Assembly: GCA_022790575.1 (NCBI GenBank)
Contig: JAAVXM010000025.1
Location: 410-64,409, forward strand
Direction of reading: 5' to 3'
Origin: Clostridia bacterium
Lineage (GTDB): Bacteria; Bacillota; Clostridia; TANB77; CAG-508
Length of the DNA: 64,000 nucleotides
Shown here: positions 1-64,000 of the stretch, piece by piece
How positions within the stretch are numbered: the stretch's first letter is position 1
How the letters are laid out: each line of letters opens with the position of its first letter
The notes under the pieces: generated by a model
What the model saw: only the letters and a program-made list of their open reading frames with translations
Database searches by the model: none
Told to the model about the DNA's origin: nothing
Translations under genes and position numbers: made by a program

Positions 1-501
1 ATTAAAATTTAGAAGAAAAAAGATACTAGATAATGCAGGTCTATCATTAAATCCTAGTTTAATTAGATTATTTGTGTCTTCTAAGGACTGACCATATGGA
101 TTACTATATGATTTGCAATATGATGGAACAGCAGCATCTAATAAACATAATTTTCTAACTCCATATCCTTGATACATTTTCATATATCTTGTAACAATTG
201 CGCCACCCATTGAAAATCCCAATAAATCAAAGTTCCATAAATTTAATGCATATATAACATAATATAAATCTGTTGCAAATTGATTATAATTGTATCCAGC
301 ACTTGTCACATCTGAGTTTCCAAACCCTCTTAAATCCATAGTAATAATTCTATAATTATTCTTTAATAGAACTGGAATCTGATACTCAAACATTTTGTGT
401 GATAAAGGCCAACCATGAACTAATACAATTGTTTTTTCTCCATTTGGATTTAATTCATATACTGCTATTTTTGCATTATCATTTGAATTTATAAAAAACA
501 T
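1..501 (-). CDS. alpha/beta-fold hydrolase (N-terminal 167 codons; ORF runs off the left window edge)
   Basis: My own reverse translation of 1-501 gives an open frame MFFINSNDNAKIAVYELNPNGEKTIVLVHGWPLSHKMF...LLGFSMGGAIVTRY. It has an HGWP motif and a GFSMGG (GxSxG) nucleophile elbow. GGAGG sits at 510-514 (minus) upstream of the ATG. It is absent from the ORF track because there is no stop in the window. Confidence 0.7.
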   Translation of the reverse strand, partial: MFFINSNDNAKIAVYELNPNGEKTIVLVHGWPLSHKMFEYQIPVLLKNNYRIITMDLRGFGNSDVTSAGYNYNQFATDLYYVIYALNLWNFDLLGFSMGGAIVTRYMKMYQGYGVRKLCLLDAAVPSYCKSYSNPYGQSLEDTNNLIKLGFNDRPALSSIFFLLNFN

Positions 502-607
502 GATATTTTCCTCCTATAATTTAATCTTATTATAGTGTATTCAAAATTGTTGTATTGGTTATTGAATAAAAATCTTTTTAAGACATAAAATAATTAAGGA
601 GGAAATT

Positions 608-1138
608 ATGGATAACACTATAATGAAATATCAAATAATCAGTACAATTTTTGTATTTATAGTAGGAACTCTATTACATTTTACATATGAATTGCTTGGC
701 GAAAGCCAATTTGTAGCATCATTTTCAGCAGTAAATGAAAGTGTATGGGAACACTTAAAACTATTATTTTTTCCAATGTTACTAACTACTATAATTGGAT
801 ATTTTTATATTGGAAAAAACATATCTAATTTTTTGTGCTCAAATACAATAGGGATACTTATATCTATAACATTCATAATTGTGTTTTTTTACACATATAC
901 AGGAATAATAGGGAAAAGTATAGTTTTTATTGATATAGCATCATTTTATGTAGCAGTAATGTTAGGAGAATATGTAACATACAGACTTTTAACAAGTAAT
1001 TTTAGTTGTAATAATACAATAGCAATAATAGTTTTATCAATAGTACTAATTAGTTTTATTGTATTTACTTACTTTACGCCTAGATTGGGCATTTTTAAAG
1101 ACCCAATATCAGGACAGTATGGAATTATAAAACATTAA
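608..1138 (+). CDS. multi-pass membrane protein of unknown function
   Basis: 176-aa ORF with about 5-6 hydrophobic segments. AAGGAGG precedes the ATG. No catalytic motif recognised. Confidence 0.6.
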   Translation: MDNTIMKYQIISTIFVFIVGTLLHFTYELLGESQFVASFSAVNESVWEHLKLLFFPMLLTTIIGYFYIGKNISNFLCSNTIGILISITFIIVFFYTYTGIIGKSIVFIDIASFYVAVMLGEYVTYRLLTSNFSCNNTIAIIVLSIVLISFIVFTYFTPRLGIFKDPISGQYGIIKH

Positions 1139-1195
1139 TTAAAATGTTATATTTATAATAATTTGGGCAAAATACTCTCAAGGAGAGTATTTTTT

Positions 1196-2194
1196 ATGTT
1201 TAAGCCAGAAACAATTTATTATGAAAAAGATATTATTAATTATCCATTAGGAAAAGAACTAATGACAAAATATGAAGAAATTCCAAAAATCGAAATAGAA
1301 AATCACAACAATATTGAAGAAATGAGAAAGAAGTCAAATAAAGATTTTCCATATATGAAAAGAAACTTAATTATTGGAACAAGAAAAACACATAAATTTG
1401 TTCCAAACCATAAAACATCTGATTTTCTAGTCCCATATACATCTTCAGGTTGCACAGCATCATGTATGTATTGCTATCTTGTATGTAATTATAATAAATG
1501 TGCTTATTTACGTTTATTTGTGAATAGGGAGGAGATGTTAGAAAAAATAATAAGAACAGCAAATAAATCAGACAAAAAACTAGTGTTTGAGATTGGAAGC
1601 AATAGTGATTTGATTTTAGAAAACTCAATTACAGGGAATTTGAAGTGGACTATTGAAAATTTTAAGAATGTAGATAATGGATATTTAACTTTGCCAACAA
1701 AATTTGATATGGTAGATGATATTTTACCATTAAATCATAATGGTAAAGTTACAATACGTATAAGTGTAAACCCAAGTGAAATCATTAATAAGGTTGAGTT
1801 TGGAACATCAAGCTTATCTAATAGAATTCAGGCGATAAACAAATTAAAAGAAGCTGGTTATAATGTAGGAATTCTAATAGCACCTGTAATATTTGTAGAT
1901 AACTGGAAAGAACTCTATTTAGAACTGATTAAAAAACTGGATTCAGAGTTATCTGAAAAGGTAAAAAAAGAAGTTTTTTTTGAAATAATATTTATGACAT
2001 ATAGTTATATTCATTCTAAAATAAACGAGGAAGCTTTTCCAAATGCTATAAATTTACTAGACAAAGACAAAATGACAGGGAGAGGTAGGGGGAAGTATTG
2101 GTATAAAAATGATGTTAGAGAAGAAGGAAGGAAATTCTTTATAGAAAATATGAATAAATTTTTTCCGCATAATACAATTGAATATATTGTTTAA
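1196..2194 (+). CDS. splB: spore photoproduct lyase (radical SAM)
   Basis: CTASCMYC = CxxxCxxC radical-SAM cluster motif. Length and overall pattern are typical of SplB. I prefer the ATG at 1196 (AGGAGAG RBS) over the TTG at 1163 in the ORF track. Confidence 0.8.
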   Translation: MFKPETIYYEKDIINYPLGKELMTKYEEIPKIEIENHNNIEEMRKKSNKDFPYMKRNLIIGTRKTHKFVPNHKTSDFLVPYTSSGCTASCMYCYLVCNYNKCAYLRLFVNREEMLEKIIRTANKSDKKLVFEIGSNSDLILENSITGNLKWTIENFKNVDNGYLTLPTKFDMVDDILPLNHNGKVTIRISVNPSEIINKVEFGTSSLSNRIQAINKLKEAGYNVGILIAPVIFVDNWKELYLELIKKLDSELSEKVKKEVFFEIIFMTYSYIHSKINEEAFPNAINLLDKDKMTGRGRGKYWYKNDVREEGRKFFIENMNKFFPHNTIEYIV

Positions 2195-2204
2195 TATAAT
2201 GGTA

Positions 2205-2249
2205 CCCACATACTGTAATAACTATCATTCAACAGTATGTGGGATTTTT
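2205..2249 (+). terminator. intrinsic terminator after splB (overlaps the 3' end of the convergent recombinase gene)
   Basis: Perfect 12-bp arms cccacatactgt (2205-2216) and acagtatgtggg (2232-2243), followed by a T-run at 2245-2249. Confidence 0.6.
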
Positions 2250-3790
2250 GGATATATATGTAATTCGAAAGTTGTTGGGTCTGAATCACTTTTTATAGCT
2301 TTTTCGTTTTTTAAATAAATAATCTTATAAAAAACACTTTTTAATAAAATATTTTTATCTCCAGCTGTATTTAATTCATTATATAAATCAACAATGCTTT
2401 CTAACTTGAGAACAAATGATTTTCTATTATTTTTGATTTCTAAATTCTTCTGCAAAAGTAATTTGTATTGTTCTAATTCAAATTCCAAATTTTGAATATT
2501 ATCTTTTATAACTTTAGAACGATTAATAAACTCATCTTTACTATAAATATCATTTTCTAAAAAACTATATATTTTAGTAAGTTTGCTGTTCTCTTTTTGT
2601 ATCTCTTTTGTAGTTGTTATAATTGATTCTTCAATCACTTTATTATTGTCATAATCTAAATTTTCTTTGAAATTATAGTCTATTTTATAATCCTCTAGCC
2701 ATATTTTTAAAGCATCAATTATTTTTTCTTCTACAATATAAAGCTTAGAACTTATATTATTACATTTTGGATTAGAACATATTAATGTCGAAAATTTAGA
2801 TTGTTTTGTATATGGTCTTCTTTGCATTGGTTTACCACATTTGCCACAAAAGACTAAGCCTGCTAATGGATTTTGAATTATGTTATTACATTTTACTTTT
2901 GGAGTATTTTGTTTTCTTTTTTCTTGGACTAAGTTCCAAGTTTTATCATCAATAATTGATTCATGCAATCCATTGTAAATCAAATAATTAGAGTTACGAG
3001 GTCTACTGATAACAACATGACCATTTTGTGTTTTCTTTTTTTGCTTTCTTCTATTCCAAACAATTTTTCCAATATAAGTAGGATTTGAAAGGATATCTTT
3101 AACTGTAGAAATTGTCCATTCTTTTGAAATTCTGGGCTTTAAATTCATTTTATTTAGTCTTCTAACAATTGAACCAATTGTAGTATTCTCAAAAGCATAT
3201 AATCTAAAAATTTCTTTAACAATAGAGGCTTCATTTTGATTTATTGACAATGTATAACCTTTTGAGTCTGTTAGTTTTATTCTATTATAACCAAAGGGGG
3301 CAATGCTTCCAATGAATTTACCTTCAGAAACAGAAATTTCACGCCCTCTTTGTAGACGTCTATTTATTGTCTTGTATTCTCTTCTTGACATAAATAAGCC
3401 AAATTCAAAATATTCTTCGTCAAACTCATTATCAGGGTCATATGTTTTAACTGGTGTAATAATTTTGGTATGAGAGTATTTAAATGCTTTAGATACTATA
3501 CCTTGGTCACTGGTATCACCACGTGCAAGTCTTTCTACCTCAACAACTAAAACACCAGTCCATTTTTCATTTTCAACATCTTTGAGAAGTTTTTGCATTT
3601 CCTTTCTTTCACTAATAGTCTCGCCACTCACAACTTCTCTATAGATTTTTCCAATAATTAAGTTTTTCTTTTCAGCTAGATTGGTTAAGATTTTTTCATG
3701 TCTTGCTAGGGTTTCATTTTCGCCATATTTTTCGGCTTCAATATCTTCTCGCGATTTTCTTAGATATATTGCATATAAATCACTTTTCAC
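2225..3790 (-). CDS. large serine recombinase (resolvase/invertase N-domain + recombinase + zinc-ribbon/coiled-coil C-terminal region)
   Basis: N-terminus AIYLRKSREDIE...LVVEVERLARGD carries the catalytic Ser context. Later CGKCGKPM...C..PKC Cys pairs and a long coiled-coil tail follow. GTG start with an AAAGGAGAAG RBS. Confidence 0.9.
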   Translation of the reverse strand: MKSDLYAIYLRKSREDIEAEKYGENETLARHEKILTNLAEKKNLIIGKIYREVVSGETISERKEMQKLLKDVENEKWTGVLVVEVERLARGDTSDQGIVSKAFKYSHTKIITPVKTYDPDNEFDEEYFEFGLFMSRREYKTINRRLQRGREISVSEGKFIGSIAPFGYNRIKLTDSKGYTLSINQNEASIVKEIFRLYAFENTTIGSIVRRLNKMNLKPRISKEWTISTVKDILSNPTYIGKIVWNRRKQKKKTQNGHVVISRPRNSNYLIYNGLHESIIDDKTWNLVQEKRKQNTPKVKCNNIIQNPLAGLVFCGKCGKPMQRRPYTKQSKFSTLICSNPKCNNISSKLYIVEEKIIDALKIWLEDYKIDYNFKENLDYDNNKVIEESIITTTKEIQKENSKLTKIYSFLENDIYSKDEFINRSKVIKDNIQNLEFELEQYKLLLQKNLEIKNNRKSFVLKLESIVDLYNELNTAGDKNILLKSVFYKIIYLKNEKAIKSDSDPTTFELHIYPKIPHTVE

Positions 3791-3821
3791 AACTTCTCCT
3801 TTCTTTTATTGATATTCAAGT

Positions 3822-3959
3822 TTACACCATTATGGAGTTGTTTATTAAATTAACAATAACAGTATTTATATATTCTTTTTGAGTAGTTATATCTTCTACT
3901 ATACAATCATCATAAAACTTTATTTTTGTGTTTTCTAGAGTATGTTCTTCTAATACCAT
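3822..3959 (-). CDS. 45-aa hypothetical protein immediately upstream of the recombinase gene (possible accessory/directionality factor, speculative)
   Basis: My own translation: MVLEEHTLENTKIKFYDDCIVEDITTQKEYINTVIVNLINNSIMV. AGAGGTG RBS lies 8 nt upstream of the ATG. The ORF ends 31 nt before the recombinase start. It is too short for the supplied track. Confidence 0.3.
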   Translation of the reverse strand: MVLEEHTLENTKIKFYDDCIVEDITTQKEYINTVIVNLINNSIMV

Positions 3960-4032
3960 ATATTTCACCTCTTTAAAATCTATGAAAAAAATACTTAATT
4001 TATACTGTGTTTTCTGTATATAATGGGGCTTG

Positions 4033-4061
4033 TTGAAAAATCAAGTAAAATGTTATATAAT
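4033..4061 (+). promoter_or_regulatory. sigma-A type promoter for the helicase-nuclease gene
   Basis: TTGAAA (4033-4038), 17 nt spacer, TATAAT (4056-4061). Confidence 0.45.
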
Positions 4062-4148
4062 AAGAAAATCAAAAAATATAGAAAATAAAGAATAGGTTGA
4101 TATTCATACAATAGTAATTAATAAAAAATGAAGATAGGGATGTAAAAA

Positions 4149-6944
4149 ATGAGCGAAGATTGTACACTAATAATTATAAAAGGAGAAAATAAAACAGAAG
4201 AAGTAAAACAAATAGAATGGGATGGAGAGGAAAAAAAATACAAAATCAAATACTTAAACAGCAACAAAGTATATAAATACAAATATGAAGATGTTGATAT
4301 TCAAAAATTTATAGAAAACATTAATATAGGAGACAACATTTTATGTTACAAAGATAAAATGATTGGAAATGTAAAAAAGGCAATCAGATATCAAGATTCT
4401 GTGAAAGTTATATATACAGATGGTAGTAATTCTATATTTTATAATGGGTATGAGATAACAGTAAAGAAAAGTTCAAGCAAAAAAGATATTATAGAAAAAG
4501 ATATAATTGGTTATTATAAAGAGATTGCTAAATATGCCAAGATAAAAGATGAAAATAAAGCAAATTACAACTCAAATCGTACTTTTTTAGAAGAAGAGTA
4601 TAGTAAATTAAACTATGTACCAGCTGATAGCGTGTTAGAGTGCTTTTTAAATAAGAAAAAGTTGTCAAAGCCAGAAATAGAAAAAGAAAAAATAATATAT
4701 CCTTTTAGATTTAACCTAAGCCAAAAGGAAGCAATTAATAATGCATATAAAAGTAATATATCTATTATAGAAGGACCACCAGGAACTGGAAAAACACAAA
4801 CCATTTTAAATATAATTGCAAATTTAGCTATAATGCAAAACAAGACTGTTGCAGTAGTGTCAAATAATAATGAAGCGGTAAAAAATGTAAAAGACAAATT
4901 AAAACAAGGTGGATATGAATTTATAATTGCAGATTTAGGGAATAAAGATAAAAGAAAGAAATTCTTTGAAGAACTCCCTCATCCCCAAATTGGAGGATTT
5001 AGTCTAGATATTAAAGAAAGAGATAAATTAGAAAAACAAATAGGAAGGTTAAATCGTATATTAGACAGCTTATTACAAAAAAAGAATAGACAAGCACAAT
5101 TGGAGAAAGAAATCTATGAATATAAGTTAGAACAAGACTATTTTAATAAATATTATGAAAAACAAAATATTGCTGAAATCAATAAATTAAGTTTTTACAA
5201 CAAAACAGATGATAGAATTATACAGTTTTTGTTAGATACTCAAATGTGGATTGATAATAAAGTTCAATTTGAATGGATGTATAAAATAAAGCTATTACTA
5301 AAATATGGAATTAAAGATTTAAAAGAACTAGACAAAAATATAATAGAAAATATTTTATTATTGCAAAAAGAATTTTATGAGATAAAGATACAAAATTTAG
5401 AGCAAGAACTTAAAGGAATAAACCATACATTAGATAAACATAAATTTGAAGAACTACAAGAAAAGCATCAAATAGCTTCTGAAAAGCTATTTAAGAATAA
5501 AATTCATGATAGATATATACACCTAAATAATGGAGAATTTACATATAAAAACTATCAATATAAAATAAAGAAATTCTTAAAATCATATCCTATAGTATTA
5601 AGTACAACATATTCACTAAGAAACAGTATTCCTCATGACTATATTTTTGACTATGTAATAATAGATGAGTCATCACAAGTAGACTTAACAACAGGGGTAC
5701 TAGCAATTTCTTGTGCTAAAAATGCAATAATAGTAGGAGACACAAAACAACTTCCACAAATAGTTGACATGAAAATCCAAGAAAAAATATCTAATAGTGA
5801 TATAGAACCATGTTATGACTATTTTCAAAATAACATATTATCATCTTTCCTAAAAATTTATGGTGACAAAATACCAAGAAAAGTGCTTAGAGAACATTAT
5901 AGATGTCATCCTAAAATTATTGAATTTTGCAATAAGAGATACTATAATGGAGAATTAATTGCATTTGCAAATGATGAACATAATAGTATAAAAAAACCAT
6001 TAGTTATATATTACACAGTAAAAGGAAATCATTTAAGAAAACTTACTGAAGGAGATATTAAAGGAACATATAATGCAAGAGAACTTGAAGTAATAAAAAA
6101 AGAAGTATTAGTTGATGAGAGAGTAAAAAACTTTAAGAATGAAGAGATAGGGATAACAACTCCATACAGGCTACAAGCAGATTTAATGCAAAATGTTGAT
6201 GAAAATATACAGAGTGATACAATACATAAATTTCAAGGAAGAGAGAAGAAGCTGATGATATTATCAACCGTATTAGATAATAGTAAAAATGGTAAACAAG
6301 GACTTGGTTTTGTAGATGATGCCTGTATGGTAAATGTAGCTGTTTCTAGAGCAATTGACCAATTTGTCGTAGTGACAGATAATAAGTTATTTAATGAGTA
6401 TGGAAAAGAAATAAAATCATTGCTAAAGTATATTAAATACAATGAAATGGATTCTGAAATTATTGAAAGCCAAATAGTTTCTGTATTTGATTTATTATAT
6501 AAAGAGTACTCAAAAAAGCTAAATGGTTTATCTAAAAATTTGTTGCATAGAAGAAAATATAAAAGTGAAGATATAATGGATACAATTTTATATAATGAAT
6601 TTTTAAAGGAGGATTATAGGGATTATAAATATACAGGCGAGTACTTATTGAGAGAGTTATTGAAAGATGTAGATAATTTAAATGACAATGAAAGACAATA
6701 TATAAACAATAGAGCAAGTGTTGATTTTGTAATATTTAACAAGATGGATAATAAACCAGTTTTACTCATTGAAGTGGATGGTTTCCAATTTCATGCAAAT
6801 AAACCAGAACAACTTGTAAAAGATGAAATGAAAAACAATATTGCAAGAAAAAATAATATTAAGCTTTTAAGGTTTGAAACTGGTGGAAAAGCTTATGACC
6901 AAAATTATATTATTAATGAGATTAGAAATGCATTGTTTTTGTAA
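4149..6944 (+). CDS. SF1 (Upf1/DNA2-like, AAA_11/AAA_12-type) helicase with unknown N-terminal domain and C-terminal Vsr/DUF559-type PD-(D/E)xK nuclease domain
   Basis: Walker A GPPGTGKTQ, Walker B DYVIIDESSQ. Further helicase motifs: VGDTKQLPQ, REHYRCHPKIIEF, TIHKFQGREK, VAVSRA. C-terminus VDFVIFN...LLIEVDGFQFH resembles the DUF559/Vsr endonuclease core. Confidence 0.85.
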   Translation: MSEDCTLIIIKGENKTEEVKQIEWDGEEKKYKIKYLNSNKVYKYKYEDVDIQKFIENINIGDNILCYKDKMIGNVKKAIRYQDSVKVIYTDGSNSIFYNGYEITVKKSSSKKDIIEKDIIGYYKEIAKYAKIKDENKANYNSNRTFLEEEYSKLNYVPADSVLECFLNKKKLSKPEIEKEKIIYPFRFNLSQKEAINNAYKSNISIIEGPPGTGKTQTILNIIANLAIMQNKTVAVVSNNNEAVKNVKDKLKQGGYEFIIADLGNKDKRKKFFEELPHPQIGGFSLDIKERDKLEKQIGRLNRILDSLLQKKNRQAQLEKEIYEYKLEQDYFNKYYEKQNIAEINKLSFYNKTDDRIIQFLLDTQMWIDNKVQFEWMYKIKLLLKYGIKDLKELDKNIIENILLLQKEFYEIKIQNLEQELKGINHTLDKHKFEELQEKHQIASEKLFKNKIHDRYIHLNNGEFTYKNYQYKIKKFLKSYPIVLSTTYSLRNSIPHDYIFDYVIIDESSQVDLTTGVLAISCAKNAIIVGDTKQLPQIVDMKIQEKISNSDIEPCYDYFQNNILSSFLKIYGDKIPRKVLREHYRCHPKIIEFCNKRYYNGELIAFANDEHNSIKKPLVIYYTVKGNHLRKLTEGDIKGTYNARELEVIKKEVLVDERVKNFKNEEIGITTPYRLQADLMQNVDENIQSDTIHKFQGREKKLMILSTVLDNSKNGKQGLGFVDDACMVNVAVSRAIDQFVVVTDNKLFNEYGKEIKSLLKYIKYNEMDSEIIESQIVSVFDLLYKEYSKKLNGLSKNLLHRRKYKSEDIMDTILYNEFLKEDYRDYKYTGEYLLRELLKDVDNLNDNERQYINNRASVDFVIFNKMDNKPVLLIEVDGFQFHANKPEQLVKDEMKNNIARKNNIKLLRFETGGKAYDQNYIINEIRNALFL

Positions 6945-7007
6945 TTAACAAAATTTTAGAATGAAAAAATAATAAATGAGTTATTTGCAATAAAATAGCA
7001 CAATTAA

Positions 7008-7036
7008 TTGACTAACCTATATAATAATAGTATAAT
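7008..7036 (+). promoter_or_regulatory. sigma-A type promoter for the ATPase/RloB pair
   Basis: TTGACT (7008-7013), 17 nt spacer, TATAAT (7031-7036). Confidence 0.45.
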
Positions 7037-7082
7037 ATAAAGGAAAGTTGCAGATAATATGCAAGTAATAAGGAGGAATAAT

Positions 7083-8390
7083 ATGCTATTAGAATTTAAA
7101 ATGAAAAATTTTAAATCTTTTAAAGAAGAAATGGAATTTAAAATGATACCAACTACAATAAAAGATTTAGAATACAGCATAATAACAAGAAAGATTAAGG
7201 GGAAAGAAATAAAAGCATTATCTTCTGCAGTAATATATGGACCGAACTCATCTGGAAAGACCAATATAATTGGTGGAATGGCGGTTTTACGTTCTATAGT
7301 CTTAAATGGAAATATAAAAAATAAAGAAGACTCTAGTGAAACAAACATAGAATTAGATAAATTAGAATTAATACCAAATACTAAAAATAATGATAAAGAA
7401 CCAGTACTATTTGAAATTAAATTCATAACACAAGGAATATTAGTACGATTTAAACTATTAGTAGAATTAGGGAACTTTTTAGATGAAGATTATGACAGAA
7501 AAATAATAAATGAAGAATTATATATAGATAATGATATGGTTTATATAAGAAATGACAAATTAAAAATTGGAAAAATAGACAAGATTGAAAAATATATGAT
7601 TGAAAATTTTTCAGAAGAAGTTGCAGAAAAAATTGCAAATTCAAACCTAGACAAAAGTGAATTATTTCTTAATGGTATATTTAAAACTTTATATAGTAAA
7701 AAAATAGTTGATATCATTAATGAATGGTTTAAAAGCAAATTTAAAATCATCTATCATGCAAACCGATTAAATTATTATCCAATTATAAACACACAAAATA
7801 AAGCTAAAAAATATGCTGTAAATGAAAAACTGAATAAAGCATTAAATTGCTTAGGGTTAGAATCAGAAGAAATCGTTTATCCAATGAATACAGACAAAAA
7901 ACCAATACCTTTATCAGTAATTGATATAAGTAAAGAAAATAAAAAAGCTATAGTACCAGCAGAAGTATTTGAATCTTTTGGAACAATAAGATTTATAAAT
8001 ATGTTTCCAATCATATCAAGTGCAATTAACACTGGAGCAACTTTAGTTATTGATGAATTAGATGCCTCAATGCATCCTATGGTAATAATGAACATTATTA
8101 ATATTTTTCATAATGATGAAATTAATACAAAGGGTGCGCAATTGATTTTTAATACACACAATCCAATATTTCTAAATAATGCCTTATTTAGAAGAGATGA
8201 AATAAAGTTTGTTGACAAAGAAGAAAATAGTAGTATTCATTACTCATTATCAGATTTTGGAACAAATGGGTTAAATGGAGTTAGAAATACAGAAGACTAT
8301 ATGAAAAATTATTTTATTAATAAATATGGAGCAATTAGAAACATTGATTTTACTAATATCTTTATAAATGATAAGGAGAAGAATAAATGA
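7083..8390 (+). CDS. AAA_15/AAA_21-type ABC-like ATPase (AbiLi-like)
   Basis: N-terminus LLEFKMKNFKSFKEE, Walker A GPNSSGKTN, Walker B LVIDELDASMHP, then QLIFNTHNP. I prefer the ATG at 7083 (AGGAGG RBS) over 7059. The stop overlaps the next start (ATGA, 8387-8390). Confidence 0.8.
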   Translation: MLLEFKMKNFKSFKEEMEFKMIPTTIKDLEYSIITRKIKGKEIKALSSAVIYGPNSSGKTNIIGGMAVLRSIVLNGNIKNKEDSSETNIELDKLELIPNTKNNDKEPVLFEIKFITQGILVRFKLLVELGNFLDEDYDRKIINEELYIDNDMVYIRNDKLKIGKIDKIEKYMIENFSEEVAEKIANSNLDKSELFLNGIFKTLYSKKIVDIINEWFKSKFKIIYHANRLNYYPIINTQNKAKKYAVNEKLNKALNCLGLESEEIVYPMNTDKKPIPLSVIDISKENKKAIVPAEVFESFGTIRFINMFPIISSAINTGATLVIDELDASMHPMVIMNIINIFHNDEINTKGAQLIFNTHNPIFLNNALFRRDEIKFVDKEENSSIHYSLSDFGTNGLNGVRNTEDYMKNYFINKYGAIRNIDFTNIFINDKEKNK

Positions 8391-9055
8391 TAAAGAAAAT
8401 ATGCCAACAGTATTATTTTTCATTAGAGGGGGAAACTGAAAAGTGGTATTTTGAACACTTACAAAGATTAATAAATAACACAGATGAAATATCATTTAAA
8501 GTTAGTTTTGTTACACAGATAAATAAATCTATAATTAGCAGAGCAAAGTCAATACCTGCTATATATAAAAAAACAAAGGCATTTCATATATGTGATTATG
8601 AAAGTAACGAAGAAATTCATGTAAAACAGTTTAATAAAGTATTAGAAGAATTAAAAAATGTAAAAAAGATAAATAAAAATATTGAATATGAATTAGGATA
8701 TAGTAATTTTTCATTTGATTTATGGATTATCTTGCATAAAATTCAATATAATGGCTTCATAACTAATAGAAATCAATATATACATGGAATTAATAAAGCA
8801 TATAATGAAAAATTTGCATCTTTAGCAGAATATAAAGAGAAAGATAATTTCAAAAGGATACTATCAAAAATTAGTTTAGATGATGTAATTAGAGCAGTAA
8901 ATAATGGAAATAGAATTAGAAAAATGAACGAACAAAATTCAAAGGATAATTATAGAAAATATGGACAATTTGAATATTACATAGAAAATCCTGATTTAAC
9001 CATAAACAAATGTGTAGAGAAGATACTAAAAGAGTGTGGTGTAATAGTAAATTAA
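8387..9055 (+). CDS. RloB-like (Toprim-related) protein, AbiLii-like partner of the ATPase
   Basis: N-terminal FSLEGETEKWYF matches the RloB CEGxxTExxYF-type motif. It is translationally coupled to the ATPase by a 4-nt overlap. Confidence 0.7.
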   Translation: MIKKICQQYYFSLEGETEKWYFEHLQRLINNTDEISFKVSFVTQINKSIISRAKSIPAIYKKTKAFHICDYESNEEIHVKQFNKVLEELKNVKKINKNIEYELGYSNFSFDLWIILHKIQYNGFITNRNQYIHGINKAYNEKFASLAEYKEKDNFKRILSKISLDDVIRAVNNGNRIRKMNEQNSKDNYRKYGQFEYYIENPDLTINKCVEKILKECGVIVN

Positions 9056-9511
9056 CAACATCAAGGAACTAAAGAATTAGCACACTTAGAAATGGTAGGA
9101 GCGATAGTTCATCAGTTAACAAAAAATGCATCAATAGAAGAGATAGAAGCAGCAGGGTTATCACCATATTATACAGACCATGGTGTTGATGTATACCCAT
9201 CATCAGCAGCAGGAGTGCCATTTACAGCATCATATATAGCATGTAAAGGAGATGCAATTGCAAACTTGCAAGAAGACCTAGCAGCAGAGCAAAAAGCAAG
9301 AGCGACATATGAAAAGCTAATAAACTTATGTAGAGACAATCCAGATGTAGTAGACCCACTTCGTTTCTTAAGAGAAAGAGAAGTAGTACACTTCCAAAGA
9401 TTTGGAGAAGCATTAAGAGGAGTACAAGACAAGTTAGCAGAAAAGAAATTTTACATGAATGATGGTAACTGTATAAAAATGAACCAAAACGACTGTGAAT
9501 GTGGAAGATAG
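9056..9511 (+). pseudogene. cotJC: 3' two-thirds of a Mn-catalase family / CotJC-like gene (5' part missing)
   Basis: The frame opens right after the RloB stop and reads QHQGTKELAHLEMVGAIVHQL...AAGVPFTASYI..KGD...EDLAAEQKARATYE...LRFLREREVVHFQRF. This matches the region of B. subtilis CotJC from GTEEFAHLEM onward. About 70 N-terminal residues, the RBS and the promoter are absent. Confidence 0.75.
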
Positions 9512-9654
9512 AAAAACAATATAAAATATAAAAAGAAGTCAAAAATTGGATAATAATGAATTATCTGATTTTTGATTTCATTTTATTTTTAATAAAATTT
9601 TCACATAAAATTCACAAACATGTAATAAAATACAACAAATAAAAGGAGGAAGAT

Positions 9655-12261
9655 ATGTTACAATTAAAAAACATAACAAAAAACTATCTATCAGGAGCTA
9701 ATGAGGTAAAAGCATTAAAAGGGATAGATGTTGAATTTAGAGAAAATGAATTTGTCTCAATATTAGGGCAAAGTGGATGTGGAAAAACAACACTATTAAA
9801 TATAATAGGAGGATTAGACAAATATACAACAGGAGACTTAATTATAAATGGAAAATCAACAAAAGAGTTCAAGAGTAAAGACTGGGATACATATAGAAAT
9901 CACTCTGTAGGGTTTGTATTTCAGAGTTATAATCTAATACCACATCAAACAGTACTATCAAATGTAGAATTAGCATTAACAATATCAGGAGTAAATAAGG
10001 AAGAGAGAAAAAGGAGAGCAAAAGAAGCATTAGAACAAGTAGGGTTGGGAGACCAATTAAATAAAAAGCCAAATCAGATGTCTGGAGGTCAAATGCAAAG
10101 AGTTGCGATAGCAAGAGCATTAGTAAATGACCCAGACATATTACTTGCAGATGAACCAACAGGAGCACTAGACTCAGCAACAAGTGTACAAGTCATGGAA
10201 ATATTAAAAGAAATATCAAAAGACAGATTAATAATAATGGTAACACACAATCCAGAACTTGCAGAAAAATACTCAACAAGAGTAATAAGATTATTAGATG
10301 GAAAAATTACAGATGATTCAAATCCATATAAAGCAAGTAAAGATGAATTAGAAAAGTCAAAATCGAAAAAAGACAAATCAGGAAAGGCATCTATGAAATT
10401 TTCAACAGCTGTTAGACTAAGTTTAAACAACTTGATGACTAAAAAAGGTAGGACATTACTAACATCATTTGCAGGAAGTATAGGAATAATAGGAATTGCA
10501 CTAATATTATCATTATCACATGGAATGCAAACATATATAAACAAAGTAGAAGAAGACACATTATCATCATATCCAATAACAATACAAGAATCAACAATGG
10601 ATATATCAAGTATGATGGAAGCAATGATGGGAGACGCAGAGGAAATAGAACATGAAGAAGGAAAAATTTATTCAAGAGCGATAGTCAATAATATGTTAGA
10701 GACCATATCAACAAAAATAAAAACAAACAATTTAGAAGAATTTAAAAAATTCATAGAAGGAAATGAAACAGACATAAAAGATTATATAAATGCAGTTCAA
10801 TATGGATATAACATGGACTTAAACATATATGCACAAAACAAACAAGGAGAAACTGTACAAGTAAACCCAAGTCTTGTATTTGATAAATTAGGATTTGGAG
10901 ATATGATGGAAGCACATCAAGAATCAAATGAAATGTTTTCTGGCGGAATGATGATGTCAGAAACAGATGTATGGATGGAAATGCTTAATAATCAAGAATT
11001 ATTAAATTCACAATATGAAGTATTAGCTGGAAAATGGCCTAGCAAATATAATGAAGTAGTACTTATGGTTGATAAAAATAATGAAATAAGTGATTACACC
11101 TTATATTCATTAGGAATAAAAGACATAAATGAATTGAGTGAAGCAATGGATAAAATAATGAAAGGTGAAGAGGTAAAAGCTCCTGAAGAAGTAGAAAGTT
11201 ATACATATCAAGACATATTAGATTATAAATTCAAAGTAGTACTAAATACAGATTATTATAAAAAAGATGGAAACACATGGAAAGATATGTCAGATAATAG
11301 TGAATATATGAAAAGGCTTGTTGAAGATGCAGAAGAAATTAAAATAGTAGGAGTTGTAAAACCAAATGAAGAAACAATAGCTTCTTCACAAGCAGGTGTA
11401 ATAGGATATAATAGTGAACTCAAAGAATATGTAATTAACAAAATAAATGAAGCAGAAATAGTTAAAGAGCAAAAAGCGAATCAGGATACAAATGTATTTA
11501 CTGGTTTAAAATTCTCAGAAAATGAAAATACTTCATTTGATTATACAACATTGTCAGAAGAACAAAGAGCATATATGGCAACACTTTCAGAACAAGAACT
11601 TGCAGAAATTATGAAAACATATTCTACAAATGCAGATGCTACATATGAGAACAATCTAGAGAGATTAGGTGTAGTCGATTTAGAAAAACCAAGTTCAATA
11701 AATATATATCCAAAAGGCTTTGAAGCAAAAGACATGATTTCAAATATTATAACAGATTACAATAATAAGCAAACAGACAATGGAAAAGAGGAAAATGTAA
11801 TAAACTATACAGATATAGTTGGAATTATGATGAAGTCAGTCTCAACAATAATTGATGTAATTAGTTATGTTTTAATAGCATTTGTAGGAATATCATTAGT
11901 AGTTTCATCAATAATGATAGGAATTATCACATATATATCTGTTCTTGAAAGAACAAAGGAAATTGGAATATTGCGTAGTATAGGTGCATCTAAAAAAGAT
12001 GTTTCAAGAGTATTTAATGCGGAAACACTATTAGTTGGGTTAGTTGCAGGATTAATAGGAATAGGAGTAACACTATTATTAAACATACCAATTAATATGC
12101 TTATAAAAGCAATTGTTGGAATTTCAGGAATCGCGAAATTACCATTTGCAGGTGGGGCAATTCTAGTTGCAATAAGTGTTGGCTTAACTATGATTGCGGG
12201 TCTAATACCAGCAAAATTTGCTTCTAAACGTGACCCAGTAGAAGCTCTAAGAAGTGAATAA
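9655..12261 (+). CDS. fused ABC transporter ATP-binding protein/permease (MacB/FtsX-type)
   Basis: Walker A GQSGCGKTT, signature SGGQMQR, Walker B LLADEPTGALD. A large extracytoplasmic region follows, then an FtsX-like C-terminal membrane domain. Confidence 0.85.
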   Translation: MLQLKNITKNYLSGANEVKALKGIDVEFRENEFVSILGQSGCGKTTLLNIIGGLDKYTTGDLIINGKSTKEFKSKDWDTYRNHSVGFVFQSYNLIPHQTVLSNVELALTISGVNKEERKRRAKEALEQVGLGDQLNKKPNQMSGGQMQRVAIARALVNDPDILLADEPTGALDSATSVQVMEILKEISKDRLIIMVTHNPELAEKYSTRVIRLLDGKITDDSNPYKASKDELEKSKSKKDKSGKASMKFSTAVRLSLNNLMTKKGRTLLTSFAGSIGIIGIALILSLSHGMQTYINKVEEDTLSSYPITIQESTMDISSMMEAMMGDAEEIEHEEGKIYSRAIVNNMLETISTKIKTNNLEEFKKFIEGNETDIKDYINAVQYGYNMDLNIYAQNKQGETVQVNPSLVFDKLGFGDMMEAHQESNEMFSGGMMMSETDVWMEMLNNQELLNSQYEVLAGKWPSKYNEVVLMVDKNNEISDYTLYSLGIKDINELSEAMDKIMKGEEVKAPEEVESYTYQDILDYKFKVVLNTDYYKKDGNTWKDMSDNSEYMKRLVEDAEEIKIVGVVKPNEETIASSQAGVIGYNSELKEYVINKINEAEIVKEQKANQDTNVFTGLKFSENENTSFDYTTLSEEQRAYMATLSEQELAEIMKTYSTNADATYENNLERLGVVDLEKPSSINIYPKGFEAKDMISNIITDYNNKQTDNGKEENVINYTDIVGIMMKSVSTIIDVISYVLIAFVGISLVVSSIMIGIITYISVLERTKEIGILRSIGASKKDVSRVFNAETLLVGLVAGLIGIGVTLLLNIPINMLIKAIVGISGIAKLPFAGGAILVAISVGLTMIAGLIPAKFASKRDPVEALRSE

Positions 12262-12322
12262 TAAATTCATAATAAGTTAACAAAATTATATTATAATATA
12301 TGTGTAATATAAAAAGACAAAC

Positions 12323-12351
12323 TTGAAAAAAATATGGAAATATGTTATATT
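12323..12351 (+). promoter_or_regulatory. sigma-A type promoter
   Basis: TTGAAA (12323-12328), 17 nt spacer, TATATT (12346-12351), upstream of the activase-type gene. Confidence 0.35.
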
Positions 12352-12457
12352 TATTCCGATGAATTGAATTATATTTAAGGGGAAATTGAAAAATAATTGC
12401 CAAAGAACAATATCTTTCCAATTTAGTATACACCCTAAATAAGGAATGAGGTTAATT

Positions 12458-15400
12458 ATGAAAAAAACAATACATATAGGTATGGATGTAGGGTCAACAA
12501 CTGTAAAAATTGTAGTAATGGATGAAAAGCTAGAAATTATACATACATCATATGAAAGACACTTTTCAGATACTAAAAACACAGTGTGCAAAGTATTAGA
12601 AGAACTAGTAGAAAAATATAAAGAAAACGAATTTACGATTGCATTAACAGGCTCAGGAGCAATGAGTACATCTCAATTTTTAGATGTACCATTTATACAA
12701 GAAGTTGTATCTTGTAAGAGGGCAGTAGAAAAGTACATACCAGAAACAAATGTTGTAATAGAATTAGGTGGAGAAGACGCAAAAATAATATATTTTGGAA
12801 AGTCAATAGAACAAAGAATGAATGGAACATGTGCAGGTGGAACAGGAGCATTTTTAGACCAAATGGCATCATTATTAAATACAGACACAGCGGGATTAAA
12901 TGAATTAGCAAAAGGATATAAAACAATATATCCAATAGCTTCACGCTGTGGAGTATTTGCAAAAACAGATGTGCAACCATTATTAAATGAGGGAGCTGCA
13001 AAAGAAGATATAGCTGTATCCATTTTTCAAGCAGTGGTAAATCAAACAATAAGTGGTTTAGCATGTGGAAGACCAATTCGTGGGAATATAGCGTTTTTAG
13101 GAGGACCATTAAATTACTTGCCAGAACTAAGAAAAAGATTTATAGAAACATTAAATCTGAGTAAAGAACAAACAATAATACCAGAAGAGGCACATTTATT
13201 TGTTGCAAAAGGAGCATGTTTAGATGCAAAAGATATGACGCCAATAACTGTAGAAAAATTAAAAAGTAAAATACAAGTATTAAAATCATCACGAGACACA
13301 ACAACACAGCCATTACAGCCACTATTTAAAACAGACATTGAATATAAAGAATTTGAAGAAAGACATGCAAAAGATAAAGTAGAGAAAAAAACATTATCAG
13401 AGCATAAAGGAGATTGCTTTATAGGAATAGATGCAGGGTCAACAACATCAAAATTAGTAGTAACAGATAGGGAAGGAACATTGCTTTACTCATCATATAA
13501 AAGTAATGAAGGAAAACCATTACAAAGTATAATAGAGATGTTAAAAGAATTATATTCACTAATGCCAAAAGAAGCAATAATCAGATATAGTGGTGTAACA
13601 GGATATGGAGAAAAATTAATACAAACAGCGTTAAATGTTGACTTAAATGAAATAGAAACAATAGCTCATTATACAGCAGCCAAGAAATTTGAACCCAAAG
13701 TAACAAGTATAGTAGACATTGGTGGTCAAGACATGAAATATATCAAGTTAAAAAATAACACTATAGATAACATAATGTTAAATGAAGCATGTTCATCAGG
13801 ATGTGGTTCATTTATAGAAACATTTGCAAAAAGTTTAAATATTGAGATATCAGAATTTGTAAATGCAGCATTAGAGGCACAAAATCCAGTTGACTTGGGG
13901 TCAAGATGTACAGTATTTATGAACTCAAAAATAAAGCAAGCACAAAAAGAAGGATATTCAGTAGGAGACATATCAGCAGGTTTATCATACTCAGTAATAA
14001 AAAATGCGATACAAAAAGTAATGAAAATAAGAGATGTAAAAAAACTTGGAAGTCATATAGTAGTACAAGGTGGAACATTTTATAATGAAGCTGTATTAAG
14101 AGCATTTGAGTTAATAGTAGGAAGAAATGTAATAAGACCAGATATAGCAGGATTAATGGGAGCATATGGAATGGCATTACTTTCATGTGAACAATATGAA
14201 GCTAATATGGATATGGAATACAAATCAACAATATCAAATATAGAGCAAATAGACAAATTAGATATACAAGTATCACATACAAGATGTAATGGATGTGAAA
14301 ATCATTGTCAATTAACAATAAATAGATTTAGTAATGGAAAAAGGCATGTATCAGGGAATAGATGTGAAAAAGGAGAAGGGATAGTAAATAAAAATACAGA
14401 ATTACCAAACCTAGTCAAATATAAAAATGAGAGAATATTTGGATATACACCATTAGAAGAAAGTGAGGCGCCAAGAGGAACAATAGGGATACCAAGAGTA
14501 TTGAATATGTATGAAGACTTTCCATTTTGGTTTACATTATTTACAAATTTAGGATTTAGAGTAATAATCTCAGAAAAAAGTACAAGAAAGATATATGAAA
14601 AAGGAATGGAATCAATGCCATCAGAATCTGTATGCTATCCAGCCAAAATATCACATGGACATATTATAAGTCTAATTCAAAAAGGAATAAAAACAATATT
14701 TTATCCATGTATGCCATATTCAAGAAAAGAATTTTCAGATGCAAACAATAGATATAATTGTCCGATAGTAATATCTTATGCTGAGGTTATAAAAAATAAT
14801 GTTGAAGAATTAAAAACAAAAAATATAAAATTCATGAATCCATTTTTACCATTTGAGCCTAAGCAATTAATGGAAAGAATGATGGAGTTAGAAGAATTTA
14901 AAGAATATAACTTTACAAAAAAAGAATTAAAAGTGGCGATAGCAGAAGCAGAAGCAGAATATAAAAAAACTAAGGAAGACATACATAATAAAGGTAAAGA
15001 AACCCTTGAATATATAGAAAATAACAAATTAAAAGGTATAGTTTTAGCGGGAAGACCATATCATGTTGACCCAGAAATAAATCATGGAATAGATACACTT
15101 ATTACAAGTCTTGGAATGTGTGTATTAACAGAAGACAGTATTTCTGATAAAACTTTACCACAAAGACCATTACGTGTGGTTGACCAATGGATGTTCCATT
15201 CAAGACTATATGCAGCAGCGGACTTTGTAGGGAAACATGATAATTTAGAACTAGTACAAATAAATTCATTTGGTTGTGGGGTTGATGCAGTTACAACAGA
15301 CCAAGTTGAAGAAATACTAACAAGTTTTGATAAAATGTATACATTAATAAAAATAGATGAAGTAAATAACCTTGGAGCTGTGAGAATACGTTTGCGTTCA

Positions 15401-16786
15401 TTACTTGCAAGTATAAATAAGCGTTTAAATGAAAAAAATAAAAAAGAAGTATCTGGAGAATATAAATTGAATAGAATTCCATTTACTGAAGAGATGAAAA
15501 AGGAATATACAATTATATTTCCTCAAATGGCACCAATACACTTTGAATTTATAGAACCAATATTAAAAAGTGAAGGATATAAAGCTGTATTATTAAGAGA
15601 ATGTACACAACATACAATAGAAACAGGTTTAAAATATGTTAATAATGACGCATGTTATCCATCAATAATAACAACAGGTCAATTCATAGAAGCATTAGAA
15701 AGTGGAGAATATGATGTAAATAAAACAGCTATAATTATGTCTCAAACAGGAGGAGGATGTAGAGCAACAAATTATATAGGTTTTATTCGTAAAGCTCTAA
15801 AAGATGCAGGTTTTGAACAAGTCCCAGTAATATCATTTAATGTTGTAGGAATGGAGAAAAATCCAGGATTTAAACTAACATTAAAACTAGTGGAGAAGCT
15901 ATTAAAAGCAATGGTCCTAGCAGATTTATTACAAAAAATGTTATACAAAAATAGAGCATATGAGAAAAATAAAGGTGAAACTGAAACACTATTTAATGAA
16001 TGGATGGAAAAAGCAAAATCAGTTGCACTAAAAAGTAGTAGCAGAGAATTCTCTAAGGTTATTATGCAAATAGTAGAAGATTTTGAGAAAATTGAATGGA
16101 ATTCAAAAATAAATAAACCAAGAGTTGGTATTGTTGGAGAAATATTAATAAAATATCATCCATTTGGAAACAATTATGTTGCAGACTTATTAGAAAAAGA
16201 AGGGGCAGAAGTTGTATTACCAGACTTTTTAGGATTTGTAAAATTCATGGCTAGTAATAAGGTTATTTCTAACCAAATGCTTAAAAACGATAATAAAAAG
16301 GCAGCGCTAAATGCAGCAGCAATTAAACTTATAGATTTATTTGAAAAAGATACAAGAAAAGCATTAGCTAAATCTAAAAAAGGATATTTACCTACATGCA
16401 ATATATGGCACTTAGCAGAAAATGTAAAAACAGTTTTATCAACAGGAAATCAAACAGGAGAAGGATGGTTTCTGACAGCAGAAATGCTTGAATATATGGA
16501 AAATGGAATTCAAAACATAGTTTGTGTACAACCATTTGCATGTTTACCTAATCATGTTGTTGGAAAAGGTGTTATTAAAACTATTAGAGACATGTATCCA
16601 GAAGCTAATATTGTGCCTGTTGATTATGACCCAGGTGCTAGTGAAGCTAATCAAACTAATAGAATTAAGCTACTTATGACAGTTGCTAAAGATAATCTAA
16701 AATTAAAACAAAAAGAGAAAAAAGCTTTAGAAAAAGAAAATGAGACAAGTGAAGTAAATACTGAATATGTAAAACATAAAAAGTAG
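12458..16786 (+). CDS. acyl-CoA dehydratase activase-related fusion protein (two BadF/BcrA/HgdC-type ATPase domains + dehydratase-component-like domains)
   Basis: Two actin-fold ATPase starts (GMDVGSTTVKIVV and GIDAGSTTSKLVV). A Cys cluster CNGCENHC is present. Very long C-terminal region typical of this fusion family in Clostridia. Start chosen at the ATG 12458 behind a GAGG. Confidence 0.8.
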   Translation: MKKTIHIGMDVGSTTVKIVVMDEKLEIIHTSYERHFSDTKNTVCKVLEELVEKYKENEFTIALTGSGAMSTSQFLDVPFIQEVVSCKRAVEKYIPETNVVIELGGEDAKIIYFGKSIEQRMNGTCAGGTGAFLDQMASLLNTDTAGLNELAKGYKTIYPIASRCGVFAKTDVQPLLNEGAAKEDIAVSIFQAVVNQTISGLACGRPIRGNIAFLGGPLNYLPELRKRFIETLNLSKEQTIIPEEAHLFVAKGACLDAKDMTPITVEKLKSKIQVLKSSRDTTTQPLQPLFKTDIEYKEFEERHAKDKVEKKTLSEHKGDCFIGIDAGSTTSKLVVTDREGTLLYSSYKSNEGKPLQSIIEMLKELYSLMPKEAIIRYSGVTGYGEKLIQTALNVDLNEIETIAHYTAAKKFEPKVTSIVDIGGQDMKYIKLKNNTIDNIMLNEACSSGCGSFIETFAKSLNIEISEFVNAALEAQNPVDLGSRCTVFMNSKIKQAQKEGYSVGDISAGLSYSVIKNAIQKVMKIRDVKKLGSHIVVQGGTFYNEAVLRAFELIVGRNVIRPDIAGLMGAYGMALLSCEQYEANMDMEYKSTISNIEQIDKLDIQVSHTRCNGCENHCQLTINRFSNGKRHVSGNRCEKGEGIVNKNTELPNLVKYKNERIFGYTPLEESEAPRGTIGIPRVLNMYEDFPFWFTLFTNLGFRVIISEKSTRKIYEKGMESMPSESVCYPAKISHGHIISLIQKGIKTIFYPCMPYSRKEFSDANNRYNCPIVISYAEVIKNNVEELKTKNIKFMNPFLPFEPKQLMERMMELEEFKEYNFTKKELKVAIAEAEAEYKKTKEDIHNKGKETLEYIENNKLKGIVLAGRPYHVDPEINHGIDTLITSLGMCVLTEDSISDKTLPQRPLRVVDQWMFHSRLYAAADFVGKHDNLELVQINSFGCGVDAVTTDQVEEILTSFDKMYTLIKIDEVNNLGAVRIRLRSLLASINKRLNEKNKKEVSGEYKLNRIPFTEEMKKEYTIIFPQMAPIHFEFIEPILKSEGYKAVLLRECTQHTIETGLKYVNNDACYPSIITTGQFIEALESGEYDVNKTAIIMSQTGGGCRATNYIGFIRKALKDAGFEQVPVISFNVVGMEKNPGFKLTLKLVEKLLKAMVLADLLQKMLYKNRAYEKNKGETETLFNEWMEKAKSVALKSSSREFSKVIMQIVEDFEKIEWNSKINKPRVGIVGEILIKYHPFGNNYVADLLEKEGAEVVLPDFLGFVKFMASNKVISNQMLKNDNKKAALNAAAIKLIDLFEKDTRKALAKSKKGYLPTCNIWHLAENVKTVLSTGNQTGEGWFLTAEMLEYMENGIQNIVCVQPFACLPNHVVGKGVIKTIRDMYPEANIVPVDYDPGASEANQTNRIKLLMTVAKDNLKLKQKEKKALEKENETSEVNTEYVKHKK

Positions 16787-16854
16787 CAAGAAAAACTTGC
16801 TATTTTTTATGTTTTAAGATAGAATATGAATAAACAATAATAAAGGAGATAACA

Positions 16855-17709
16855 ATGATAATAGAAATAGAGCAATATATAGCATTATTTTTTATATATT
16901 CATTTGCTGGCTGGTTAATGGAATCTGTTGGAGAAAGTGTCAAAGGTTTTCTAGGGATAGCAGCAGAAGAAAATACTTCAAAGAAAAGATTTGTAAATAG
17001 AGGATTTTTAATTGGACCATATTGTCCAATATATGGAGCAGGAGTATTATTAATAACTATTTTGTTAGAAAAATATAATAATGATATATGGATAATATTT
17101 TTTATGTCATTATTAATATGTGGTATACTAGAATACATGACAAGTTATTTAATGGAAAAACTATTTAAAGCAAGATGGTGGGATTATAGTACAAAGAAAT
17201 TTAATATAAATGGAAGAATATGTCTAGAAACATTAATACCATTTGGACTAGCAGGAACATTTATAATATATATAGCAAATCCATTCTTTTTAAAATATAT
17301 AGAAATGTTACCAAATATAGTAATGCATATATTTACAATTTCATTCTTAATAATATATATTACTGACATGATTATTTCTTTAAAAATAATACTTAATCTA
17401 AAAGAAATGTCAAAAGAATTCAAAGATAATACAATAGAAATTTCAGACAAAGTTAGAAGAATAATAAAAAGAAAATATGTTTTATATAGAAGAGTTGTTA
17501 GAGCATTCCCTAGAATAAAAGAAAATGTATTATATGATAGATGGGAAGATATAAAAAAGAAAATAGAAGAATCAAAAGAGGAAATTATGTTAAAAATAGA
17601 TACATCAAAAGAAGAAATTAGAAGTAAAATAGACACATCAAAAGAAGAGATTAGAGGAATAATAGATAACTCTAAGGAAAAAGCCAAAAGATTACACAAG
17701 AAAAAATAA
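16855..17709 (+). CDS. membrane protein of the 'putative ABC-transporter type IV' (PF06541-like) family with a repeat-containing charged C-terminal tail
   Basis: N-terminus FFIYSFAGWLMESV...FLIGPYCPIYG resembles that family. A paralog lies at 42678-43358. Confidence 0.6.
   Translation: MIIEIEQYIALFFIYSFAGWLMESVGESVKGFLGIAAEENTSKKRFVNRGFLIGPYCPIYGAGVLLITILLEKYNNDIWIIFFMSLLICGILEYMTSYLMEKLFKARWWDYSTKKFNINGRICLETLIPFGLAGTFIIYIANPFFLKYIEMLPNIVMHIFTISFLIIYITDMIISLKIILNLKEMSKEFKDNTIEISDKVRRIIKRKYVLYRRVVRAFPRIKENVLYDRWEDIKKKIEESKEEIMLKIDTSKEEIRSKIDTSKEEIRGIIDNSKEKAKRLHKKK
17560..17691 (+). repeat. 4 tandem copies of a 33-bp (11-codon) coding repeat
   Basis: The units encode KIEESKEEIML / KIDTSKEEIRS / KIDTSKEEIRG / IIDNSKEKAKR. 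The two middle units are nearly identical at the DNA level. Confidence 0.8.
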
Positions 17710-17745
17710 TAAAGAATTTATTAAATTAAGAAAGAAGGAGTTAAA

Positions 17746-18516
17746 TTGAAGATATTAGCAGTTGGAGATATTGTAGGAGAAGCTGGGGTAAAAAAACTAA
17801 AAGAAATACTACCTCAAATAAAAAATAGAGAAAATGTAGATTTTGTAATAACTAATGGAGAAAACTCTGCAGGAGGAATGGGAATAACAGAAAAAAACTT
17901 TAAAGATATAATAGATGCAGGAACAAATGTAGTAACAATGGGAAATCACACATGGGGAAAAAGAGATATATTCAAATTTATAGATGACCCAAAAATATTA
18001 AGGCCAGCAAACTATCCAAAAGGAGTTGTAGGAAAAGGAGTTGGAATCTATAATTGCAACAATAAAAAAATTGCAGTATTGAATTTGATGGGAAGAGTAG
18101 ATATTAATATACTTACAGAAAATCCATTTATATTAGCAAAAGAAAAAATAAAAGAGTTAGAAGAACAAGTTGATATAATTATAATGGATTTCCATGCAGA
18201 AGCAACTGCTGAGAAGATAGCAATGGCCAGATTTTTAGATGGAAGTATAACAATAGTATTTGGAACTCATACACATGTACAAACAGCAGATGAACAAATA
18301 TTCCCTAAAGGTACTGCCTATATAACAGACTTAGGTATGACTGGACCAAAAGAATCTGTAATAGGAATGGATATACAAGCATCTATAAAAAGATTTGAAA
18401 CAGCACTTCCTGAAAAATATAAAATAGCAGAAGGAGAATGTATATTTAATTCAATAATGTTTGAAATTGATGATGTTACAAACAAGGTAACATCAATAAA
18501 GAGAATAAATTTTTGA
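17746..18516 (+). CDS. ymdB: YmdB-like metallophosphoesterase (2',3'-cyclic-nucleotide phosphodiesterase family)
   Basis: MKILAVGDIVG...NGEN...GNHTW...DFHAEATAEK...GTHTHVQTADE is the characteristic YmdB/TIGR00282 motif series. TTG start with a GAAGGAG RBS. Confidence 0.85.
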   Translation: MKILAVGDIVGEAGVKKLKEILPQIKNRENVDFVITNGENSAGGMGITEKNFKDIIDAGTNVVTMGNHTWGKRDIFKFIDDPKILRPANYPKGVVGKGVGIYNCNNKKIAVLNLMGRVDINILTENPFILAKEKIKELEEQVDIIIMDFHAEATAEKIAMARFLDGSITIVFGTHTHVQTADEQIFPKGTAYITDLGMTGPKESVIGMDIQASIKRFETALPEKYKIAEGECIFNSIMFEIDDVTNKVTSIKRINF

Positions 18517-18708
18517 TATGAACAATTGTAGATAATGGCATATTAGAATATATTTAGATAACTTTTCTATAAAATAAAAAATGTCGAAAACTGCGATGAA
18601 AATTTGAAAATATTTCCATAAATGTATAGACAAAATTTACTAAATATTGTAAAATACAAAATGTATTAGTTGCAACAAAAATTATTAAATTATAGGAGGC
18701 AAAAGAAA

Positions 18709-18972
18709 ATGGAAGTTTTAAAAATTTCATCAAAATCTAATCCTAATTCAGTAGCAGGTGCTATTGCAGGATTAGTAAAAGAATCACAAAAAGCAGAAAT
18801 GCAAGCAATTGGAGCAGGAGCTCTAAATCAAGCAGTAAAGGCAGTAGCAATAGCAAGAGGATTTGTAGCACCAGCAGGAGTAGACTTAGTATGTATACCA
18901 GCTTTTGCAGAAGTAGAAGTTGAGGGAGAAGATAGAACTGGAATAAAGTTGATTGTTGAGTCAAGAAAATAA
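18709..18972 (+). CDS. spoVS: stage V sporulation protein S
   Basis: MEVLKISSKSNPNSVAGAIAGL...MQAIGAGALNQAVKAVAIARGF is near-canonical SpoVS. ATG at 18709 lies behind AGGAGG. 87 codons. Confidence 0.9.
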   Translation: MEVLKISSKSNPNSVAGAIAGLVKESQKAEMQAIGAGALNQAVKAVAIARGFVAPAGVDLVCIPAFAEVEVEGEDRTGIKLIVESRK

Positions 18973-18984
18973 GATAAAGTATAG

Positions 18985-19009
18985 GAGAGCATATTGCTCT
19001 CTTTTGTGT
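18985..19009 (+). terminator. intrinsic terminator after spoVS
   Basis: gagagca / tgctctc stem followed by ttttgtgtt. Confidence 0.55.
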
Positions 19010-19276
19010 TATAATTCCAATATCTAAAAAGTTGATATATTATCATATGTTTATTTATAGATGTGACCAATAGATTTGCTAAAAATAAAAAATTAATTCA
19101 AAAGTACTTGTAAAAATTGGAACAATATGGTAATATAATAAAGTACAAATTTAGTACATAAATTTATTTAATTCAAAGCACTTTATAAATTAGAACAAAA
19201 CTAAAATGAAATTTAGTCAAAACTCTTGAAAAAAAATCAATAATAATATATTATAACAAAGCAAAGAGGTGATAGA

Positions 19277-29546: not shown

Positions 29547-29570
29547 ATAGGATATCCCCAATTTCTAGTG

Positions 29571-30614
29571 CTAGAATTGGTGTAAATAGTCTTGGGTACG
29601 TTCTTTAATGCGATAGGGAAGACTCTTCCAATTTGCCTTAAGGGTCTGTATGATATCTTTAGAAGTGGTTTGCATCTCATCATAGAATTGATACTTTCTC
29701 CAGTTCCAACGCTCACCAGGAATATGATATTCATCGGCTAAAAGCTGCCGAATATATTGCCTAGGTATATAGGTCTTAGAACTATCCGAGATAAGCCAAT
29801 TGTTACCTTCTTGTTGAATAAGCAAGTAAGAATTCTGAGCATACTTTGATAAGTCCTGTGTTGAGGCCTTTCTAAAGATAAAACCAGACTTTTTCCTGAT
29901 TGTTTCTGCAGTCATATTACTAGGAGCAATATGAACATGTGCATGGACAAGAGAGTCCTTAGCTTTACCCTTCCCTGAGTCACCTGTTCCATTCTCCCAA
30001 ACCAATAATTTTTCATATCCATATGTGACATGAAGAATATAACGAATGTCTTCAATGATAGTTAACATTTCAGCTTGAACAGAAGGTGCCAACATTGCAG
30101 TAGATGTGACATGTTGAAATGGAACAACTAGCAAATAGCCAGGTACAAATTGCCCAATATCAGCATATACAAAAAAGTGTTCACTACTATAAAGTGTAAA
30201 CTGTCTATATTTGTTTTTACCAGCAAGATATTGGCAATAGTTACAATGGCTAATTTGTTGTAGCACATTATAACCAGAATCATTGGTTTTATGGTCTCCA
30301 ATATCACAGTTGCATTTGTTTGCAATTTGCTCAAATTGAGCAGCGATGTCTCCATTTGCAATATTAATGGTAAACTCTTTTGATGGAGTTGATTTCTCAT
30401 TAATAATACCAATGACACATGTGGGAGTGAAATTGTTTGGGGGTATTATGCCACAAACTACACTCTTGTTGTGAAGGAATTCTTCAGAAATGGCCCGCTC
30501 AGATACATGTTCATTTTTCAGAACAACTGTGCCTTTGAACTGGATTTCACCTAGAGCATGTTGAATATCATAGGCATGTCCAGTTAAGACAAAAATATTC
30601 CGAGTCTTTTTCAT
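29571..30614 (-). CDS. HIT (histidine triad) superfamily protein with unknown ~130-aa N-terminal domain and C-terminal extension
   Basis: HAHVHIAP is an HxHxHxx triad. It is preceded by CNYCQY and VPGYLLVVPFQH, typical of the HIT/GalT-like fold. The N-terminal 130 aa and C-terminal 100 aa are unassigned. The gene is visibly GC-richer than its neighbours. ATG at 30614 preferred over the GTG at 30623. Confidence 0.65.
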   Translation of the reverse strand: MKKTRNIFVLTGHAYDIQHALGEIQFKGTVVLKNEHVSERAISEEFLHNKSVVCGIIPPNNFTPTCVIGIINEKSTPSKEFTINIANGDIAAQFEQIANKCNCDIGDHKTNDSGYNVLQQISHCNYCQYLAGKNKYRQFTLYSSEHFFVYADIGQFVPGYLLVVPFQHVTSTAMLAPSVQAEMLTIIEDIRYILHVTYGYEKLLVWENGTGDSGKGKAKDSLVHAHVHIAPSNMTAETIRKKSGFIFRKASTQDLSKYAQNSYLLIQQEGNNWLISDSSKTYIPRQYIRQLLADEYHIPGERWNWRKYQFYDEMQTTSKDIIQTLKANWKSLPYRIKERTQDYLHQF

Positions 30615-30705
30615 AACACACACTATCCTTTCTAATTTATTTGCCTAAAGCAGATTGCGAAGATTATATCATATTTTTGTCGAAAAATCAATTATAAATG
30701 TAACT

Positions 30706-30740
30706 AAAAAAATCTGAATTATTCACATTCAGATTTTTTT
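30706..30740. terminator. bidirectional intrinsic terminator between deoD and the HIT gene
   Basis: A-run, atctgaat / attcagat stem, then T-run. Confidence 0.6.
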
Positions 30741-30751
30741 ATCAATGTTAT

Positions 30752-31477
30752 TTAATTAATATTCAAGCTACTATCAAGAGCAAGTCTAATCATATTATTA
30801 AGACCAGTTTGGCGTTCCTCAGCAGTTGCAACATGTTCAACAAATTCTGAATCAACAACACTCATCAAACAAGTTGCATTTTTGTTAAAGAACTTGGCAA
30901 TATAGAAAAGGGCAAAAGCCTCCATTTCTGCTGCAATTGGGTTAAAATTTTCAGGAACTCTAGCTAAAAACTGAGAAATATCTGTTAGATAAACATCAAA
31001 ACAATCCATACAGATAGTATTGCCAACAAAAAGATTAGTATTTGTAGAAGAAGCAGTATTTTCTATAATTTCATTTAATATTGAACTACTATCTGCAATG
31101 TGACAAATATCATTATTAAATGTAAGGGCAAAATTACTTTCAGAAAAAGTACTTTTCGAAAGAATAATATCAAATAATTTTAATTTAGGGTCATAGGCTC
31201 CACAAGAACCTATTCTAATAATATTTTGTACATCATAAAATTTAAATAACTCATATGCATAGATTCCCATACTTGGTATCCCCATACCAGAAGCCATAAT
31301 AGTAATATCTTTTCCTTGATATTTACCAGTATAAGCATACATACCTCTAACTGAGTTTACTAATCTGTAATTGTCTAAAAAGTTTTCTGCAATATATTGT
31401 GCTCTAAGTGGGTCACCTGGCATTATGACTGTTTTTGCAATATCTCCTAATTTTGCTTCATTATGTGGTGTAGACAT
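30752..31477 (-). CDS. deoD: purine nucleoside phosphorylase, DeoD type
   Basis: MSTPHNEAKLGDIAKTVIMPGDPLRAQYIAENFL...GMGIPSMGIY...IRIGSCGA is collinear with E. coli DeoD. Confidence 0.9.
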   Translation of the reverse strand: MSTPHNEAKLGDIAKTVIMPGDPLRAQYIAENFLDNYRLVNSVRGMYAYTGKYQGKDITIMASGMGIPSMGIYAYELFKFYDVQNIIRIGSCGAYDPKLKLFDIILSKSTFSESNFALTFNNDICHIADSSSILNEIIENTASSTNTNLFVGNTICMDCFDVYLTDISQFLARVPENFNPIAAEMEAFALFYIAKFFNKNATCLMSVVDSEFVEHVATAEERQTGLNNMIRLALDSSLNIN

Positions 31478-31544
31478 AAAACAACCTCCTTTATTAATAT
31501 TATAGGCATTATAGCAATAAAATATTTAAATTTCAATAGCATAT

Positions 31545-31573
31545 AAAAGTGGATTCATTTTGAATCCACTTTT
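31545..31573. terminator. bidirectional intrinsic terminator
   Basis: aaaagtggattca / tgaatccactttt. Confidence 0.55.
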
Positions 31574-31616
31574 ATAGTATATTAATTGGTTATAATAACT
31601 AATCAATATAGGAGAT

Positions 31617-31817
31617 TTAAATTTTTTCAACAATGCTATGGTCTCTTTTCCAACGTGCTCCGCTATGAAATGGCTTATTAGCACGTGCAAACAAGATGCT
31701 CTGAGCTTTTAGAGCTGCTGGTGTTGCACATCCTTTTCGTGGACCATTCTTTATCTTTTTCAAAGAAAGGGCCCGAAGTTCTTCATCACTCATCAAATAT
31801 AATTCTGATTTTTGCAT
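31617..31817 (-). CDS. 66-aa basic hypothetical protein (GC-richer islet)
   Basis: ORF-track peptide MQKSELYLMSDEELRALSLKKIKNGPRKG.... It has its own terminator. No family recognised. Confidence 0.4.
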   Translation of the reverse strand: MQKSELYLMSDEELRALSLKKIKNGPRKGCATPAALKAQSILFARANKPFHSGARWKRDHSIVEKI

Positions 31818-32199
31818 ATTTAATCACATTCCTTTCTCAAGACACAAGTTAGTTGGAAAAATTGTAATTATTTTTCAACCTTATTCTCCATTTCTACAAG
31901 AATCTAACAATATTATATCAAAAATTTTTACGAAAAGTCAAATTATGTAAAATAATCTGATGCTATAATACTCATAATATATAATAAACTTATACTTTAC
32001 ATTTTATAACTTATATGATATATTATAGAAAAATTAGAAAGACGATAAATTAATTCACAAAAAAATCACACAAAAGAAGAAAAATGGTAACAAACTACAT
32101 ATAAAATTCTATTGTAAAATATCAATGGGGAACTGAGCCCATAGAGGTTTATAGGCAGTACCTTAAAAAGCCTAAATATAAAATAACAAGGAAGTATAT

Positions 32200-32847
32200 A
32201 TGAGAAAAAATGATTTAGCCATTATTGAAAATTTTTTAGAAAATAAGGATGAAGCACTAGATATAAAAGAAGAACCCTTTGAAAAGCTAATGTTTTTCTA
32301 TAATTCAGCATTAAGTCAATTAGAAACGCAACTAAATATAATCAAAAATGAATTTCAAATAATGTACAATTATGACTTAATAGACCATATCAACTCAAGA
32401 ATAAAAGAGCCAAAAAGTATAATAAAGAAAATGGAAAAAAAGAAATGTGAAAAAACATATTTAAACTTAATAGAAAAAATAAATGATGTAGCAGGAATAA
32501 GGGTGGTATGTACACTAAAAGATGATATATTCCTTATAAAAGACTTAATAAAACAATTGCCAGATATACATATTTTAAGAGAAAAAGACTATGTAACAAA
32601 TCCTAAGAAGAGTGGATATTCAAGTTATCATATTATAGTAGAAATACCAGTAAAGCTAACCCAGAAAACAATATATGTAAAATGTGAAATCCAAATAAGA
32701 ACACTTGCAATGGACTTTTGGTCAAGTTTTGAACATAAGGTAAAATATAAAAACAAAGATGTAGATAAAAAGATTTCAAAAGAGTTAGTAGCATATGCAA
32801 AAGTAGTAAACAAATTTGATAACAGGATGATTTCAATAAAAAAATGA
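32200..32847 (+). CDS. small alarmone synthetase (RelQ/RelP-type GTP pyrophosphokinase)
   Basis: RelA_SpoT synthetase core: GIRVVC, SGYSSYHIIV, EIQIRTLAMDFWSSFEHKVKYK. Confidence 0.85.
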   Translation: MRKNDLAIIENFLENKDEALDIKEEPFEKLMFFYNSALSQLETQLNIIKNEFQIMYNYDLIDHINSRIKEPKSIIKKMEKKKCEKTYLNLIEKINDVAGIRVVCTLKDDIFLIKDLIKQLPDIHILREKDYVTNPKKSGYSSYHIIVEIPVKLTQKTIYVKCEIQIRTLAMDFWSSFEHKVKYKNKDVDKKISKELVAYAKVVNKFDNRMISIKK

Positions 32848-33059
32848 AAAGAAGAAGGTAAAGTGTAATGCTTTGCCTTTTTTTGCCATTACTTAAAACA
32901 TAATAGATAAAATATTATATATCAACATTTAGCATTTATTGTTTAAGTAGTTAATTTATATATGTAAAATTTTATCAATTGCTAGACTTTTTTATATTTA
33001 TATGATATCATATAATATGTAGAATAATTAGTTATAAACGTTTTATGGAGGTGAAGAAA

Positions 33060-33170
33060 ATGGATGAAGGGTCGAAAAAAAGCTCTAAAACAAATATAGA
33101 TAAGAATATAGAACAAAACGATGGAGATAACCTCTTCATTCATTTTTTGTTGAAATAAATATTCTTATCC
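33060..33170 (+). promoter_or_regulatory. structured leader upstream of mgtE (terminator/antiterminator-like alternative pairings; M-box identity not established)
   Basis: atggatgaaggg (33060-33071) can pair with cctcttcattcat (33131-33143), which is followed by T6 (33144-33149). A perfect 11-nt inverted repeat gataagaatat (33099-33109) / atattcttatc (33159-33169) spans the T-run. Confidence 0.3.
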
Positions 33171-33195
33171 ATTTCTAAAATAGGGGGAAGAGGAA

Positions 33196-34536
33196 ATGGA
33201 AATAGAAATAAAAGAAATACAAGAACTAATAAACAAGAGAGAGTTTAACAAGCTAAAAGTCAAGTTAAATGAGGTAAATGAAGCTGATATACCTGCATTA
33301 CTAGAAGAACTAGACAAAGAAAATGTAGTAAAAGTATTTAGGCTATTATCAAAAGAGTTAGCAGGAGAAGCATTCTCTTATATGGAAGCAGATATGAGAG
33401 AGAAATTAGTGCAAAGTCTAACAGATGCAGAATTAAAAAACGTTATGGATGAGTTATTTATGGACGATACTGTAGACTTAATAGAAGAAATGCCATCAAA
33501 CATTGTACCTAGGTTATTAAGAGTAGTAAATAAAAAAGACAGAAAGATAATAAATGACTTATTAAAATATCCAGAAGACAGTGCTGGAAGTATCATGACA
33601 ACAGAATTTGTAGACTTAAGAGAAGATATGACAATTGCACAAGCATTGCAAAGAATAAGAGATATAGGTGTTGATTCAGAAACAATATATACATGTTATG
33701 TATTAAGTAACAATAGAGTATTAATGGGAATAGTAAATATAAAAGAAATATTAATATCAAAAGAAGACACACTTATAAAAGACTTAATGGAAACAAATAT
33801 TATATCAGTAAATACAATAGAAGACCAAGAAGAAGTAACAAAATTATTTGACAAATATGATTATTATGCATTACCAGTAGTAGATACTGAAAATAGACTA
33901 GTAGGAATAATAACAATGGATGATGCCATTAACGTTTTACAAGATGAAGTATCAGAAGACTTTGAAAAGATGGCAGCTATTACGCCAAATGAAGAAAGTT
34001 ATTTTAAAACATCTGTATTTCAGCATGCAAAAAGCAGAATAATATGGCTATTAGTATTAATGTTATCAGCAGCAGTAACTGGAGGAATAATAACAGAATA
34101 TGAACAAGCATTTGCAGCAATTCCATTACTTGTAGCATTTATACCAATGATAATGGGAACTGGAGGAAACTGTGGTTCTCAAAGTTCTACATTAATAATA
34201 CGTGGTCTTGCTACAGATGAAATAGAGCCACGTGATATTTTCAAAGCATTATGGAAAGAATTTAGAGTTGCACTATTAGTTGGTGTTGTACTTGCAGTGG
34301 TAAATGGTATAAGAACTGTATTGCAATACCAAGATTTCCAATTAGCAATTATTGTAGGATTAACCTTAATTGCAACAGTTATACTTGCAAAAGCCTTAGG
34401 ATGTTTGCTACCATTATTAGCCAAAAAGCTTAAACTAGACCCAGCTATTATGGCGGCACCACTTATTACAACATTAGTAGATGTTTTTTCAATATTAGTT
34501 TATTTCCAAATAGCAACAGCGCTTATGGGATTATAA
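33196..34536 (+). CDS. mgtE: magnesium transporter MgtE
   Basis: MgtE N-domain, CBS pair, and C-terminal TM domain with GGNCGSQSS and PLITTLVD motifs. Confidence 0.9.
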   Translation: MEIEIKEIQELINKREFNKLKVKLNEVNEADIPALLEELDKENVVKVFRLLSKELAGEAFSYMEADMREKLVQSLTDAELKNVMDELFMDDTVDLIEEMPSNIVPRLLRVVNKKDRKIINDLLKYPEDSAGSIMTTEFVDLREDMTIAQALQRIRDIGVDSETIYTCYVLSNNRVLMGIVNIKEILISKEDTLIKDLMETNIISVNTIEDQEEVTKLFDKYDYYALPVVDTENRLVGIITMDDAINVLQDEVSEDFEKMAAITPNEESYFKTSVFQHAKSRIIWLLVLMLSAAVTGGIITEYEQAFAAIPLLVAFIPMIMGTGGNCGSQSSTLIIRGLATDEIEPRDIFKALWKEFRVALLVGVVLAVVNGIRTVLQYQDFQLAIIVGLTLIATVILAKALGCLLPLLAKKLKLDPAIMAAPLITTLVDVFSILVYFQIATALMGL

Positions 34537-34544
34537 AGTTTAAA

Positions 34545-34577
34545 GCATTTCTAACAGTTAAGTTAGAGATGTTTTTT
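34545..34577 (+). terminator. intrinsic terminator after mgtE
   Basis: gcatttctaac / gttagagatgt stem followed by a T-run. Confidence 0.55.
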
Positions 34578-34633
34578 ATTTTCTAAATTTCATGCTAAGT
34601 TTGGAGGTCCTATTGTAAAATCCATGTGAATTA

Positions 34634-34662
34634 TTGACTTTTATGTAAAGTCGTAATATAAT
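34634..34662 (+). promoter_or_regulatory. consensus-like sigma-A promoter in front of the disrupted GC-richer ORF
   Basis: TTGACT (34634-34639), 17 nt spacer, TATAAT (34657-34662). Confidence 0.45.
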
Positions 34663-34797
34663 ATTTGTGGTATTTCATGTGCTTATATCAAAGGCAAATT
34701 GACTTTGGTAGCCTAAAGTGTATATGCACAAATACACACTTAAGAAAGGAGTTTAACCTTAGTAACTAAATAGTATTAAATAAGGGAGGGGAATTTT

Positions 34798-35129
34798 ATG
34801 AATCCCGAGCTTATAAACCTTAGCCCCACAGAATATTTATGCCCTTTTTGTGGTGAATGGCATAAATATAGGTGTTGGAAGGCAAAAAGTATTCTAAAGA
34901 AAGTGATAAGGGCAAAAAGGCCAGTATGCCTGTGGATGCTTTTGTTGAACAGGCAAAGGTAATTGTGAAAAAGCTTATCCCTACTGCCTATACGACTCTC
35001 ATCACTCTTCTGGTTTCCAAAAAAATCCTGGATTCTGAAGATTTTATTGATTTTTCTGAAGAGACAGAGGAGTATGTAGCAGAAATGTACAAAAATACAG
35101 TTCCTTATGATAAAGTTACTGAAGAATAA
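34798..35129 (+). pseudogene. small foreign-looking ORF split over two frames (possible frameshifted gene remnant)
   Basis: ATG 34798 behind GGGAGGGG gives MNPELINLSPTEYLCPFCGEWHKYR... in frame 1. A TAG at 34869-34871 lies just before the frame-3 ORF 34872-35129 (MLEGKKYSKESDKGKK...VTEE). The segment is GC-richer than its flanks. Confidence 0.35.
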
Positions 35130-35138
35130 GGTTAACTC

Positions 35139-35296
35139 TATCCCCCTTAAGGTATTTACCTTGGGGGGGATATGAAATATATTAAAAAGACAAATATCCA
35201 AAATAAGGGAATATACTCATTTGAGTATATCCCTTTATATATGAAATATATTAAAAGGTAGTAGTATTTTAATAATATTACTACTGTTATTTTTTT
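35139..35296 (+). repeat. three consecutive hairpins with an 18-nt direct repeat
   Basis: Hairpin 1 at 35139-35172 (15 bp including 2 GU pairs). Hairpin 2 at 35205-35235. Hairpin 3 at 35258-35284 plus a T-run ending 35296 (terminator-like). atatgaaatatattaaaa occurs at 35170-35187 and 35239-35256. Confidence 0.7.
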
Positions 35297-35362
35297 CAAA
35301 AGTCACAAAATATAAAAGTGAACATAAAATATACTATGATAATTAACATTGGAGGGATATTC

Positions 35363-36118
35363 ATGAAAAAAATACTTGAAGTAAAAGATATTTGTAAAAC
35401 TTATCAAGCAGAAAATGGTGAAATACAGGCACTAAAAGACATTAGTTTTGAAGTAAAAGATGGAGAATTTATTAGTATAATAGGACCAAGTGGTTGTGGA
35501 AAATCTACTCTATTATCAATTATTTCTGGTCTTGAAGGCAAAACATCTGGAGAAACATACATAGATGGAAAACTAGGATATATGTTGCAAAAAGATAATT
35601 TATTAGAATGGAGAACCATATACAAAAATGTTTTACTAGGGCTTGAAATACAAAAAAACTGTACACAAGAAAACAAAGAATATGTAATAGATTTACTAAA
35701 AAAATATGGTTTATATGAATTTAAAGACAAATATCCAATGCAATTGTCAGGGGGTATGAGACAAAGAGTTGCACTAATTCGTACACTTGCAATAAGACCT
35801 AATATTTTGTTATTAGATGAAGCTTTTTCAGCTTTAGATTATCAAACTAGGTTAATGGTTACAGAAGACATATATAAAATACTTAAAAACGAAAATATTA
35901 CTGCTTTAATGGTAACTCATGATATATCAGAAGCAATAAGTATGTCTGACAGGGTAGTAGTACTATCAAAAAGACCTGCCACAGTAAAGAAGATATACAA
36001 TATAGACTTTGAAATGGAAAATAGGACGCCATTAAATTGTAGAGAAAAACCAGAATTCAGCAAATATTTTAATATAATGTGGAAGGAGTTAGAGGAACAT
36101 GAAGAAAAAGAAGGATGA
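35363..36118 (+). CDS. ABC transporter ATP-binding protein (NitT/TauT family)
   Basis: Walker A GPSGCGKST, signature LSGGMRQR, Walker B LLLDEAFSALD. ATG 35363 lies behind GGAGGG. Confidence 0.85.
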   Translation: MKKILEVKDICKTYQAENGEIQALKDISFEVKDGEFISIIGPSGCGKSTLLSIISGLEGKTSGETYIDGKLGYMLQKDNLLEWRTIYKNVLLGLEIQKNCTQENKEYVIDLLKKYGLYEFKDKYPMQLSGGMRQRVALIRTLAIRPNILLLDEAFSALDYQTRLMVTEDIYKILKNENITALMVTHDISEAISMSDRVVVLSKRPATVKKIYNIDFEMENRTPLNCREKPEFSKYFNIMWKELEEHEEKEG

Positions 36119-36902
36119 GATACTTTCAGAAGGTAGAAAACAATACCTAAGAAAAACAAAACTCAGAAAATTCGAAATATTAGCTACACAAATATGCATA
36201 GTAATAGCATTTATATTGCTATGGGAGTTTCTTGCAAACACAGGGAAGATTGATAGTTTTATAACAAGCCAGCCATCAAGAATACTAAAAACATTTTTGA
36301 ATTTATCTTCAAATGATTTATTAATGCATTTGAAAATTACATGTACAGAAACAATTATAGGATTTGTATCAGGAACAATATTAGGTGTAATAATAGCAAT
36401 AATATTATGGTGGTCATCTTTCATCTCAAAAGTTTCAGAACCATTTTTAGTAGTATTAAATAGCCTTCCTAAAATTGCATTAGGACCAGTAATAATTATA
36501 TGGGTAGGAGCAGGAATGCCTGCAATAATTGTTATGGCATTATCAATTTCATTAATAGTAACCATTTTAGAAATACTAAATGGATTTTTACACACAGATA
36601 AAGAAAAAATCAAAATGGCACAAACATTTAATGCAAATAAATTCCAAACACTAACTAAAATAGTTATACCATCAAATATAGCAACATTTTTCAATACATT
36701 AAAAGTAAATATTGGATTATCTTTAGTAGGTGTAATAACTGGTGAGTTTTTAGTATCTAAAGGAGGACTAGGATATTTAATAGTATATGGTGGTCAGGTA
36801 TTTCAACTTGATTTAGTAATGACAAGTGTAATTATTCTTGCAATTGTTGCAGCTTTAATGTACGAAAGCATAGTTTTATTAGAAAAAAGATTTGTAAAAT
36901 AA
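36099..36902 (+). CDS. ABC transporter permease (NitT/TauT family)
   Basis: Six predicted TM segments. The start overlaps the end of the ATPase gene. Confidence 0.8.
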   Translation: MKKKKDEILSEGRKQYLRKTKLRKFEILATQICIVIAFILLWEFLANTGKIDSFITSQPSRILKTFLNLSSNDLLMHLKITCTETIIGFVSGTILGVIIAIILWWSSFISKVSEPFLVVLNSLPKIALGPVIIIWVGAGMPAIIVMALSISLIVTILEILNGFLHTDKEKIKMAQTFNANKFQTLTKIVIPSNIATFFNTLKVNIGLSLVGVITGEFLVSKGGLGYLIVYGGQVFQLDLVMTSVIILAIVAALMYESIVLLEKRFVK

Positions 36903-36913
36903 TAGGGGGATTT

Positions 36914-37945
36914 ATGAAAAAGATATTAACAAGTTTAATTATTATAGCAATTATAGCTATAGCGATTTTTACAATTTTTAGTATAACTACTAATAACAAA
37001 AACAATGATAATAATAATGTAGAAACAGCAGAATTACAAAAGATACAATTAAATGAAGTAACAAGGTCTGTATTTTATGCACCACAATATGTTGCCATTT
37101 CTAATGGTTTCTTTGAAGAAGAGGGGCTTGAACTAGAGATAACAACAGGTCAAGGCGCAGATAAAGTTATGACTGCATTACTTTCAGGTCAAAGTGACAT
37201 AGGTTTATGTGGACCAGAAGCAGCAATATATGTATATAATGAAGGAAAAGAAGATTATGTAGAAGTTTTTGGTCAATTGACACAAAAAGATGGTTCATTT
37301 TTAGTAAGTAAAGACCCAACAGACAATTTCTCATGGAAAGACCTAGTTGGAAAAACAGTAATACCTGGTAGAAAAGGAGGAGTTCCATACATGACATTTG
37401 AATATGTTCTTAAACAAAATGGAATAAATCCTAAGACAGATTTAGTTTTAGATGATAGTATACAATTTGACTTAATGGCAGGAGCATTTTCTGGTGGAAA
37501 TGCAGAATATGTTACACTATTTGAGCCAACCGCTTCTATGACACAAGATGCTAAAAAAGGTTATGTAGTTGCTTCTGTAGGAGAAGCTGCTGGTGAAGTT
37601 CCATATACTGCATATTGTGCTAAAAAGAGTTATATTGCAGAAAACGAAAAAACTATAGAAAGTTTTGCAAGAGCAATATATAAAGGAGAACAATGGGTAA
37701 AAAATCATTCAGCAAAAGAAATAGCTGAAAAAATCCAAAGTTTCTTCCCAAATACTTCATTAGAATCATTAGAAACTTCAGTTCAAAAATATAAAGATAT
37801 AGATGCATGGAAAGAAAATCCTATATTAAAAGAAGAAGCATTTAATAAGCTACAAGAAATAATGACAGAAGCAGGAGAATTAGATACTAAAGCTCCATAT
37901 AACAAAGTTGTAAACAATACTTATGCAGAAAAAGTAAGTAAATAA
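36914..37945 (+). CDS. ABC transporter substrate-binding protein (NMT1/THI5-like)
   Basis: Signal anchor, then SVFYAPQYVAISNGFFEEEGL..., typical of the NMT1/SsuA-like fold. Third gene of the operon. Confidence 0.75.
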   Translation: MKKILTSLIIIAIIAIAIFTIFSITTNNKNNDNNNVETAELQKIQLNEVTRSVFYAPQYVAISNGFFEEEGLELEITTGQGADKVMTALLSGQSDIGLCGPEAAIYVYNEGKEDYVEVFGQLTQKDGSFLVSKDPTDNFSWKDLVGKTVIPGRKGGVPYMTFEYVLKQNGINPKTDLVLDDSIQFDLMAGAFSGGNAEYVTLFEPTASMTQDAKKGYVVASVGEAAGEVPYTAYCAKKSYIAENEKTIESFARAIYKGEQWVKNHSAKEIAEKIQSFFPNTSLESLETSVQKYKDIDAWKENPILKEEAFNKLQEIMTEAGELDTKAPYNKVVNNTYAEKVSK

Positions 37946-37995
37946 AATCATTATTTCATAAAATTGGGTAGACATATAAGAATATATGTAATATA

Positions 37996-38035
37996 ATAAC
38001 ATCTAGTATTGAATACTAGATGTTATTATTTTTTA
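37996..38035 (+). terminator. intrinsic terminator of the ABC operon
   Basis: ataacatctagtatt / aatactagatgttat stem followed by a T-run. Confidence 0.65.
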
Positions 38036-38109
38036 GTCTAAAAAAAATAATATAGGGAATTATAATAAAAAATGATAAGTTTTATATAATTAATTTAATG
38101 GAGGTTTGT

Positions 38110-38784
38110 ATGAAAAGAACAAAACTAGAAAATAGAATATTACCAACTTATACTAAGGGAGAAGAAATTTTTAATATGGTTTCTCATATTGTAGGTGGAG
38201 TTGCGGGGATTGTCACAATTGTTTTATGTAGTGTGTTTGGTGCAATAAGGCATAATCCATATGGAATAATAAGTGGAATTATATTTGGGGTTTCAATGAT
38301 ATTCTTATATACAATGTCAAGCATATATCATGGGCTGAGTCCCAATTTAAAATCAAAGAAAGTATTTCAAGTATTAGACCATTGTGCAATATTTGTTTTA
38401 ATAGCTGGGTCATATACACCATTTGCCTTATGTACATTACGTTCATATTCAACAGCTTTAGGGTGGACAATATTTGGGGTAATATGGGGATTTGCTGTAC
38501 TAGGAATTATACTAAATTCAATTGACCTAAAAAAATATAAGATTTTCTCCATGTTTTGCTATCTAGCAATGGGATGGTGTATTATTGTAAAAGGAAATAT
38601 ATTACCCGAAACGCTAAGTATACCAGGTTTTGCATTATTACTTGCTGGTGGAATAATTTATACAATAGGAGCAATACTTTATGGAATTGGGAAAAAATAT
38701 AAATATGTACATTCATTATTTCACATCTTTGTATTTTTAGGAAACATTTTACATGTATTATGTGTACTAATGTATGTAATATAA
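38110..38784 (+). CDS. hemolysin III / PAQR family membrane protein
   Basis: 7-TM pattern with HIVG..., SSIYHGL, LDHCAIF and HIFVFLG motifs. ATG 38110 lies behind GGAGG. Confidence 0.8.
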   Translation: MKRTKLENRILPTYTKGEEIFNMVSHIVGGVAGIVTIVLCSVFGAIRHNPYGIISGIIFGVSMIFLYTMSSIYHGLSPNLKSKKVFQVLDHCAIFVLIAGSYTPFALCTLRSYSTALGWTIFGVIWGFAVLGIILNSIDLKKYKIFSMFCYLAMGWCIIVKGNILPETLSIPGFALLLAGGIIYTIGAILYGIGKKYKYVHSLFHIFVFLGNILHVLCVLMYVI

Positions 38785-38892
38785 AAATTAGATTTACATA
38801 TTTTAAAAGCATTTAATTTTAAAATAGTATTCGACAAACTCCATTTTCTCTCATATTATATATAGATAGTTATGGAAAGGAGGACAATTTAT

Positions 38893-39471
38893 GTGAATCT
38901 AAATGGAGTACAAATAGGGTTTGCAATAACAGGTTCATTTTATACTTTTAAAAATGTTATAGAAGAAATTGAAAAACTAGTAAAGTTAGAAGCCAACATT
39001 ATTCCAATAATGTCTAACACATCATATACAGTTGATTCTAAATATGGTAAATCAGAAGAACTTGTAAAGCAATTAGAACATATAACTAAAAACAAAGTAA
39101 TTCATACTATACAAGAAGCAGAAAAATTAGTTCATAATAATATAATGGATATAATGGTAATTGCACCTGCAACAAGTAATACAATTGCAAAAATATCTAA
39201 TAACATTTCAGATACAACTATAACAACTACACTTAAATATCACTTAAGAGAAAAAAAGCCTGTTGTTATAGGGATAGCTTGTAATGATGGTCTTTCATCA
39301 AGTGGAGAAAATATTGGTAGACTACTTGATAGAAAAAACTATTATTTTGTTCCTTTTGGTCAAACAAACCCAATTACTAAACCGTGTTCATTATATTTTG
39401 ACCCTAAATACTTAATAAAAACAATTCAATTTGCACTAAATGGTGAACAATTGCAACCAATACTAGTATAA
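38893..39471 (+). CDS. spoVFB: dipicolinate synthase subunit B (flavoprotein family)
   Basis: IGFAITGS...IPIMS...VIAPATSNTIAKI..GISDT...NDGL..N...L is collinear with SpoVFB/DpaB. GTG 38893 lies behind AGGAGG. No spoVFA is adjacent. Confidence 0.75.
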   Translation: MNLNGVQIGFAITGSFYTFKNVIEEIEKLVKLEANIIPIMSNTSYTVDSKYGKSEELVKQLEHITKNKVIHTIQEAEKLVHNNIMDIMVIAPATSNTIAKISNNISDTTITTTLKYHLREKKPVVIGIACNDGLSSSGENIGRLLDRKNYYFVPFGQTNPITKPCSLYFDPKYLIKTIQFALNGEQLQPILV

Positions 39472-39518
39472 TAAAATAGGGTGTAGGGAGTAGAAGCTTC
39501 TAAAAAAGTATAACATAC

Positions 39519-39573
39519 AAAAATACTTGCAAAGATATGGTCAATTATATGGCTATAAATTGCAAGTATTTTT
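39519..39573. terminator. bidirectional hairpin between convergent genes
   Basis: aaaatacttgcaa / ttgcaagtatttt arms with a 27-nt loop. Confidence 0.4.
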
Positions 39574-39576
39574 AGT

Positions 39577-40563
39577 TTATTTATCATTTAAAGGATTACT
39601 TTCAACAGCATTCCTAACTCTTTCATTATTTACATGTGTATATATTTCTGTAGTAGAAATACTTTGATGTCCCAAAAGTTCTTGTAAAGCTCTAATATCA
39701 ACATCTCCATACTGATACATTAATGTTGCTGCAGTGTGTCTTAATTTATGAACAGATAAATTTTTTGAATCCAATCCAGCTTGCTTAAGTTCCTTACTAA
39801 TAATATTTTGTACAGTTCTATTACTAATTCTTCTTTTTTGTTCACTTAGAAACAACGCTTTATCTGAGTTTTTAGCATCTTTTTTTATTAGATTTTGAGG
39901 TGGGCGAGAAGATATATAATCATTTAATGCCTTCATACAAGATTTATTTAAGTATATTGTACGTTCTTTGTTTCCTTTTCCTATTACAGTCATTTTACAT
40001 TCACTAAAATCAATATCATTAATATTAATTCCAACTAACTCTGATAATCTCATTCCACAATTCAGAAAAAGTGTAGTAATAGCAAAATCCCTTTTTGCAT
40101 TTCTATTTTCGTCATTGTCTGCAACCTCTAATAGTTTTCTGCTATCTTCTAGTGATAAATATTTAGGCATCCTTTTTTCTAATTTAGGAGTTTCTAAATT
40201 TTGGGCAGGATTAACTTCTAAAATCTTTTCTTTAATACTCAAAAACTTAAAAAATATTCTAATAGTAGAAATCTTTCTAGCTCTTGTTGAAGCTTTACTT
40301 TTATTATCAATTGCTAAATGCGATATATATGTGTGTATATCATTTAACGTTATTCTTTTCAAGTCTTTTACAGTAAATAGTCTTATATCGATTTCATCAT
40401 AATCTGTCTTATCTGTTAGTTTAAAGTGTATCATCATAAACTTTAAAAAATTAGATAAGTCGTAATTATATTCTTTTACTGAATTGGGCGATTTATTTAA
40501 TATTGTTATTGAATAATCTAAAAATGAATTTAGATAGTCTGGATTTTTCTCTTTTGATATCAT
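39577..40563 (-). CDS. tyrosine-type site-specific recombinase (XerC/XerD-like)
   Basis: N-terminal SAM-like domain (YLNSFLDYSITILNKSPNSVKEY). C-terminal catalytic R...HKLRHTAAT...LLGHQSISTTEIYTHV. ATG 40563 lies behind GGAGATGG. Confidence 0.85.
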   Translation of the reverse strand: MISKEKNPDYLNSFLDYSITILNKSPNSVKEYNYDLSNFLKFMMIHFKLTDKTDYDEIDIRLFTVKDLKRITLNDIHTYISHLAIDNKSKASTRARKISTIRIFFKFLSIKEKILEVNPAQNLETPKLEKRMPKYLSLEDSRKLLEVADNDENRNAKRDFAITTLFLNCGMRLSELVGININDIDFSECKMTVIGKGNKERTIYLNKSCMKALNDYISSRPPQNLIKKDAKNSDKALFLSEQKRRISNRTVQNIISKELKQAGLDSKNLSVHKLRHTAATLMYQYGDVDIRALQELLGHQSISTTEIYTHVNNERVRNAVESNPLNDK

Positions 40564-40706
40564 ATTCCATCTCCATATAATTAATATTTTATGATATAAT
40601 AACATTTAATGAGAAAAAAATAAAGGGTTTATATAAAATTTTTAGCATGACTATCTACTAAAAGCAGCACAACCTATTTAGGCTATGCTACTTTTAGTTT
40701 GTATAC

Positions 40707-41054
40707 TTATATAGGTCTCTTCCAATAACACTCAACAACAAAAAGGTATGGCTCAGATTCATATAAATCTGAGACACCTAACTTTTTGCTTCTTTTCAAG
40801 GCTCGATAAATCTTGTGTATGTCATTCCTATAACATGTAACACCTGTGATTTTAGAGACCTTGGGACCATATATTATGGTTGCTCTACTTAGTCGCCAGT
40901 TGAACTCAATTCTAAAAGTCCGTTTATAGACGTCCTTCATCCTCCAGTATTCTAGTTGATTAACAATTTCATTTATTATCCTTTCAGCAGGAGACTCATA
41001 ATTCTCTTTGTCACACATATTTGGTTGTCTAAGTTGTTTAAAAGTAGGTAGCAT
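40707..41054 (-). CDS. 115-aa hypothetical protein (GC-richer islet)
   Basis: AAGGAGG lies 7 nt upstream of the ATG at 41054 (MLPTFKQLRQPNMCDKENYE...). A hairpin follows the stop. No family recognised. Confidence 0.5.
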   Translation of the reverse strand: MLPTFKQLRQPNMCDKENYESPAERIINEIVNQLEYWRMKDVYKRTFRIEFNWRLSRATIIYGPKVSKITGVTCYRNDIHKIYRALKRSKKLGVSDLYESEPYLFVVECYWKRPI

Positions 41055-41323
41055 AACTGGTTCCTCCTTATTCATATGTATACAGGATTCCTTCAATGTA
41101 AGCATATTGCTTTAGATGACATTTTATCATATTTTACATAATATTACAATAATATTTTTAAAAGTTTTTATATAGATGTTTACAATTTAATAATTGGTTT
41201 ATAATTATTATGAATATCTTAAGAATAATATTTTCAGTTGATAACAAATTTAATTTATGCTATTATATTGTTTAATAGCAAAATATGTAATAAAAAATAT
41301 ATAAAGGGGGAAGAATAGAAAAG

Positions 41324-42478
41324 ATGAATGTTTCAAAAGATATAATATATATAGGAGCAAATGATAAAGACATTGACTTATTTGAAAGTCAATATATTGT
41401 ACCAAATGGAATATCATATAATTCATATTTAATAAAAGATGAAAAAATTGCAATAATGGATACAATTGATAAAAGGAAAACTGAGGAATGGTTTAAAAAT
41501 TTAGAAAATGCATTAGAAGGAAGAAATCCAGATTATTTAGTTGTGTCACATTTAGAGCCAGACCATTCATACAATATACAAAATATAATTGAAAAATATC
41601 CTAATATAAAAATTGTTAGTACAAAGAAAAGCTTCGAATTCATACCACAATTTTTTAATACCTTAGACATAGATAACAGAAAAATTGAAGTAGGAGAAGG
41701 AGACATTTTAGATTTAGGAAAACACAAGTTGCAATTCATAATGGCTCCAATGGTGCATTGGCCAGAAGTTATGATGGAATATGAGCAAACAGAAAAAATA
41801 CTTTTTTCTGCAGATGGTTTTGGAAAATTTGGTTCATTAGATGTAGATGAAGAATGGGACTGTGAAGCTAGAAGATACTATTTTAATATTGTTGGGAAAT
41901 ATGGTATGCAAGTACAATCAGTATTAAAAAAAGCCGCTACTCTAGAAATAAAAAAAATCTGTCCACTACATGGACCTATTTTAAGTGAAAATCTAGAACA
42001 TTATATAAATTTATATGATATATGGAGTTCATACAAACCAGAAACAGAAGGAGTTTTTATAGCTTGTAGTTCAATATATGGAAACACAATGGAAGCAGCA
42101 CAAAACTTGAAATGTCTATTAGAAGAGAATGGTCAAAAGGTTGAATTAGCTGACTTATCACGAGAAGATTTTGCAGAATGTGTTGAAAATGCATTTAGAT
42201 ACAGTAAAATTGTTTTAGCATCAGCAACATATAATATGGGTATGTTCACATCAATGGAAAGATTTTTACATGAATTAAAAAATAAAAACTATCAAAATAG
42301 AACTATTGGTTTAATAGAAAATGGTACTTGGGCTCCAAATGCTGGTAAATGCATGAAAGAAATCTTATCTCAAATGAAAAACATTCAAATAATAGAACCA
42401 ATGGTTACAATAAAATCAACATTAGATGAAGCAAGTAGAAAACAATTAAAATCACTTGCAGATGAATTATTAAAATAA
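41324..42478 (+). CDS. flavodiiron (FprA-type, MBL-like + flavodoxin) protein
   Basis: Di-iron motif SHLEPDHS, an MBL-like fold, and a C-terminal flavodoxin-like domain. Confidence 0.8.
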   Translation: MNVSKDIIYIGANDKDIDLFESQYIVPNGISYNSYLIKDEKIAIMDTIDKRKTEEWFKNLENALEGRNPDYLVVSHLEPDHSYNIQNIIEKYPNIKIVSTKKSFEFIPQFFNTLDIDNRKIEVGEGDILDLGKHKLQFIMAPMVHWPEVMMEYEQTEKILFSADGFGKFGSLDVDEEWDCEARRYYFNIVGKYGMQVQSVLKKAATLEIKKICPLHGPILSENLEHYINLYDIWSSYKPETEGVFIACSSIYGNTMEAAQNLKCLLEENGQKVELADLSREDFAECVENAFRYSKIVLASATYNMGMFTSMERFLHELKNKNYQNRTIGLIENGTWAPNAGKCMKEILSQMKNIQIIEPMVTIKSTLDEASRKQLKSLADELLK

Positions 42479-42534
42479 GAATATAATTGAAATATTTCAA
42501 TTTATATAAAAGAGTTATGGGAGGAGGAAAAGTC

Positions 42535-42672
42535 ATGAAATATAGATGTACAGTTTGTGGATATATTTATGATGAAACAGAAGAAGGAGTAAAATTTGAA
42601 GAATTACCAGAAGAATGGGTATGCCCATTATGTGGTGTTGGTAAAGACATGTTTGAAAAAGTAGAAGAATAA
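42535..42672 (+). CDS. rubredoxin
   Basis: [14 protein letters not shown]...[13 protein letters not shown] has two CxxC pairs. ATG 42535 lies behind GGGAGGAGG. Confidence 0.9.
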
Positions 42673-42677
42673 TATAT

Positions 42678-43358
42678 ATGATTACAAAACGAGGTTTAGG
42701 GATGGATAAATTAGATATAGATAAAAAAGAACTAATAAATGAAATTATAATTATATTTTGGGTTTTTATAATAGGAAGTGTATTAGGATATGTATATGAA
42801 ATGATAGTTGTACTATTTCAAAAAGGATTTTTTGAATCAAGACAAGGGCTAATATATGGTCCTTTTACTCCAGTATATGGAATAGGAGGAATTGTTTATT
42901 ATCTTGCATTTAAAATTATAAAAACACGAAATAAAGGTTTAGTATTTATACTAACTATGATATTAGGAGGAGTAACAGAATATTTAGCTTCTTATATTCA
43001 GGAAAAAGCTTTTGGAACAATATCATGGGATTATTCTAATTTATTATTTAATATAAATGGAAGAACAAGTTTATTGCATTGTTCTTATTGGGGAATTGCA
43101 GGAATTTTATATGTTTGCTATATTGAACCACTAATTAAAAAAGTGAAATCACATATAAATTCAGTTTCCTTAAAAATTGCCTTTTCTATACTTTTCACAT
43201 TTATGACATTCAACATATTAATTTCTTGTGCTGCAGCACAGAGGCAAGAAGAAAGAAGGAATAGTATAGAGTCTGATAGTAAATTTGATATGTTCTTAGA
43301 TAAATATTATCCAGATGAGTATATGGATAAAGTGTATGCAAATAAAAAAAATATGTAA
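42678..43358 (+). CDS. membrane protein, PF06541-like ('putative ABC-transporter type IV'), paralog of 16855-17709
   Basis: GSVLGYVYEMIV...GLIYGPFTPVYGIGG...WDYSNLLFNINGRTSL parallels the other copy (WDYSTKKFNINGRICL). Confidence 0.6.
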   Translation: MITKRGLGMDKLDIDKKELINEIIIIFWVFIIGSVLGYVYEMIVVLFQKGFFESRQGLIYGPFTPVYGIGGIVYYLAFKIIKTRNKGLVFILTMILGGVTEYLASYIQEKAFGTISWDYSNLLFNINGRTSLLHCSYWGIAGILYVCYIEPLIKKVKSHINSVSLKIAFSILFTFMTFNILISCAAAQRQEERRNSIESDSKFDMFLDKYYPDEYMDKVYANKKNM

Positions 43359-43482
43359 TATTTTAAGTTACAAATAAATGTAAATATATTAAGGGAGTAA
43401 ATTATATTGATGATTACTTCCTTTTATGTTATAATCCATTTATCATTAAAAAGAGAATAATGCAAAAATGAAGGGAATTGTT

Positions 43483-44685
43483 ATGAAAATAATTATACAT
43501 AGGGGAACAAATCAAATAGGAGGATGTATCACTGAAATTATTTCAGAAGCTGGTACTAGAATTATTATAGATATAGGTTCAAACTTACCAAATGCAGAAG
43601 GCAAAAAGAGTAAAGAAATAGAATTACAGGGGCTAACAAAAGGTAAAGCAAAATACGATGCCATATTTATTACTCATTATCATGGAGACCATATTGGACT
43701 ATATAATAAAATATTACACCAAATTCCAATTTATATAGGTGAAACAACAAAAGAAATTTTTAAACTACTACAAAATAAGCTATATAAGATTGATTTAGTA
43801 GAAAAGAAAGACTTAGAAAAAATAAATAGCTTCAATACTTTTAAGATACCTGGTAAAATACAAATAAAGGATATTACAATCACACCTATTGCTGTTGACC
43901 ATTCCGCTTTTGATGCATATATGTTTTTGATAGAATGTGATGGCAAAAAGCTTTTACATACAGGAGATTTCAGAACACATGGTCAAAGAGGAAATGCAGT
44001 TATTAGAGCACTTACAAAATATGTAGGAAAAGTAAATTGTCTTATCTGTGAAGGTACAACATTATCTAGAGAAAAAGAGCCTGTATTATCTGAAGTGCAG
44101 TTACAACAAAAAGCAGAAAAAATATTTAAAAGTAATAAATTTAATTTCGTGTTATGTAGTAGTACCAATATTGATAGAATAGCAGCTCTGCATAAAGCAG
44201 CTATTAAGTCAAACAAAATGTTTATTTGTGATAAATACCAAAAAAGCGTATTAGACTATATAGATAGTATCTCAAGAAGTAGTCTTTATAAATTTGATTC
44301 TAGCCGAGATACAAAAGTCTACTATTATGAAAATAATTTAATTAGTACAATGACAGAATATGGATTTGTTATGTTAATAAGAGCTAATAGACTATCCAAA
44401 ACCATTCTTAATAAATTTCCCAAAAGTACATTTATATATTCAGAATGGCTAGGATATTTAAAAAATGATAATGAAGAATATAAAAAAATTCAGGAAATTG
44501 TACCAAATGACTATATATATTTACATACAAGTGGACATGCTAGTCCAGAAGCAATAAAAAAAGTTATTGAAGTTACTAGCCCAGACATTGTTATACCAAT
44601 ACATACAGATGAGAAAGGAAATATTAATAAACTAACAAATAAGGCAAAATTATTAGAAGATGGAGAAGAATTTATTATAAATTAA
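43483..44685 (+). CDS. metallo-beta-lactamase fold nuclease of the beta-CASP (RNase J/CPSF/Artemis-like) type
   Basis: MBL motifs: IIDIG, THYHGDH, VDHS, HTGDF. Then CEGT, LHTSGHAS and IPIHT, which fit beta-CASP motifs A, B and C. ATG 43483 lies behind GAAGGGA. An extended -10 tgttataat lies upstream (43426-43434). Confidence 0.7.
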   Translation: MKIIIHRGTNQIGGCITEIISEAGTRIIIDIGSNLPNAEGKKSKEIELQGLTKGKAKYDAIFITHYHGDHIGLYNKILHQIPIYIGETTKEIFKLLQNKLYKIDLVEKKDLEKINSFNTFKIPGKIQIKDITITPIAVDHSAFDAYMFLIECDGKKLLHTGDFRTHGQRGNAVIRALTKYVGKVNCLICEGTTLSREKEPVLSEVQLQQKAEKIFKSNKFNFVLCSSTNIDRIAALHKAAIKSNKMFICDKYQKSVLDYIDSISRSSLYKFDSSRDTKVYYYENNLISTMTEYGFVMLIRANRLSKTILNKFPKSTFIYSEWLGYLKNDNEEYKKIQEIVPNDYIYLHTSGHASPEAIKKVIEVTSPDIVIPIHTDEKGNINKLTNKAKLLEDGEEFIIN

Positions 44686-44696
44686 AGGAGTATATA

Positions 44697-45881
44697 ATGA
44701 GAAAATTAAATCAAAAATTTGAAGATATGTTTAAAAATGAATATAATGGAATAATCCAGTATGTAAAAAAAAATGATAAGGTATTTTTAGGAATAAGACA
44801 CAACTATATTAATTTATATGTTGATGGAGGAAGTTTTTTAAAACTTACATATCATCCAAAATTAAATTGTTGTATAGGAGGAGTTGACAATAAATATTTT
44901 GTTAATGGAATAAAGATGCCAAAAGGTTTAGAAGCAATAAATAATAAAGTAATAGATAATATTCAAAATTGGCTAGACTTATTTGATGAACTAATATTAG
45001 CAATTCAAGCATACCAAAGAGGAGATTGGGGAGAAGAAAAAAGCAAAAAAATAGTAAAAAGAGAAAAGATTATTCAACAAAAATTAGTAAAAGAATTCAA
45101 CCAAAACTCAGATTACTTTGCATATGATATTGAATACTCAATGAAAGGAGTAAATGACTATATTTTAGATTCCAATAAAAACAAAATAAAAATGAAAAAT
45201 GGTACATATAGAACAAAATCATTAGGAAGAGCAGATATAATGTTAATAGGGAAACCAATTAATAATAAAATAAAAATATATTGTATGGAAGTTAAAGAAG
45301 GTTTAGGTGCATTTGGTGGAGTTTTACCCAATATATCAAAACAATCATCTGCTCCAAGTTTTGGAAGTGGAATAGCAGGTCATTTAAAAAACAATGTTGC
45401 AGTTATAAGTTCTGCAAGAACTGGGATTGCCTATAAAGCTAAAGACAATGCTGTTGAATACAAAATAAAAGAAACTTTAATTGAAGAAATAAAATATGCT
45501 TTACATTTTTATAATAGATTTGATTTATTAAAAAATACTAACTTCAAAAATCTAACAGATAAAGAAATTGATGGAATAAAACTATGTGACAAAAAAGATG
45601 CTGTAGAATTAGTCTTTTTCCTTGGGAACTATACAGATAGAACACCAGGTTGTTTTGAAAAATATTTAGGTATAAATTTAGCGCCTGATTTATGTTCAGC
45701 ATACTCTGTAAAGAATTTGTTAGACAATAAAAAGAAAAATGAGATAAATTTAGATTATATAAAAACAGAGGAATTGTTTGATTTTAAAGTATTAAAAACG
45801 GCAAAGAATTGTTTTGATAGTAATTTCGATTTAGATATTGAACATTATGATACTATTCATAAAGAAGAATTCAAAAAATAA
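44697..45881 (+). CDS. 394-aa hypothetical protein with a PD-(D/E)xK-like core (possibly Shedu/DUF4263-like; unverified)
   Basis: GRADIMLIG...IKIYCMEVKEG fits D...(D/E)xK spacing, preceded by acidic helices. The start lies 11 nt after the MBL gene stop, behind AAAGGAG. Confidence 0.55.
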   Translation: MRKLNQKFEDMFKNEYNGIIQYVKKNDKVFLGIRHNYINLYVDGGSFLKLTYHPKLNCCIGGVDNKYFVNGIKMPKGLEAINNKVIDNIQNWLDLFDELILAIQAYQRGDWGEEKSKKIVKREKIIQQKLVKEFNQNSDYFAYDIEYSMKGVNDYILDSNKNKIKMKNGTYRTKSLGRADIMLIGKPINNKIKIYCMEVKEGLGAFGGVLPNISKQSSAPSFGSGIAGHLKNNVAVISSARTGIAYKAKDNAVEYKIKETLIEEIKYALHFYNRFDLLKNTNFKNLTDKEIDGIKLCDKKDAVELVFFLGNYTDRTPGCFEKYLGINLAPDLCSAYSVKNLLDNKKKNEINLDYIKTEELFDFKVLKTAKNCFDSNFDLDIEHYDTIHKEEFKK

Positions 45882-45895
45882 TAAGGAGCAAACAT

Positions 45896-47794
45896 ATGTT
45901 ACAAAAAGAAATAAAAAAACAAATCATACCAACTTTAGTTAATTTAAATGAACTATTAAATTCACAAAAAAGATACTTTGTCCCAATATATCAAAGACCA
46001 TATGATTGGGATGAATGGAATATTGCCAAATTGATTGAAACATTAAGCAAACTAAATGAAGAGAAAAGATACGTTTTTTTAGGAAATATGGAATTTAGAG
46101 AAGAAGAAAATATGCAACAAATTATAGATGGACAGCAAAGAATAACAACACTATTAATGTTATTAAATTATTTGAATTCAGAGGCATATTCAGACAATAT
46201 AATAAAAGAAATGTTAAAAATAAAGGCACAGGGTGAAAATGGTAATGGTACTATAATTGATGACCAATATAAATTTGAAGAATTTATTAGAAACAAAGAA
46301 TTCAGTTCAAAAGAATTAGCTGAATTAGAAGGTTATTCTAATGCTAGATTAAGAAAAGAAAAAACAAGGAATTTCAAAAATTCTAATGTTTATAGGCTTA
46401 ACTATCATTATATAAAAACCAGCTTAAAAAATATAAACATTATAACTAAAGAGCAAAAGCAAAAATTCGCCACAAATATTTTAAATAATACTTATGTTGT
46501 AACTATAAATTTAAAGCAAGATATACAAGAAAGTGAAGCAATAGATATATTTGATGCAATCAATACAACTGGAAAGCCCTTAAGTATAAAAGACATATTT
46601 AAAATAAAAATGTATGAATACAGTAAAAACAGAGGAAAAAACAATCCAGATAAAGTAATTCAAAGTATTAACAAGTTATATAATAAAATAGAAGAAAAAA
46701 ATAGTCAAATTGTTAATAATGAATCTCTTATTAGAGAAGAAGAATCAACAGGCAAGTCTGAATATAATGAAATTAACATGATATCTGAAACATTTTCTCA
46801 AGATGATATTTTAAAGGTATATAAATTCATACTTATTTCAAGAGTAGTTAATAATAAAAATAAAGAAGAAAGAGCCAATTATAAAAGTGAGTTGTTTAAT
46901 ATGTCAAATGACAACTTTTACAATAAATTGTTCCTTCAAATATTAGATAAAAATTCAAAAAAGCAATTTGAGGGATTTGAAAAACAAGAAATTGATGTAC
47001 AAGAATTACAAGATATACATGAAGCATATGCAAATTTAGCAGATATAGTATTAAATTTAGAAAACATAGATGCAGAAACATATTTTGCATATAAGATGTT
47101 AAAAGGATATACTAGATATTCATGGGCTTATAGGTTTTTACCAGTTTTGTTTTTATGGAGATTCAAAAAAATAGACACTAACTTTAATTGTTTTGTAATA
47201 AATATCAGCAAAATATTTGAATATTATACTATTACAAAAAAGCAAGTTATAAATTATGTTAAAACATTTATAAATGATATAATAATTCAAATTGTGAACC
47301 CAGACTCAAGTCCAAAAGAAATAAATAAACAAATAAAAGATGAATTAAAGAAGTGTAGTAGAAAAATACTTCATAACGAATTACAAGGAGAAGTATCAAA
47401 CACTTGGTGGAAAAAGAACATATCTTGTTTGATTTTAGCCAAAAACGCTGAGAAAAAGTGTGAAAATGAGAATAATCAAAAATTATTAAAAAGATATCAA
47501 AGATTATTTACAAGAAAATTTGATATAGAACATATTTGTGCAACTGGTAATGATGATAAAAGGTTTAGAGGAAACAAAAATGCTATTGGAAATTTAATGC
47601 TTTTAGAATATTCAATAAATAGAAATATAAAAAATGATGATATAGAAAAGAAAATATTAAAATATACTCAATCAAAATTTGAAATTGTTAAAAATGAAGT
47701 TTTGCTTTTAAATATGGGGCTTGAAAACTATTATAAAAATTATGAAATGCGTCAAATCGATAAGATAGCAGAAATAGAAGCATATTTTGATTAG
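45896..47794 (+). CDS. DUF262 + DUF1524 (His-Me finger) protein, GmrSD/BrxU-like type IV restriction enzyme family
   Basis: N-terminal YFVPIYQRPYDW and IIDGQQRITTL (DUF262/ParB-like NTPase). C-terminal FDIEHICATG...IGNLMLLEYSINRNIKN (DUF1524 HNH-like). Confidence 0.8.
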   Translation: MLQKEIKKQIIPTLVNLNELLNSQKRYFVPIYQRPYDWDEWNIAKLIETLSKLNEEKRYVFLGNMEFREEENMQQIIDGQQRITTLLMLLNYLNSEAYSDNIIKEMLKIKAQGENGNGTIIDDQYKFEEFIRNKEFSSKELAELEGYSNARLRKEKTRNFKNSNVYRLNYHYIKTSLKNINIITKEQKQKFATNILNNTYVVTINLKQDIQESEAIDIFDAINTTGKPLSIKDIFKIKMYEYSKNRGKNNPDKVIQSINKLYNKIEEKNSQIVNNESLIREEESTGKSEYNEINMISETFSQDDILKVYKFILISRVVNNKNKEERANYKSELFNMSNDNFYNKLFLQILDKNSKKQFEGFEKQEIDVQELQDIHEAYANLADIVLNLENIDAETYFAYKMLKGYTRYSWAYRFLPVLFLWRFKKIDTNFNCFVINISKIFEYYTITKKQVINYVKTFINDIIIQIVNPDSSPKEINKQIKDELKKCSRKILHNELQGEVSNTWWKKNISCLILAKNAEKKCENENNQKLLKRYQRLFTRKFDIEHICATGNDDKRFRGNKNAIGNLMLLEYSINRNIKNDDIEKKILKYTQSKFEIVKNEVLLLNMGLENYYKNYEMRQIDKIAEIEAYFD

Positions 47795-47813
47795 TAAAAA
47801 GGAGAATAATAAA

Positions 47814-48809
47814 ATGGATTTATATGAGAAAAATGGAAATGTACTATACATATTAAATGTGTTAAAAAAATATAGTGATGAAGAACATATGGTCTCAGTG
47901 ACAGAAATTCAAAGAAAAATCAAGGAGATATATGATGTACAAATTGATACAAGAACAATCAGAAGAAATATAAATCTTTTAAAATATAAGTTAAATTATG
48001 ACATAAGTACAAGAGAAGAAAATGGAAAAGGGTATTATATTAATAGAGACCCTGATACGGATTTTGAACCTGGAGAAATAAGAGCCATAATTGATAATTT
48101 TAGTTATGCAAATTATATTGTCCCAAGAGTTGCTAAAGACATAATTGAAAAATGTAAAAACATTCAAAGTGTATATGAAAATGAAAAACTAAAAGATTAT
48201 CAAATATATGCAAATGATTCAAAAACAGAAAATGTAGAGGTAATTAAGAATATAGAGGATATCACAAATAGCATATATAACAATAATAAAATAAAATTTG
48301 AATATTGGAAATACATAATCACAAATAAACTAGAAAAAAAGATAGTAAGTTCTCCAACAGTTTCTCCATATGCGATTATATATAATAAGCAAGAGTTTTA
48401 TCTAATTGGTATAAAAGAAGGGCAACAAAACTTTTATAATTATAGATTAGATAGAATAAAAAATATAAAAATTCTTAATGAAAAAATCTCAATAAAAAAG
48501 AAAAAAAGCGAAGTACAAGAGTTTGCCGAATCTTCAGTTGAGATGTATGGAGGCAAGAAAGAGGAAGTTGAAGCAATTTGCAATATTAGACTATTAGATG
48601 CTATTTTCGATATATTTGGCAGAAATGTTACTATTGAAAAAATATCTGGAGATGATAATAACTTTAAATTAATTGTTGATACAAATCCTTTAGGTTTTAG
48701 AATGTGGGCTATGAGAAATATAGATTTGGTTGAAGTAAAAAGACCATTATCTCTTAGAGAAGAAATGAGAAAAATTATAAAAGAAGCGGCAAATAAATAT
48801 AACCAATAA
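47814..48809 (+). CDS. HTH + WYL domain transcriptional regulator
   Basis: N-terminal wHTH (MVSVTEIQRKIKE...IDTRTIRRNINLL). Central WYL-type segment (EFYLIGIKEG..NFYNYRLDRIKNIKIL). ATG 47814 lies behind AAAGGAGA, 19 nt after the previous stop. Confidence 0.8.
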   Translation: MDLYEKNGNVLYILNVLKKYSDEEHMVSVTEIQRKIKEIYDVQIDTRTIRRNINLLKYKLNYDISTREENGKGYYINRDPDTDFEPGEIRAIIDNFSYANYIVPRVAKDIIEKCKNIQSVYENEKLKDYQIYANDSKTENVEVIKNIEDITNSIYNNNKIKFEYWKYIITNKLEKKIVSSPTVSPYAIIYNKQEFYLIGIKEGQQNFYNYRLDRIKNIKILNEKISIKKKKSEVQEFAESSVEMYGGKKEEVEAICNIRLLDAIFDIFGRNVTIEKISGDDNNFKLIVDTNPLGFRMWAMRNIDLVEVKRPLSLREEMRKIIKEAANKYNQ

Positions 48810-48838
48810 AATATATAATAGAAATGGAAATATAATAT

Positions 48839-49747
48839 ATGATAGATATAGAAGCAATTATTAAAGAATTTATAGAAGGTACTTACAATAATACAGATTA
48901 TCCTACAAAATATTCTGTATGTGAATCATTAAAAAACAGAGGAAAATACTCACAATATATATACAATGAATTTAGTTTACAACATGAACTAGGAAATTAT
49001 TTAAGATACAAGTTAAATAAAGAGACAAATGGAAATTTTGAATATTTTGTTATATTTGAATATAATATTAATGAATTAATAGACAATAACTCAAAGATTG
49101 ATACTTGTAAAAGAGAAATTGATATTTTAATTATCAAATACAATACCAAAAAAGGGTGTACAGAAAAAAAGTATGCAATAGAATTAAAATATCTAAAAAA
49201 TGAGGCATATCCATATAGAATGTTTCAATGTATAAAAGATATGAGGTTTATGAATGACGTTTTAGAAGCAGGTATTGATGAGTCATATTGTGTAGTAGTA
49301 ACTGAAAACAGAGGTTTTTATGAAAGTACAAGTGAAAAGAACAAACATTTACACGAAAATAAAAAATTATTATCGGCTTATAAAAACTATGAAAAATCTC
49401 TAAATGAAGAAAAGGAAAGACTGTTAAAAAATCTAGGAAAAAATAATAAGGAACTTAAAAAAATTAACAAGCAAATAGAAATGGTAGAAGAAATAATAAA
49501 TGCAAATAATAAAGATTGTTTTCCTATAATTTACAAGTATTTTCGAGAATCAAATTGTGTATGGGAACGAGGAAAATATATTTATAGTAACTTAATAAAT
49601 AAGTTAGACATAATTGATATAAATGATTTTAACAAAAAAATGAAGTTTGAATGGTATTCTGTTAATAAAGAAGACATAAATGAGACAAATAAATATTATA
49701 TTTTAAAGTTTGAAAAAAAACATCACAATGCAATACGTGACCACTGA
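48839..49747 (+). CDS. 302-aa hypothetical protein with a PD-(D/E)xK-like core and a coiled-coil segment
   Basis: SLQHELGNYL...KREIDILII...KYAIELKYLKN...QCIKD fits an E...D...ExK...Q pattern. Lys/Glu-rich coiled coil around residues 170-210. Confidence 0.5.
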   Translation: MIDIEAIIKEFIEGTYNNTDYPTKYSVCESLKNRGKYSQYIYNEFSLQHELGNYLRYKLNKETNGNFEYFVIFEYNINELIDNNSKIDTCKREIDILIIKYNTKKGCTEKKYAIELKYLKNEAYPYRMFQCIKDMRFMNDVLEAGIDESYCVVVTENRGFYESTSEKNKHLHENKKLLSAYKNYEKSLNEEKERLLKNLGKNNKELKKINKQIEMVEEIINANNKDCFPIIYKYFRESNCVWERGKYIYSNLINKLDIIDINDFNKKMKFEWYSVNKEDINETNKYYILKFEKKHHNAIRDH

Positions 49748-49753
49748 TATTTT

Positions 49754-49806
49754 AATCTTAATTCTTATAATGTATAATAAAAACACTATAAGAATTAAGA
49801 TTTTTT
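49754..49806 (+). terminator. strong intrinsic terminator closing the five-gene operon
   Basis: Perfect 16-nt arms aatcttaattcttata (49754-49769) / tataagaattaagatt (49787-49802) plus a T-run. Confidence 0.75.
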
Positions 49807-49826
49807 ATATAAGGAGGAAATAAAAG

Positions 49827-51416
49827 ATGTTAAATAATTACAAATTAGATGCAGAAGATGAGGAAATTTTAAATGAACTAGATAATTTATGTGGAGTTGT
49901 TCAAAACAAAGATGTACTAAAGGATATAATTACATATATTAAATTAAGGCAAAATGATGAACTAGATTTTGGGAATTACAATATAATTATACGAAATGAC
50001 TCTTCTTACAATTTATTAAATGACCTTATAAGAGTTTGTGCTAAAATATTTGTGAAATATGAAATTATTTCAAATGATAGGATATGTTGTTTAGATAAAA
50101 TAATAAATAGCAGAAGAAGTTGTCCTTTTGATAAAATATCTGGAATTGAAGAAAGTATCATTGTAATTAATGACAGGAAATTACACATCGAATATACAGA
50201 TGAAATTGATAATTTGAGTAGAATTATGAAGCAATTTAAAGATAAAATATTTATTTTTGAGGACACGAATTATTGTGAAGGAGAAACAGATGCAGAACTT
50301 GGTCCTCTTGTAAATTGGAGATTAACAATTGAAAAGATATCATTAGAGGATAAACTAATGTATTGTAGAAATAGGTTAGATGAGAATAATTTAAAATATA
50401 AAAAGCAAGATATAAAAGAATTTGTAGATGTACCATTTTGGATGTTAAAAAACATGATAAATAAACTTATAATTGAATGTAAAAGTGGAAGTATCAATTT
50501 AATTAATAAGCAAATGCTTAACAAGAATAAACAAACATTTACAAAAAGCAATTCTAATCATCGTTCTAGAAATAGAAATAAAAAGGCTGATAAAAGTGCA
50601 AAAGAGGAATTGAATGGTTTAATTGGACTTGAGGGCATCAAAATGCAAATGGATAAAATTCTCAACTATGTAAAATTAAATAAGGAGAGAGGCAAAATGC
50701 CTACATTACATATGTGTTTTACAGGTAATCCTGGAACAGGAAAGACTAGCATTGCTAGAATAATTGGGAAGTTATTTGAACAAGAAAACATTTTAAGTGG
50801 AAGTGGTGATTTTGTTGAGATTCATGGACGAGACTTAGTAGCTAAATATGTAGGGTGGACTGCACAGAAAGTTCATAATACAGTCGAAAAAGCTATTGGA
50901 GGAGTTTTATTTATAGATGAAGCATATAGTTTGGTTTCTGATACAAAAGGTGGATTTGAGGATGAAGCTATTGCAACATTGATAAAAGAAATGGAAGACC
51001 ATAGAGATGAAATCTGTATAATACTTGCAGGTTATACTAATGAAATGGAAAATTTAATTAGGCAGAATCCAGGTTTTGAAAGTAGAATACAATTTACAGT
51101 TGAATTTCCAGATTATAATGAAAATGAATTACTAGAGATATTTACAGAATTGTGCAAGAAAGAACACTATAGGTTGTCAGAGACAGGAAAAGATATTCTA
51201 ATAAATCATTTTGCTATTGCCAAAAGTAAAGAAGCTTTTGGTAATGGAAGATATGTAAGAAATATATTTGAAAAAGTAAAATTTGAACAAGCAGACAGAA
51301 TAATTAGAACTAGTAGTAAATCAGTAAACACAATTAATAAAACTGATATTGAATGTGCACTTAAATCTTTTACATTAGATATAAAAGAAAAGAGAAAAAT
51401 CGGTTTTTGTGGTTAA
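49827..51416 (+). CDS. AAA+ ATPase of the CbbX/SpoVK type with a ~270-aa N-terminal extension
   Basis: Walker A GNPGTGKTS, Walker B VLFIDEAYSL, then ILAGY and GFESRI, typical of the CbbX/SpoVK/EccA clade. The N-terminal half lacks a P-loop. Confidence 0.8.
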   Translation: MLNNYKLDAEDEEILNELDNLCGVVQNKDVLKDIITYIKLRQNDELDFGNYNIIIRNDSSYNLLNDLIRVCAKIFVKYEIISNDRICCLDKIINSRRSCPFDKISGIEESIIVINDRKLHIEYTDEIDNLSRIMKQFKDKIFIFEDTNYCEGETDAELGPLVNWRLTIEKISLEDKLMYCRNRLDENNLKYKKQDIKEFVDVPFWMLKNMINKLIIECKSGSINLINKQMLNKNKQTFTKSNSNHRSRNRNKKADKSAKEELNGLIGLEGIKMQMDKILNYVKLNKERGKMPTLHMCFTGNPGTGKTSIARIIGKLFEQENILSGSGDFVEIHGRDLVAKYVGWTAQKVHNTVEKAIGGVLFIDEAYSLVSDTKGGFEDEAIATLIKEMEDHRDEICIILAGYTNEMENLIRQNPGFESRIQFTVEFPDYNENELLEIFTELCKKEHYRLSETGKDILINHFAIAKSKEAFGNGRYVRNIFEKVKFEQADRIIRTSSKSVNTINKTDIECALKSFTLDIKEKRKIGFCG

Positions 51417-51426
51417 AGAAATAAGG

Positions 51427-51453
51427 AATCTAGATGAAAAATCTAGATTTTTT
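51427..51453 (+). terminator. intrinsic terminator after the AAA+ gene
   Basis: aatctagat / atctagatt stem followed by a T-run. Confidence 0.65.
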
Positions 51454-51462
51454 ATTTTTGTA

Positions 51463-51519
51463 TTGACACAGTGTCAGAAAAGTGATATAAAATAAATATC
51501 TGACACAGCGTCAGATATG
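51463..51519 (+). promoter_or_regulatory. promoter with two palindromic operators in front of the TetR gene
   Basis: TTGACA (51463-51468), 17 nt spacer, TATAAA (51486-51491). Palindrome tgacacAgtgtca at 51464-51476 overlaps the -35. A second palindrome atatctgac-acagc-gtcagatat lies at 51495-51517. Confidence 0.55.
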
Positions 51520-51574
51520 ACAGAGTATAAAAATATACAAGCAAATATATACTACAAGTAAAAGGAGGGTATAA

Positions 51575-52189
51575 ATGTCAAAAGAAACAACAGATTTAAG
51601 AAAAGAAGAAATTATAAGTGCATGTGAAGAACTATATGAAAATTGTAGTTTTAAAGATATAACAATAAAGCTTATAGGGGAAAAAACCTCATTATCAAGA
51701 CCATCTATATACAATTACTTTCAAACCAAAGAAGAGATATTTCTTGCATTGTTGAAAAGAGAATATGAAAAATGGATAGAAGATTTAGAAAAAATATATG
51801 TCAAAAACGAAAAGATGGAAAAAGAACAATTTGCAGATATATTAGCAAAAACAGTTGAGAAAAGAAAAAAGCTACTAAAATTACTATCTATGAATTTATA
51901 TGATATTGAAGAAAATAGTAGTGTAGACAGTTTGATAGACTTTAAAAAATCATATAATAGTGCAATAAAATTAGTAAAGAAATTATTAGATAAGTATTTT
52001 AAAGAAATGAATGAGGAAAATAAAAACGAATTCTTATTTTCATTTTTTCCATTAATGTTTGGACTTTATCCATATGCTTTTGCAACCAAAAAGCAAAAAA
52101 TAGCAATGGAAAAAGCAAATGTATTATATAAGGAATACACAATATATGAAATTGCGTACATGAGTATAAAAAAGCTATTAGTAGTATAA
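51575..52189 (+). CDS. TetR/AcrR family transcriptional regulator
   Basis: N-terminal HTH (ITIKLIGEKTSLSRPSIYNYFQTKEEIF) plus a helical C-terminal domain. Confidence 0.85.
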   Translation: MSKETTDLRKEEIISACEELYENCSFKDITIKLIGEKTSLSRPSIYNYFQTKEEIFLALLKREYEKWIEDLEKIYVKNEKMEKEQFADILAKTVEKRKKLLKLLSMNLYDIEENSSVDSLIDFKKSYNSAIKLVKKLLDKYFKEMNEENKNEFLFSFFPLMFGLYPYAFATKKQKIAMEKANVLYKEYTIYEIAYMSIKKLLVV

Positions 52190-52299
52190 AAGTACAAGTG
52201 GAACAGGAATAAGTGGATGTGAAAATGATTTAAAAAATGCTTATCCACAATATAATTGGAAAAAATGAAAAAGATTAAATAGAAAGGAAAAAAATAGTT

Positions 52300-54060
52300 A
52301 TGTATTTAGAAAAAATTAATAGTCCAAAGGACATAAAAAACTTAAAAATAGAGGAATTAAATCAGTTATCAGAAGAAATAAGAAAGGCATTAATGAATAG
52401 ATTAACAAAAATGGGAGGACATTTTGGACCAAATTTTGGTATTGTAGAAACAATAATTGCAATGCATTATGTATTTGAATCTCCAAAAGACAAATTCGTA
52501 TTTGATGTATCACATCAAACATATACACATAAAATGCTAACAGGAAGAAAAAATGGGTATCTTTATGAAGAACAATTCAAAGAAGTATCAGGATATACAA
52601 ATCCAGAAGAAAGTGAGCATGATTTCTTTAATATAGGACATACATCAACCTCAATTAGTCTAGCATCTGGGTTAGCAAAAGCAAGAGATTTAAAAGGAGA
52701 TAATGAGAATATCATTGCAGTTATTGGAGATGGCTCACTAAGTGGTGGAGAGGCATTTGAGGGATTAAATTATGTTGGCTCAGAACTAGGTTCAAACTTT
52801 ATAATAGTTGTAAATGACAATCAGCAATCTATTGCAGAAAACCATGGAGGAATTTATAAAAATTTAGAAGAGTTAAGAAAAACAAATGGAACAGCAGAAA
52901 ACAATTTATTTAAAGCAATGGGATTAGACTATATTTATGAAAATGAAGGTAATAATATTGAAAAAATGATAAAAACATTTGAAAAAGTAAAAAACATAAA
53001 TCATCCAATAGTAATTCATATAAATACCAAGAAAGGGAAAGGCTTTAAACTTGCAGAAGAAAATAGAGAAATTTGGCATTGGTGTATGCCTTTTGATGAG
53101 AAAACAGGTAAATCAACTATTAACTTTGGGGATGAGGAAGATTATGCAACATTAACAGCAGATTTATTACTTGAGAAAATGAAAAAAGATAAAACTGTAG
53201 TGGCAGTTACTCCAGCTATGCCTACAACTATTGGTTTTAATATTGAAAAAAGAAAGCAAGCAGGAAGTCAATTTGTAGATGTAGGAATAGCAGAAGAACA
53301 TGCAATTGCTTTAATCTCAGGAATTGCAAGAAACGGAGCAAAACCTATACTTGGAACAAATGCAACATTTATACAAAGAACATATGACCAAATATCACAA
53401 GACTTATGTATAAATAACAATCCAGCAACAATAGTTCTAAACTATACATCAGTTGCAGGATTGAATGATGTTACACATTTGGGAATATTCACTATTTCTG
53501 CTTTTTCACATATTCCAAATTTAGTAATACTTGCTCCAACAAATAAGAATGAATATATGTCAATGCTTGATTGGTCAATTGAGCAAAATAAATATCCTGT
53601 AATGATACTAATGCCTGGAAATGGAGTAATAAAAGATGAGAGAATAGCAGATAAAGATTATAGTAATATAAATAAATATAAAATAGAAGTACATGGAGAA
53701 AGGGTCGCAATTATAGCAGCTGGTGATTTCTATCAGATTGGAGAAAAAGTTTTAGAAGTAGTAAAAGAAAAACTAGGATTTACACCAACATTAATTAATC
53801 CAAGATATCTAACTGGATTAGATAATACAATGTTAGAAGAATTAAAGGAAAAGCATAAAATTGTAATAACATTAGAAGATGGACTTTTAGATGGTGGATT
53901 TGGAACAAATATTTCAAGCTATTATGGAACAGCAGATATGAAAGTAAAAAATTATGGGTTAAAAAAAGAGTTTATAGATAGATATGATATAGATGATATA
54001 TTAAAAGAAAATTGCCTTACTCCTGAGCAAATATTAAAAGACATTGAACAAATGTTATAA
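52300..54060 (+). CDS. 1-deoxy-D-xylulose-5-phosphate synthase-like transketolase-family enzyme
   Basis: N-terminus LEKINSPKDIKNL..EELNQLSEEIR...GGHFGPNFGIVE...HYVF.SPKDKFVFDVSHQTYTHKMLTGR, and ThDP motif GDGSLSGGEAFEGLN. It is somewhat shorter than canonical Dxs, so paralog status is open. Confidence 0.75.
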   Translation: MYLEKINSPKDIKNLKIEELNQLSEEIRKALMNRLTKMGGHFGPNFGIVETIIAMHYVFESPKDKFVFDVSHQTYTHKMLTGRKNGYLYEEQFKEVSGYTNPEESEHDFFNIGHTSTSISLASGLAKARDLKGDNENIIAVIGDGSLSGGEAFEGLNYVGSELGSNFIIVVNDNQQSIAENHGGIYKNLEELRKTNGTAENNLFKAMGLDYIYENEGNNIEKMIKTFEKVKNINHPIVIHINTKKGKGFKLAEENREIWHWCMPFDEKTGKSTINFGDEEDYATLTADLLLEKMKKDKTVVAVTPAMPTTIGFNIEKRKQAGSQFVDVGIAEEHAIALISGIARNGAKPILGTNATFIQRTYDQISQDLCINNNPATIVLNYTSVAGLNDVTHLGIFTISAFSHIPNLVILAPTNKNEYMSMLDWSIEQNKYPVMILMPGNGVIKDERIADKDYSNINKYKIEVHGERVAIIAAGDFYQIGEKVLEVVKEKLGFTPTLINPRYLTGLDNTMLEELKEKHKIVITLEDGLLDGGFGTNISSYYGTADMKVKNYGLKKEFIDRYDIDDILKENCLTPEQILKDIEQML

Positions 54061-54065
54061 TAGTA

Positions 54066-54105
54066 AAAAGAGTTAATCTTGATATTTTGAGATTAACTTT
54101 TTTTG
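54066..54105 (+). terminator. intrinsic terminator
   Basis: agttaatct / agattaact stem followed by a T-run. Confidence 0.6.
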
Positions 54106-54184
54106 TAATATCTATTGACAATATAAAAGCAAAATAGTATTATTGTATTATGCAAGTAATACAATAATAGAAAGGAAAAGAGTT

Positions 54185-54550
54185 GTGAATTATATTTTTG
54201 ATAATGATAGACCAATTTATGTTCAATTAGTTGAGAAATTAAGACTAGAAATAGTTTCTGGAAATTTAAAGGTAGGGGATAGGCTACCTTCTGTAAGAGA
54301 GCTAGCACTTGCAGTAAGAGTCAATCCCAATACAATGCAAAAAGCTTTAGCTGAATTAGAAAGTGAAGGCTTAGTTTACACAGAAAGAACTAATGGAAAA
54401 TTTGTAACAGATAATAAAAAATTAATTGAAGAAATAAAAAGGAATTTAGCTAAAGAAAAAGTAAAAAAATACTTAAATGATATGAAAGACATAGGTATAA
54501 CTTATGAAGAAGCAATTAAATACTTGCATGAGTTAGGAGGAAAAGAATAA
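54185..54550 (+). CDS. GntR family (YtrA subfamily) transcriptional regulator
   Basis: PIYVQLVEKLRLEIVSGNLKVGDRLPSVRELALAVRVNPNTMQKAL. Short C-terminal domain. GTG 54185 lies behind AAAGGAAAAG. Confidence 0.85.
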   Translation: MNYIFDNDRPIYVQLVEKLRLEIVSGNLKVGDRLPSVRELALAVRVNPNTMQKALAELESEGLVYTERTNGKFVTDNKKLIEEIKRNLAKEKVKKYLNDMKDIGITYEEAIKYLHELGGKE

Positions 54551-55245
54551 TGGAATTATTAGAATGTAAACATTTATGCAAAGAATTTGATAATAAGCAG
54601 ATTTTACAAGATATAAACTTGACAATTCCAAAAGGAAAAATCATAGGTCTTCTAGGGAAAAATGGAGCAGGCAAAAGCACATTAATAAAACTAATAAATG
54701 ATTTGTTAACACCAACAAGTGGAGAGATATTAATAAATGGGGAAAATCCAGGGGTATCCTCAAAAGAAATAATAGCATATTTGCCAGAAAGAACATATCT
54801 AGATAAAGAAATGACAATAAAGCAAGCAATAAAATATTTCTCAGAATTTTACTCAAATTTTGATACAGAAAAAGCAATGAAGTTATTAAAGGACCTGAAT
54901 TTAGATATAAGTAAAAAAATATCAAAAATGTCAAAGGGAATGCAAGAAAAGCTACAGTTAATTCTTGTTATGAGTAGGAAAGCAAGTATTTATATATTAG
55001 ATGAACCATTAGGTGGTGTTGACCCTGCAACAAGAGATTATATATTAGACACTATACTTTCTAATTTTAGTGAAGGTGCAAGTGTAATTATATCTACACA
55101 TTTAATCTCAGACATTGAACGAATTTTAGATGAAATTATCTTTATGGACAATGGGAAAATTGTTTTAACATCTTCAGCAGATGAATTAAGAAACAAAGAA
55201 AACAGTTCAATAGATGAGGTATTTAGGAGGTATTTCAAATGTTAG
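54550..55245 (+). CDS. ABC transporter ATP-binding protein
   Basis: Walker A GKNGAGKST, Walker B ILDEPLGGVD. Overlaps the GntR stop (ATAATG). Confidence 0.85.
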   Translation: MELLECKHLCKEFDNKQILQDINLTIPKGKIIGLLGKNGAGKSTLIKLINDLLTPTSGEILINGENPGVSSKEIIAYLPERTYLDKEMTIKQAIKYFSEFYSNFDTEKAMKLLKDLNLDISKKISKMSKGMQEKLQLILVMSRKASIYILDEPLGGVDPATRDYILDTILSNFSEGASVIISTHLISDIERILDEIIFMDNGKIVLTSSADELRNKENSSIDEVFRRYFKC

Positions 55246-56030
55246 GAAAATTATTAAAATATGATTTAAAATGGATATATAAAGTTGTTGTAGTATTTTA
55301 CATATTATCATTTATTTTTTCTATAATAGGTAGAACTTTAGGTAGTATTGAGAATTCAGTAATATTTTCAGTAGTTTCAAAAATTACATTTGGTTTTGCA
55401 ATAGCTATGATGGCAAGTAGCATAATAAACTGCTTAATGAGATTATGGAGTAGGTTTATGAAGAATCTATATAAAGATGAGTCATATTTAACACATACAC
55501 TTCCAATAGAAAAAAATACAATATATTTATCAAAAGTTATATCTGCAATCATATGTATTTTTACTACAATAGTTGTTATTTTAGCATGTTTATTTATATG
55601 TTATTACTCAGAGACAAATATGCAAGCATTAAAGGGCTTTTTAGAACTTGCTGCATCAACATATAATACTACTGTACTAAATCTTCTATTATTAGTTTCT
55701 ATAGTAATACTTTTAGAAATTATATTTATAGTTTTAATAGGGTATATTGGAATAATACTTGGTCATAAATCAAATAAAAGAAAAATGGTGAAAACAGTTA
55801 TAATAGGATTTGCATTATATATAATAACACAAATAATAACTTTAGCATTAATATATATTCTAGGTTTATTTAATTCAAGTGTTATGAACTTGATTAATAC
55901 CACTGATATAATTAATGTTGATGCTATAAAGACTGTAATGTTTTATGGAGTAGGCATATATATAATTTATATCTTATTCTATAATTTCTTAGGCAAAATG
56001 GCATTTCAAAAGGGTGTTGATGTCGAATAA
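55239..56030 (+). CDS. membrane protein (ABC-2-like permease partner)
   Basis: Six hydrophobic segments. Overlaps the end of the ATPase gene. Typical YtrA-type three-gene module. Confidence 0.6.
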   Translation: MLGKLLKYDLKWIYKVVVVFYILSFIFSIIGRTLGSIENSVIFSVVSKITFGFAIAMMASSIINCLMRLWSRFMKNLYKDESYLTHTLPIEKNTIYLSKVISAIICIFTTIVVILACLFICYYSETNMQALKGFLELAASTYNTTVLNLLLLVSIVILLEIIFIVLIGYIGIILGHKSNKRKMVKTVIIGFALYIITQIITLALIYILGLFNSSVMNLINTTDIINVDAIKTVMFYGVGIYIIYILFYNFLGKMAFQKGVDVE

Positions 56031-56133
56031 AACTCAAAAAATCATTATACCAAATTCTTAAATCAAATGTATATTTACATAAAAATCGACTTTTATGTAA
56101 AATTATGGTATAATTTATTTTGAGGTGAAAAAA

Positions 56134-57006
56134 ATGAATAATTCAAGAGAAATAGTAAGTAGTGTAATAAGCATACTACCAAAAGCAAAAAGAATTTTAG
56201 AAAACCAAAAGCAAATAACAATACAAGAAAAAGAAGGTTTAGGAAATATTGTAACAAATGTTGACATAGACATGGAAAAATATTTATGTGATAGTTTACA
56301 ATCACGTTACAGTGAAGCACAAATAATTGCAGAAGAATCTGCTGATTCATGTGAAGTAAAAAATAGCTCTTTAAAATTTGTAATAGACCCATTAGATGGT
56401 TCAACTAATTTTAGTAATAGTTGGCCACACTCAATTGCAATAGGAGTAGTTGGTGAAGACGAATTAATAGGTGGAGTTATATATGATGCATTACAAGAGA
56501 AAATATATGCAGCTGTAAAATGTGAAGGAGTTGTAGAAATCGACATAAATGATATGGAAAATGTTAAAAAGGTAGAAAAGCCACAATATCCTAATGGAAA
56601 CATAAAAAAATCTGTAATTGCACATGACACACCATATGGAAATGAAGCATTTGATACTACAGTTGATGTATATTCAGAGCTTGTAAAAGAAGGTGCTAGT
56701 GCAAAAACAGTTGGACCAATATCTTTAGATGTTCTAAAGGCTGCCCTTGGAGCAGAGAATCGCCCTCATGATTACTATGATGCTGTATGGCATATGGAAG
56801 TTAGAGCATGGGATTTATGTGCATCAACTGCAATATTAAGAGAATTGGGTGGAGATATAATAGGAAAAGATGGTAAACCTTTATCAATAGACACACTAAC
56901 AAACCCAAGAGCAAAAATTGCATTTTTCGCTTCAGGAAACGAAAAACTTAGAGATAATATCTATAATATATATGAAAAAGTAGCAGAAAAAGGTAATGAA
57001 AGATAA
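56134..57006 (+). CDS. inositol monophosphatase family protein
   Basis: FVIDPLDGSTNF and WDLCASTAILRELGG motifs. ATG 56134 lies behind GAGGTG. Confidence 0.8.
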   Translation: MNNSREIVSSVISILPKAKRILENQKQITIQEKEGLGNIVTNVDIDMEKYLCDSLQSRYSEAQIIAEESADSCEVKNSSLKFVIDPLDGSTNFSNSWPHSIAIGVVGEDELIGGVIYDALQEKIYAAVKCEGVVEIDINDMENVKKVEKPQYPNGNIKKSVIAHDTPYGNEAFDTTVDVYSELVKEGASAKTVGPISLDVLKAALGAENRPHDYYDAVWHMEVRAWDLCASTAILRELGGDIIGKDGKPLSIDTLTNPRAKIAFFASGNEKLRDNIYNIYEKVAEKGNER

Positions 57007-57114
57007 GATAAAAAGAAGAACCAGCTTTATTGGGCAAAAAAGTTCAATAAGGTTAGTTTTTTTATTGTAAAAGCACACAAAATGTGTTAGAATTATTGCA
57101 TGGAGGAGAGGTAT

Positions 57115-64000: not shown

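Follow-up and report, generated by a model that had tools for sequence, protein, structure and literature searches.

At position 9055 of a 64,000-nucleotide stretch of DNA, all of which we call the window, a series of defence-type genes ends, and the middle of the spore-coat gene cotJC follows directly. This raises the question of whether cotJC is split here by an element that carries its own recombinase, and how far such an element extends. Sporulation-gene intervening elements are already known as a class (skin, SPbeta, gin, yin). Our favoured reading, to which we give moderate confidence, is that cotJC is interrupted by a compact, non-phage element whose right-hand part is positions 1-9075 and which would run past the left window edge. 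Three features lie at the right-hand end:

9052-9095, plus strand: attR, defined by alignment with the attR of 50 relatives and the attL of 68
9074-9511, plus strand: 3' portion of cotJC, approximately residues 62-208 of intact CotJC, with the ORF intact to its natural stop
9535-9579, plus strand: terminator-like hairpin after cotJC, from a sequence scan

Database searches confirmed that a Mn-catalase/CotJC coding sequence directly follows the last cargo stop codon at 9053-9055 (Pfam E 9e-30; tblastn E 7e-41). An earlier note on this DNA had placed it in another frame than the last cargo gene; this was wrong, since 8387 and 9092 are both in frame 2, and the RloB gene and the cotJC fragment thus share a reading frame. 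The fragment is the 3' two-thirds of the gene, without the first ~61 residues (Pfam profile positions 63-197), and is 90-92% identical to the intact CotJC of relatives. It contains no stop and no frameshift, and its median dN/dS against 16 split alleles is 0.13. The junction to the promoter region of an ABC-transporter gene lies at ~9580-9654, with ABC-upstream homology starting at ~9597 (compared with L090/L091). The 5' half of cotJC, previously reported missing from 1-9055, is absent from the whole 64 kb; the left junction is unseen, and no sequence was recovered to the left of position 1.

The gene is interrupted between the codons for GTEE and LAHLEM. The attR comprises an element arm, TTAACAACATCAAGGAACTAAA (9052-9073), and a cotJC arm, ATTAGCACACTTAGAAATGG (9076-9095), with a shared core, AAGAAT, at 9072-9077, in which GA (9074-9075) would be the crossover dinucleotide. 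The combined att arms form a 40-bp imperfect palindrome, the reconstructed attP ACAACATCAAGGAACTAAA-GA-ATGAGTACCATGATGTTGT. No second att core or P' arm was found elsewhere in the window, where 9052-9095 is the sole core match.

Recombinase relatives were detected in 198 species-representative genomes of uncultured gut Clostridia; the locus counts given here cover 80 fetched loci, with recombinases 72-80% identical. The 5' part of cotJC lies just past the recombinase gene in 68 of these loci, the 3' part lies before it in 52, and both halves are present in 43. The elements measure 3.1-11.1 kb. When the halves were joined in silico at the core, a CotJC ORF of 196-234 aa was restored in 29 of 30 loci. 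Furthermore, aligning the relatives defined the junctions: both attL and attR show base-for-base conservation, and the attR of the window falls within the family variation. Element-free relatives have intact CotJC proteins of 207-212 aa, ~90% identical to the window fragment, and the nearest relatives, whose ABC and BcrAD genes are 80-85% identical in DNA sequence, have cotJA-cotJB-cotJC and no element. Thus, close relatives without the recombinase do not carry the same truncated fragment. Across lineages with saturated synonymous change, the split alleles are under strong purifying selection. All of this, from the split gene and its conserved junctions to the restored ORF, the selection and the intact cotJC of element-free relatives, was obtained by computation. 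We conclude that a cotJC-element family is widespread in uncultured gut Clostridia. With orthologous recombinases between cotJC halves in dozens of genomes, conserved att sites and a gene restored by rejoining, the skin-type reading first proposed for this locus gains strong support.

A chimeric contig, in which unrelated pieces were fused at 2200 and 9055, would produce the same picture in the window, and the source organism appears rare, being seen solely in short metagenome contigs. However, independent assemblies of other samples cross both junction regions at 100% identity (L088, window 1068-2782; L089, window 8764-9969), and the right junction matches the family attR exactly. Both junctions are therefore real, and we regard an assembly artefact as extremely improbable.

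The gene content of 2225-9055 was borne out as well. A large serine recombinase and a 45-aa ORF are followed by three cargo genes, which profile searches identified as coding for an SF1 helicase-DUF2726 protein and an AbiLi/AbiLii pair. The recombination module consists of:

2225-3790, minus strand: large serine recombinase, 521 aa (Pfam Resolvase, Recombinase and Zn_ribbon_recom)
3822-3959, minus strand: acidic 45-aa ORF, candidate recombination directionality factor (RDF), directly upstream of the recombinase gene with a 31-bp gap
4017-4044, minus strand: promoter-like TTGATT-16-TATATA of the small-ORF/recombinase operon, read from sequence

The recombinase ORF is full length, with all domains kept. 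It matches the PHROG integrase family (E 2e-93), and its closest solved structure is SprA/YokA of SPbeta (E 2.7e-40). Judging by its position in the catalytic motif AIYLRKS, Ser13 would be the nucleophile. NCBIfam gave weak matches (E 1e-27 to 1e-28) to two other large serine recombinases, XisF from the Anabaena fdxN element and CcrB from SCCmec, which act in the excision of developmentally removed or cargo-bearing elements; with scores far below the family cutoffs (96 versus 375 bits and 97 versus 900 bits), this likeness holds only at the superfamily level.

The small ORF encodes 45 aa from ATG at 3959, or 48 aa from GTG at 3968. Because it is directly upstream on the same strand, it probably forms one operon with the recombinase gene. 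It adjoins the recombinase gene in 71 of the 80 loci (54-87% identity), and it has no family match in Pfam, NCBIfam, PHROGs, PADLOC or PDB and no sequence similarity to SprB. As a candidate RDF it has a precedent in GirX, the 42-aa RDF of the non-phage gin element (PMC5595907). The conserved core of the family is made up of this ~45-aa ORF/recombinase operon, two att arms and, to either side of the recombinase, slots for variable cargo.

In 50 of 69 related loci, the counterpart of the operon promoter reads TTGATT-17-(CA)TATAAT, which looks like the housekeeping sigma-A type. The -10 box, CATATAAT/CATACAAT, also fits the sigma-E type. These two features bear in opposite directions on the view that the locus is an ordinary integrative island, for which cotJC is a mere conserved landing site. 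Such an island would be excised sporadically, for horizontal transfer or loss, uncoupled from sporulation. The near-consensus sigma-A-type promoter is in line with this, as are the varying presence and absence of the element among close relatives and the highly variable cargo (77 clusters among 131 ORFs). On the other hand, the strong purifying selection on the split alleles speaks against it. Most of the scanned cargo has no recognizable transfer or replication functions, and the Mob/Rep-type genes that were seen all belong to apparently nested or adjacent elements. Moreover, the insertion interrupts the coding region of a gene for a mother-cell coat protein, and all characterized sporulation intervening elements are known to sit likewise within the coding sequence of their targets. 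An island of this kind would require a host that tolerates CotJC loss, perhaps because of paralogues, and C. difficile does carry redundant CotJC-like proteins (PMC11222575). On balance, we consider the ordinary-island view unlikely.

Returning to an element that splits cotJC, its cargo between the recombination module and attR is as follows:

4033-4061, plus strand: promoter-like TTGAAA-17-TATAAT of the helicase gene, 11/12 matches, divergent from and overlapping the operon promoter at 4017-4044
4149-6944, plus strand: SF1 (Upf1/IGHMBP2-like) helicase with a C-terminal DUF2726 nuclease-like domain (Pfam AAA_11, AAA_12, DUF2726)
7008-7036, plus strand: promoter-like TTGACT-17-TATAAT of the AbiL pair, from a promoter scan
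7059-8390, plus strand: AbiLi-type AAA_21 ATPase (PADLOC AbiLi E 3.1e-71; Pfam AAA_21 E 1.3e-27)
8387-9055, plus strand: AbiLii/RloB protein (PADLOC AbiLii E 1.6e-10; Pfam RloB E 7.7e-13)

The helicase-nuclease fusion and the ATPase/RloB pair that had been read from the sequence are thus backed by Pfam and PADLOC. Both near-consensus promoters, at 4033 and 7008, exist too; they share the top regional score with one more site (minus strand, 4540), and 95 promoter-like sites were found in the region versus 76 expected, the AT-rich background being high. The pair matches the models of the AbiL abortive-infection system, with overlapping, operon-like genes: AbiLii overlaps AbiLi by 4 bp, and its TAA stop codon lies inside the att P arm, the element arm that is conserved in the family. 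The helicase protein gave partial PADLOC matches to the helicase regions of MkoA, MkoC and Hhe and partial NCBIfam ProA/Hhe matches below cutoff. Coverage of these models is partial, and MkoC has a PLD nuclease where this protein has DUF2726. We therefore regard it as a candidate single-gene defence protein and not as a member of Mokosh or Hhe. Phage structural genes are absent.

The left end of the element is less straightforward. Four features lie to the left of the recombinase gene or overlap its left end:

1-501, minus strand: alpha/beta-hydrolase gene, N-terminal 167 codons, truncated at the window edge; a cassette that recurs as cargo in the element family
608-1138, plus strand: DUF6512 membrane protein gene, a cargo cassette (Pfam DUF6512 E 1.5e-34)
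1163-2194, plus strand: SPL-family radical-SAM gene, splB-like (Pfam SPL E 1.5e-69)
2205-2244, no strand assigned: probable SPL-gene terminator, a hairpin whose arms are 12 bp long, with a T run after it, read from sequence

The element had been taken to start at 2205, with splB as host flank. This is not borne out, as all three genes are element-family cargo in other genomes. They lie inside bounded elements in L094 and L096-L099 as well as in L019, L036 and L054. Hydrolase homologues, 73-91% identical, occur in recombinase-linked elements in L019, L036, L054, L065, L074, L077, L094 and L096-L099, with attL 60-2100 bp beyond the hydrolase gene in relatives that carry it. DUF6512 homologues lie within the element in L020, L036, L062, L094 and L096, adjoin a recombinase module that is not in cotJC in L077, and lie downstream of cotJC, outside the element, in L055 and L058. 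In L096-L098, an 85% identical SPL gene inside the element stops 17 bp from the attR P arm; in the window, too, the SPL-family gene is probably cargo. Its likely start is ATG at 1196, and it scores 243 bits against NCBIfam TIGR04070, under the 400-bit cutoff. The promoter-region homology of the hydrolase gene to relatives reaches ~582, and near position 30 the gene has a 12-nt deletion and a possible frameshift; we count this damage near the window edge against the favoured reading.

Since these genes are cargo in bounded elements elsewhere, the left end of the element most likely lies outside the window, beyond position 1. For the same reason, this is favoured over the second alternative of the earlier note, insertion accompanied by a deletion. 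attL and the cotJA-cotJB-cotJC 5' part would then be expected to lie between a few hundred and a few thousand bases to the left of position 1.

The window copy could also be an immobilized remnant: after insertion into cotJC, a deletion, an inversion or cassette shuffling would have removed or displaced attL and the 5' part of the gene. In this strain, the recombinase would then be left with a single att site, the cargo could no longer leave the chromosome, and cotJC would stay permanently disrupted. Several observations fit this. Most relatives have an attL-type arm within 70-1700 bp of the recombinase, versus none within 2.2 kb here. The recombinase ends in PHTVE*, versus PKI* or PKT* in relatives, with last codons unlike those of all relatives in a 3'-end alignment; homology stops at ~2240-2243, exactly at the SPL terminator hairpin. 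The conserved sequence that normally adjoins the recombinase 3' end is absent, which we count against the favoured reading. A leader hairpin plus U7, present in 47 of 69 related loci, is deleted. Relative to the ABC gene, the orientation of the cotJ region is reversed in comparison with the nearest relatives, and the locus has therefore been rearranged at least once. Finally, the module can exist outside cotJC, as L077 shows: there it adjoins comM, and no cotJC is in reach. We count L077 against the favoured reading too, together with three relatives in which attL was not found within 6-10 kb. Against a remnant, all window DNA to the left of the recombinase is typical element cargo, and in L094 such cargo spans 5.3 kb before attL. 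In addition, attR and the cotJC fragment are free of decay, and the recombinase retains its full length and domains. We judge a remnant doubtful, though it is the main rival.

For the favoured reading, an element extending beyond the window, the arrangement suggests that the recombinase can probably excise it and rejoin cotJC. In vegetative cells and the forespore, cotJC would be kept split, and the cargo would give protection from phage. During sporulation, the recombinase of the mother cell, with the small ORF as directionality factor, would recombine attL with attR, freeing the element as a circle and regaining an intact cotJC. Because excision is proposed to occur only in the terminal mother cell, the spore would retain the element. 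Counting against this, a search of metagenome and viral assemblies detected no attP of an excised circle. As a side observation on cargo placement, the helicase-nuclease gene and the AbiL pair lie on the attR side of the recombinase, and the SPL, DUF6512 and hydrolase genes on the other.

The cotJC-element family adds some family-level features to the known class. According to a later preprint (bioRxiv 10.1101/2021.11.22.469490), the in-silico survey by Abe et al. 2013 named cotJC among targets of integration. In the papers searched and read beyond that survey, we found no account of cotJC elements that covers their att sites, a candidate RDF, cargo for defence or multiple insertions.

The gin element in gerE of Bacillus cereus ATCC 10987 (GirC and GirX; PMC5595907) resembles the present one in several ways. 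Both are non-phage and lie inside a small mother-cell sporulation gene, and both combine a large serine recombinase with a tiny motif-less ORF (42 aa in gin, 45 aa here). Their att sites have an imperfect inverted repeat around a short core, and their cargo is of defence type, restriction-modification in gin and AbiL plus helicase-nuclease here. They differ in target (gerE versus cotJC), in host group (gut Clostridia here) and in size (31 genes in gin versus 3-11 kb here). Here, furthermore, the recombinase gene has the small ORF immediately upstream and in the same orientation, and the family is known from sequence alone.

SPbeta is a 134-kb active phage. In Bacillus subtilis it splits spsM, and, as proposed here, attL x attR recombination rejoins the sporulation gene in the mother cell (SprA/SprB; PMC4191935, PMC5499854); its RDF and recombinase genes lie apart. 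In skin elements of sigK (SpoIVCA/Skr in B. subtilis; CD1231/CD1234 in C. difficile; PMC5025042), a serine recombinase likewise lies at one end of an insertion that splits a mother-cell gene, and a small RDF controls cell-type specificity. However, skin is a decayed prophage in a regulatory gene and therefore gates the sporulation programme. cotJC, by contrast, encodes a structural coat protein, which makes it unlikely that excision serves as a developmental checkpoint.

ORF listing, family scans and PADLOC gave the following features (window positions, strand, identity):

1-501, minus strand, partial alpha/beta-hydrolase gene (ORF listing and family scans)
608-1138, plus strand, DUF6512 gene (ORF listing and family scans)
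1163/1196-2194, plus strand, SPL-family radical-SAM gene (ORF listing and family scans)
2225-3790, minus strand, large serine recombinase of 521 aa (Resolvase, Recombinase and Zn-ribbon domains)
3822-3959, minus strand, 45-aa ORF directly upstream of the recombinase (ORF listing)
4149-6944, plus strand, SF1 helicase fused to DUF2726 (family scans)
7059-8390 and 8387-9055, plus strand, AbiLi/AbiLii pair (PADLOC)
9074-9511, plus strand, Mn-catalase/CotJC minus its first ~61 residues, starting at the att core, natural stop at 9511

The next gene after the cotJC fragment encodes an ABC-FtsX transporter. The arrangement of recombinase, cargo and truncated cotJC described in the earlier note was confirmed by ORF listing, family scans and contigs from other samples. 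With 100% identity of these contigs across both junctions, an assembly artefact can be dismissed. Both promoter-like sites named in that note exist and are among the three best matches of the region, but the cotJC fragment, which it had placed in another frame, shares the reading frame of the RloB gene. As it had stated for positions 1-9055, the 5' half of cotJC is absent, and tblastn of the whole 64 kb gave no match. A pattern search of the window for a P' arm (an element-side att arm) or a second att core also found none. The right junction (attR) lies between TTAACAACATCAAGGAACTAAAGAA and TTAGCACACTTAGAAATGG, inside the range of family variation. Its arm and reading frame fit gene restoration, with only half of the junction pair available here.

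In B. subtilis, cotJ is expressed in the mother cell under the control of sigma-E. The cotJC fragment of the window has no stop or frameshift; against 16 split alleles, its median dN/dS was 0.13, and synonymous change was close to saturated. Judged by reading frame and substitution pattern, the fragment is not decayed. Its full-length homologues are many (207-212 aa, about 90% identity); an intact CotJC of the same species was sought among the best matches and their cluster members, and none was above 92% identity. In the nearest genomes by flanks (ABC and BcrAD, 80-85% DNA identity), cotJA-cotJB-cotJC is intact and the recombinase is absent. The earlier note had allowed for the same truncated fragment in relatives without the recombinase; this is not the case, and cotJC is whole there.

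The gene order in these nearest relatives is BcrAD(-) ABC(-) g129(-) cotJA(+) cotJB(+) cotJC(+). In the window, the 3' part of cotJC(+) leads straight into ABC(+), and comparison of window 9512-9654 and 9655-16786 with L090-L093, the loci of the nearest relatives without the element, revealed an inversion of the cotJ operon relative to the ABC-FtsX and BcrAD/DUF2229 genes. A single inversion with its breakpoint at the att site was rejected for the ABC adjacency, as the layout fits only an inversion of the whole cotJ operon; the cotJ locus has thus been rearranged. The 129-aa gene between ABC and cotJA of L090-L093 is missing at the window junction.

The recombinase matched Pfam PF00239, PF07508 and PF13408, all above cutoff, which is the domain set of large serine recombinases (integrases). 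Among recombinases of solved structure, SprA of SPbeta is the closest (E 2.7e-40), and the motif AIYLRKS is present in the window protein and in the translations of two relatives. A recombinase-based scan that took one genome per species gave 198 relatives, of which 80 loci were kept (72-80% identity; uncultured gut Clostridia from humans, mice, rabbits and chickens). With the recombinase set to the plus strand, nearly all 80 have the layout cotJC 3'(-), variable cargo, small ORF(+), recombinase(+), cotJC 5'(-). The 5' half of cotJC follows the recombinase at 68 of the 80 loci, at a distance of 70-1700 bp, and the 3' half lies ahead of it at 52. Both halves flank the element at 43 of the 80 loci, while the window shows the 3' half alone. 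The small ORF adjoins the recombinase at 71 of 80, and cotJC is split at the same codon position as in the window.

In the relatives, the left junction (attL) reads ...AATGATATTGGTACAGAAGAA followed by TGAGTACCATGATGTTGTCAATAGC..., and attR reads ...TTGACAACATCATGGAACAGAAGAA followed by TTAGCACACTTAGAAATGG.... The attP rebuilt from the two element arms is a 40-bp imperfect palindrome around GA in which 15 of 20 positions pair. By its sequence, this dyad is of the form expected of a serine-integrase attP, and symmetry alone would place the crossover at the central GA. When the cotJC halves were joined in silico at their common core, an unbroken CotJC of 196-234 aa resulted in 29 of 30 loci, with a junction peptide (ILNDIGTEELAHLEM) identical to that of intact CotJC. 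The split cotJC, the conserved junctions and the ORF restoration in relatives back the earlier reading of a skin-type element. Recombination of attL with attR is predicted to yield attB, in which the cotJC 5' half is joined to TTAGCACACTTAGAAATGG, and attP, in which ...CATCAAGGAACTAAAGAA is joined to the P' arm. A scan of metagenome and viral contigs for the attP junction of an excised circle gave 0 matches and is uninformative. In relatives, the motif ATTTTACAG(C/T)CAATAGC was observed in inverted orientation ~30-45 bp inside both att arms, farther in than the ~20-bp arms themselves, and may serve for accessory binding. On the attR side of the window, only a weak version (GTGTAATAGTAAAT) is present.

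The 45-aa ORF is acidic and lies on the same strand as the recombinase with a gap of 31 bp, so the two are probably cotranscribed. It had no family match in Pfam, NCBIfam, PHROGs or PDB, including the known recombination directionality factors (RDFs). SprA rejoins spsM in the mother cell, aided by the small factor SprB (PMC4191935, PMC5499854), and in the non-phage gin element of B. cereus, GirC needs GirX for excision; GirX also blocks integration (PMC5595907). GirX has 42 aa and no known motif (PMC5595907), comparable to the 45-aa ORF without family match of the window. In line with these precedents, the conserved, adjoining ORF is the obvious candidate RDF, which would bind the recombinase and switch it from integration to excision. 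The expected docking place of an RDF is the base of the coiled-coil motif or the zinc-ribbon domain. If the two proteins are made together, the module would favor excision over integration, as would suit a developmental switch.

In relatives, a conserved promoter, TTGATT-17-(CA)TATAAT, is located ~90 nt upstream of the small-ORF start codon at 50 of 69 loci. The leader of relatives contains a 10-bp hairpin (CTCAAGACAAG..TTGTCTTGGG) with a U7 tract (47 of 69), which shows no covariation because it hardly varies. The conserved block of relatives comprises AAGGGAAATAAAAGGGAA, then TTGATT-17-CATATAAT, then the hairpin leader (e.g., L012:9600-9781, from one such relative). In the window (3960-4044), the promoter was kept, and the hairpin and the AAGGGAAATAAAAGGGAA upstream block were lost. 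The hairpin has the appearance of a terminator or attenuator, or else of a palindromic site for a protein; in Rfam, neither the window region nor any of three relatives gave a credible match to a known leader RNA. The -10 box of the operon promoter reads CATATAAT or CATACAAT and fits the consensus of sigma-A and also that of sigma-E. The resemblance of GACAAG in the leader hairpin to a SpoIIID box and these sigma fits are leads only.

On the left side, the 3' end of splB had been taken for host flank, but all three left-side genes are cargo in relatives. Hydrolase homologues, 73-91% identical, lie directly past the recombinase in four related loci (L019, L036, L054, L077) and on its opposite side in two (L065, L074); in L094, whose element is bounded and 8 kb long, 2.1 kb separate the hydrolase gene from attL. 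In L096-L099, the stretch from the small ORF to attR contains the DUF6512, hydrolase and SPL genes (the latter 85% identical), with 17 bp between the SPL stop and the element arm. None of the three genes was found near cotJC in the nearest element-free relatives. Across hydrolase-bearing relatives, attL sits 60-2100 bp past the hydrolase gene. These positions are most simply read as placing window 1-2243 in the interior of the element; attL and the 5' part of cotJC would then lie left of position 1. The element start at 2205 was thereby abandoned, and the extension past the window edge, also considered in the earlier note, is favored by the cargo status of the left genes.

The order of the cargo cassettes differs from genome to genome, and those of the window meet at short microhomologies; the cargo has evidently been shuffled. 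An insertion of DUF6512-SPL between recombinase and hydrolase was softened as an explanation in view of the several cassette orders in L094 and L096. Given these varied orders, the boundary of homology at ~582, with its microhomology (TTATTGAAT), is the edge of a cassette and not proof of one insertion. Recombinase homology to relatives stops within the last five codons, at ~2243, where there is a 12-bp hairpin resembling a terminator of the SPL gene. A secondary att site at the SPL/recombinase junction was rejected, since in the alignment the homology just stops at this hairpin. GGTACC near 2203 was rejected as a P' arm remnant, its likeness being limited to five bases.

At window 1-45, the hydrolase gene lacks 12 nt of its homologues, an in-frame deletion in the NEYFG region. 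The divergence pattern past this region suggests a further deletion of ~10 nt with a frameshift, and the gene may be a pseudogene or have a breakpoint right at the window edge. Exact-protein matches to the recombinase, the DUF6512 and SPL proteins and the cotJC fragment were on short contigs only, which break off within the hydrolase gene. The organism occurs in the samples SRR29855650-56, SRR29855682, SRR36199850 and JGI 3300051405. Among homologues of the hydrolase N-terminus, cluster members included, there was no exact match, nor did an exact 34-mer search of metagenome contigs for the DNA left of the window give one. Several features call for caution about the completeness of this copy: the altered recombinase C-terminus, the deletion of a leader hairpin kept in 47 of 69 relatives, the 12-nt deletion and possible frameshift in the hydrolase gene near the window edge, the inversion of the locus and the few relatives without a normal left end (L077, L038 and L084; in the last two, no attL was found within 6-10 kb). 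Nevertheless, this copy probably keeps both ends, and an immobilised remnant is less likely. If intact, its attL is predicted to read ...AATGATATTGGTACNGAAGAA followed by TNNGTNCCNTNATGNTGTCAATAG..., on the plus strand after cotJA, cotJB and ~61 cotJC codons. L077 (2993-6478) carries a module copy that consists of DUF6512, small ORF, recombinase and hydrolase and neighbors a comM-like gene; neither cotJC nor a recognisable att arm accompanies it. L077 and L037 are from the same MAG, which thus has a normal cotJC element (L037) plus this second copy.

The AbiL pair, whose genes overlap by 4 bp, gave good PADLOC matches (AbiLi, E 3.1e-71; AbiLii, E 1.6e-10), by which it is an AbiL-type system with a predicted anti-phage role. 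An exact look-up of the AbiLi protein found no record, possibly due to a gene call from a different start. The helicase-DUF2726 protein matched the Mokosh, Hhe and ProA models in their helicase part only, and is therefore a candidate defence gene rather than a member of these systems; Mokosh type II (MkoC) is a helicase fused to a PLD-family nuclease, but the match covers only the MkoC stretch 434-975 of 1136, and the C-terminus is DUF2726 with no PLD match. PHROGs gave an integrase match, unknown-function proteins and esterase matches, but no phage structural, packaging or lysis genes, and the element does not qualify as a prophage or prophage remnant. The SPL-family protein scored 243.6 bits against NCBIfam TIGR04070 (SplB equivalog; cutoff 400) and well above the cutoff of Pfam SPL; it is therefore an SPL-family member that may be a paralogue of SplB. 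An SPL-family gene lies inside the element in the window (1163-2194) and in L096-L098 (L096:6562-7560), and in L062 (2353-3351) it is a host gene 1.6 kb downstream of cotJC.

The 43 relatives with both bounds contain 131 cargo ORFs in 77 clusters, none common to the window. Most frequent were RhuM/PDC-S05 (14 loci), ToxN/AbiQ (5) and PBECR nuclease (5), followed by viperin-like radical-SAM (3) and Fic/SoFic (1) genes; transporters, a surface protein and metabolic enzymes were also found. The label "defence island" is fair for the window, but members of the family are better described as accessory cassettes rich in defence and toxin genes.

Several relatives have a cotJC that is split at more than one place. 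A second split at residue ~100-102 was detected in six loci (L062, L014, L021, L035, L051, L096), an extra split at ~residue 135 in L049, and a junction 14 nt upstream of the main site in L017 and L042. L062 has three cotJC pieces in one locus (residues 1-67, 62-102 and 97-208), and L017 and L042 appear to hold three elements, which would make four pieces. Interruptions at several residues imply that, within ~230 bp, cotJC offers at least three or four distinct sites for insertion. Other serine recombinases, just ~25% identical to that of the window, are located near multiply split cotJC. In two further loci, L034 (~12020) and L036 (~7090), the P' arm is joined to ...CCTTATGGGTTTCACGAA instead of cotJC. 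This sequence resembles a P arm from a paralogous element, and ~9 kb beyond these junctions there is a recombinase with 51-57% identity, which suggests that tandem arrays arise by insertion at the att site of a resident element.

Intervening elements in sporulation genes are well established (skin, SPbeta, vfbin, vrin, gin, yin). Elements that split a gene and are excised on sporulation have been described in a handful of cultured strains of Bacillus and Clostridium. The cotJC element has in common with the skin, SPbeta and gin types the split sporulation gene, its own recombinase and, in relatives, the restoration of the frame; by this analogy, it would be excised in the sporulating mother cell, yielding a circle. 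A 2013 in-silico survey, as cited in bioRxiv 10.1101/2021.11.22.469490, named cotJC as an integration target. The literature searched contained no account of the att sites, two-gene module, gut-Clostridia spread, defence cargo or stacking of the family. We rate the class as known and some family-level features as new.

The locus indicates that uncultured gut Clostridia harbor a large, so far uncharacterised family with a well-defined ~40-bp att site, a compact two-gene module and cargo slots whose most frequent recognisable cassettes carry anti-phage or toxin genes (RhuM/PDC-S05, AbiQ/ToxN, AbiL, viperin-like, Fic). It offers a system for asking why mobile elements settle in mother-cell genes, whether such a site favors defence cargo and how excision is timed, and genome engineering may gain from it a new large serine recombinase, an att site and a candidate RDF. 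The value of the window itself is more modest because it is one incomplete example. As a tentative picture, cotJC in gut Clostridia might serve as a multi-site landing pad for small serine-recombinase cassettes, developmentally disposable islands of accessory and defence genes. These would ride in the spore germline within a gene that only the terminal mother cell needs, be removed there by a recombinase/RDF operon behind a conserved leader terminator, and stack to split cotJC into three or four pieces, whose rejoining would take several independent excisions; the window copy would be one such cassette that acquired an SPL-family repair gene.

Nested or adjacent extra elements with RepL, Mob_Pre, Fic, RadC-like, small-resolvase and XRE genes were observed in L096 (434-6368) and L036 (7800-15400). 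With RepL, Mob_Pre and the other genes, they look mobilisable, unlike the minimal cotJC cassette.

Follow-up and report, generated by a model that had tools for sequence, protein, structure and literature searches.

A nuclease-rich operon of a Clostridia bacterium as a probable mosaic island beside a conserved pair of WYL regulator and AAA+ ATPase genes

Five genes packed in one direction on the + strand of a Clostridia genome combine several predicted nucleases with a WYL-type regulator. Are they one anti-phage machine or a row of separate systems? We analysed them within a stretch of 64 kb (hereafter the window). The open reading frames g1 (43468-44685, 405 aa), g2 (44697-45881, 394 aa), g3 (45896-47794, 632 aa), g4 (47814-48809) and g5 (48839-49747, 302 aa) are separated by 11, 14, 19 and 29 nt, in agreement with the preliminary description of this DNA. 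The 19-nt gap requires that g4, whose open reading frame spans 47787-48809, starts at ATG 47814, and this start is correct because the orthologues align from residue 1 (MDLYEKNG). For g1, an alternative ATG at 43483 is preceded by an AAGGGA ribosome-binding site and may be the true start. In the reading we favour and hold to be probable, the five genes and the adjoining AAA+ gene g6 form a compact mosaic island and not one machine: three separate nuclease modules beside a lineage-conserved backbone of a WYL regulator and a SpoVK-like AAA+ ATPase. Module 1 would comprise the metallo-beta-lactamase (MBL) g1 and g2, module 2 the GmrSD enzyme g3 and module 3 g5, with modules 1 and 2 upstream of the WYL gene.

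The product of g1 is, judged by its motifs and domain matches, a predicted RNase J-like beta-CASP MBL nuclease without the RNase J C-terminal domain. Pfam assigned Lactamase_B / Lactamase_B_2 (9e-11) and, weakly, RMMBL (0.003). MBL motifs 1-4 (D35, HYHGDH, DH and GD) could be read from the translation, as could CEG, SGH and IH at the expected sites of beta-CASP motifs A-C. The closest solved chains, 2az4 (EF2904) and RNase J1, aligned across residues 32-403, and this full-length alignment together with the retained metal-binding motifs likens g1 to the RNase J and EF2904-type enzymes. Unlike RNase J, however, g1 ends at residue 405, lacks the C-terminal dimerisation domain and stays far below the family-level score (88 bits against NCBIfam TIGR00649 with its 400-bit cut-off, profile positions 8-387 of 546). 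Its motif C residue reads as His, the RNA-type residue, where SNM1/Artemis carry Val. A beta-CASP enzyme that serves immunity is Cas14 of type VII CRISPR (PMC13069675); g1 differs in being paired with a PD-(D/E)xK-like protein, without CRISPR components.

This partner, g2, matched no family in Pfam (including the PD-(D/E)xK clan), PADLOC, NCBIfam or PHROG. It consists of a beta-rich N-terminal domain and a core in which E123, Q127, D144-x-E146, D180 and E198-x-K200 are invariant in the homologue alignment. The resulting signature, D-x-E...D...E-x-K, is PD-(D/E)xK-like and points to a predicted nuclease family. The protein is rare, with 17 close homologues among 5.8 billion proteins; a profile search yielded 565 representatives, and at least half of the wider family retains the signature. 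In the AF2 model (pLDDT 91.8) the order of elements fits an alpha-beta-beta-beta-alpha-beta core. Since Foldseek returned no significant structural neighbour for this model (best BsmI, prob 0.28), the assignment of a nuclease fold rests on the motif and the secondary-structure order.

MBL and g2 form a two-gene module that reaches from gut Clostridia to proteobacterial plasmids. Of 7 independent contexts of g2 homologues, 6 have an MBL gene next door; either gene may come first, and GmrSD or WYL may be present or absent. The exception is L007, where the g2 homologue has no MBL neighbour. In three MBL loci the partner is weakly or not detectably g2-like. On five alphaproteobacterial plasmids, from Cereibacter, Rhizobium, Ochrobactrum and Sphingomonas (two), a g2-family gene adjoins an MBL homologue as well (E 6e-13 to 2e-6). 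The module occurs on plasmids, in transposon contexts and beside restriction-modification genes, and it lacks GmrSD, WYL and g5 in L003, in L009 and on the proteobacterial plasmids. If both proteins are active, g2 would make endonucleolytic cuts and the RNase J-like MBL would degrade from the new 5'-phosphate ends.

The second orphan protein, g5, matched no model in Pfam, PADLOC or NCBIfam either and appears to be a standalone PD-(D/E)xK-like protein. E50, D95 and E115-x-K117 are invariant across its homologues, and a coiled coil is inserted at about residues 165-225; most of the 715 homologues are forms of about 190 aa without this insert. The preliminary description had proposed a Foldseek comparison of both orphans. 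For the AF2 model of g5 (pLDDT 90.4) the best PDB folds were the nuclease domain of CinB (E 5e-3, prob 0.95), Rep15 and Cas4, with weak matches to the CinB and Cas4 nuclease folds. The gene adjoins a WYL orthologue in L011, L012 and L013, with one gene between them in L060, and the pairing with WYL occurs in related loci without MBL or g2. g5 might work alone as a nuclease. With single-gene PD-(D/E)xK defence nucleases and PADLOC candidates such as PDC-S26, g2 and g5 share the invariant D...ExK, a predicted alpha-beta-beta-beta-alpha element order and defence-type neighbourhoods. They differ in matching no PADLOC, Pfam or NCBIfam model, g2 in addition by the missing significant fold neighbour and g5 by its coiled-coil insertion. 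Our literature searches found no report that ties MBL+g2 or g5 to phage defence, and PADLOC has no model for them; an anti-phage role of both is suggested by gene context.

Such a role is well grounded for g3 by family membership. g3 is a predicted type IV restriction endonuclease of the GmrSD family (DUF262 + DUF1524), which would cut modified phage DNA. GmrSD_N (PF03235) was detected with 6.3e-30 and 105 bits (cut-off 33.2 bits), and GmrSD_C (PF07510), the His-Me/HNH-like nuclease domain, with 1.3e-8 and 35.2 bits (cut-off 23 bits). The translation contains the DGQQR motif, as IIDGQQRITT, and the motif DIEH...GN...N. In PADLOC, HEC-06 / Orf5 / SspE-like models matched the N-terminal half only. 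With both GmrSD domains above the Pfam cut-offs and a wHTH-WYL regulator in the same cluster amid other defence-type genes, the locus resembles the GmrSD/BrxU enzyme and BrxR-type WYL regulator of the pEFER defence island (PMC8565348, PMC9122601). But in the window the WYL gene stands fourth in the operon instead of first, there is no BREX and no inverted-repeat operator at the operon promoter, and g4 has orthologues throughout the clade and goes together with an AAA+ gene and a non-palindromic upstream box.

g4 itself is a predicted wHTH-WYL-(WCX) transcription regulator and the conserved anchor of the locus. WYL was found above the Pfam cut-off (3.8e-10, 40 bits) and WCX weakly (17.3 bits, cut-off 23.9 bits); generic WYL models of PADLOC matched with 2e-22, and comparison with solved WYL regulators gave no sequence-level match. 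About 70 species-level genomes of gut Clostridia encode an orthologue with 55-82% identity. The protein is 78% identical to the WYL beside g5/GmrSD in L012 and 60% to that beside MBL/g2 in L010. Domain matches and the D...ExK residues that are invariant in homologues of both orphans agree with the earlier domain calls.

The most constant neighbour of g4-type WYL genes is the AAA+ gene. In the window it is g6 (49827-51416, + strand), which lies outside the interval described before; the flanks had been called ordinary, a view that does not hold for the gene most conserved beside WYL. g6 encodes a SpoVK/CbbX/EccA-type ATPase with an N-terminal domain of about 250 aa of no recognised type. Pfam detected AAA (3.6e-20) and AAA_lid_6, the NCBIfam model spore_V_K scored 246 bits, under its 423-bit cut-off, and the closest solved structure is CbbX. 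The copy in L011 is 65% identical. In 31 loci the AAA+ gene is found no more than three genes away from WYL, and in 15 it directly follows WYL; five loci carry a 44%-identical AAA+ gene immediately upstream instead. In L081 the order cmpB...WYL...AAA is kept, with other cargo in both slots. Changing, nuclease-rich cargo surrounds this backbone in about 70 related species of gut Clostridia.

How does the complete gene set behave across these genomes? None of about 75 related WYL loci repeats it, so that conservation of the five-gene order, which had been named as a check, was not found. MBL+g2, GmrSD and g5 can each be found in related loci in the absence of the others, and no related locus has all five genes. 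A census of neighbours placed varied defence genes around g4 orthologues: GmrSD_N in six clusters, RhuM (PDC-S05) and GIY-YIG in three each, Mrr, PDDEXK_4, HD, HNH and ResIII in two each, and also PDC-S02. Genes for a DnaB-like helicase and for a Pol III alpha-like polymerase recur too, a finding as compatible with a DNA-damage or replication regulon as with defence. Searched against PADLOC-DB v2, the five proteins formed no named multi-gene system, as had been stated before: g3 matched only DUF262-type models, g4 generic WYL models, and g1, g2 and g5 had no match.

These contexts bear directly on the notion of one obligate multi-component defence system, in which MBL, g2, GmrSD and g5 cooperate and the embedded WYL exerts control. 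Tight gene spacing, one plausible promoter and one hairpin speak for it, as do a Prevotella plasmid that unites WYL, DUF262 and MBL genes and Butyrivibrio pCY186, where a hypothetical gene accompanies WYL and MBL. Yet about 75 loci without a single repeat of the set, the MBL+g2 pairs that stand without the other three genes and g5 without MBL or g2 largely refute it, and we regard it as highly improbable. Of the two options left by the preliminary description, one multi-component system or two or three stacked ones, the separately recurring modules bear out the latter.

We then asked what controls these genes. A candidate sigma-70-type promoter of the operon lies at 43407-43435 on the + strand (TTGATG, 17 nt, TATAAT, TG upstream). 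An extended -10 promoter had been proposed here; TATAAT with TG is present and plausible, while the coordinates given were one base off. The promoter is unproven, because in DNA of 25% GC, as here, such sites turn up at least as often as chance predicts (86 found versus 71 ± 8 expected). From this ordinary promoter all five genes, that is, modules 1 and 2, WYL and g5, would be read as one transcript, which the hairpin at 49754-49802 would end. One WYL-controlled promoter had also been suggested as a possibility for the operon. A search for a shared inverted-repeat operator upstream of WYL operons found none, g4 does not stand at the head of the operon, and the box described below had no match at 43359-43467; since the operon promoter lacks this box, which in the window stands only ahead of the AAA+ gene, control of these genes by WYL is unsupported.

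A box-promoter-hairpin element marks transcription units around WYL. Its order is conserved: a 14-nt box, RCAWTRYRTGACCA (consensus of 103 distinct instances), -35 and -10 hexamers and a covarying hairpin. The box always precedes the hexamers at fixed spacing (N6, -35, N17, -10). Of 110 matches 108 are on the WYL strand; they cluster from -4 to +2 kb of WYL, nearly none lies beyond 6 kb (3/100), and in 40 of 72 loci a box follows within 200 nt of the WYL stop. No other cis element accompanies the WYL gene through about 70 species as this GTGACCA box does. When metagenomes were scanned independently, most of the low-GC matches fell close to WYL or immediately in front of a g6-type AAA+ gene. 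Box promoters precede a gene with DUF2779 (which we take to be a nuclease-related domain), the DnaB-like helicase, the Pol III alpha-like polymerase, the AAA+ gene and WYL itself, and boxes share bases with the stop codons of unrelated preceding genes. We considered and rejected an integron-like cassette array for the box-hairpin repeats, which have promoter anatomy and not attC-type sites.

The single copy in the window, CAATACGTGACCA (49731-49743, + strand), overlaps the last codons and stop of g5; downstream of it, TTTTAA forms a weak -35-like stretch. The hairpin with T-run (49754-49807, + strand) carries the -10 hexamer TATAAT in its 17-nt loop. Its arms (49754-49769 and 49787-49802) pair perfectly over 16 bp, as described before, and the T-run (49801-49807) shares its first two T with the end of the 3' arm. 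The folding energy is -18.4 kcal/mol (z = -5.4; none of 200 shuffles as stable); its AT-rich sequence and 17-nt loop let it escape a simple terminator scan. Across instances 94.9% of cells are paired, with compensatory changes in 8 of 11 pairs, which none of 500 shuffles reached. We read the hairpin as the terminator of the five-gene operon that also holds the g6 promoter, so that the single copy would drive the AAA+ gene.

CapW, PafBC, DriD and SiwR, which sense ssDNA (PMC11662680, PMC6789036, PMC10853764, PMC10693628), share with g4 its predicted domain order and the link to defence or DNA-damage genes, and the asymmetric motif upstream of the -10 used by PafBC-type activators resembles the box arrangement. 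The putative g4 box differs in sequence and in its N6 spacing to a full -35. Like CapW, DriD and PafBC, g4 may sense single-stranded nucleic acid; it would bind the box and act on promoters that carry RCAWTRYRTGACCA-N6-TTGAAA-N17-TATAAT, in the window the g6 promoter.

Could the locus instead be mainly a DNA-damage or replication-stress regulon under a PafBC/DriD-like WYL activator, with MBL (in the manner of SNM1/Artemis), g2, g5 and DUF2779 as repair nucleases and GmrSD as incidental passenger? The set of genes behind box promoters would suit it, as would the site of the box ahead of a good -35, where activators typically bind. DNA-damage responses under ssDNA-binding WYL regulators have been described (PMC6789036, PMC10853764, PMC10693628). 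MBL+g2 lies directly beside the Pol III alpha-like polymerase gene in L001 and between DnaE and PolC genes in L009, and a second polymerase-like gene cluster is found within few genes of MBL in L063 and L085. However, the variable neighbours belong to classic defence-island families (GmrSD, Mrr, RhuM/PDC-S05, PDC-S02, GIY-YIG), the mobile and restriction-associated settings of MBL+g2 point the same way, presence is patchier across close species than expected for core repair genes, and motif C of g1 is not of the SNM1/Artemis type. We consider this regulon unlikely. An integrated mobile element, that is, a satellite or island that brings its own helicase, polymerase and tyrosine recombinase and uses box-hairpin repeats as recombination cassette junctions, seems more doubtful still. 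A tyrosine recombinase gene with only generic Phage_integrase domains is encoded 2.9 kb upstream (39577-40605), and its homologues occur near WYL in L010 (63%) and L019 (82%). Module order around WYL is shuffled between species, each unit keeping a box, and the overlap of boxes with unrelated stop codons would also suit junctions. But -35 and -10 at fixed spacing after the box are promoter anatomy and not an attC-like site, WYL and AAA identities drop together across species as expected of vertical descent, the window shows no GC shift, and metabolic genes (flavodiiron protein, rubredoxin) separate the recombinase from the operon.

The mosaic island around WYL and AAA+ can be extended, tentatively, to a joint proposal, which we find possible but doubtful as a whole: MBL and the g2-family protein would be an unnamed cross-phylum two-nuclease system against phages or plasmids, and WYL + AAA+ a hub kept by gut Clostridia at which interchangeable nuclease cassettes would dock and be co-regulated through GTGACCA-box terminator/promoter units. 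WYL-controlled defence islands are already known; new are the MBL+g2 pair, absent from Pfam, PADLOC, NCBIfam and PHROG families and not met in our literature searches, the WYL-AAA+ pair and a defined cis element. MBL+g2 is a two-gene candidate whose clear predicted catalytic residues invite mutation. Together, box, promoter and covarying hairpin offer a concrete candidate DNA target for the WYL regulator, and the element would mark its regulon directly in metagenomes of organisms nobody can yet grow. That WYL and the AAA+ ATPase have long been kept together in about 70 uncultured gut species hints at a pair of sensor and remodeller. If true, the joint proposal would give immune genes an architecture of promoter cassettes that is responsive to signals of nucleic-acid damage.

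Five plus-strand open reading frames lie at 43468–49747 with gaps of 11, 14, 19 and 29 nt, as stated in the preliminary description, which had proposed a nuclease-rich anti-phage operon at 43426–49806. They encode a beta-CASP metallo-beta-lactamase (MBL, 43468–44685), the orphan protein g2 (44697–45881), a GmrSD enzyme with DUF262 and DUF1524 domains (45896–47794), a WYL regulator (47814–48809) and the PD-(D/E)xK-like protein g5 (48839–49747). Orthologues align from the residue encoded by the ATG at 47814, which marks it as the WYL start codon. For the MBL gene, the ORF-finder start at 43468 lacks a ribosome-binding site, and translation may instead begin at a second ATG (43483, MKIIIHRG...) with AAGGGA 8 nt upstream. 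The hairpin said to close the operon is real (49754–49802, -18.4 kcal/mol, z = -5.4) and a T-run follows directly. A site matching the proposed operon promoter is also present (TTGATG-17-TATAAT with an upstream TG, 43407–43435, plus strand); since sites of this kind abound in sequence as AT-rich as this (86 found versus 71 expected), it is a plausible promoter rather than a proven one. The top-scoring promoter-like site of the region, a perfect 12/12 TTGACA-18-TATAAT, lies antisense within the GmrSD gene (46907–46878, minus strand). GC content is about 25% across the whole window, with no compositional break at the operon. One of two paralogous CmpB-type membrane protein genes directly flanks the operon (42678–43358; the other is at 16855–17709).

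Domain searches upheld the beta-CASP MBL, GmrSD and WYL assignments. The MBL protein matches Lactamase_B and Lactamase_B_2 and, weakly, RMMBL; among solved structures it is closest to EF2904 (2az4) and RNase J1, yet it scores far below the cut-off of the RNase J family and has no RNase J C-terminal domain. Both GmrSD domains score above the Pfam cut-offs, and the PADLOC matches of this protein (HEC-06, Orf5 and SspE) fall mainly on its DUF262 half. In the regulator the WYL domain is clear and the WCX domain falls below threshold.

The two remaining proteins are unrelated to each other in profile comparison (E 0.31), and profile searches of PDB sequences with either gave no match. For g2, no family was matched in Pfam, PADLOC, NCBIfam or PHROG, and nothing was found in IMG/VR, PLSDB or INPHARED. 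The protein is rare: 5.8 billion clustered proteins yielded 17 homologues, in whose alignment E123, Q127, D144-x-E146, D180 and E198-x-K200 are invariant. A family profile retrieved 565 representative clusters of mostly about 320 aa; ten of these were sampled against Pfam and none was in it. As MAFFT misaligned the C-terminal half of this wide superfamily, we counted the motif by regular expression instead: the composite D-x-E...D...E-x-K is retained in half or more of the family, versus 0 shuffled sequences. Structure prediction followed by Foldseek, the route proposed for both orphans, came out differently for the two. The g2 model is confident (pLDDT 91.8) and has no significant structural neighbour in PDB or BFVD, whereas the g5 model (pLDDT 90.4) has weak matches among PD-(D/E)xK domains, those of CinB and Cas4. 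g5 itself had no match in Pfam, PADLOC, NCBIfam or the plasmid and phage databases, and its PHROG match is marginal (E 1.4e-4), covering part of a coiled-coil insert. Its family comprises at least 715 proteins, mostly of about 190 aa, and the form in the window carries the insert. Short relatives of the g5 core (about 180–190 aa) occur on ten predicted viral contigs (IMG/VR, L094–L103), several at or near a contig end, and in four gut contigs (L112–L115) such relatives adjoin a tyrosine recombinase gene and a PLD-SWI2/SNF2-DUF3427 helicase gene.

Among related loci, the homologues of g2 and g5 keep separate company. MBL and g2 genes stand together, in this order, behind three GmrSD genes (L001), between housekeeping genes in the order g2, MBL with no other operon parts (L003), ahead of genes for an HTH protein and an RNase T-type exonuclease (L005), between DnaE and PolC (L009) and behind WYL (L010); in L008 a g2 fusion precedes MBL, and in L007 g2 occurs alone, with no MBL. 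g5 directly precedes WYL after an HD protein gene and before an AAA+ gene (L011), after DUF2779 and two further genes and before two GmrSD genes (L012), or after genes for a helicase, an MZB protein and DUF2779 (L013). The five genes therefore split into MBL with g2, GmrSD, and WYL with g5. A single five-component system is thus rejected, its parts recurring separately, and the alternative of stacked modules gains support. g5 is best regarded as a single nuclease-like gene travelling with this WYL gene. The fusion in L008 (8001–10019, protein P0006, 672 aa) replaces the first ~58 residues of g2 with an N-terminal region that has weak P-loop NTPase matches at residues about 280–320.

The MBL–g2 pair also extends to plasmids. 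In Cereibacter, Rhizobium, Ochrobactrum and two species of Sphingomonas, the plasmid-borne MBL homologue has a gene of the g2 superfamily beside it in each case (E 6e-13 to 2e-6). Further neighbours of these pairs are transposition genes of Tn3/Tn7 type, restriction-modification genes or an AddB/UvrD-like pair. On Butyrivibrio pCY186, WYL is followed by the gene for a 277-aa protein bearing a D...ELK motif and then by MBL, and on a Prevotella plasmid MBL and a metallophosphatase gene lie opposite a WYL gene and two DUF262 genes. At three MBL loci near the WYL orthologue, the partners resemble g2 only weakly (hhalign E 1e-3 and 1.4e-4) or share just the motif. MBL and g2 form an independent, widespread and apparently unnamed pair of predicted nucleases; a literature search for an MBL-based defence system found nothing relevant. 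A division of labour in which g2 would cut and MBL would degrade 5'-to-3' is no more than a reasonable guess. A small metallophosphoesterase gene follows MBL on plasmids from two distant phyla (Prevotella sp. E2-28, L104; Cereibacter, L106) and may encode a third component of some versions of the module. An E. coli plasmid MBL match (H14) was dropped as part of an unrelated ABC-transporter operon.

A genome scan with the WYL protein found orthologues (55–82% identity) in gut Clostridia, about 70 species-level MAGs in all, and we compared their loci by tblastn and clustering of all ORFs. The window's cargo was found in none of the clustered WYL loci. What recurs is an AAA+ gene of the type of g6, the SpoVK/CbbX-like ATPase gene at 49827–51416, whose product has a ~250-aa N-terminal domain of unknown type. 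Such a gene lies at most three genes from WYL in 31 loci, immediately downstream in 15, and a 44%-identical version is immediately upstream in 5; the window's g6 is 65% identical to the one adjoining WYL in L011. It is the most constant neighbour of WYL across species, adjacency surviving both inverted order and 44% identity. The five genes of the preliminary description stand, and its boundary is corrected to take in g6 and its promoter. A ~500-aa DUF2779 protein is encoded upstream of WYL in 32 loci. In L081 the order cmpB...WYL...AAA is kept, with cmpB on the same side as the window's 42678–43358 copy; the first slot holds DUF2779 and a gene of unknown type, the second a DnaB-like helicase and a Pol III alpha-like polymerase. 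Relatives' loci (L081:7519–16223, L022:210–9972, L001:9481–12846) usually carry this DUF2779/UU173-family gene, one to three genes with a DnaB C-terminal domain, some of which look split, and a gene for a Pol III alpha-like polymerase of ~1100 aa, each behind a box promoter (see below); none of these three gene types occurs within the 64-kb window. The variable neighbours of WYL are dominated by defence-island families (GmrSD, RhuM/PDC-S05, GIY-YIG, Mrr, PDDEXK_4, HD, HNH, ResIII and PDC-S02). A Xer-like tyrosine recombinase gene (39577–40605, minus strand) has homologues upstream of WYL in L010 (63%, 1.6 kb) and L019 (82%, 9.4 kb) and may belong to core synteny or to a mobile backbone.

A conserved element came to light on inspection of the sequence ahead of the AAA+ genes: a 14-nt GTGACCA box, RCAWTRYRTGACCA, then N6, TTGAAA, N17 and TATAAT, in 103 distinct instances, often within a covarying hairpin that has a T-run. 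Boxes lie on the WYL strand in 108 of 110 matches and cluster from -4 to +2 kb of WYL, nearly none (3/100) lying beyond 6 kb; in 40 of 72 loci one lies within 200 nt after the WYL stop codon. They stand before WYL operons, DUF2779, helicase, polymerase, several unknown genes and the AAA+ gene, in many cases overlapping the stop codon of the gene that comes before. The window's sole box (49731–49743, plus strand) overlaps the end of g5 and lies 83 nt ahead of the start codon of g6; no box is present at the operon promoter. The full element spans 49731–49807 here, and 16458–16542 in L081 and 12190–12274 in L044 (among L010–L085). In 46 of 105 cases the -10 hexamer lies within an inverted repeat, versus 11 of 105 in shuffles. 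RNAalifold predicted no structure for a mixed 22-sequence alignment, because the stems were out of register. An in-register subset of nine showed clear covariation: pairing was seen in 94.9% of cells and compensatory changes in 8 of 11 pairs, a level that neither shuffles nor slid registers approached. A transcript from the box promoter would carry the 3' arm alone, and the hairpin can therefore stop upstream transcripts and leave the downstream gene unaffected. An independent metagenome scan returned mainly low-GC promoter-type matches directly upstream of g6-type genes or near WYL, and one unrelated group in higher-GC contigs, apparently within coding sequence. Rfam matched no family in the operon interval, and a crude k-mer and inverted-repeat operator search upstream of WYL operons did no better than shuffles. 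An integron reading of the repeats was ruled out by their anatomy (box, -35, -10). As the sole regulator conserved in these loci, with a nearly invariant DNA-binding end, the WYL protein is the natural candidate reader of the box.

The reading of the interval with the best support is a mosaic island that has a conserved WYL–AAA+ pair as its base, with one well-founded immune function provided by GmrSD. Its main rival, that the locus is a DNA-damage or replication-stress regulon, draws on documented WYL regulators of this type (PMC6789036, PMC10853764, PMC10693628, PMC11662680) and on the helicase and polymerase genes that also carry the box. The two readings can coexist, as there are known damage-sensing regulators of defence genes (PMC11662680). 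New here are the MBL–g2 pair, the WYL–AAA+ hub and the box-hairpin element.

Follow-up and report, generated by a model that had tools for sequence, protein, structure and literature searches.

Two precedents exist for immune effectors of the metallo-beta-lactamase (MBL) fold. A beta-CASP nuclease acts in this role as Cas14 of the type VII CRISPR-Cas systems (PMC13069675), and an MBL nuclease does so in the HamM-type trypsin-MBL modules (PMC12799240). A literature search for defence pairs containing beta-CASP or MBL enzymes returned only these two groups and the CoCoNuT neighbourhoods, none of which corresponds to the gene pair described here.

This pair is located in a 64,000-nucleotide stretch of contig JAAVXM010000025.1 of a Clostridia bacterium (hereafter the window, in which all positions are numbered from the first letter). 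It consists of a gene encoding an MBL/beta-CASP enzyme and a gene encoding a 394-aa partner protein. Defence cassettes built on nucleases are familiar as a type of system; the composition of MBL plus partner is absent from the libraries and the literature searched, in agreement with the first-pass annotation of this DNA, which had not recognised it as a described system. We propose, with a probability of about 45%, that the pair is an autonomous, horizontally mobile two-enzyme nucleic-acid module that would most likely serve in anti-phage or anti-plasmid defence; for this reading we infer the fold, activity, complex formation, substrate, order of the steps and role.

Organisation of the locus and coupling of the two families

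The features of the locus are as follows.

43407 to 43435, plus strand: promoter-like site 5' of the MBL gene, with TTGATG and a TG-extended TATAAT separated by a 17-nt spacer, called by a consensus scan alone
43483 to 44685, plus strand: MBL/beta-CASP gene, 400 aa, with its stop at 44685
44686 to 44696, plus strand: intergenic spacer of 11 nt, with an AGGAG ribosome-binding site at 44686 to 44690, 6 nt 5' of the partner ATG (read from the sequence)
44697 to 45881, plus strand: partner gene, 394 aa, of an uncharacterised family
45896 to 47794, plus strand: gene of a GmrSD-type (DUF262 + DUF1524) type IV restriction enzyme (Pfam GmrSD_N 6e-30, GmrSD_C 1e-8)
47787 to 48809, plus strand: gene of a WYL-domain transcription regulator of the wHTH-WYL-WCX type (Pfam WYL 4e-10)

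The positions and lengths of the first two open reading frames, the 11-nt gap and the partner start preceded by a ribosome-binding site are as the first-pass annotation had given them, and every motif that it quoted was found, namely, HYHGDH, VDHS, HTGDF, CEGT, HTSGHAS, and IPIHT in the MBL protein and GRADIMLIG and YCMEVKEG in the partner. The longest MBL reading frame begins at 43468, but 43483 is likely to be the true start, since MBL homologues begin with MK/MQ-(I/V)-x-(I/V)-(H/Y)-(R/N)-G and an AAGGGA stands 5' of the ATG at 43483. More than 4500 database relatives were found for the MBL protein, and 17 close relatives as well as 565 clusters of distant ones for the partner; the existence of these relatives and the conservation of motif residues across them indicate that both are real genes rather than chance reading frames. 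The whole cassette is compact, at about 2.4 kb. The promoter-like site is a possible operon promoter, a call that is weak because matches to the promoter consensus in this AT-rich region barely exceed the number expected from shuffling (89 found versus 72).

The pair opens a run of six genes at 43.4-51.4 kb, all on one strand with gaps of at most 79 nt, that encode the MBL protein, the partner, the GmrSD enzyme (starting 14 nt downstream of the partner gene), the WYL regulator, a 302-aa protein, and an AAA+ ATPase. No terminator-like site was found on the plus strand between 43000 and 52000. It had been suggested that the pair is either the effector part of this operon or an autonomous two-gene system, and in the former case it would depend on GmrSD and/or the ATPase. 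The uninterrupted run is consistent with such a dependence, as are the homologous GmrSD genes that flank the pair in two further loci (L012 and L031), making three Clostridia-type loci with differing arrangements. However, GmrSD is missing from 39 of the 42 pair loci, the other four operon genes are likewise non-recurrent, and the pair is also found as two-gene insertions beside leuS or dtd and in proteobacterial plasmid loci. A third gene common to the pair loci was not found, with no other gene present in more than 3 of the 42, which argues for an autonomous two-gene module and makes the effector option very unlikely. GmrSD is thus a recurrent, non-obligatory neighbour outside the core of the pair; the WYL gene is also placed outside the core and may be a regulator of the cluster.

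The tight coupling noted in the window extends to other genomes. In the close family an MBL gene is adjacent in 6 of 6 independent loci, with the gene order either way. Among the metagenome loci, 32 were informative, in that they were ascertained through the partner and extended for 1.3 kb or more to either side of it; in 22 of them the MBL gene lies directly upstream on the same strand, in most cases abutting the partner gene (0 nt) or overlapping it. There is also one apparent fusion, a protein of 732 aa (P0307) with the MBL domains at residues 1-391 and partner-family sequence following seamlessly, although this single case, on one 7.8-kb Logan contig, could be a frameshift artefact. Coupling is frequent but not obligatory: an adjacent MBL is lacking in 10 of the 32 metagenome loci (about 30%) and in L017, and the 13 loci found through the MBL divide into 8 with a partner-family gene and 5 without. 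The proteins beside three partner-less MBLs (351 aa in L008, 377 aa in L020, and 277 aa in L021) were tested as hidden partner relatives and proved to be unrelated.

Subtypes of the two families are shuffled. The MBL of L012 is 72% identical to that of the window while its partner is barely alignable, and in L004 the MBL is only 36% identical and the partner 47%. Furthermore, members of the partner family adjoin or are fused with REase-ARP/PDDEXK_13 proteins (P0377, L019). This shuffling and the REase-ARP pairing point to a modular logic of a partner combined with an interchangeable nuclease.

The two proteins

As judged from its sequence, the product of the upstream gene can be assigned solidly to the beta-CASP enzymes of the MBL fold, of the RNase J/CPSF73 type. 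MBL motif residues 1-4 (D30, H65-x-H67-x-D69-H70, H140, and D162 in the 400-aa numbering) are all present and aligned with those of RNase J1. The beta-CASP motifs A, B, and C correspond to E190 (CEGT), H352 (HTSGHAS), and H374 (IPIHT), for which the RNase J1 counterparts are CLLSDST, HTSGHGS, and PIHGE, respectively. In each of 56 full-length homologues the residues at these MBL and beta-CASP positions are identical, except where the motif-1 Asp falls into an alignment gap (two cases). Pfam identified Lactamase_B_2/Lactamase_B, with RMMBL below threshold (18 bits versus a cut-off of 21.6 bits), and the NCBIfam RNase J models TIGR00649 and NF047419 gave 87.8 bits versus a cut-off of 400 and 69.6 versus 820, respectively. 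The motif-by-motif alignment with RNase J1 and the sub-threshold RNase J and RMMBL matches bear out the earlier claim of a nucleic-acid enzyme, whereas the curated NCBIfam cut-offs place the protein outside the RNase J orthologues. It stops shortly after motif C, so that the C-terminal domain of RNase J is missing.

Sequence matches of the MBL protein in the PDB comprise EF2904, RNase J1, and CPSF73. The best of these, EF2904 (PDB 2az4), was set aside as a functional guide. Enterococcus phage records and a record labelled as a plasmid of E. coli contain MBL matches of equally low identity (22.8%), located in an ABC-transporter operon, and EF2904-like MBLs were treated as a different, probably metabolic, subfamily.

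The partner is far more isolated in sequence space. No match was obtained for it in Pfam (E up to 10), NCBIfam, PADLOC, or PHROGs, and searches of PDB sequences with the single sequence and two profiles were empty. None of the PD-(D/E)xK families of Pfam and NCBIfam matched the partner or 60 relatives. PADLOC-DB 2.0 models matched neither the window MBL nor the window partner, and 61 partner relatives gave single chance-level matches only. Every cluster of the partner family, of which there are at least 565, bears the label 'hypothetical protein' and is without a domain model. The suggestion in the first-pass annotation that the partner might be Shedu/DUF4263-like was rejected, since Pfam, whose library should contain DUF4263, and PADLOC with its Shedu model gave nothing for the window protein or 60 relatives.

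Conservation within the family is nevertheless informative about a putative active site. Invariant residues of the partner are R34, D144, D180, E198, K200, and H229, and near-invariant ones are E123, Q127, Q128, N135, E146, R178, and G225; the D, ExK, and H residues are unchanged across sets of 61 and 100 family sequences. Residues of about 1-110 form an N-terminal alpha/beta domain that is weakly frataxin/YdhG/YjbR-like, and the protein is variable beyond about residue 245. Conservation is strongest from the N-terminal domain through the first helix and strand, which in most distant matches corresponds to profile positions 1-150.

Two AlphaFold2 models were obtained at high confidence, one of the window partner (pLDDT 91.8, pTM 0.91) and one of P0358, a shorter relative from Mesorhizobium (pLDDT of 92 and 95 for the two models). 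In the former, helix 122-137 carries E123, strand 179-185 carries D180, and strand 194-201 carries E198-x-K200; the P0358 model repeats this pattern of helix, D-strand, and ExK-strand. In the predicted structures, the order of an acidic helix residue, a D-strand, and an ExK-strand is that of the PD-(D/E)xK motif. The Foldseek comparison of AlphaFold models that the first-pass annotation had named as a check yielded no significant match to a known fold: with both models (PDB searched twice, BFVD once) nothing fell below E=0.1, and the best E values were 0.2-0.3. The best matches among restriction enzymes were weak, at E=0.29 for BsmI (prob 0.28) and E=0.55 for McrC (prob 0.11), several viral PD-(D/E)XK proteins followed at E of 0.4-1.5, and the N-terminal domain gave frataxin/YdhG-like matches that were non-significant. 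A comparison of the partner-family profile with REase-ARP by hhalign gave a probability below 1%. Of the restriction-endonuclease fold suggested earlier, what stands is that D180 and E198-x-K200 occupy two successive predicted strands that follow a helix, whereas a significant profile or structure match was not obtained. Based on the invariant D...ExK motif and the fit of the predicted helix-strand order, the partner core would carry a PD-(D/E)xK-type metal-dependent active site.

Alternatively, the 394-aa protein may have no nuclease activity and act as a regulator or sensor of a potentially toxic beta-CASP enzyme, as its antitoxin-like inhibitor, or as an enzyme with another substrate. Such a role would agree with the outcome of the sequence and structure searches, in which no nuclease was matched significantly, and the most conserved part could be a ligand-binding module. 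However, in 100 diverse sequences the acidic residues, the Lys, and the His are invariant and include a D...ExK motif carried by neighbouring predicted strands, which points to catalysis; unlike an antitoxin or a dedicated regulator, the protein often occurs without the MBL, and it is also found beside or fused to another nuclease, REase-ARP. A partner that is not a nuclease is therefore improbable. Given the motif residues kept in all 56 MBL homologues and the invariance of D, ExK, and H in the two partner sets, both proteins look catalytically competent.

Genomic distribution and proposed function

The pair was found in Clostridia, Bacilli, Alpha- and Betaproteobacteria, on plasmids, and in one transposon region. 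Its distribution is extremely patchy, with the close partner family present in 4 of 185,579 species representatives. Plasmid-borne loci are those of Rhizobium, Cereibacter, Sphingomonas, Cupriavidus, and Ochrobactrum, and one locus is inside a Tn3-family transposon region. A phage origin of the partner was rejected, as it is absent from phage and plasmid records in a tblastn search with the window protein as query; a distant partner relative is present on only 2 of 2.9 million viral contigs.

Many loci have neighbours of defence or mobile-element type. One locus adjoins genes of an Eco57I-type methylase and a GIY-YIG nuclease, the Mesorhizobium locus adjoins WYL and SIR2 genes, another locus adjoins Dcm, MutH-like, and Abi_2 genes, and the contig of the apparent fusion also encodes UDG and a DUF3987-domain gene. 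A census of 145 neighbours included serine recombinases, NERD/UvrD, HipA, RhuM, and the PADLOC candidates PDC-S05 and PDC-S10. Toxin-antitoxin and restriction-modification genes are among the neighbours of pair loci, by raw count uncorrected for background. Several loci are flanked by housekeeping genes only. A nonsense-mutated copy was found in one lineage, and the assembled Bacilli MAG has a TAG at codon 9.

These neighbourhoods bear on a further explanation, according to which the pair is a module for DNA repair or damage processing, in which an incision nuclease and a beta-CASP 5'-3' exonuclease are induced via an ssDNA-sensing WYL regulator. Eukaryotic XPF-ERCC1 and SNM1A act at interstrand cross-links in this manner, where an incision by a restriction-endonuclease fold opens the way for the 5'-3' exonuclease of the beta-CASP class. 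WYL genes adjoin MBL homologues in 5 loci (the window, L012, L018, L020, and L021), and the WYL proteins DriD and CapW are reported to sense ssDNA or DNA damage; WYL regulators also control DNA-damage responses. Some loci are placed among replication or housekeeping genes, such as L031, where the pair adjoins dnaE. On the other hand, the extreme patchiness, the location of loci on mobile DNA (plasmids, a transposon region), the reassortment of MBL subtypes with partner subtypes, the restriction-modification, toxin-antitoxin, SIR2, and Abi neighbours, and the nonsense-mutated copy are typical of conflict genes and not of repair genes, so that a repair function appears quite unlikely.

For the proposed defence module, the following mechanism can be envisaged. 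The 394-aa partner, a putative endonuclease that depends on metal and has a divergent site of the PD-(D/E)xK type, would recognise and cut the invading nucleic acid, which would leave 5'-phosphate ends. The RNase J-type beta-CASP enzyme, of a class that enters at 5'-monophosphate ends, would then degrade the cut molecule in the 5'-3' direction or introduce extra endonucleolytic cuts. The two proteins probably act as a complex, and their expression may be controlled by the adjacent WYL regulator. DNA is taken as the target as a working guess, with RNA as the alternative.

If the module acted on RNA, the beta-CASP enzyme would attack phage or host transcripts in the manner of RNase J or Cas14, leading to abortive infection or transcript clearance, and the partner would provide the entry cut or would recognise a trigger and recruit or activate the RNase. 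The best alignments of the MBL protein are those with RNase J1 and CPSF73, and Callebaut et al. reportedly described in 2002 that a His at motif C is an RNA-type signature; this His and the RMMBL similarity fit a DNA target poorly. In addition, Cas14, the sole beta-CASP immune effector found in the literature searched, is an RNase that is recruited by a targeting complex (PMC13069675), and type III-A CRISPR systems are reported to recruit degradosome nucleases including RNase J (PMC6447361). However, a D...ExK active site is typical of DNases, the alternative companion of the partner has a restriction-endonuclease fold (REase-ARP/PDDEXK_13), the neighbours are DNA-directed (GmrSD, restriction-modification), and an RNA-binding domain was not detected, which makes an RNA target the unlikelier choice, at low probability.

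If the pair is a defence system, the RNase J/CPSF73 clade of beta-CASP enzymes would join the free-standing effectors of bacterial immunity, and a function would be available for a family of hypothetical proteins that spans hundreds of clusters, in a cassette small enough to be easily tested. A more far-reaching and only tentative proposal, which as a whole is somewhat doubtful, is that the partner founds an enzyme family without a solved relative, built of an N-terminal frataxin/YjbR-like domain and a highly divergent nuclease core. With its dedicated RNase J-type beta-CASP nuclease it would constitute an unrecognised, widespread two-enzyme immune system, the first free-standing (non-CRISPR) one based on a beta-CASP nuclease, and the partner would moreover be an interchangeable module that combines with at least one further nuclease, REase-ARP. 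Whatever its role, the partner structure, confidently predicted yet unmatched, is worth solving.

Comparison with known systems

In its MBL and beta-CASP layout the window MBL resembles RNase J and CPSF73 (PDB 3zq4, 6k6s, 2i7t), and its catalytic motifs match those of RNase J1 residue for residue, including the motif C His. However, it is only about 25% identical to these enzymes and has no C-terminal dimerisation domain. Its family is patchy and mobile, not housekeeping, and its coupling to a partner has no counterpart in RNase J.

Cas14 is likewise a beta-CASP immune effector that depends on a separate targeting component, but it has extra oligomerisation and Cascade-binding domains and is RNA-guided (PMC13069675). 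The window pair, in contrast, comes without a CRISPR array or Cas genes and has a single partner with a putative active site of its own, and no Cas14 chain was among the PDB sequence matches of the window MBL (E<=0.01). The trypsin-MBL modules (HamM with Hachiman, Avs, Lamassu, and DRT) share with the pair a separate MBL-nuclease gene beside a defence partner, and theirs is DNA-degrading (PMC12799240). Their MBL is ComEC-like, not beta-CASP, and is activated by a fused trypsin-like protease (PMC12799240). The window MBL scores only 16.5 bits on the ComEC model, and a protease domain was found neither in the window neighbours nor among the 25 most frequent families of the neighbour census.

The likeness to Shedu (SduA, DUF4263) is one of general concept, that of a single PD-(D/E)xK-type defence nuclease with a variable N-terminal domain. 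The REase-ARP/PDDEXK_13 proteins (Pfam PF22558, PF20796) take the place of the MBL, adjacent or fused to partner-family proteins in P0377 and L019, and have in common with the partner a look-alike motif, 'xDxxxx...IExKY'. They represent a different companion nuclease rather than the partner family, and their profile similarity to the partner core is non-significant.

XPF-ERCC1 and SNM1A are unrelated in sequence to the window pair and belong to a repair pathway rather than to a mobile cassette, and motif C of SNM1A is a Val, not a His. What they have in common with the pair is the division of labour proposed here, namely, an incision followed by exonucleolytic degradation.

Recurrence of the gene pair

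The main new result is the conservation of two adjacent genes, coding for a 400-aa beta-CASP MBL nuclease and a 394-aa partner protein, as neighbours elsewhere. Their arrangement in the window is as follows:

43407-43435: promoter-like site (consensus scan, weak in AT-rich DNA)
43468 (start), + strand: MBL ORF in its longest form, 405 codons
44697-45881, + strand: partner ORF, 394 codons
45896-47794, + strand: type IV restriction gene (GmrSD), the next gene after the pair
47787-48809, + strand: WYL regulator, after the GmrSD gene

G+C content in the window is low, about 25-30%, and a scan that is weak in such AT-rich DNA returned no terminator-like site as far as 52 kb on the + strand. The MBL start proposed in the first-pass annotation, 43483 (400 aa), is the better choice because the N-termini of homologues fall at the second Met of the window ORF, MK/MQ-(I/V)-x-(I/V)-(H/Y)-(R/N)-G, and AAGGGA lies upstream of this ATG. 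After the stop at 44685 comes AGGAG, and the partner ATG begins 6 nt beyond it, as expected from the 11-nt gap and RBS-preceded start described there, and every motif string quoted was found in the two translations.

An MBL gene was adjacent in every close-family locus, in the order MBL to partner in two and the reverse in four, and a partner gene was present in 8 of the 13 loci found via the MBL. Among 80 metagenome loci found via the partner, 32 retain 1.3 kb or more of flanking sequence on either side, and in 22 of these an MBL gene on the same strand immediately precedes the partner gene, in most cases abutting it (0-nt gap) or overlapping it, which suggests translational coupling. The two genes also abut in a Mesorhizobium locus, and partner-family genes adjoin plasmid-borne MBL homologues in Cereibacter, Rhizobium, Sphingomonas, Cupriavidus, and Ochrobactrum. 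P0307 (732 aa) is a seamless MBL-partner fusion, encoded on the same contig as a UDG gene and a DUF3987-domain gene; resting on a single contig, it is counted as supportive only. At L012 and L010, MBLs 64-72% identical to that of the window adjoin very divergent partner-family proteins that retain all predicted catalytic residues. Divergence of the MBL and of the partner is incongruent between loci, which indicates modular exchange. About 30% of the partner genes stand alone.

The close family is carried by only 4 of 185,579 species representatives, and the partner family hardly occurs in viral contigs or phage records. A dependence on the whole six-gene operon is an alternative, and homologous GmrSD genes do occur with the pair at two further loci of Clostridia type, L012 and L031, in a different order; beyond the two genes themselves, none is shared by more than 3 of the 42 pair loci, which favours the autonomous two-gene option raised at first pass. 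The analysis shows a two-gene cassette that is mobile, autonomous, and patchy in its distribution.

A separate observation concerns a lineage of Bacilli MAGs, represented by over 40 contigs, in which the partner gene carries an in-frame TAG at codon 9 (ATG AGA AAA TTA AGT TGT GAT TTT TAG; L013 8001-8030, on the contig that also holds L004). What is annotated as a 338-aa product is consequently a truncated call, and the TAG may reflect either a pseudogene or recoding.

The MBL enzyme and its partner

The MBL matches Lactamase_B_2 and Lactamase_B in Pfam, with RMMBL below threshold; among PDB sequences it matches EF2904, RNase J1/J, and CPSF73 best. Alignment with RNase J1 matched HxHxDH, the motif 3 His, the motif 4 Asp, and beta-CASP motifs A (Glu), B (His), and C (His); these catalytic residues are kept in all 56 full-length homologues gathered from related loci, the exceptions being two gaps in the alignment at the motif-1 Asp. 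Family matches, motifs, and conservation together identify the MBL as a true beta-CASP enzyme, of RNase J/CPSF73 type, in agreement with the initial assignment to RNase J/CPSF/SNM1-type nucleic-acid enzymes. An RNase J orthologue is ruled out by the score against the NCBIfam family (87.8 bits, far under the cut-off of 400), and the RNase J C-terminal domain is absent. EF2904, the nearest PDB sequence, is a poor functional guide; MBLs of the same low identity occur inside an ABC-transporter operon (22.8% identity, in a record labelled E. coli plasmid and in Enterococcus phage records).

The partner had no match in Pfam, NCBIfam, PADLOC, PHROGs, or PDB sequences, and only 17 close relatives among 5.8 billion proteins. 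Their profile, run against 1.84 billion representatives, retrieved 565 clusters; most of these proteins are 300-350 aa long, and where the source names them it is as "hypothetical protein". None of 61 relatives fits a Pfam or PADLOC family, leaving the suggested Shedu/DUF4263 likeness unsupported, and the family profiles found no PDB sequence. In one close relative, P0006 (672 aa), the first ~85 residues are swapped for a TGS/P-loop (uridine-kinase-like) region, probably a chimeric gene call or rearrangement.

Over two sets of diverse members (61 and 100; window numbering), R34, Y41, and Y67 of the N-terminal domain and E123, Q127, Q128, D144, E146, R178, D180, E198, K200, G225, and H229 are invariant or nearly so; it is against these residues that the alternative of a non-catalytic partner has to be weighed. 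AlphaFold2 models of the window partner (pLDDT 91.8, pTM 0.91) and of a 311-aa Mesorhizobium relative (pLDDT 95.1, pTM 0.92) share the order helix (E123), strand (D144/E146), strand (D180), strand (E198-x-K200), helix (H229), strand, which in these predicted structures is the canonical PD-(D/E)xK arrangement. Foldseek against PDB and BFVD gave nothing with E<=0.001 for partner-family models; weak matches were BsmI, McrC, and viral PD-(D/E)XK proteins and, for the N-terminal domain, frataxin/YdhG/YjbR-like folds (target-normalised TM-score about 0.45-0.5). An hhalign comparison of the family profile with REase-ARP sequences was not significant. The restriction-endonuclease-like fold proposed earlier therefore fits the element order and conserved residues but lacks a significant Foldseek or hhalign match, and we reason that the partner is quite probably a PD-(D/E)xK-type nuclease.

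Neighbourhood and proposed function

The GmrSD and WYL genes are followed by a 302-aa ORF (48839-49747, +), which has no family match and contains a D...ExK-looking string (EIDILIIKY...YAIELKYLKNE), and by a 529-aa SpoVK/CbbX-like AAA+ ATPase (49827-51416, +) that is extended by about 250 aa at its N-terminus; from their sequences, these two could form a separate nuclease and ATPase defence pair. About 3 kb upstream of the cluster lies a tyrosine recombinase (Phage_integrase) gene (39577-40605, -), and between them are a rubredoxin-like ORF and a second, unrelated MBL-motif gene (41324-42672, +) whose translation shows flavodoxin-like C-terminal features by eye. At L012 and L031, a DUF7834 gene and a GmrSD_N fragment precede GmrSD; the association with the pair could be a functional link or merely a shared island.

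Neighbours of the pair include Eco57I-type methylase and GIY-YIG nuclease genes at one locus, Dcm, a MutH-like gene, and Abi_2 at another, and elsewhere SIR2, Tn3-family transposon genes, serine recombinases, NERD/UvrD, HipA, RhuM, and the PADLOC candidates PDC-S05 and PDC-S10. A solo partner gene adjoins PIN/MazE toxin-antitoxin pairs, and some pair insertions sit between plain housekeeping genes. On the plasmids pE2-28 (Prevotella, L020) and pORIO1 (Cereibacter, L022), a metallophosphatase/metallophosphoesterase gene overlaps the end of the MBL homologue by 4 nt; the Prevotella MBL is about 100 aa longer and without a partner-family gene, and upstream of it are divergent WYL, 3'-5' exonuclease, and two DUF262 genes.

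Partner-family proteins also occur beside, or in one polypeptide with, another nuclease, REase-ARP/PDDEXK_13 (L019 5001-7045; P0377), so that the partner looks like a module used in combination with various nucleases; in Brachyspira, these genes adjoin an SMC_N/AAA_15/AAA_21 ATPase gene.

Both products of the pair were shown to keep complete predicted catalytic signatures, and we infer a nucleic-acid-degrading defence module. Restriction-fold chemistry generates 5'-phosphate ends, and the RNase J-type class enters at 5'-monophosphate ends. The partner, a putative nuclease, would make the first cut, and the MBL would degrade from the ends so produced. A module that is otherwise the same but targets RNA would agree with the motif C His and the RMMBL similarity, whereas the partner's motif, the alternative REase-ARP companion, and neighbouring systems directed at DNA point to DNA. 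WYL regulators adjoin MBL homologues in five loci, and a WYL-controlled DNA-repair module, by analogy with XPF-ERCC1 and SNM1A, is another alternative to the defence module.

The pair matches nothing in PADLOC 2.0 or the searchable literature; the partner family is uncharacterised and without a significant structural match by Foldseek in PDB and BFVD. As a candidate nuclease-based defence cassette, the pair belongs to a kind already known. Cas14 of type VII CRISPR-Cas is a precedent for a beta-CASP/MBL nuclease in immunity, and the HamM nucleases, which are ComEC-like and activated by trypsin, are a further immune MBL precedent, but both differ from the pair in domain type and partner.
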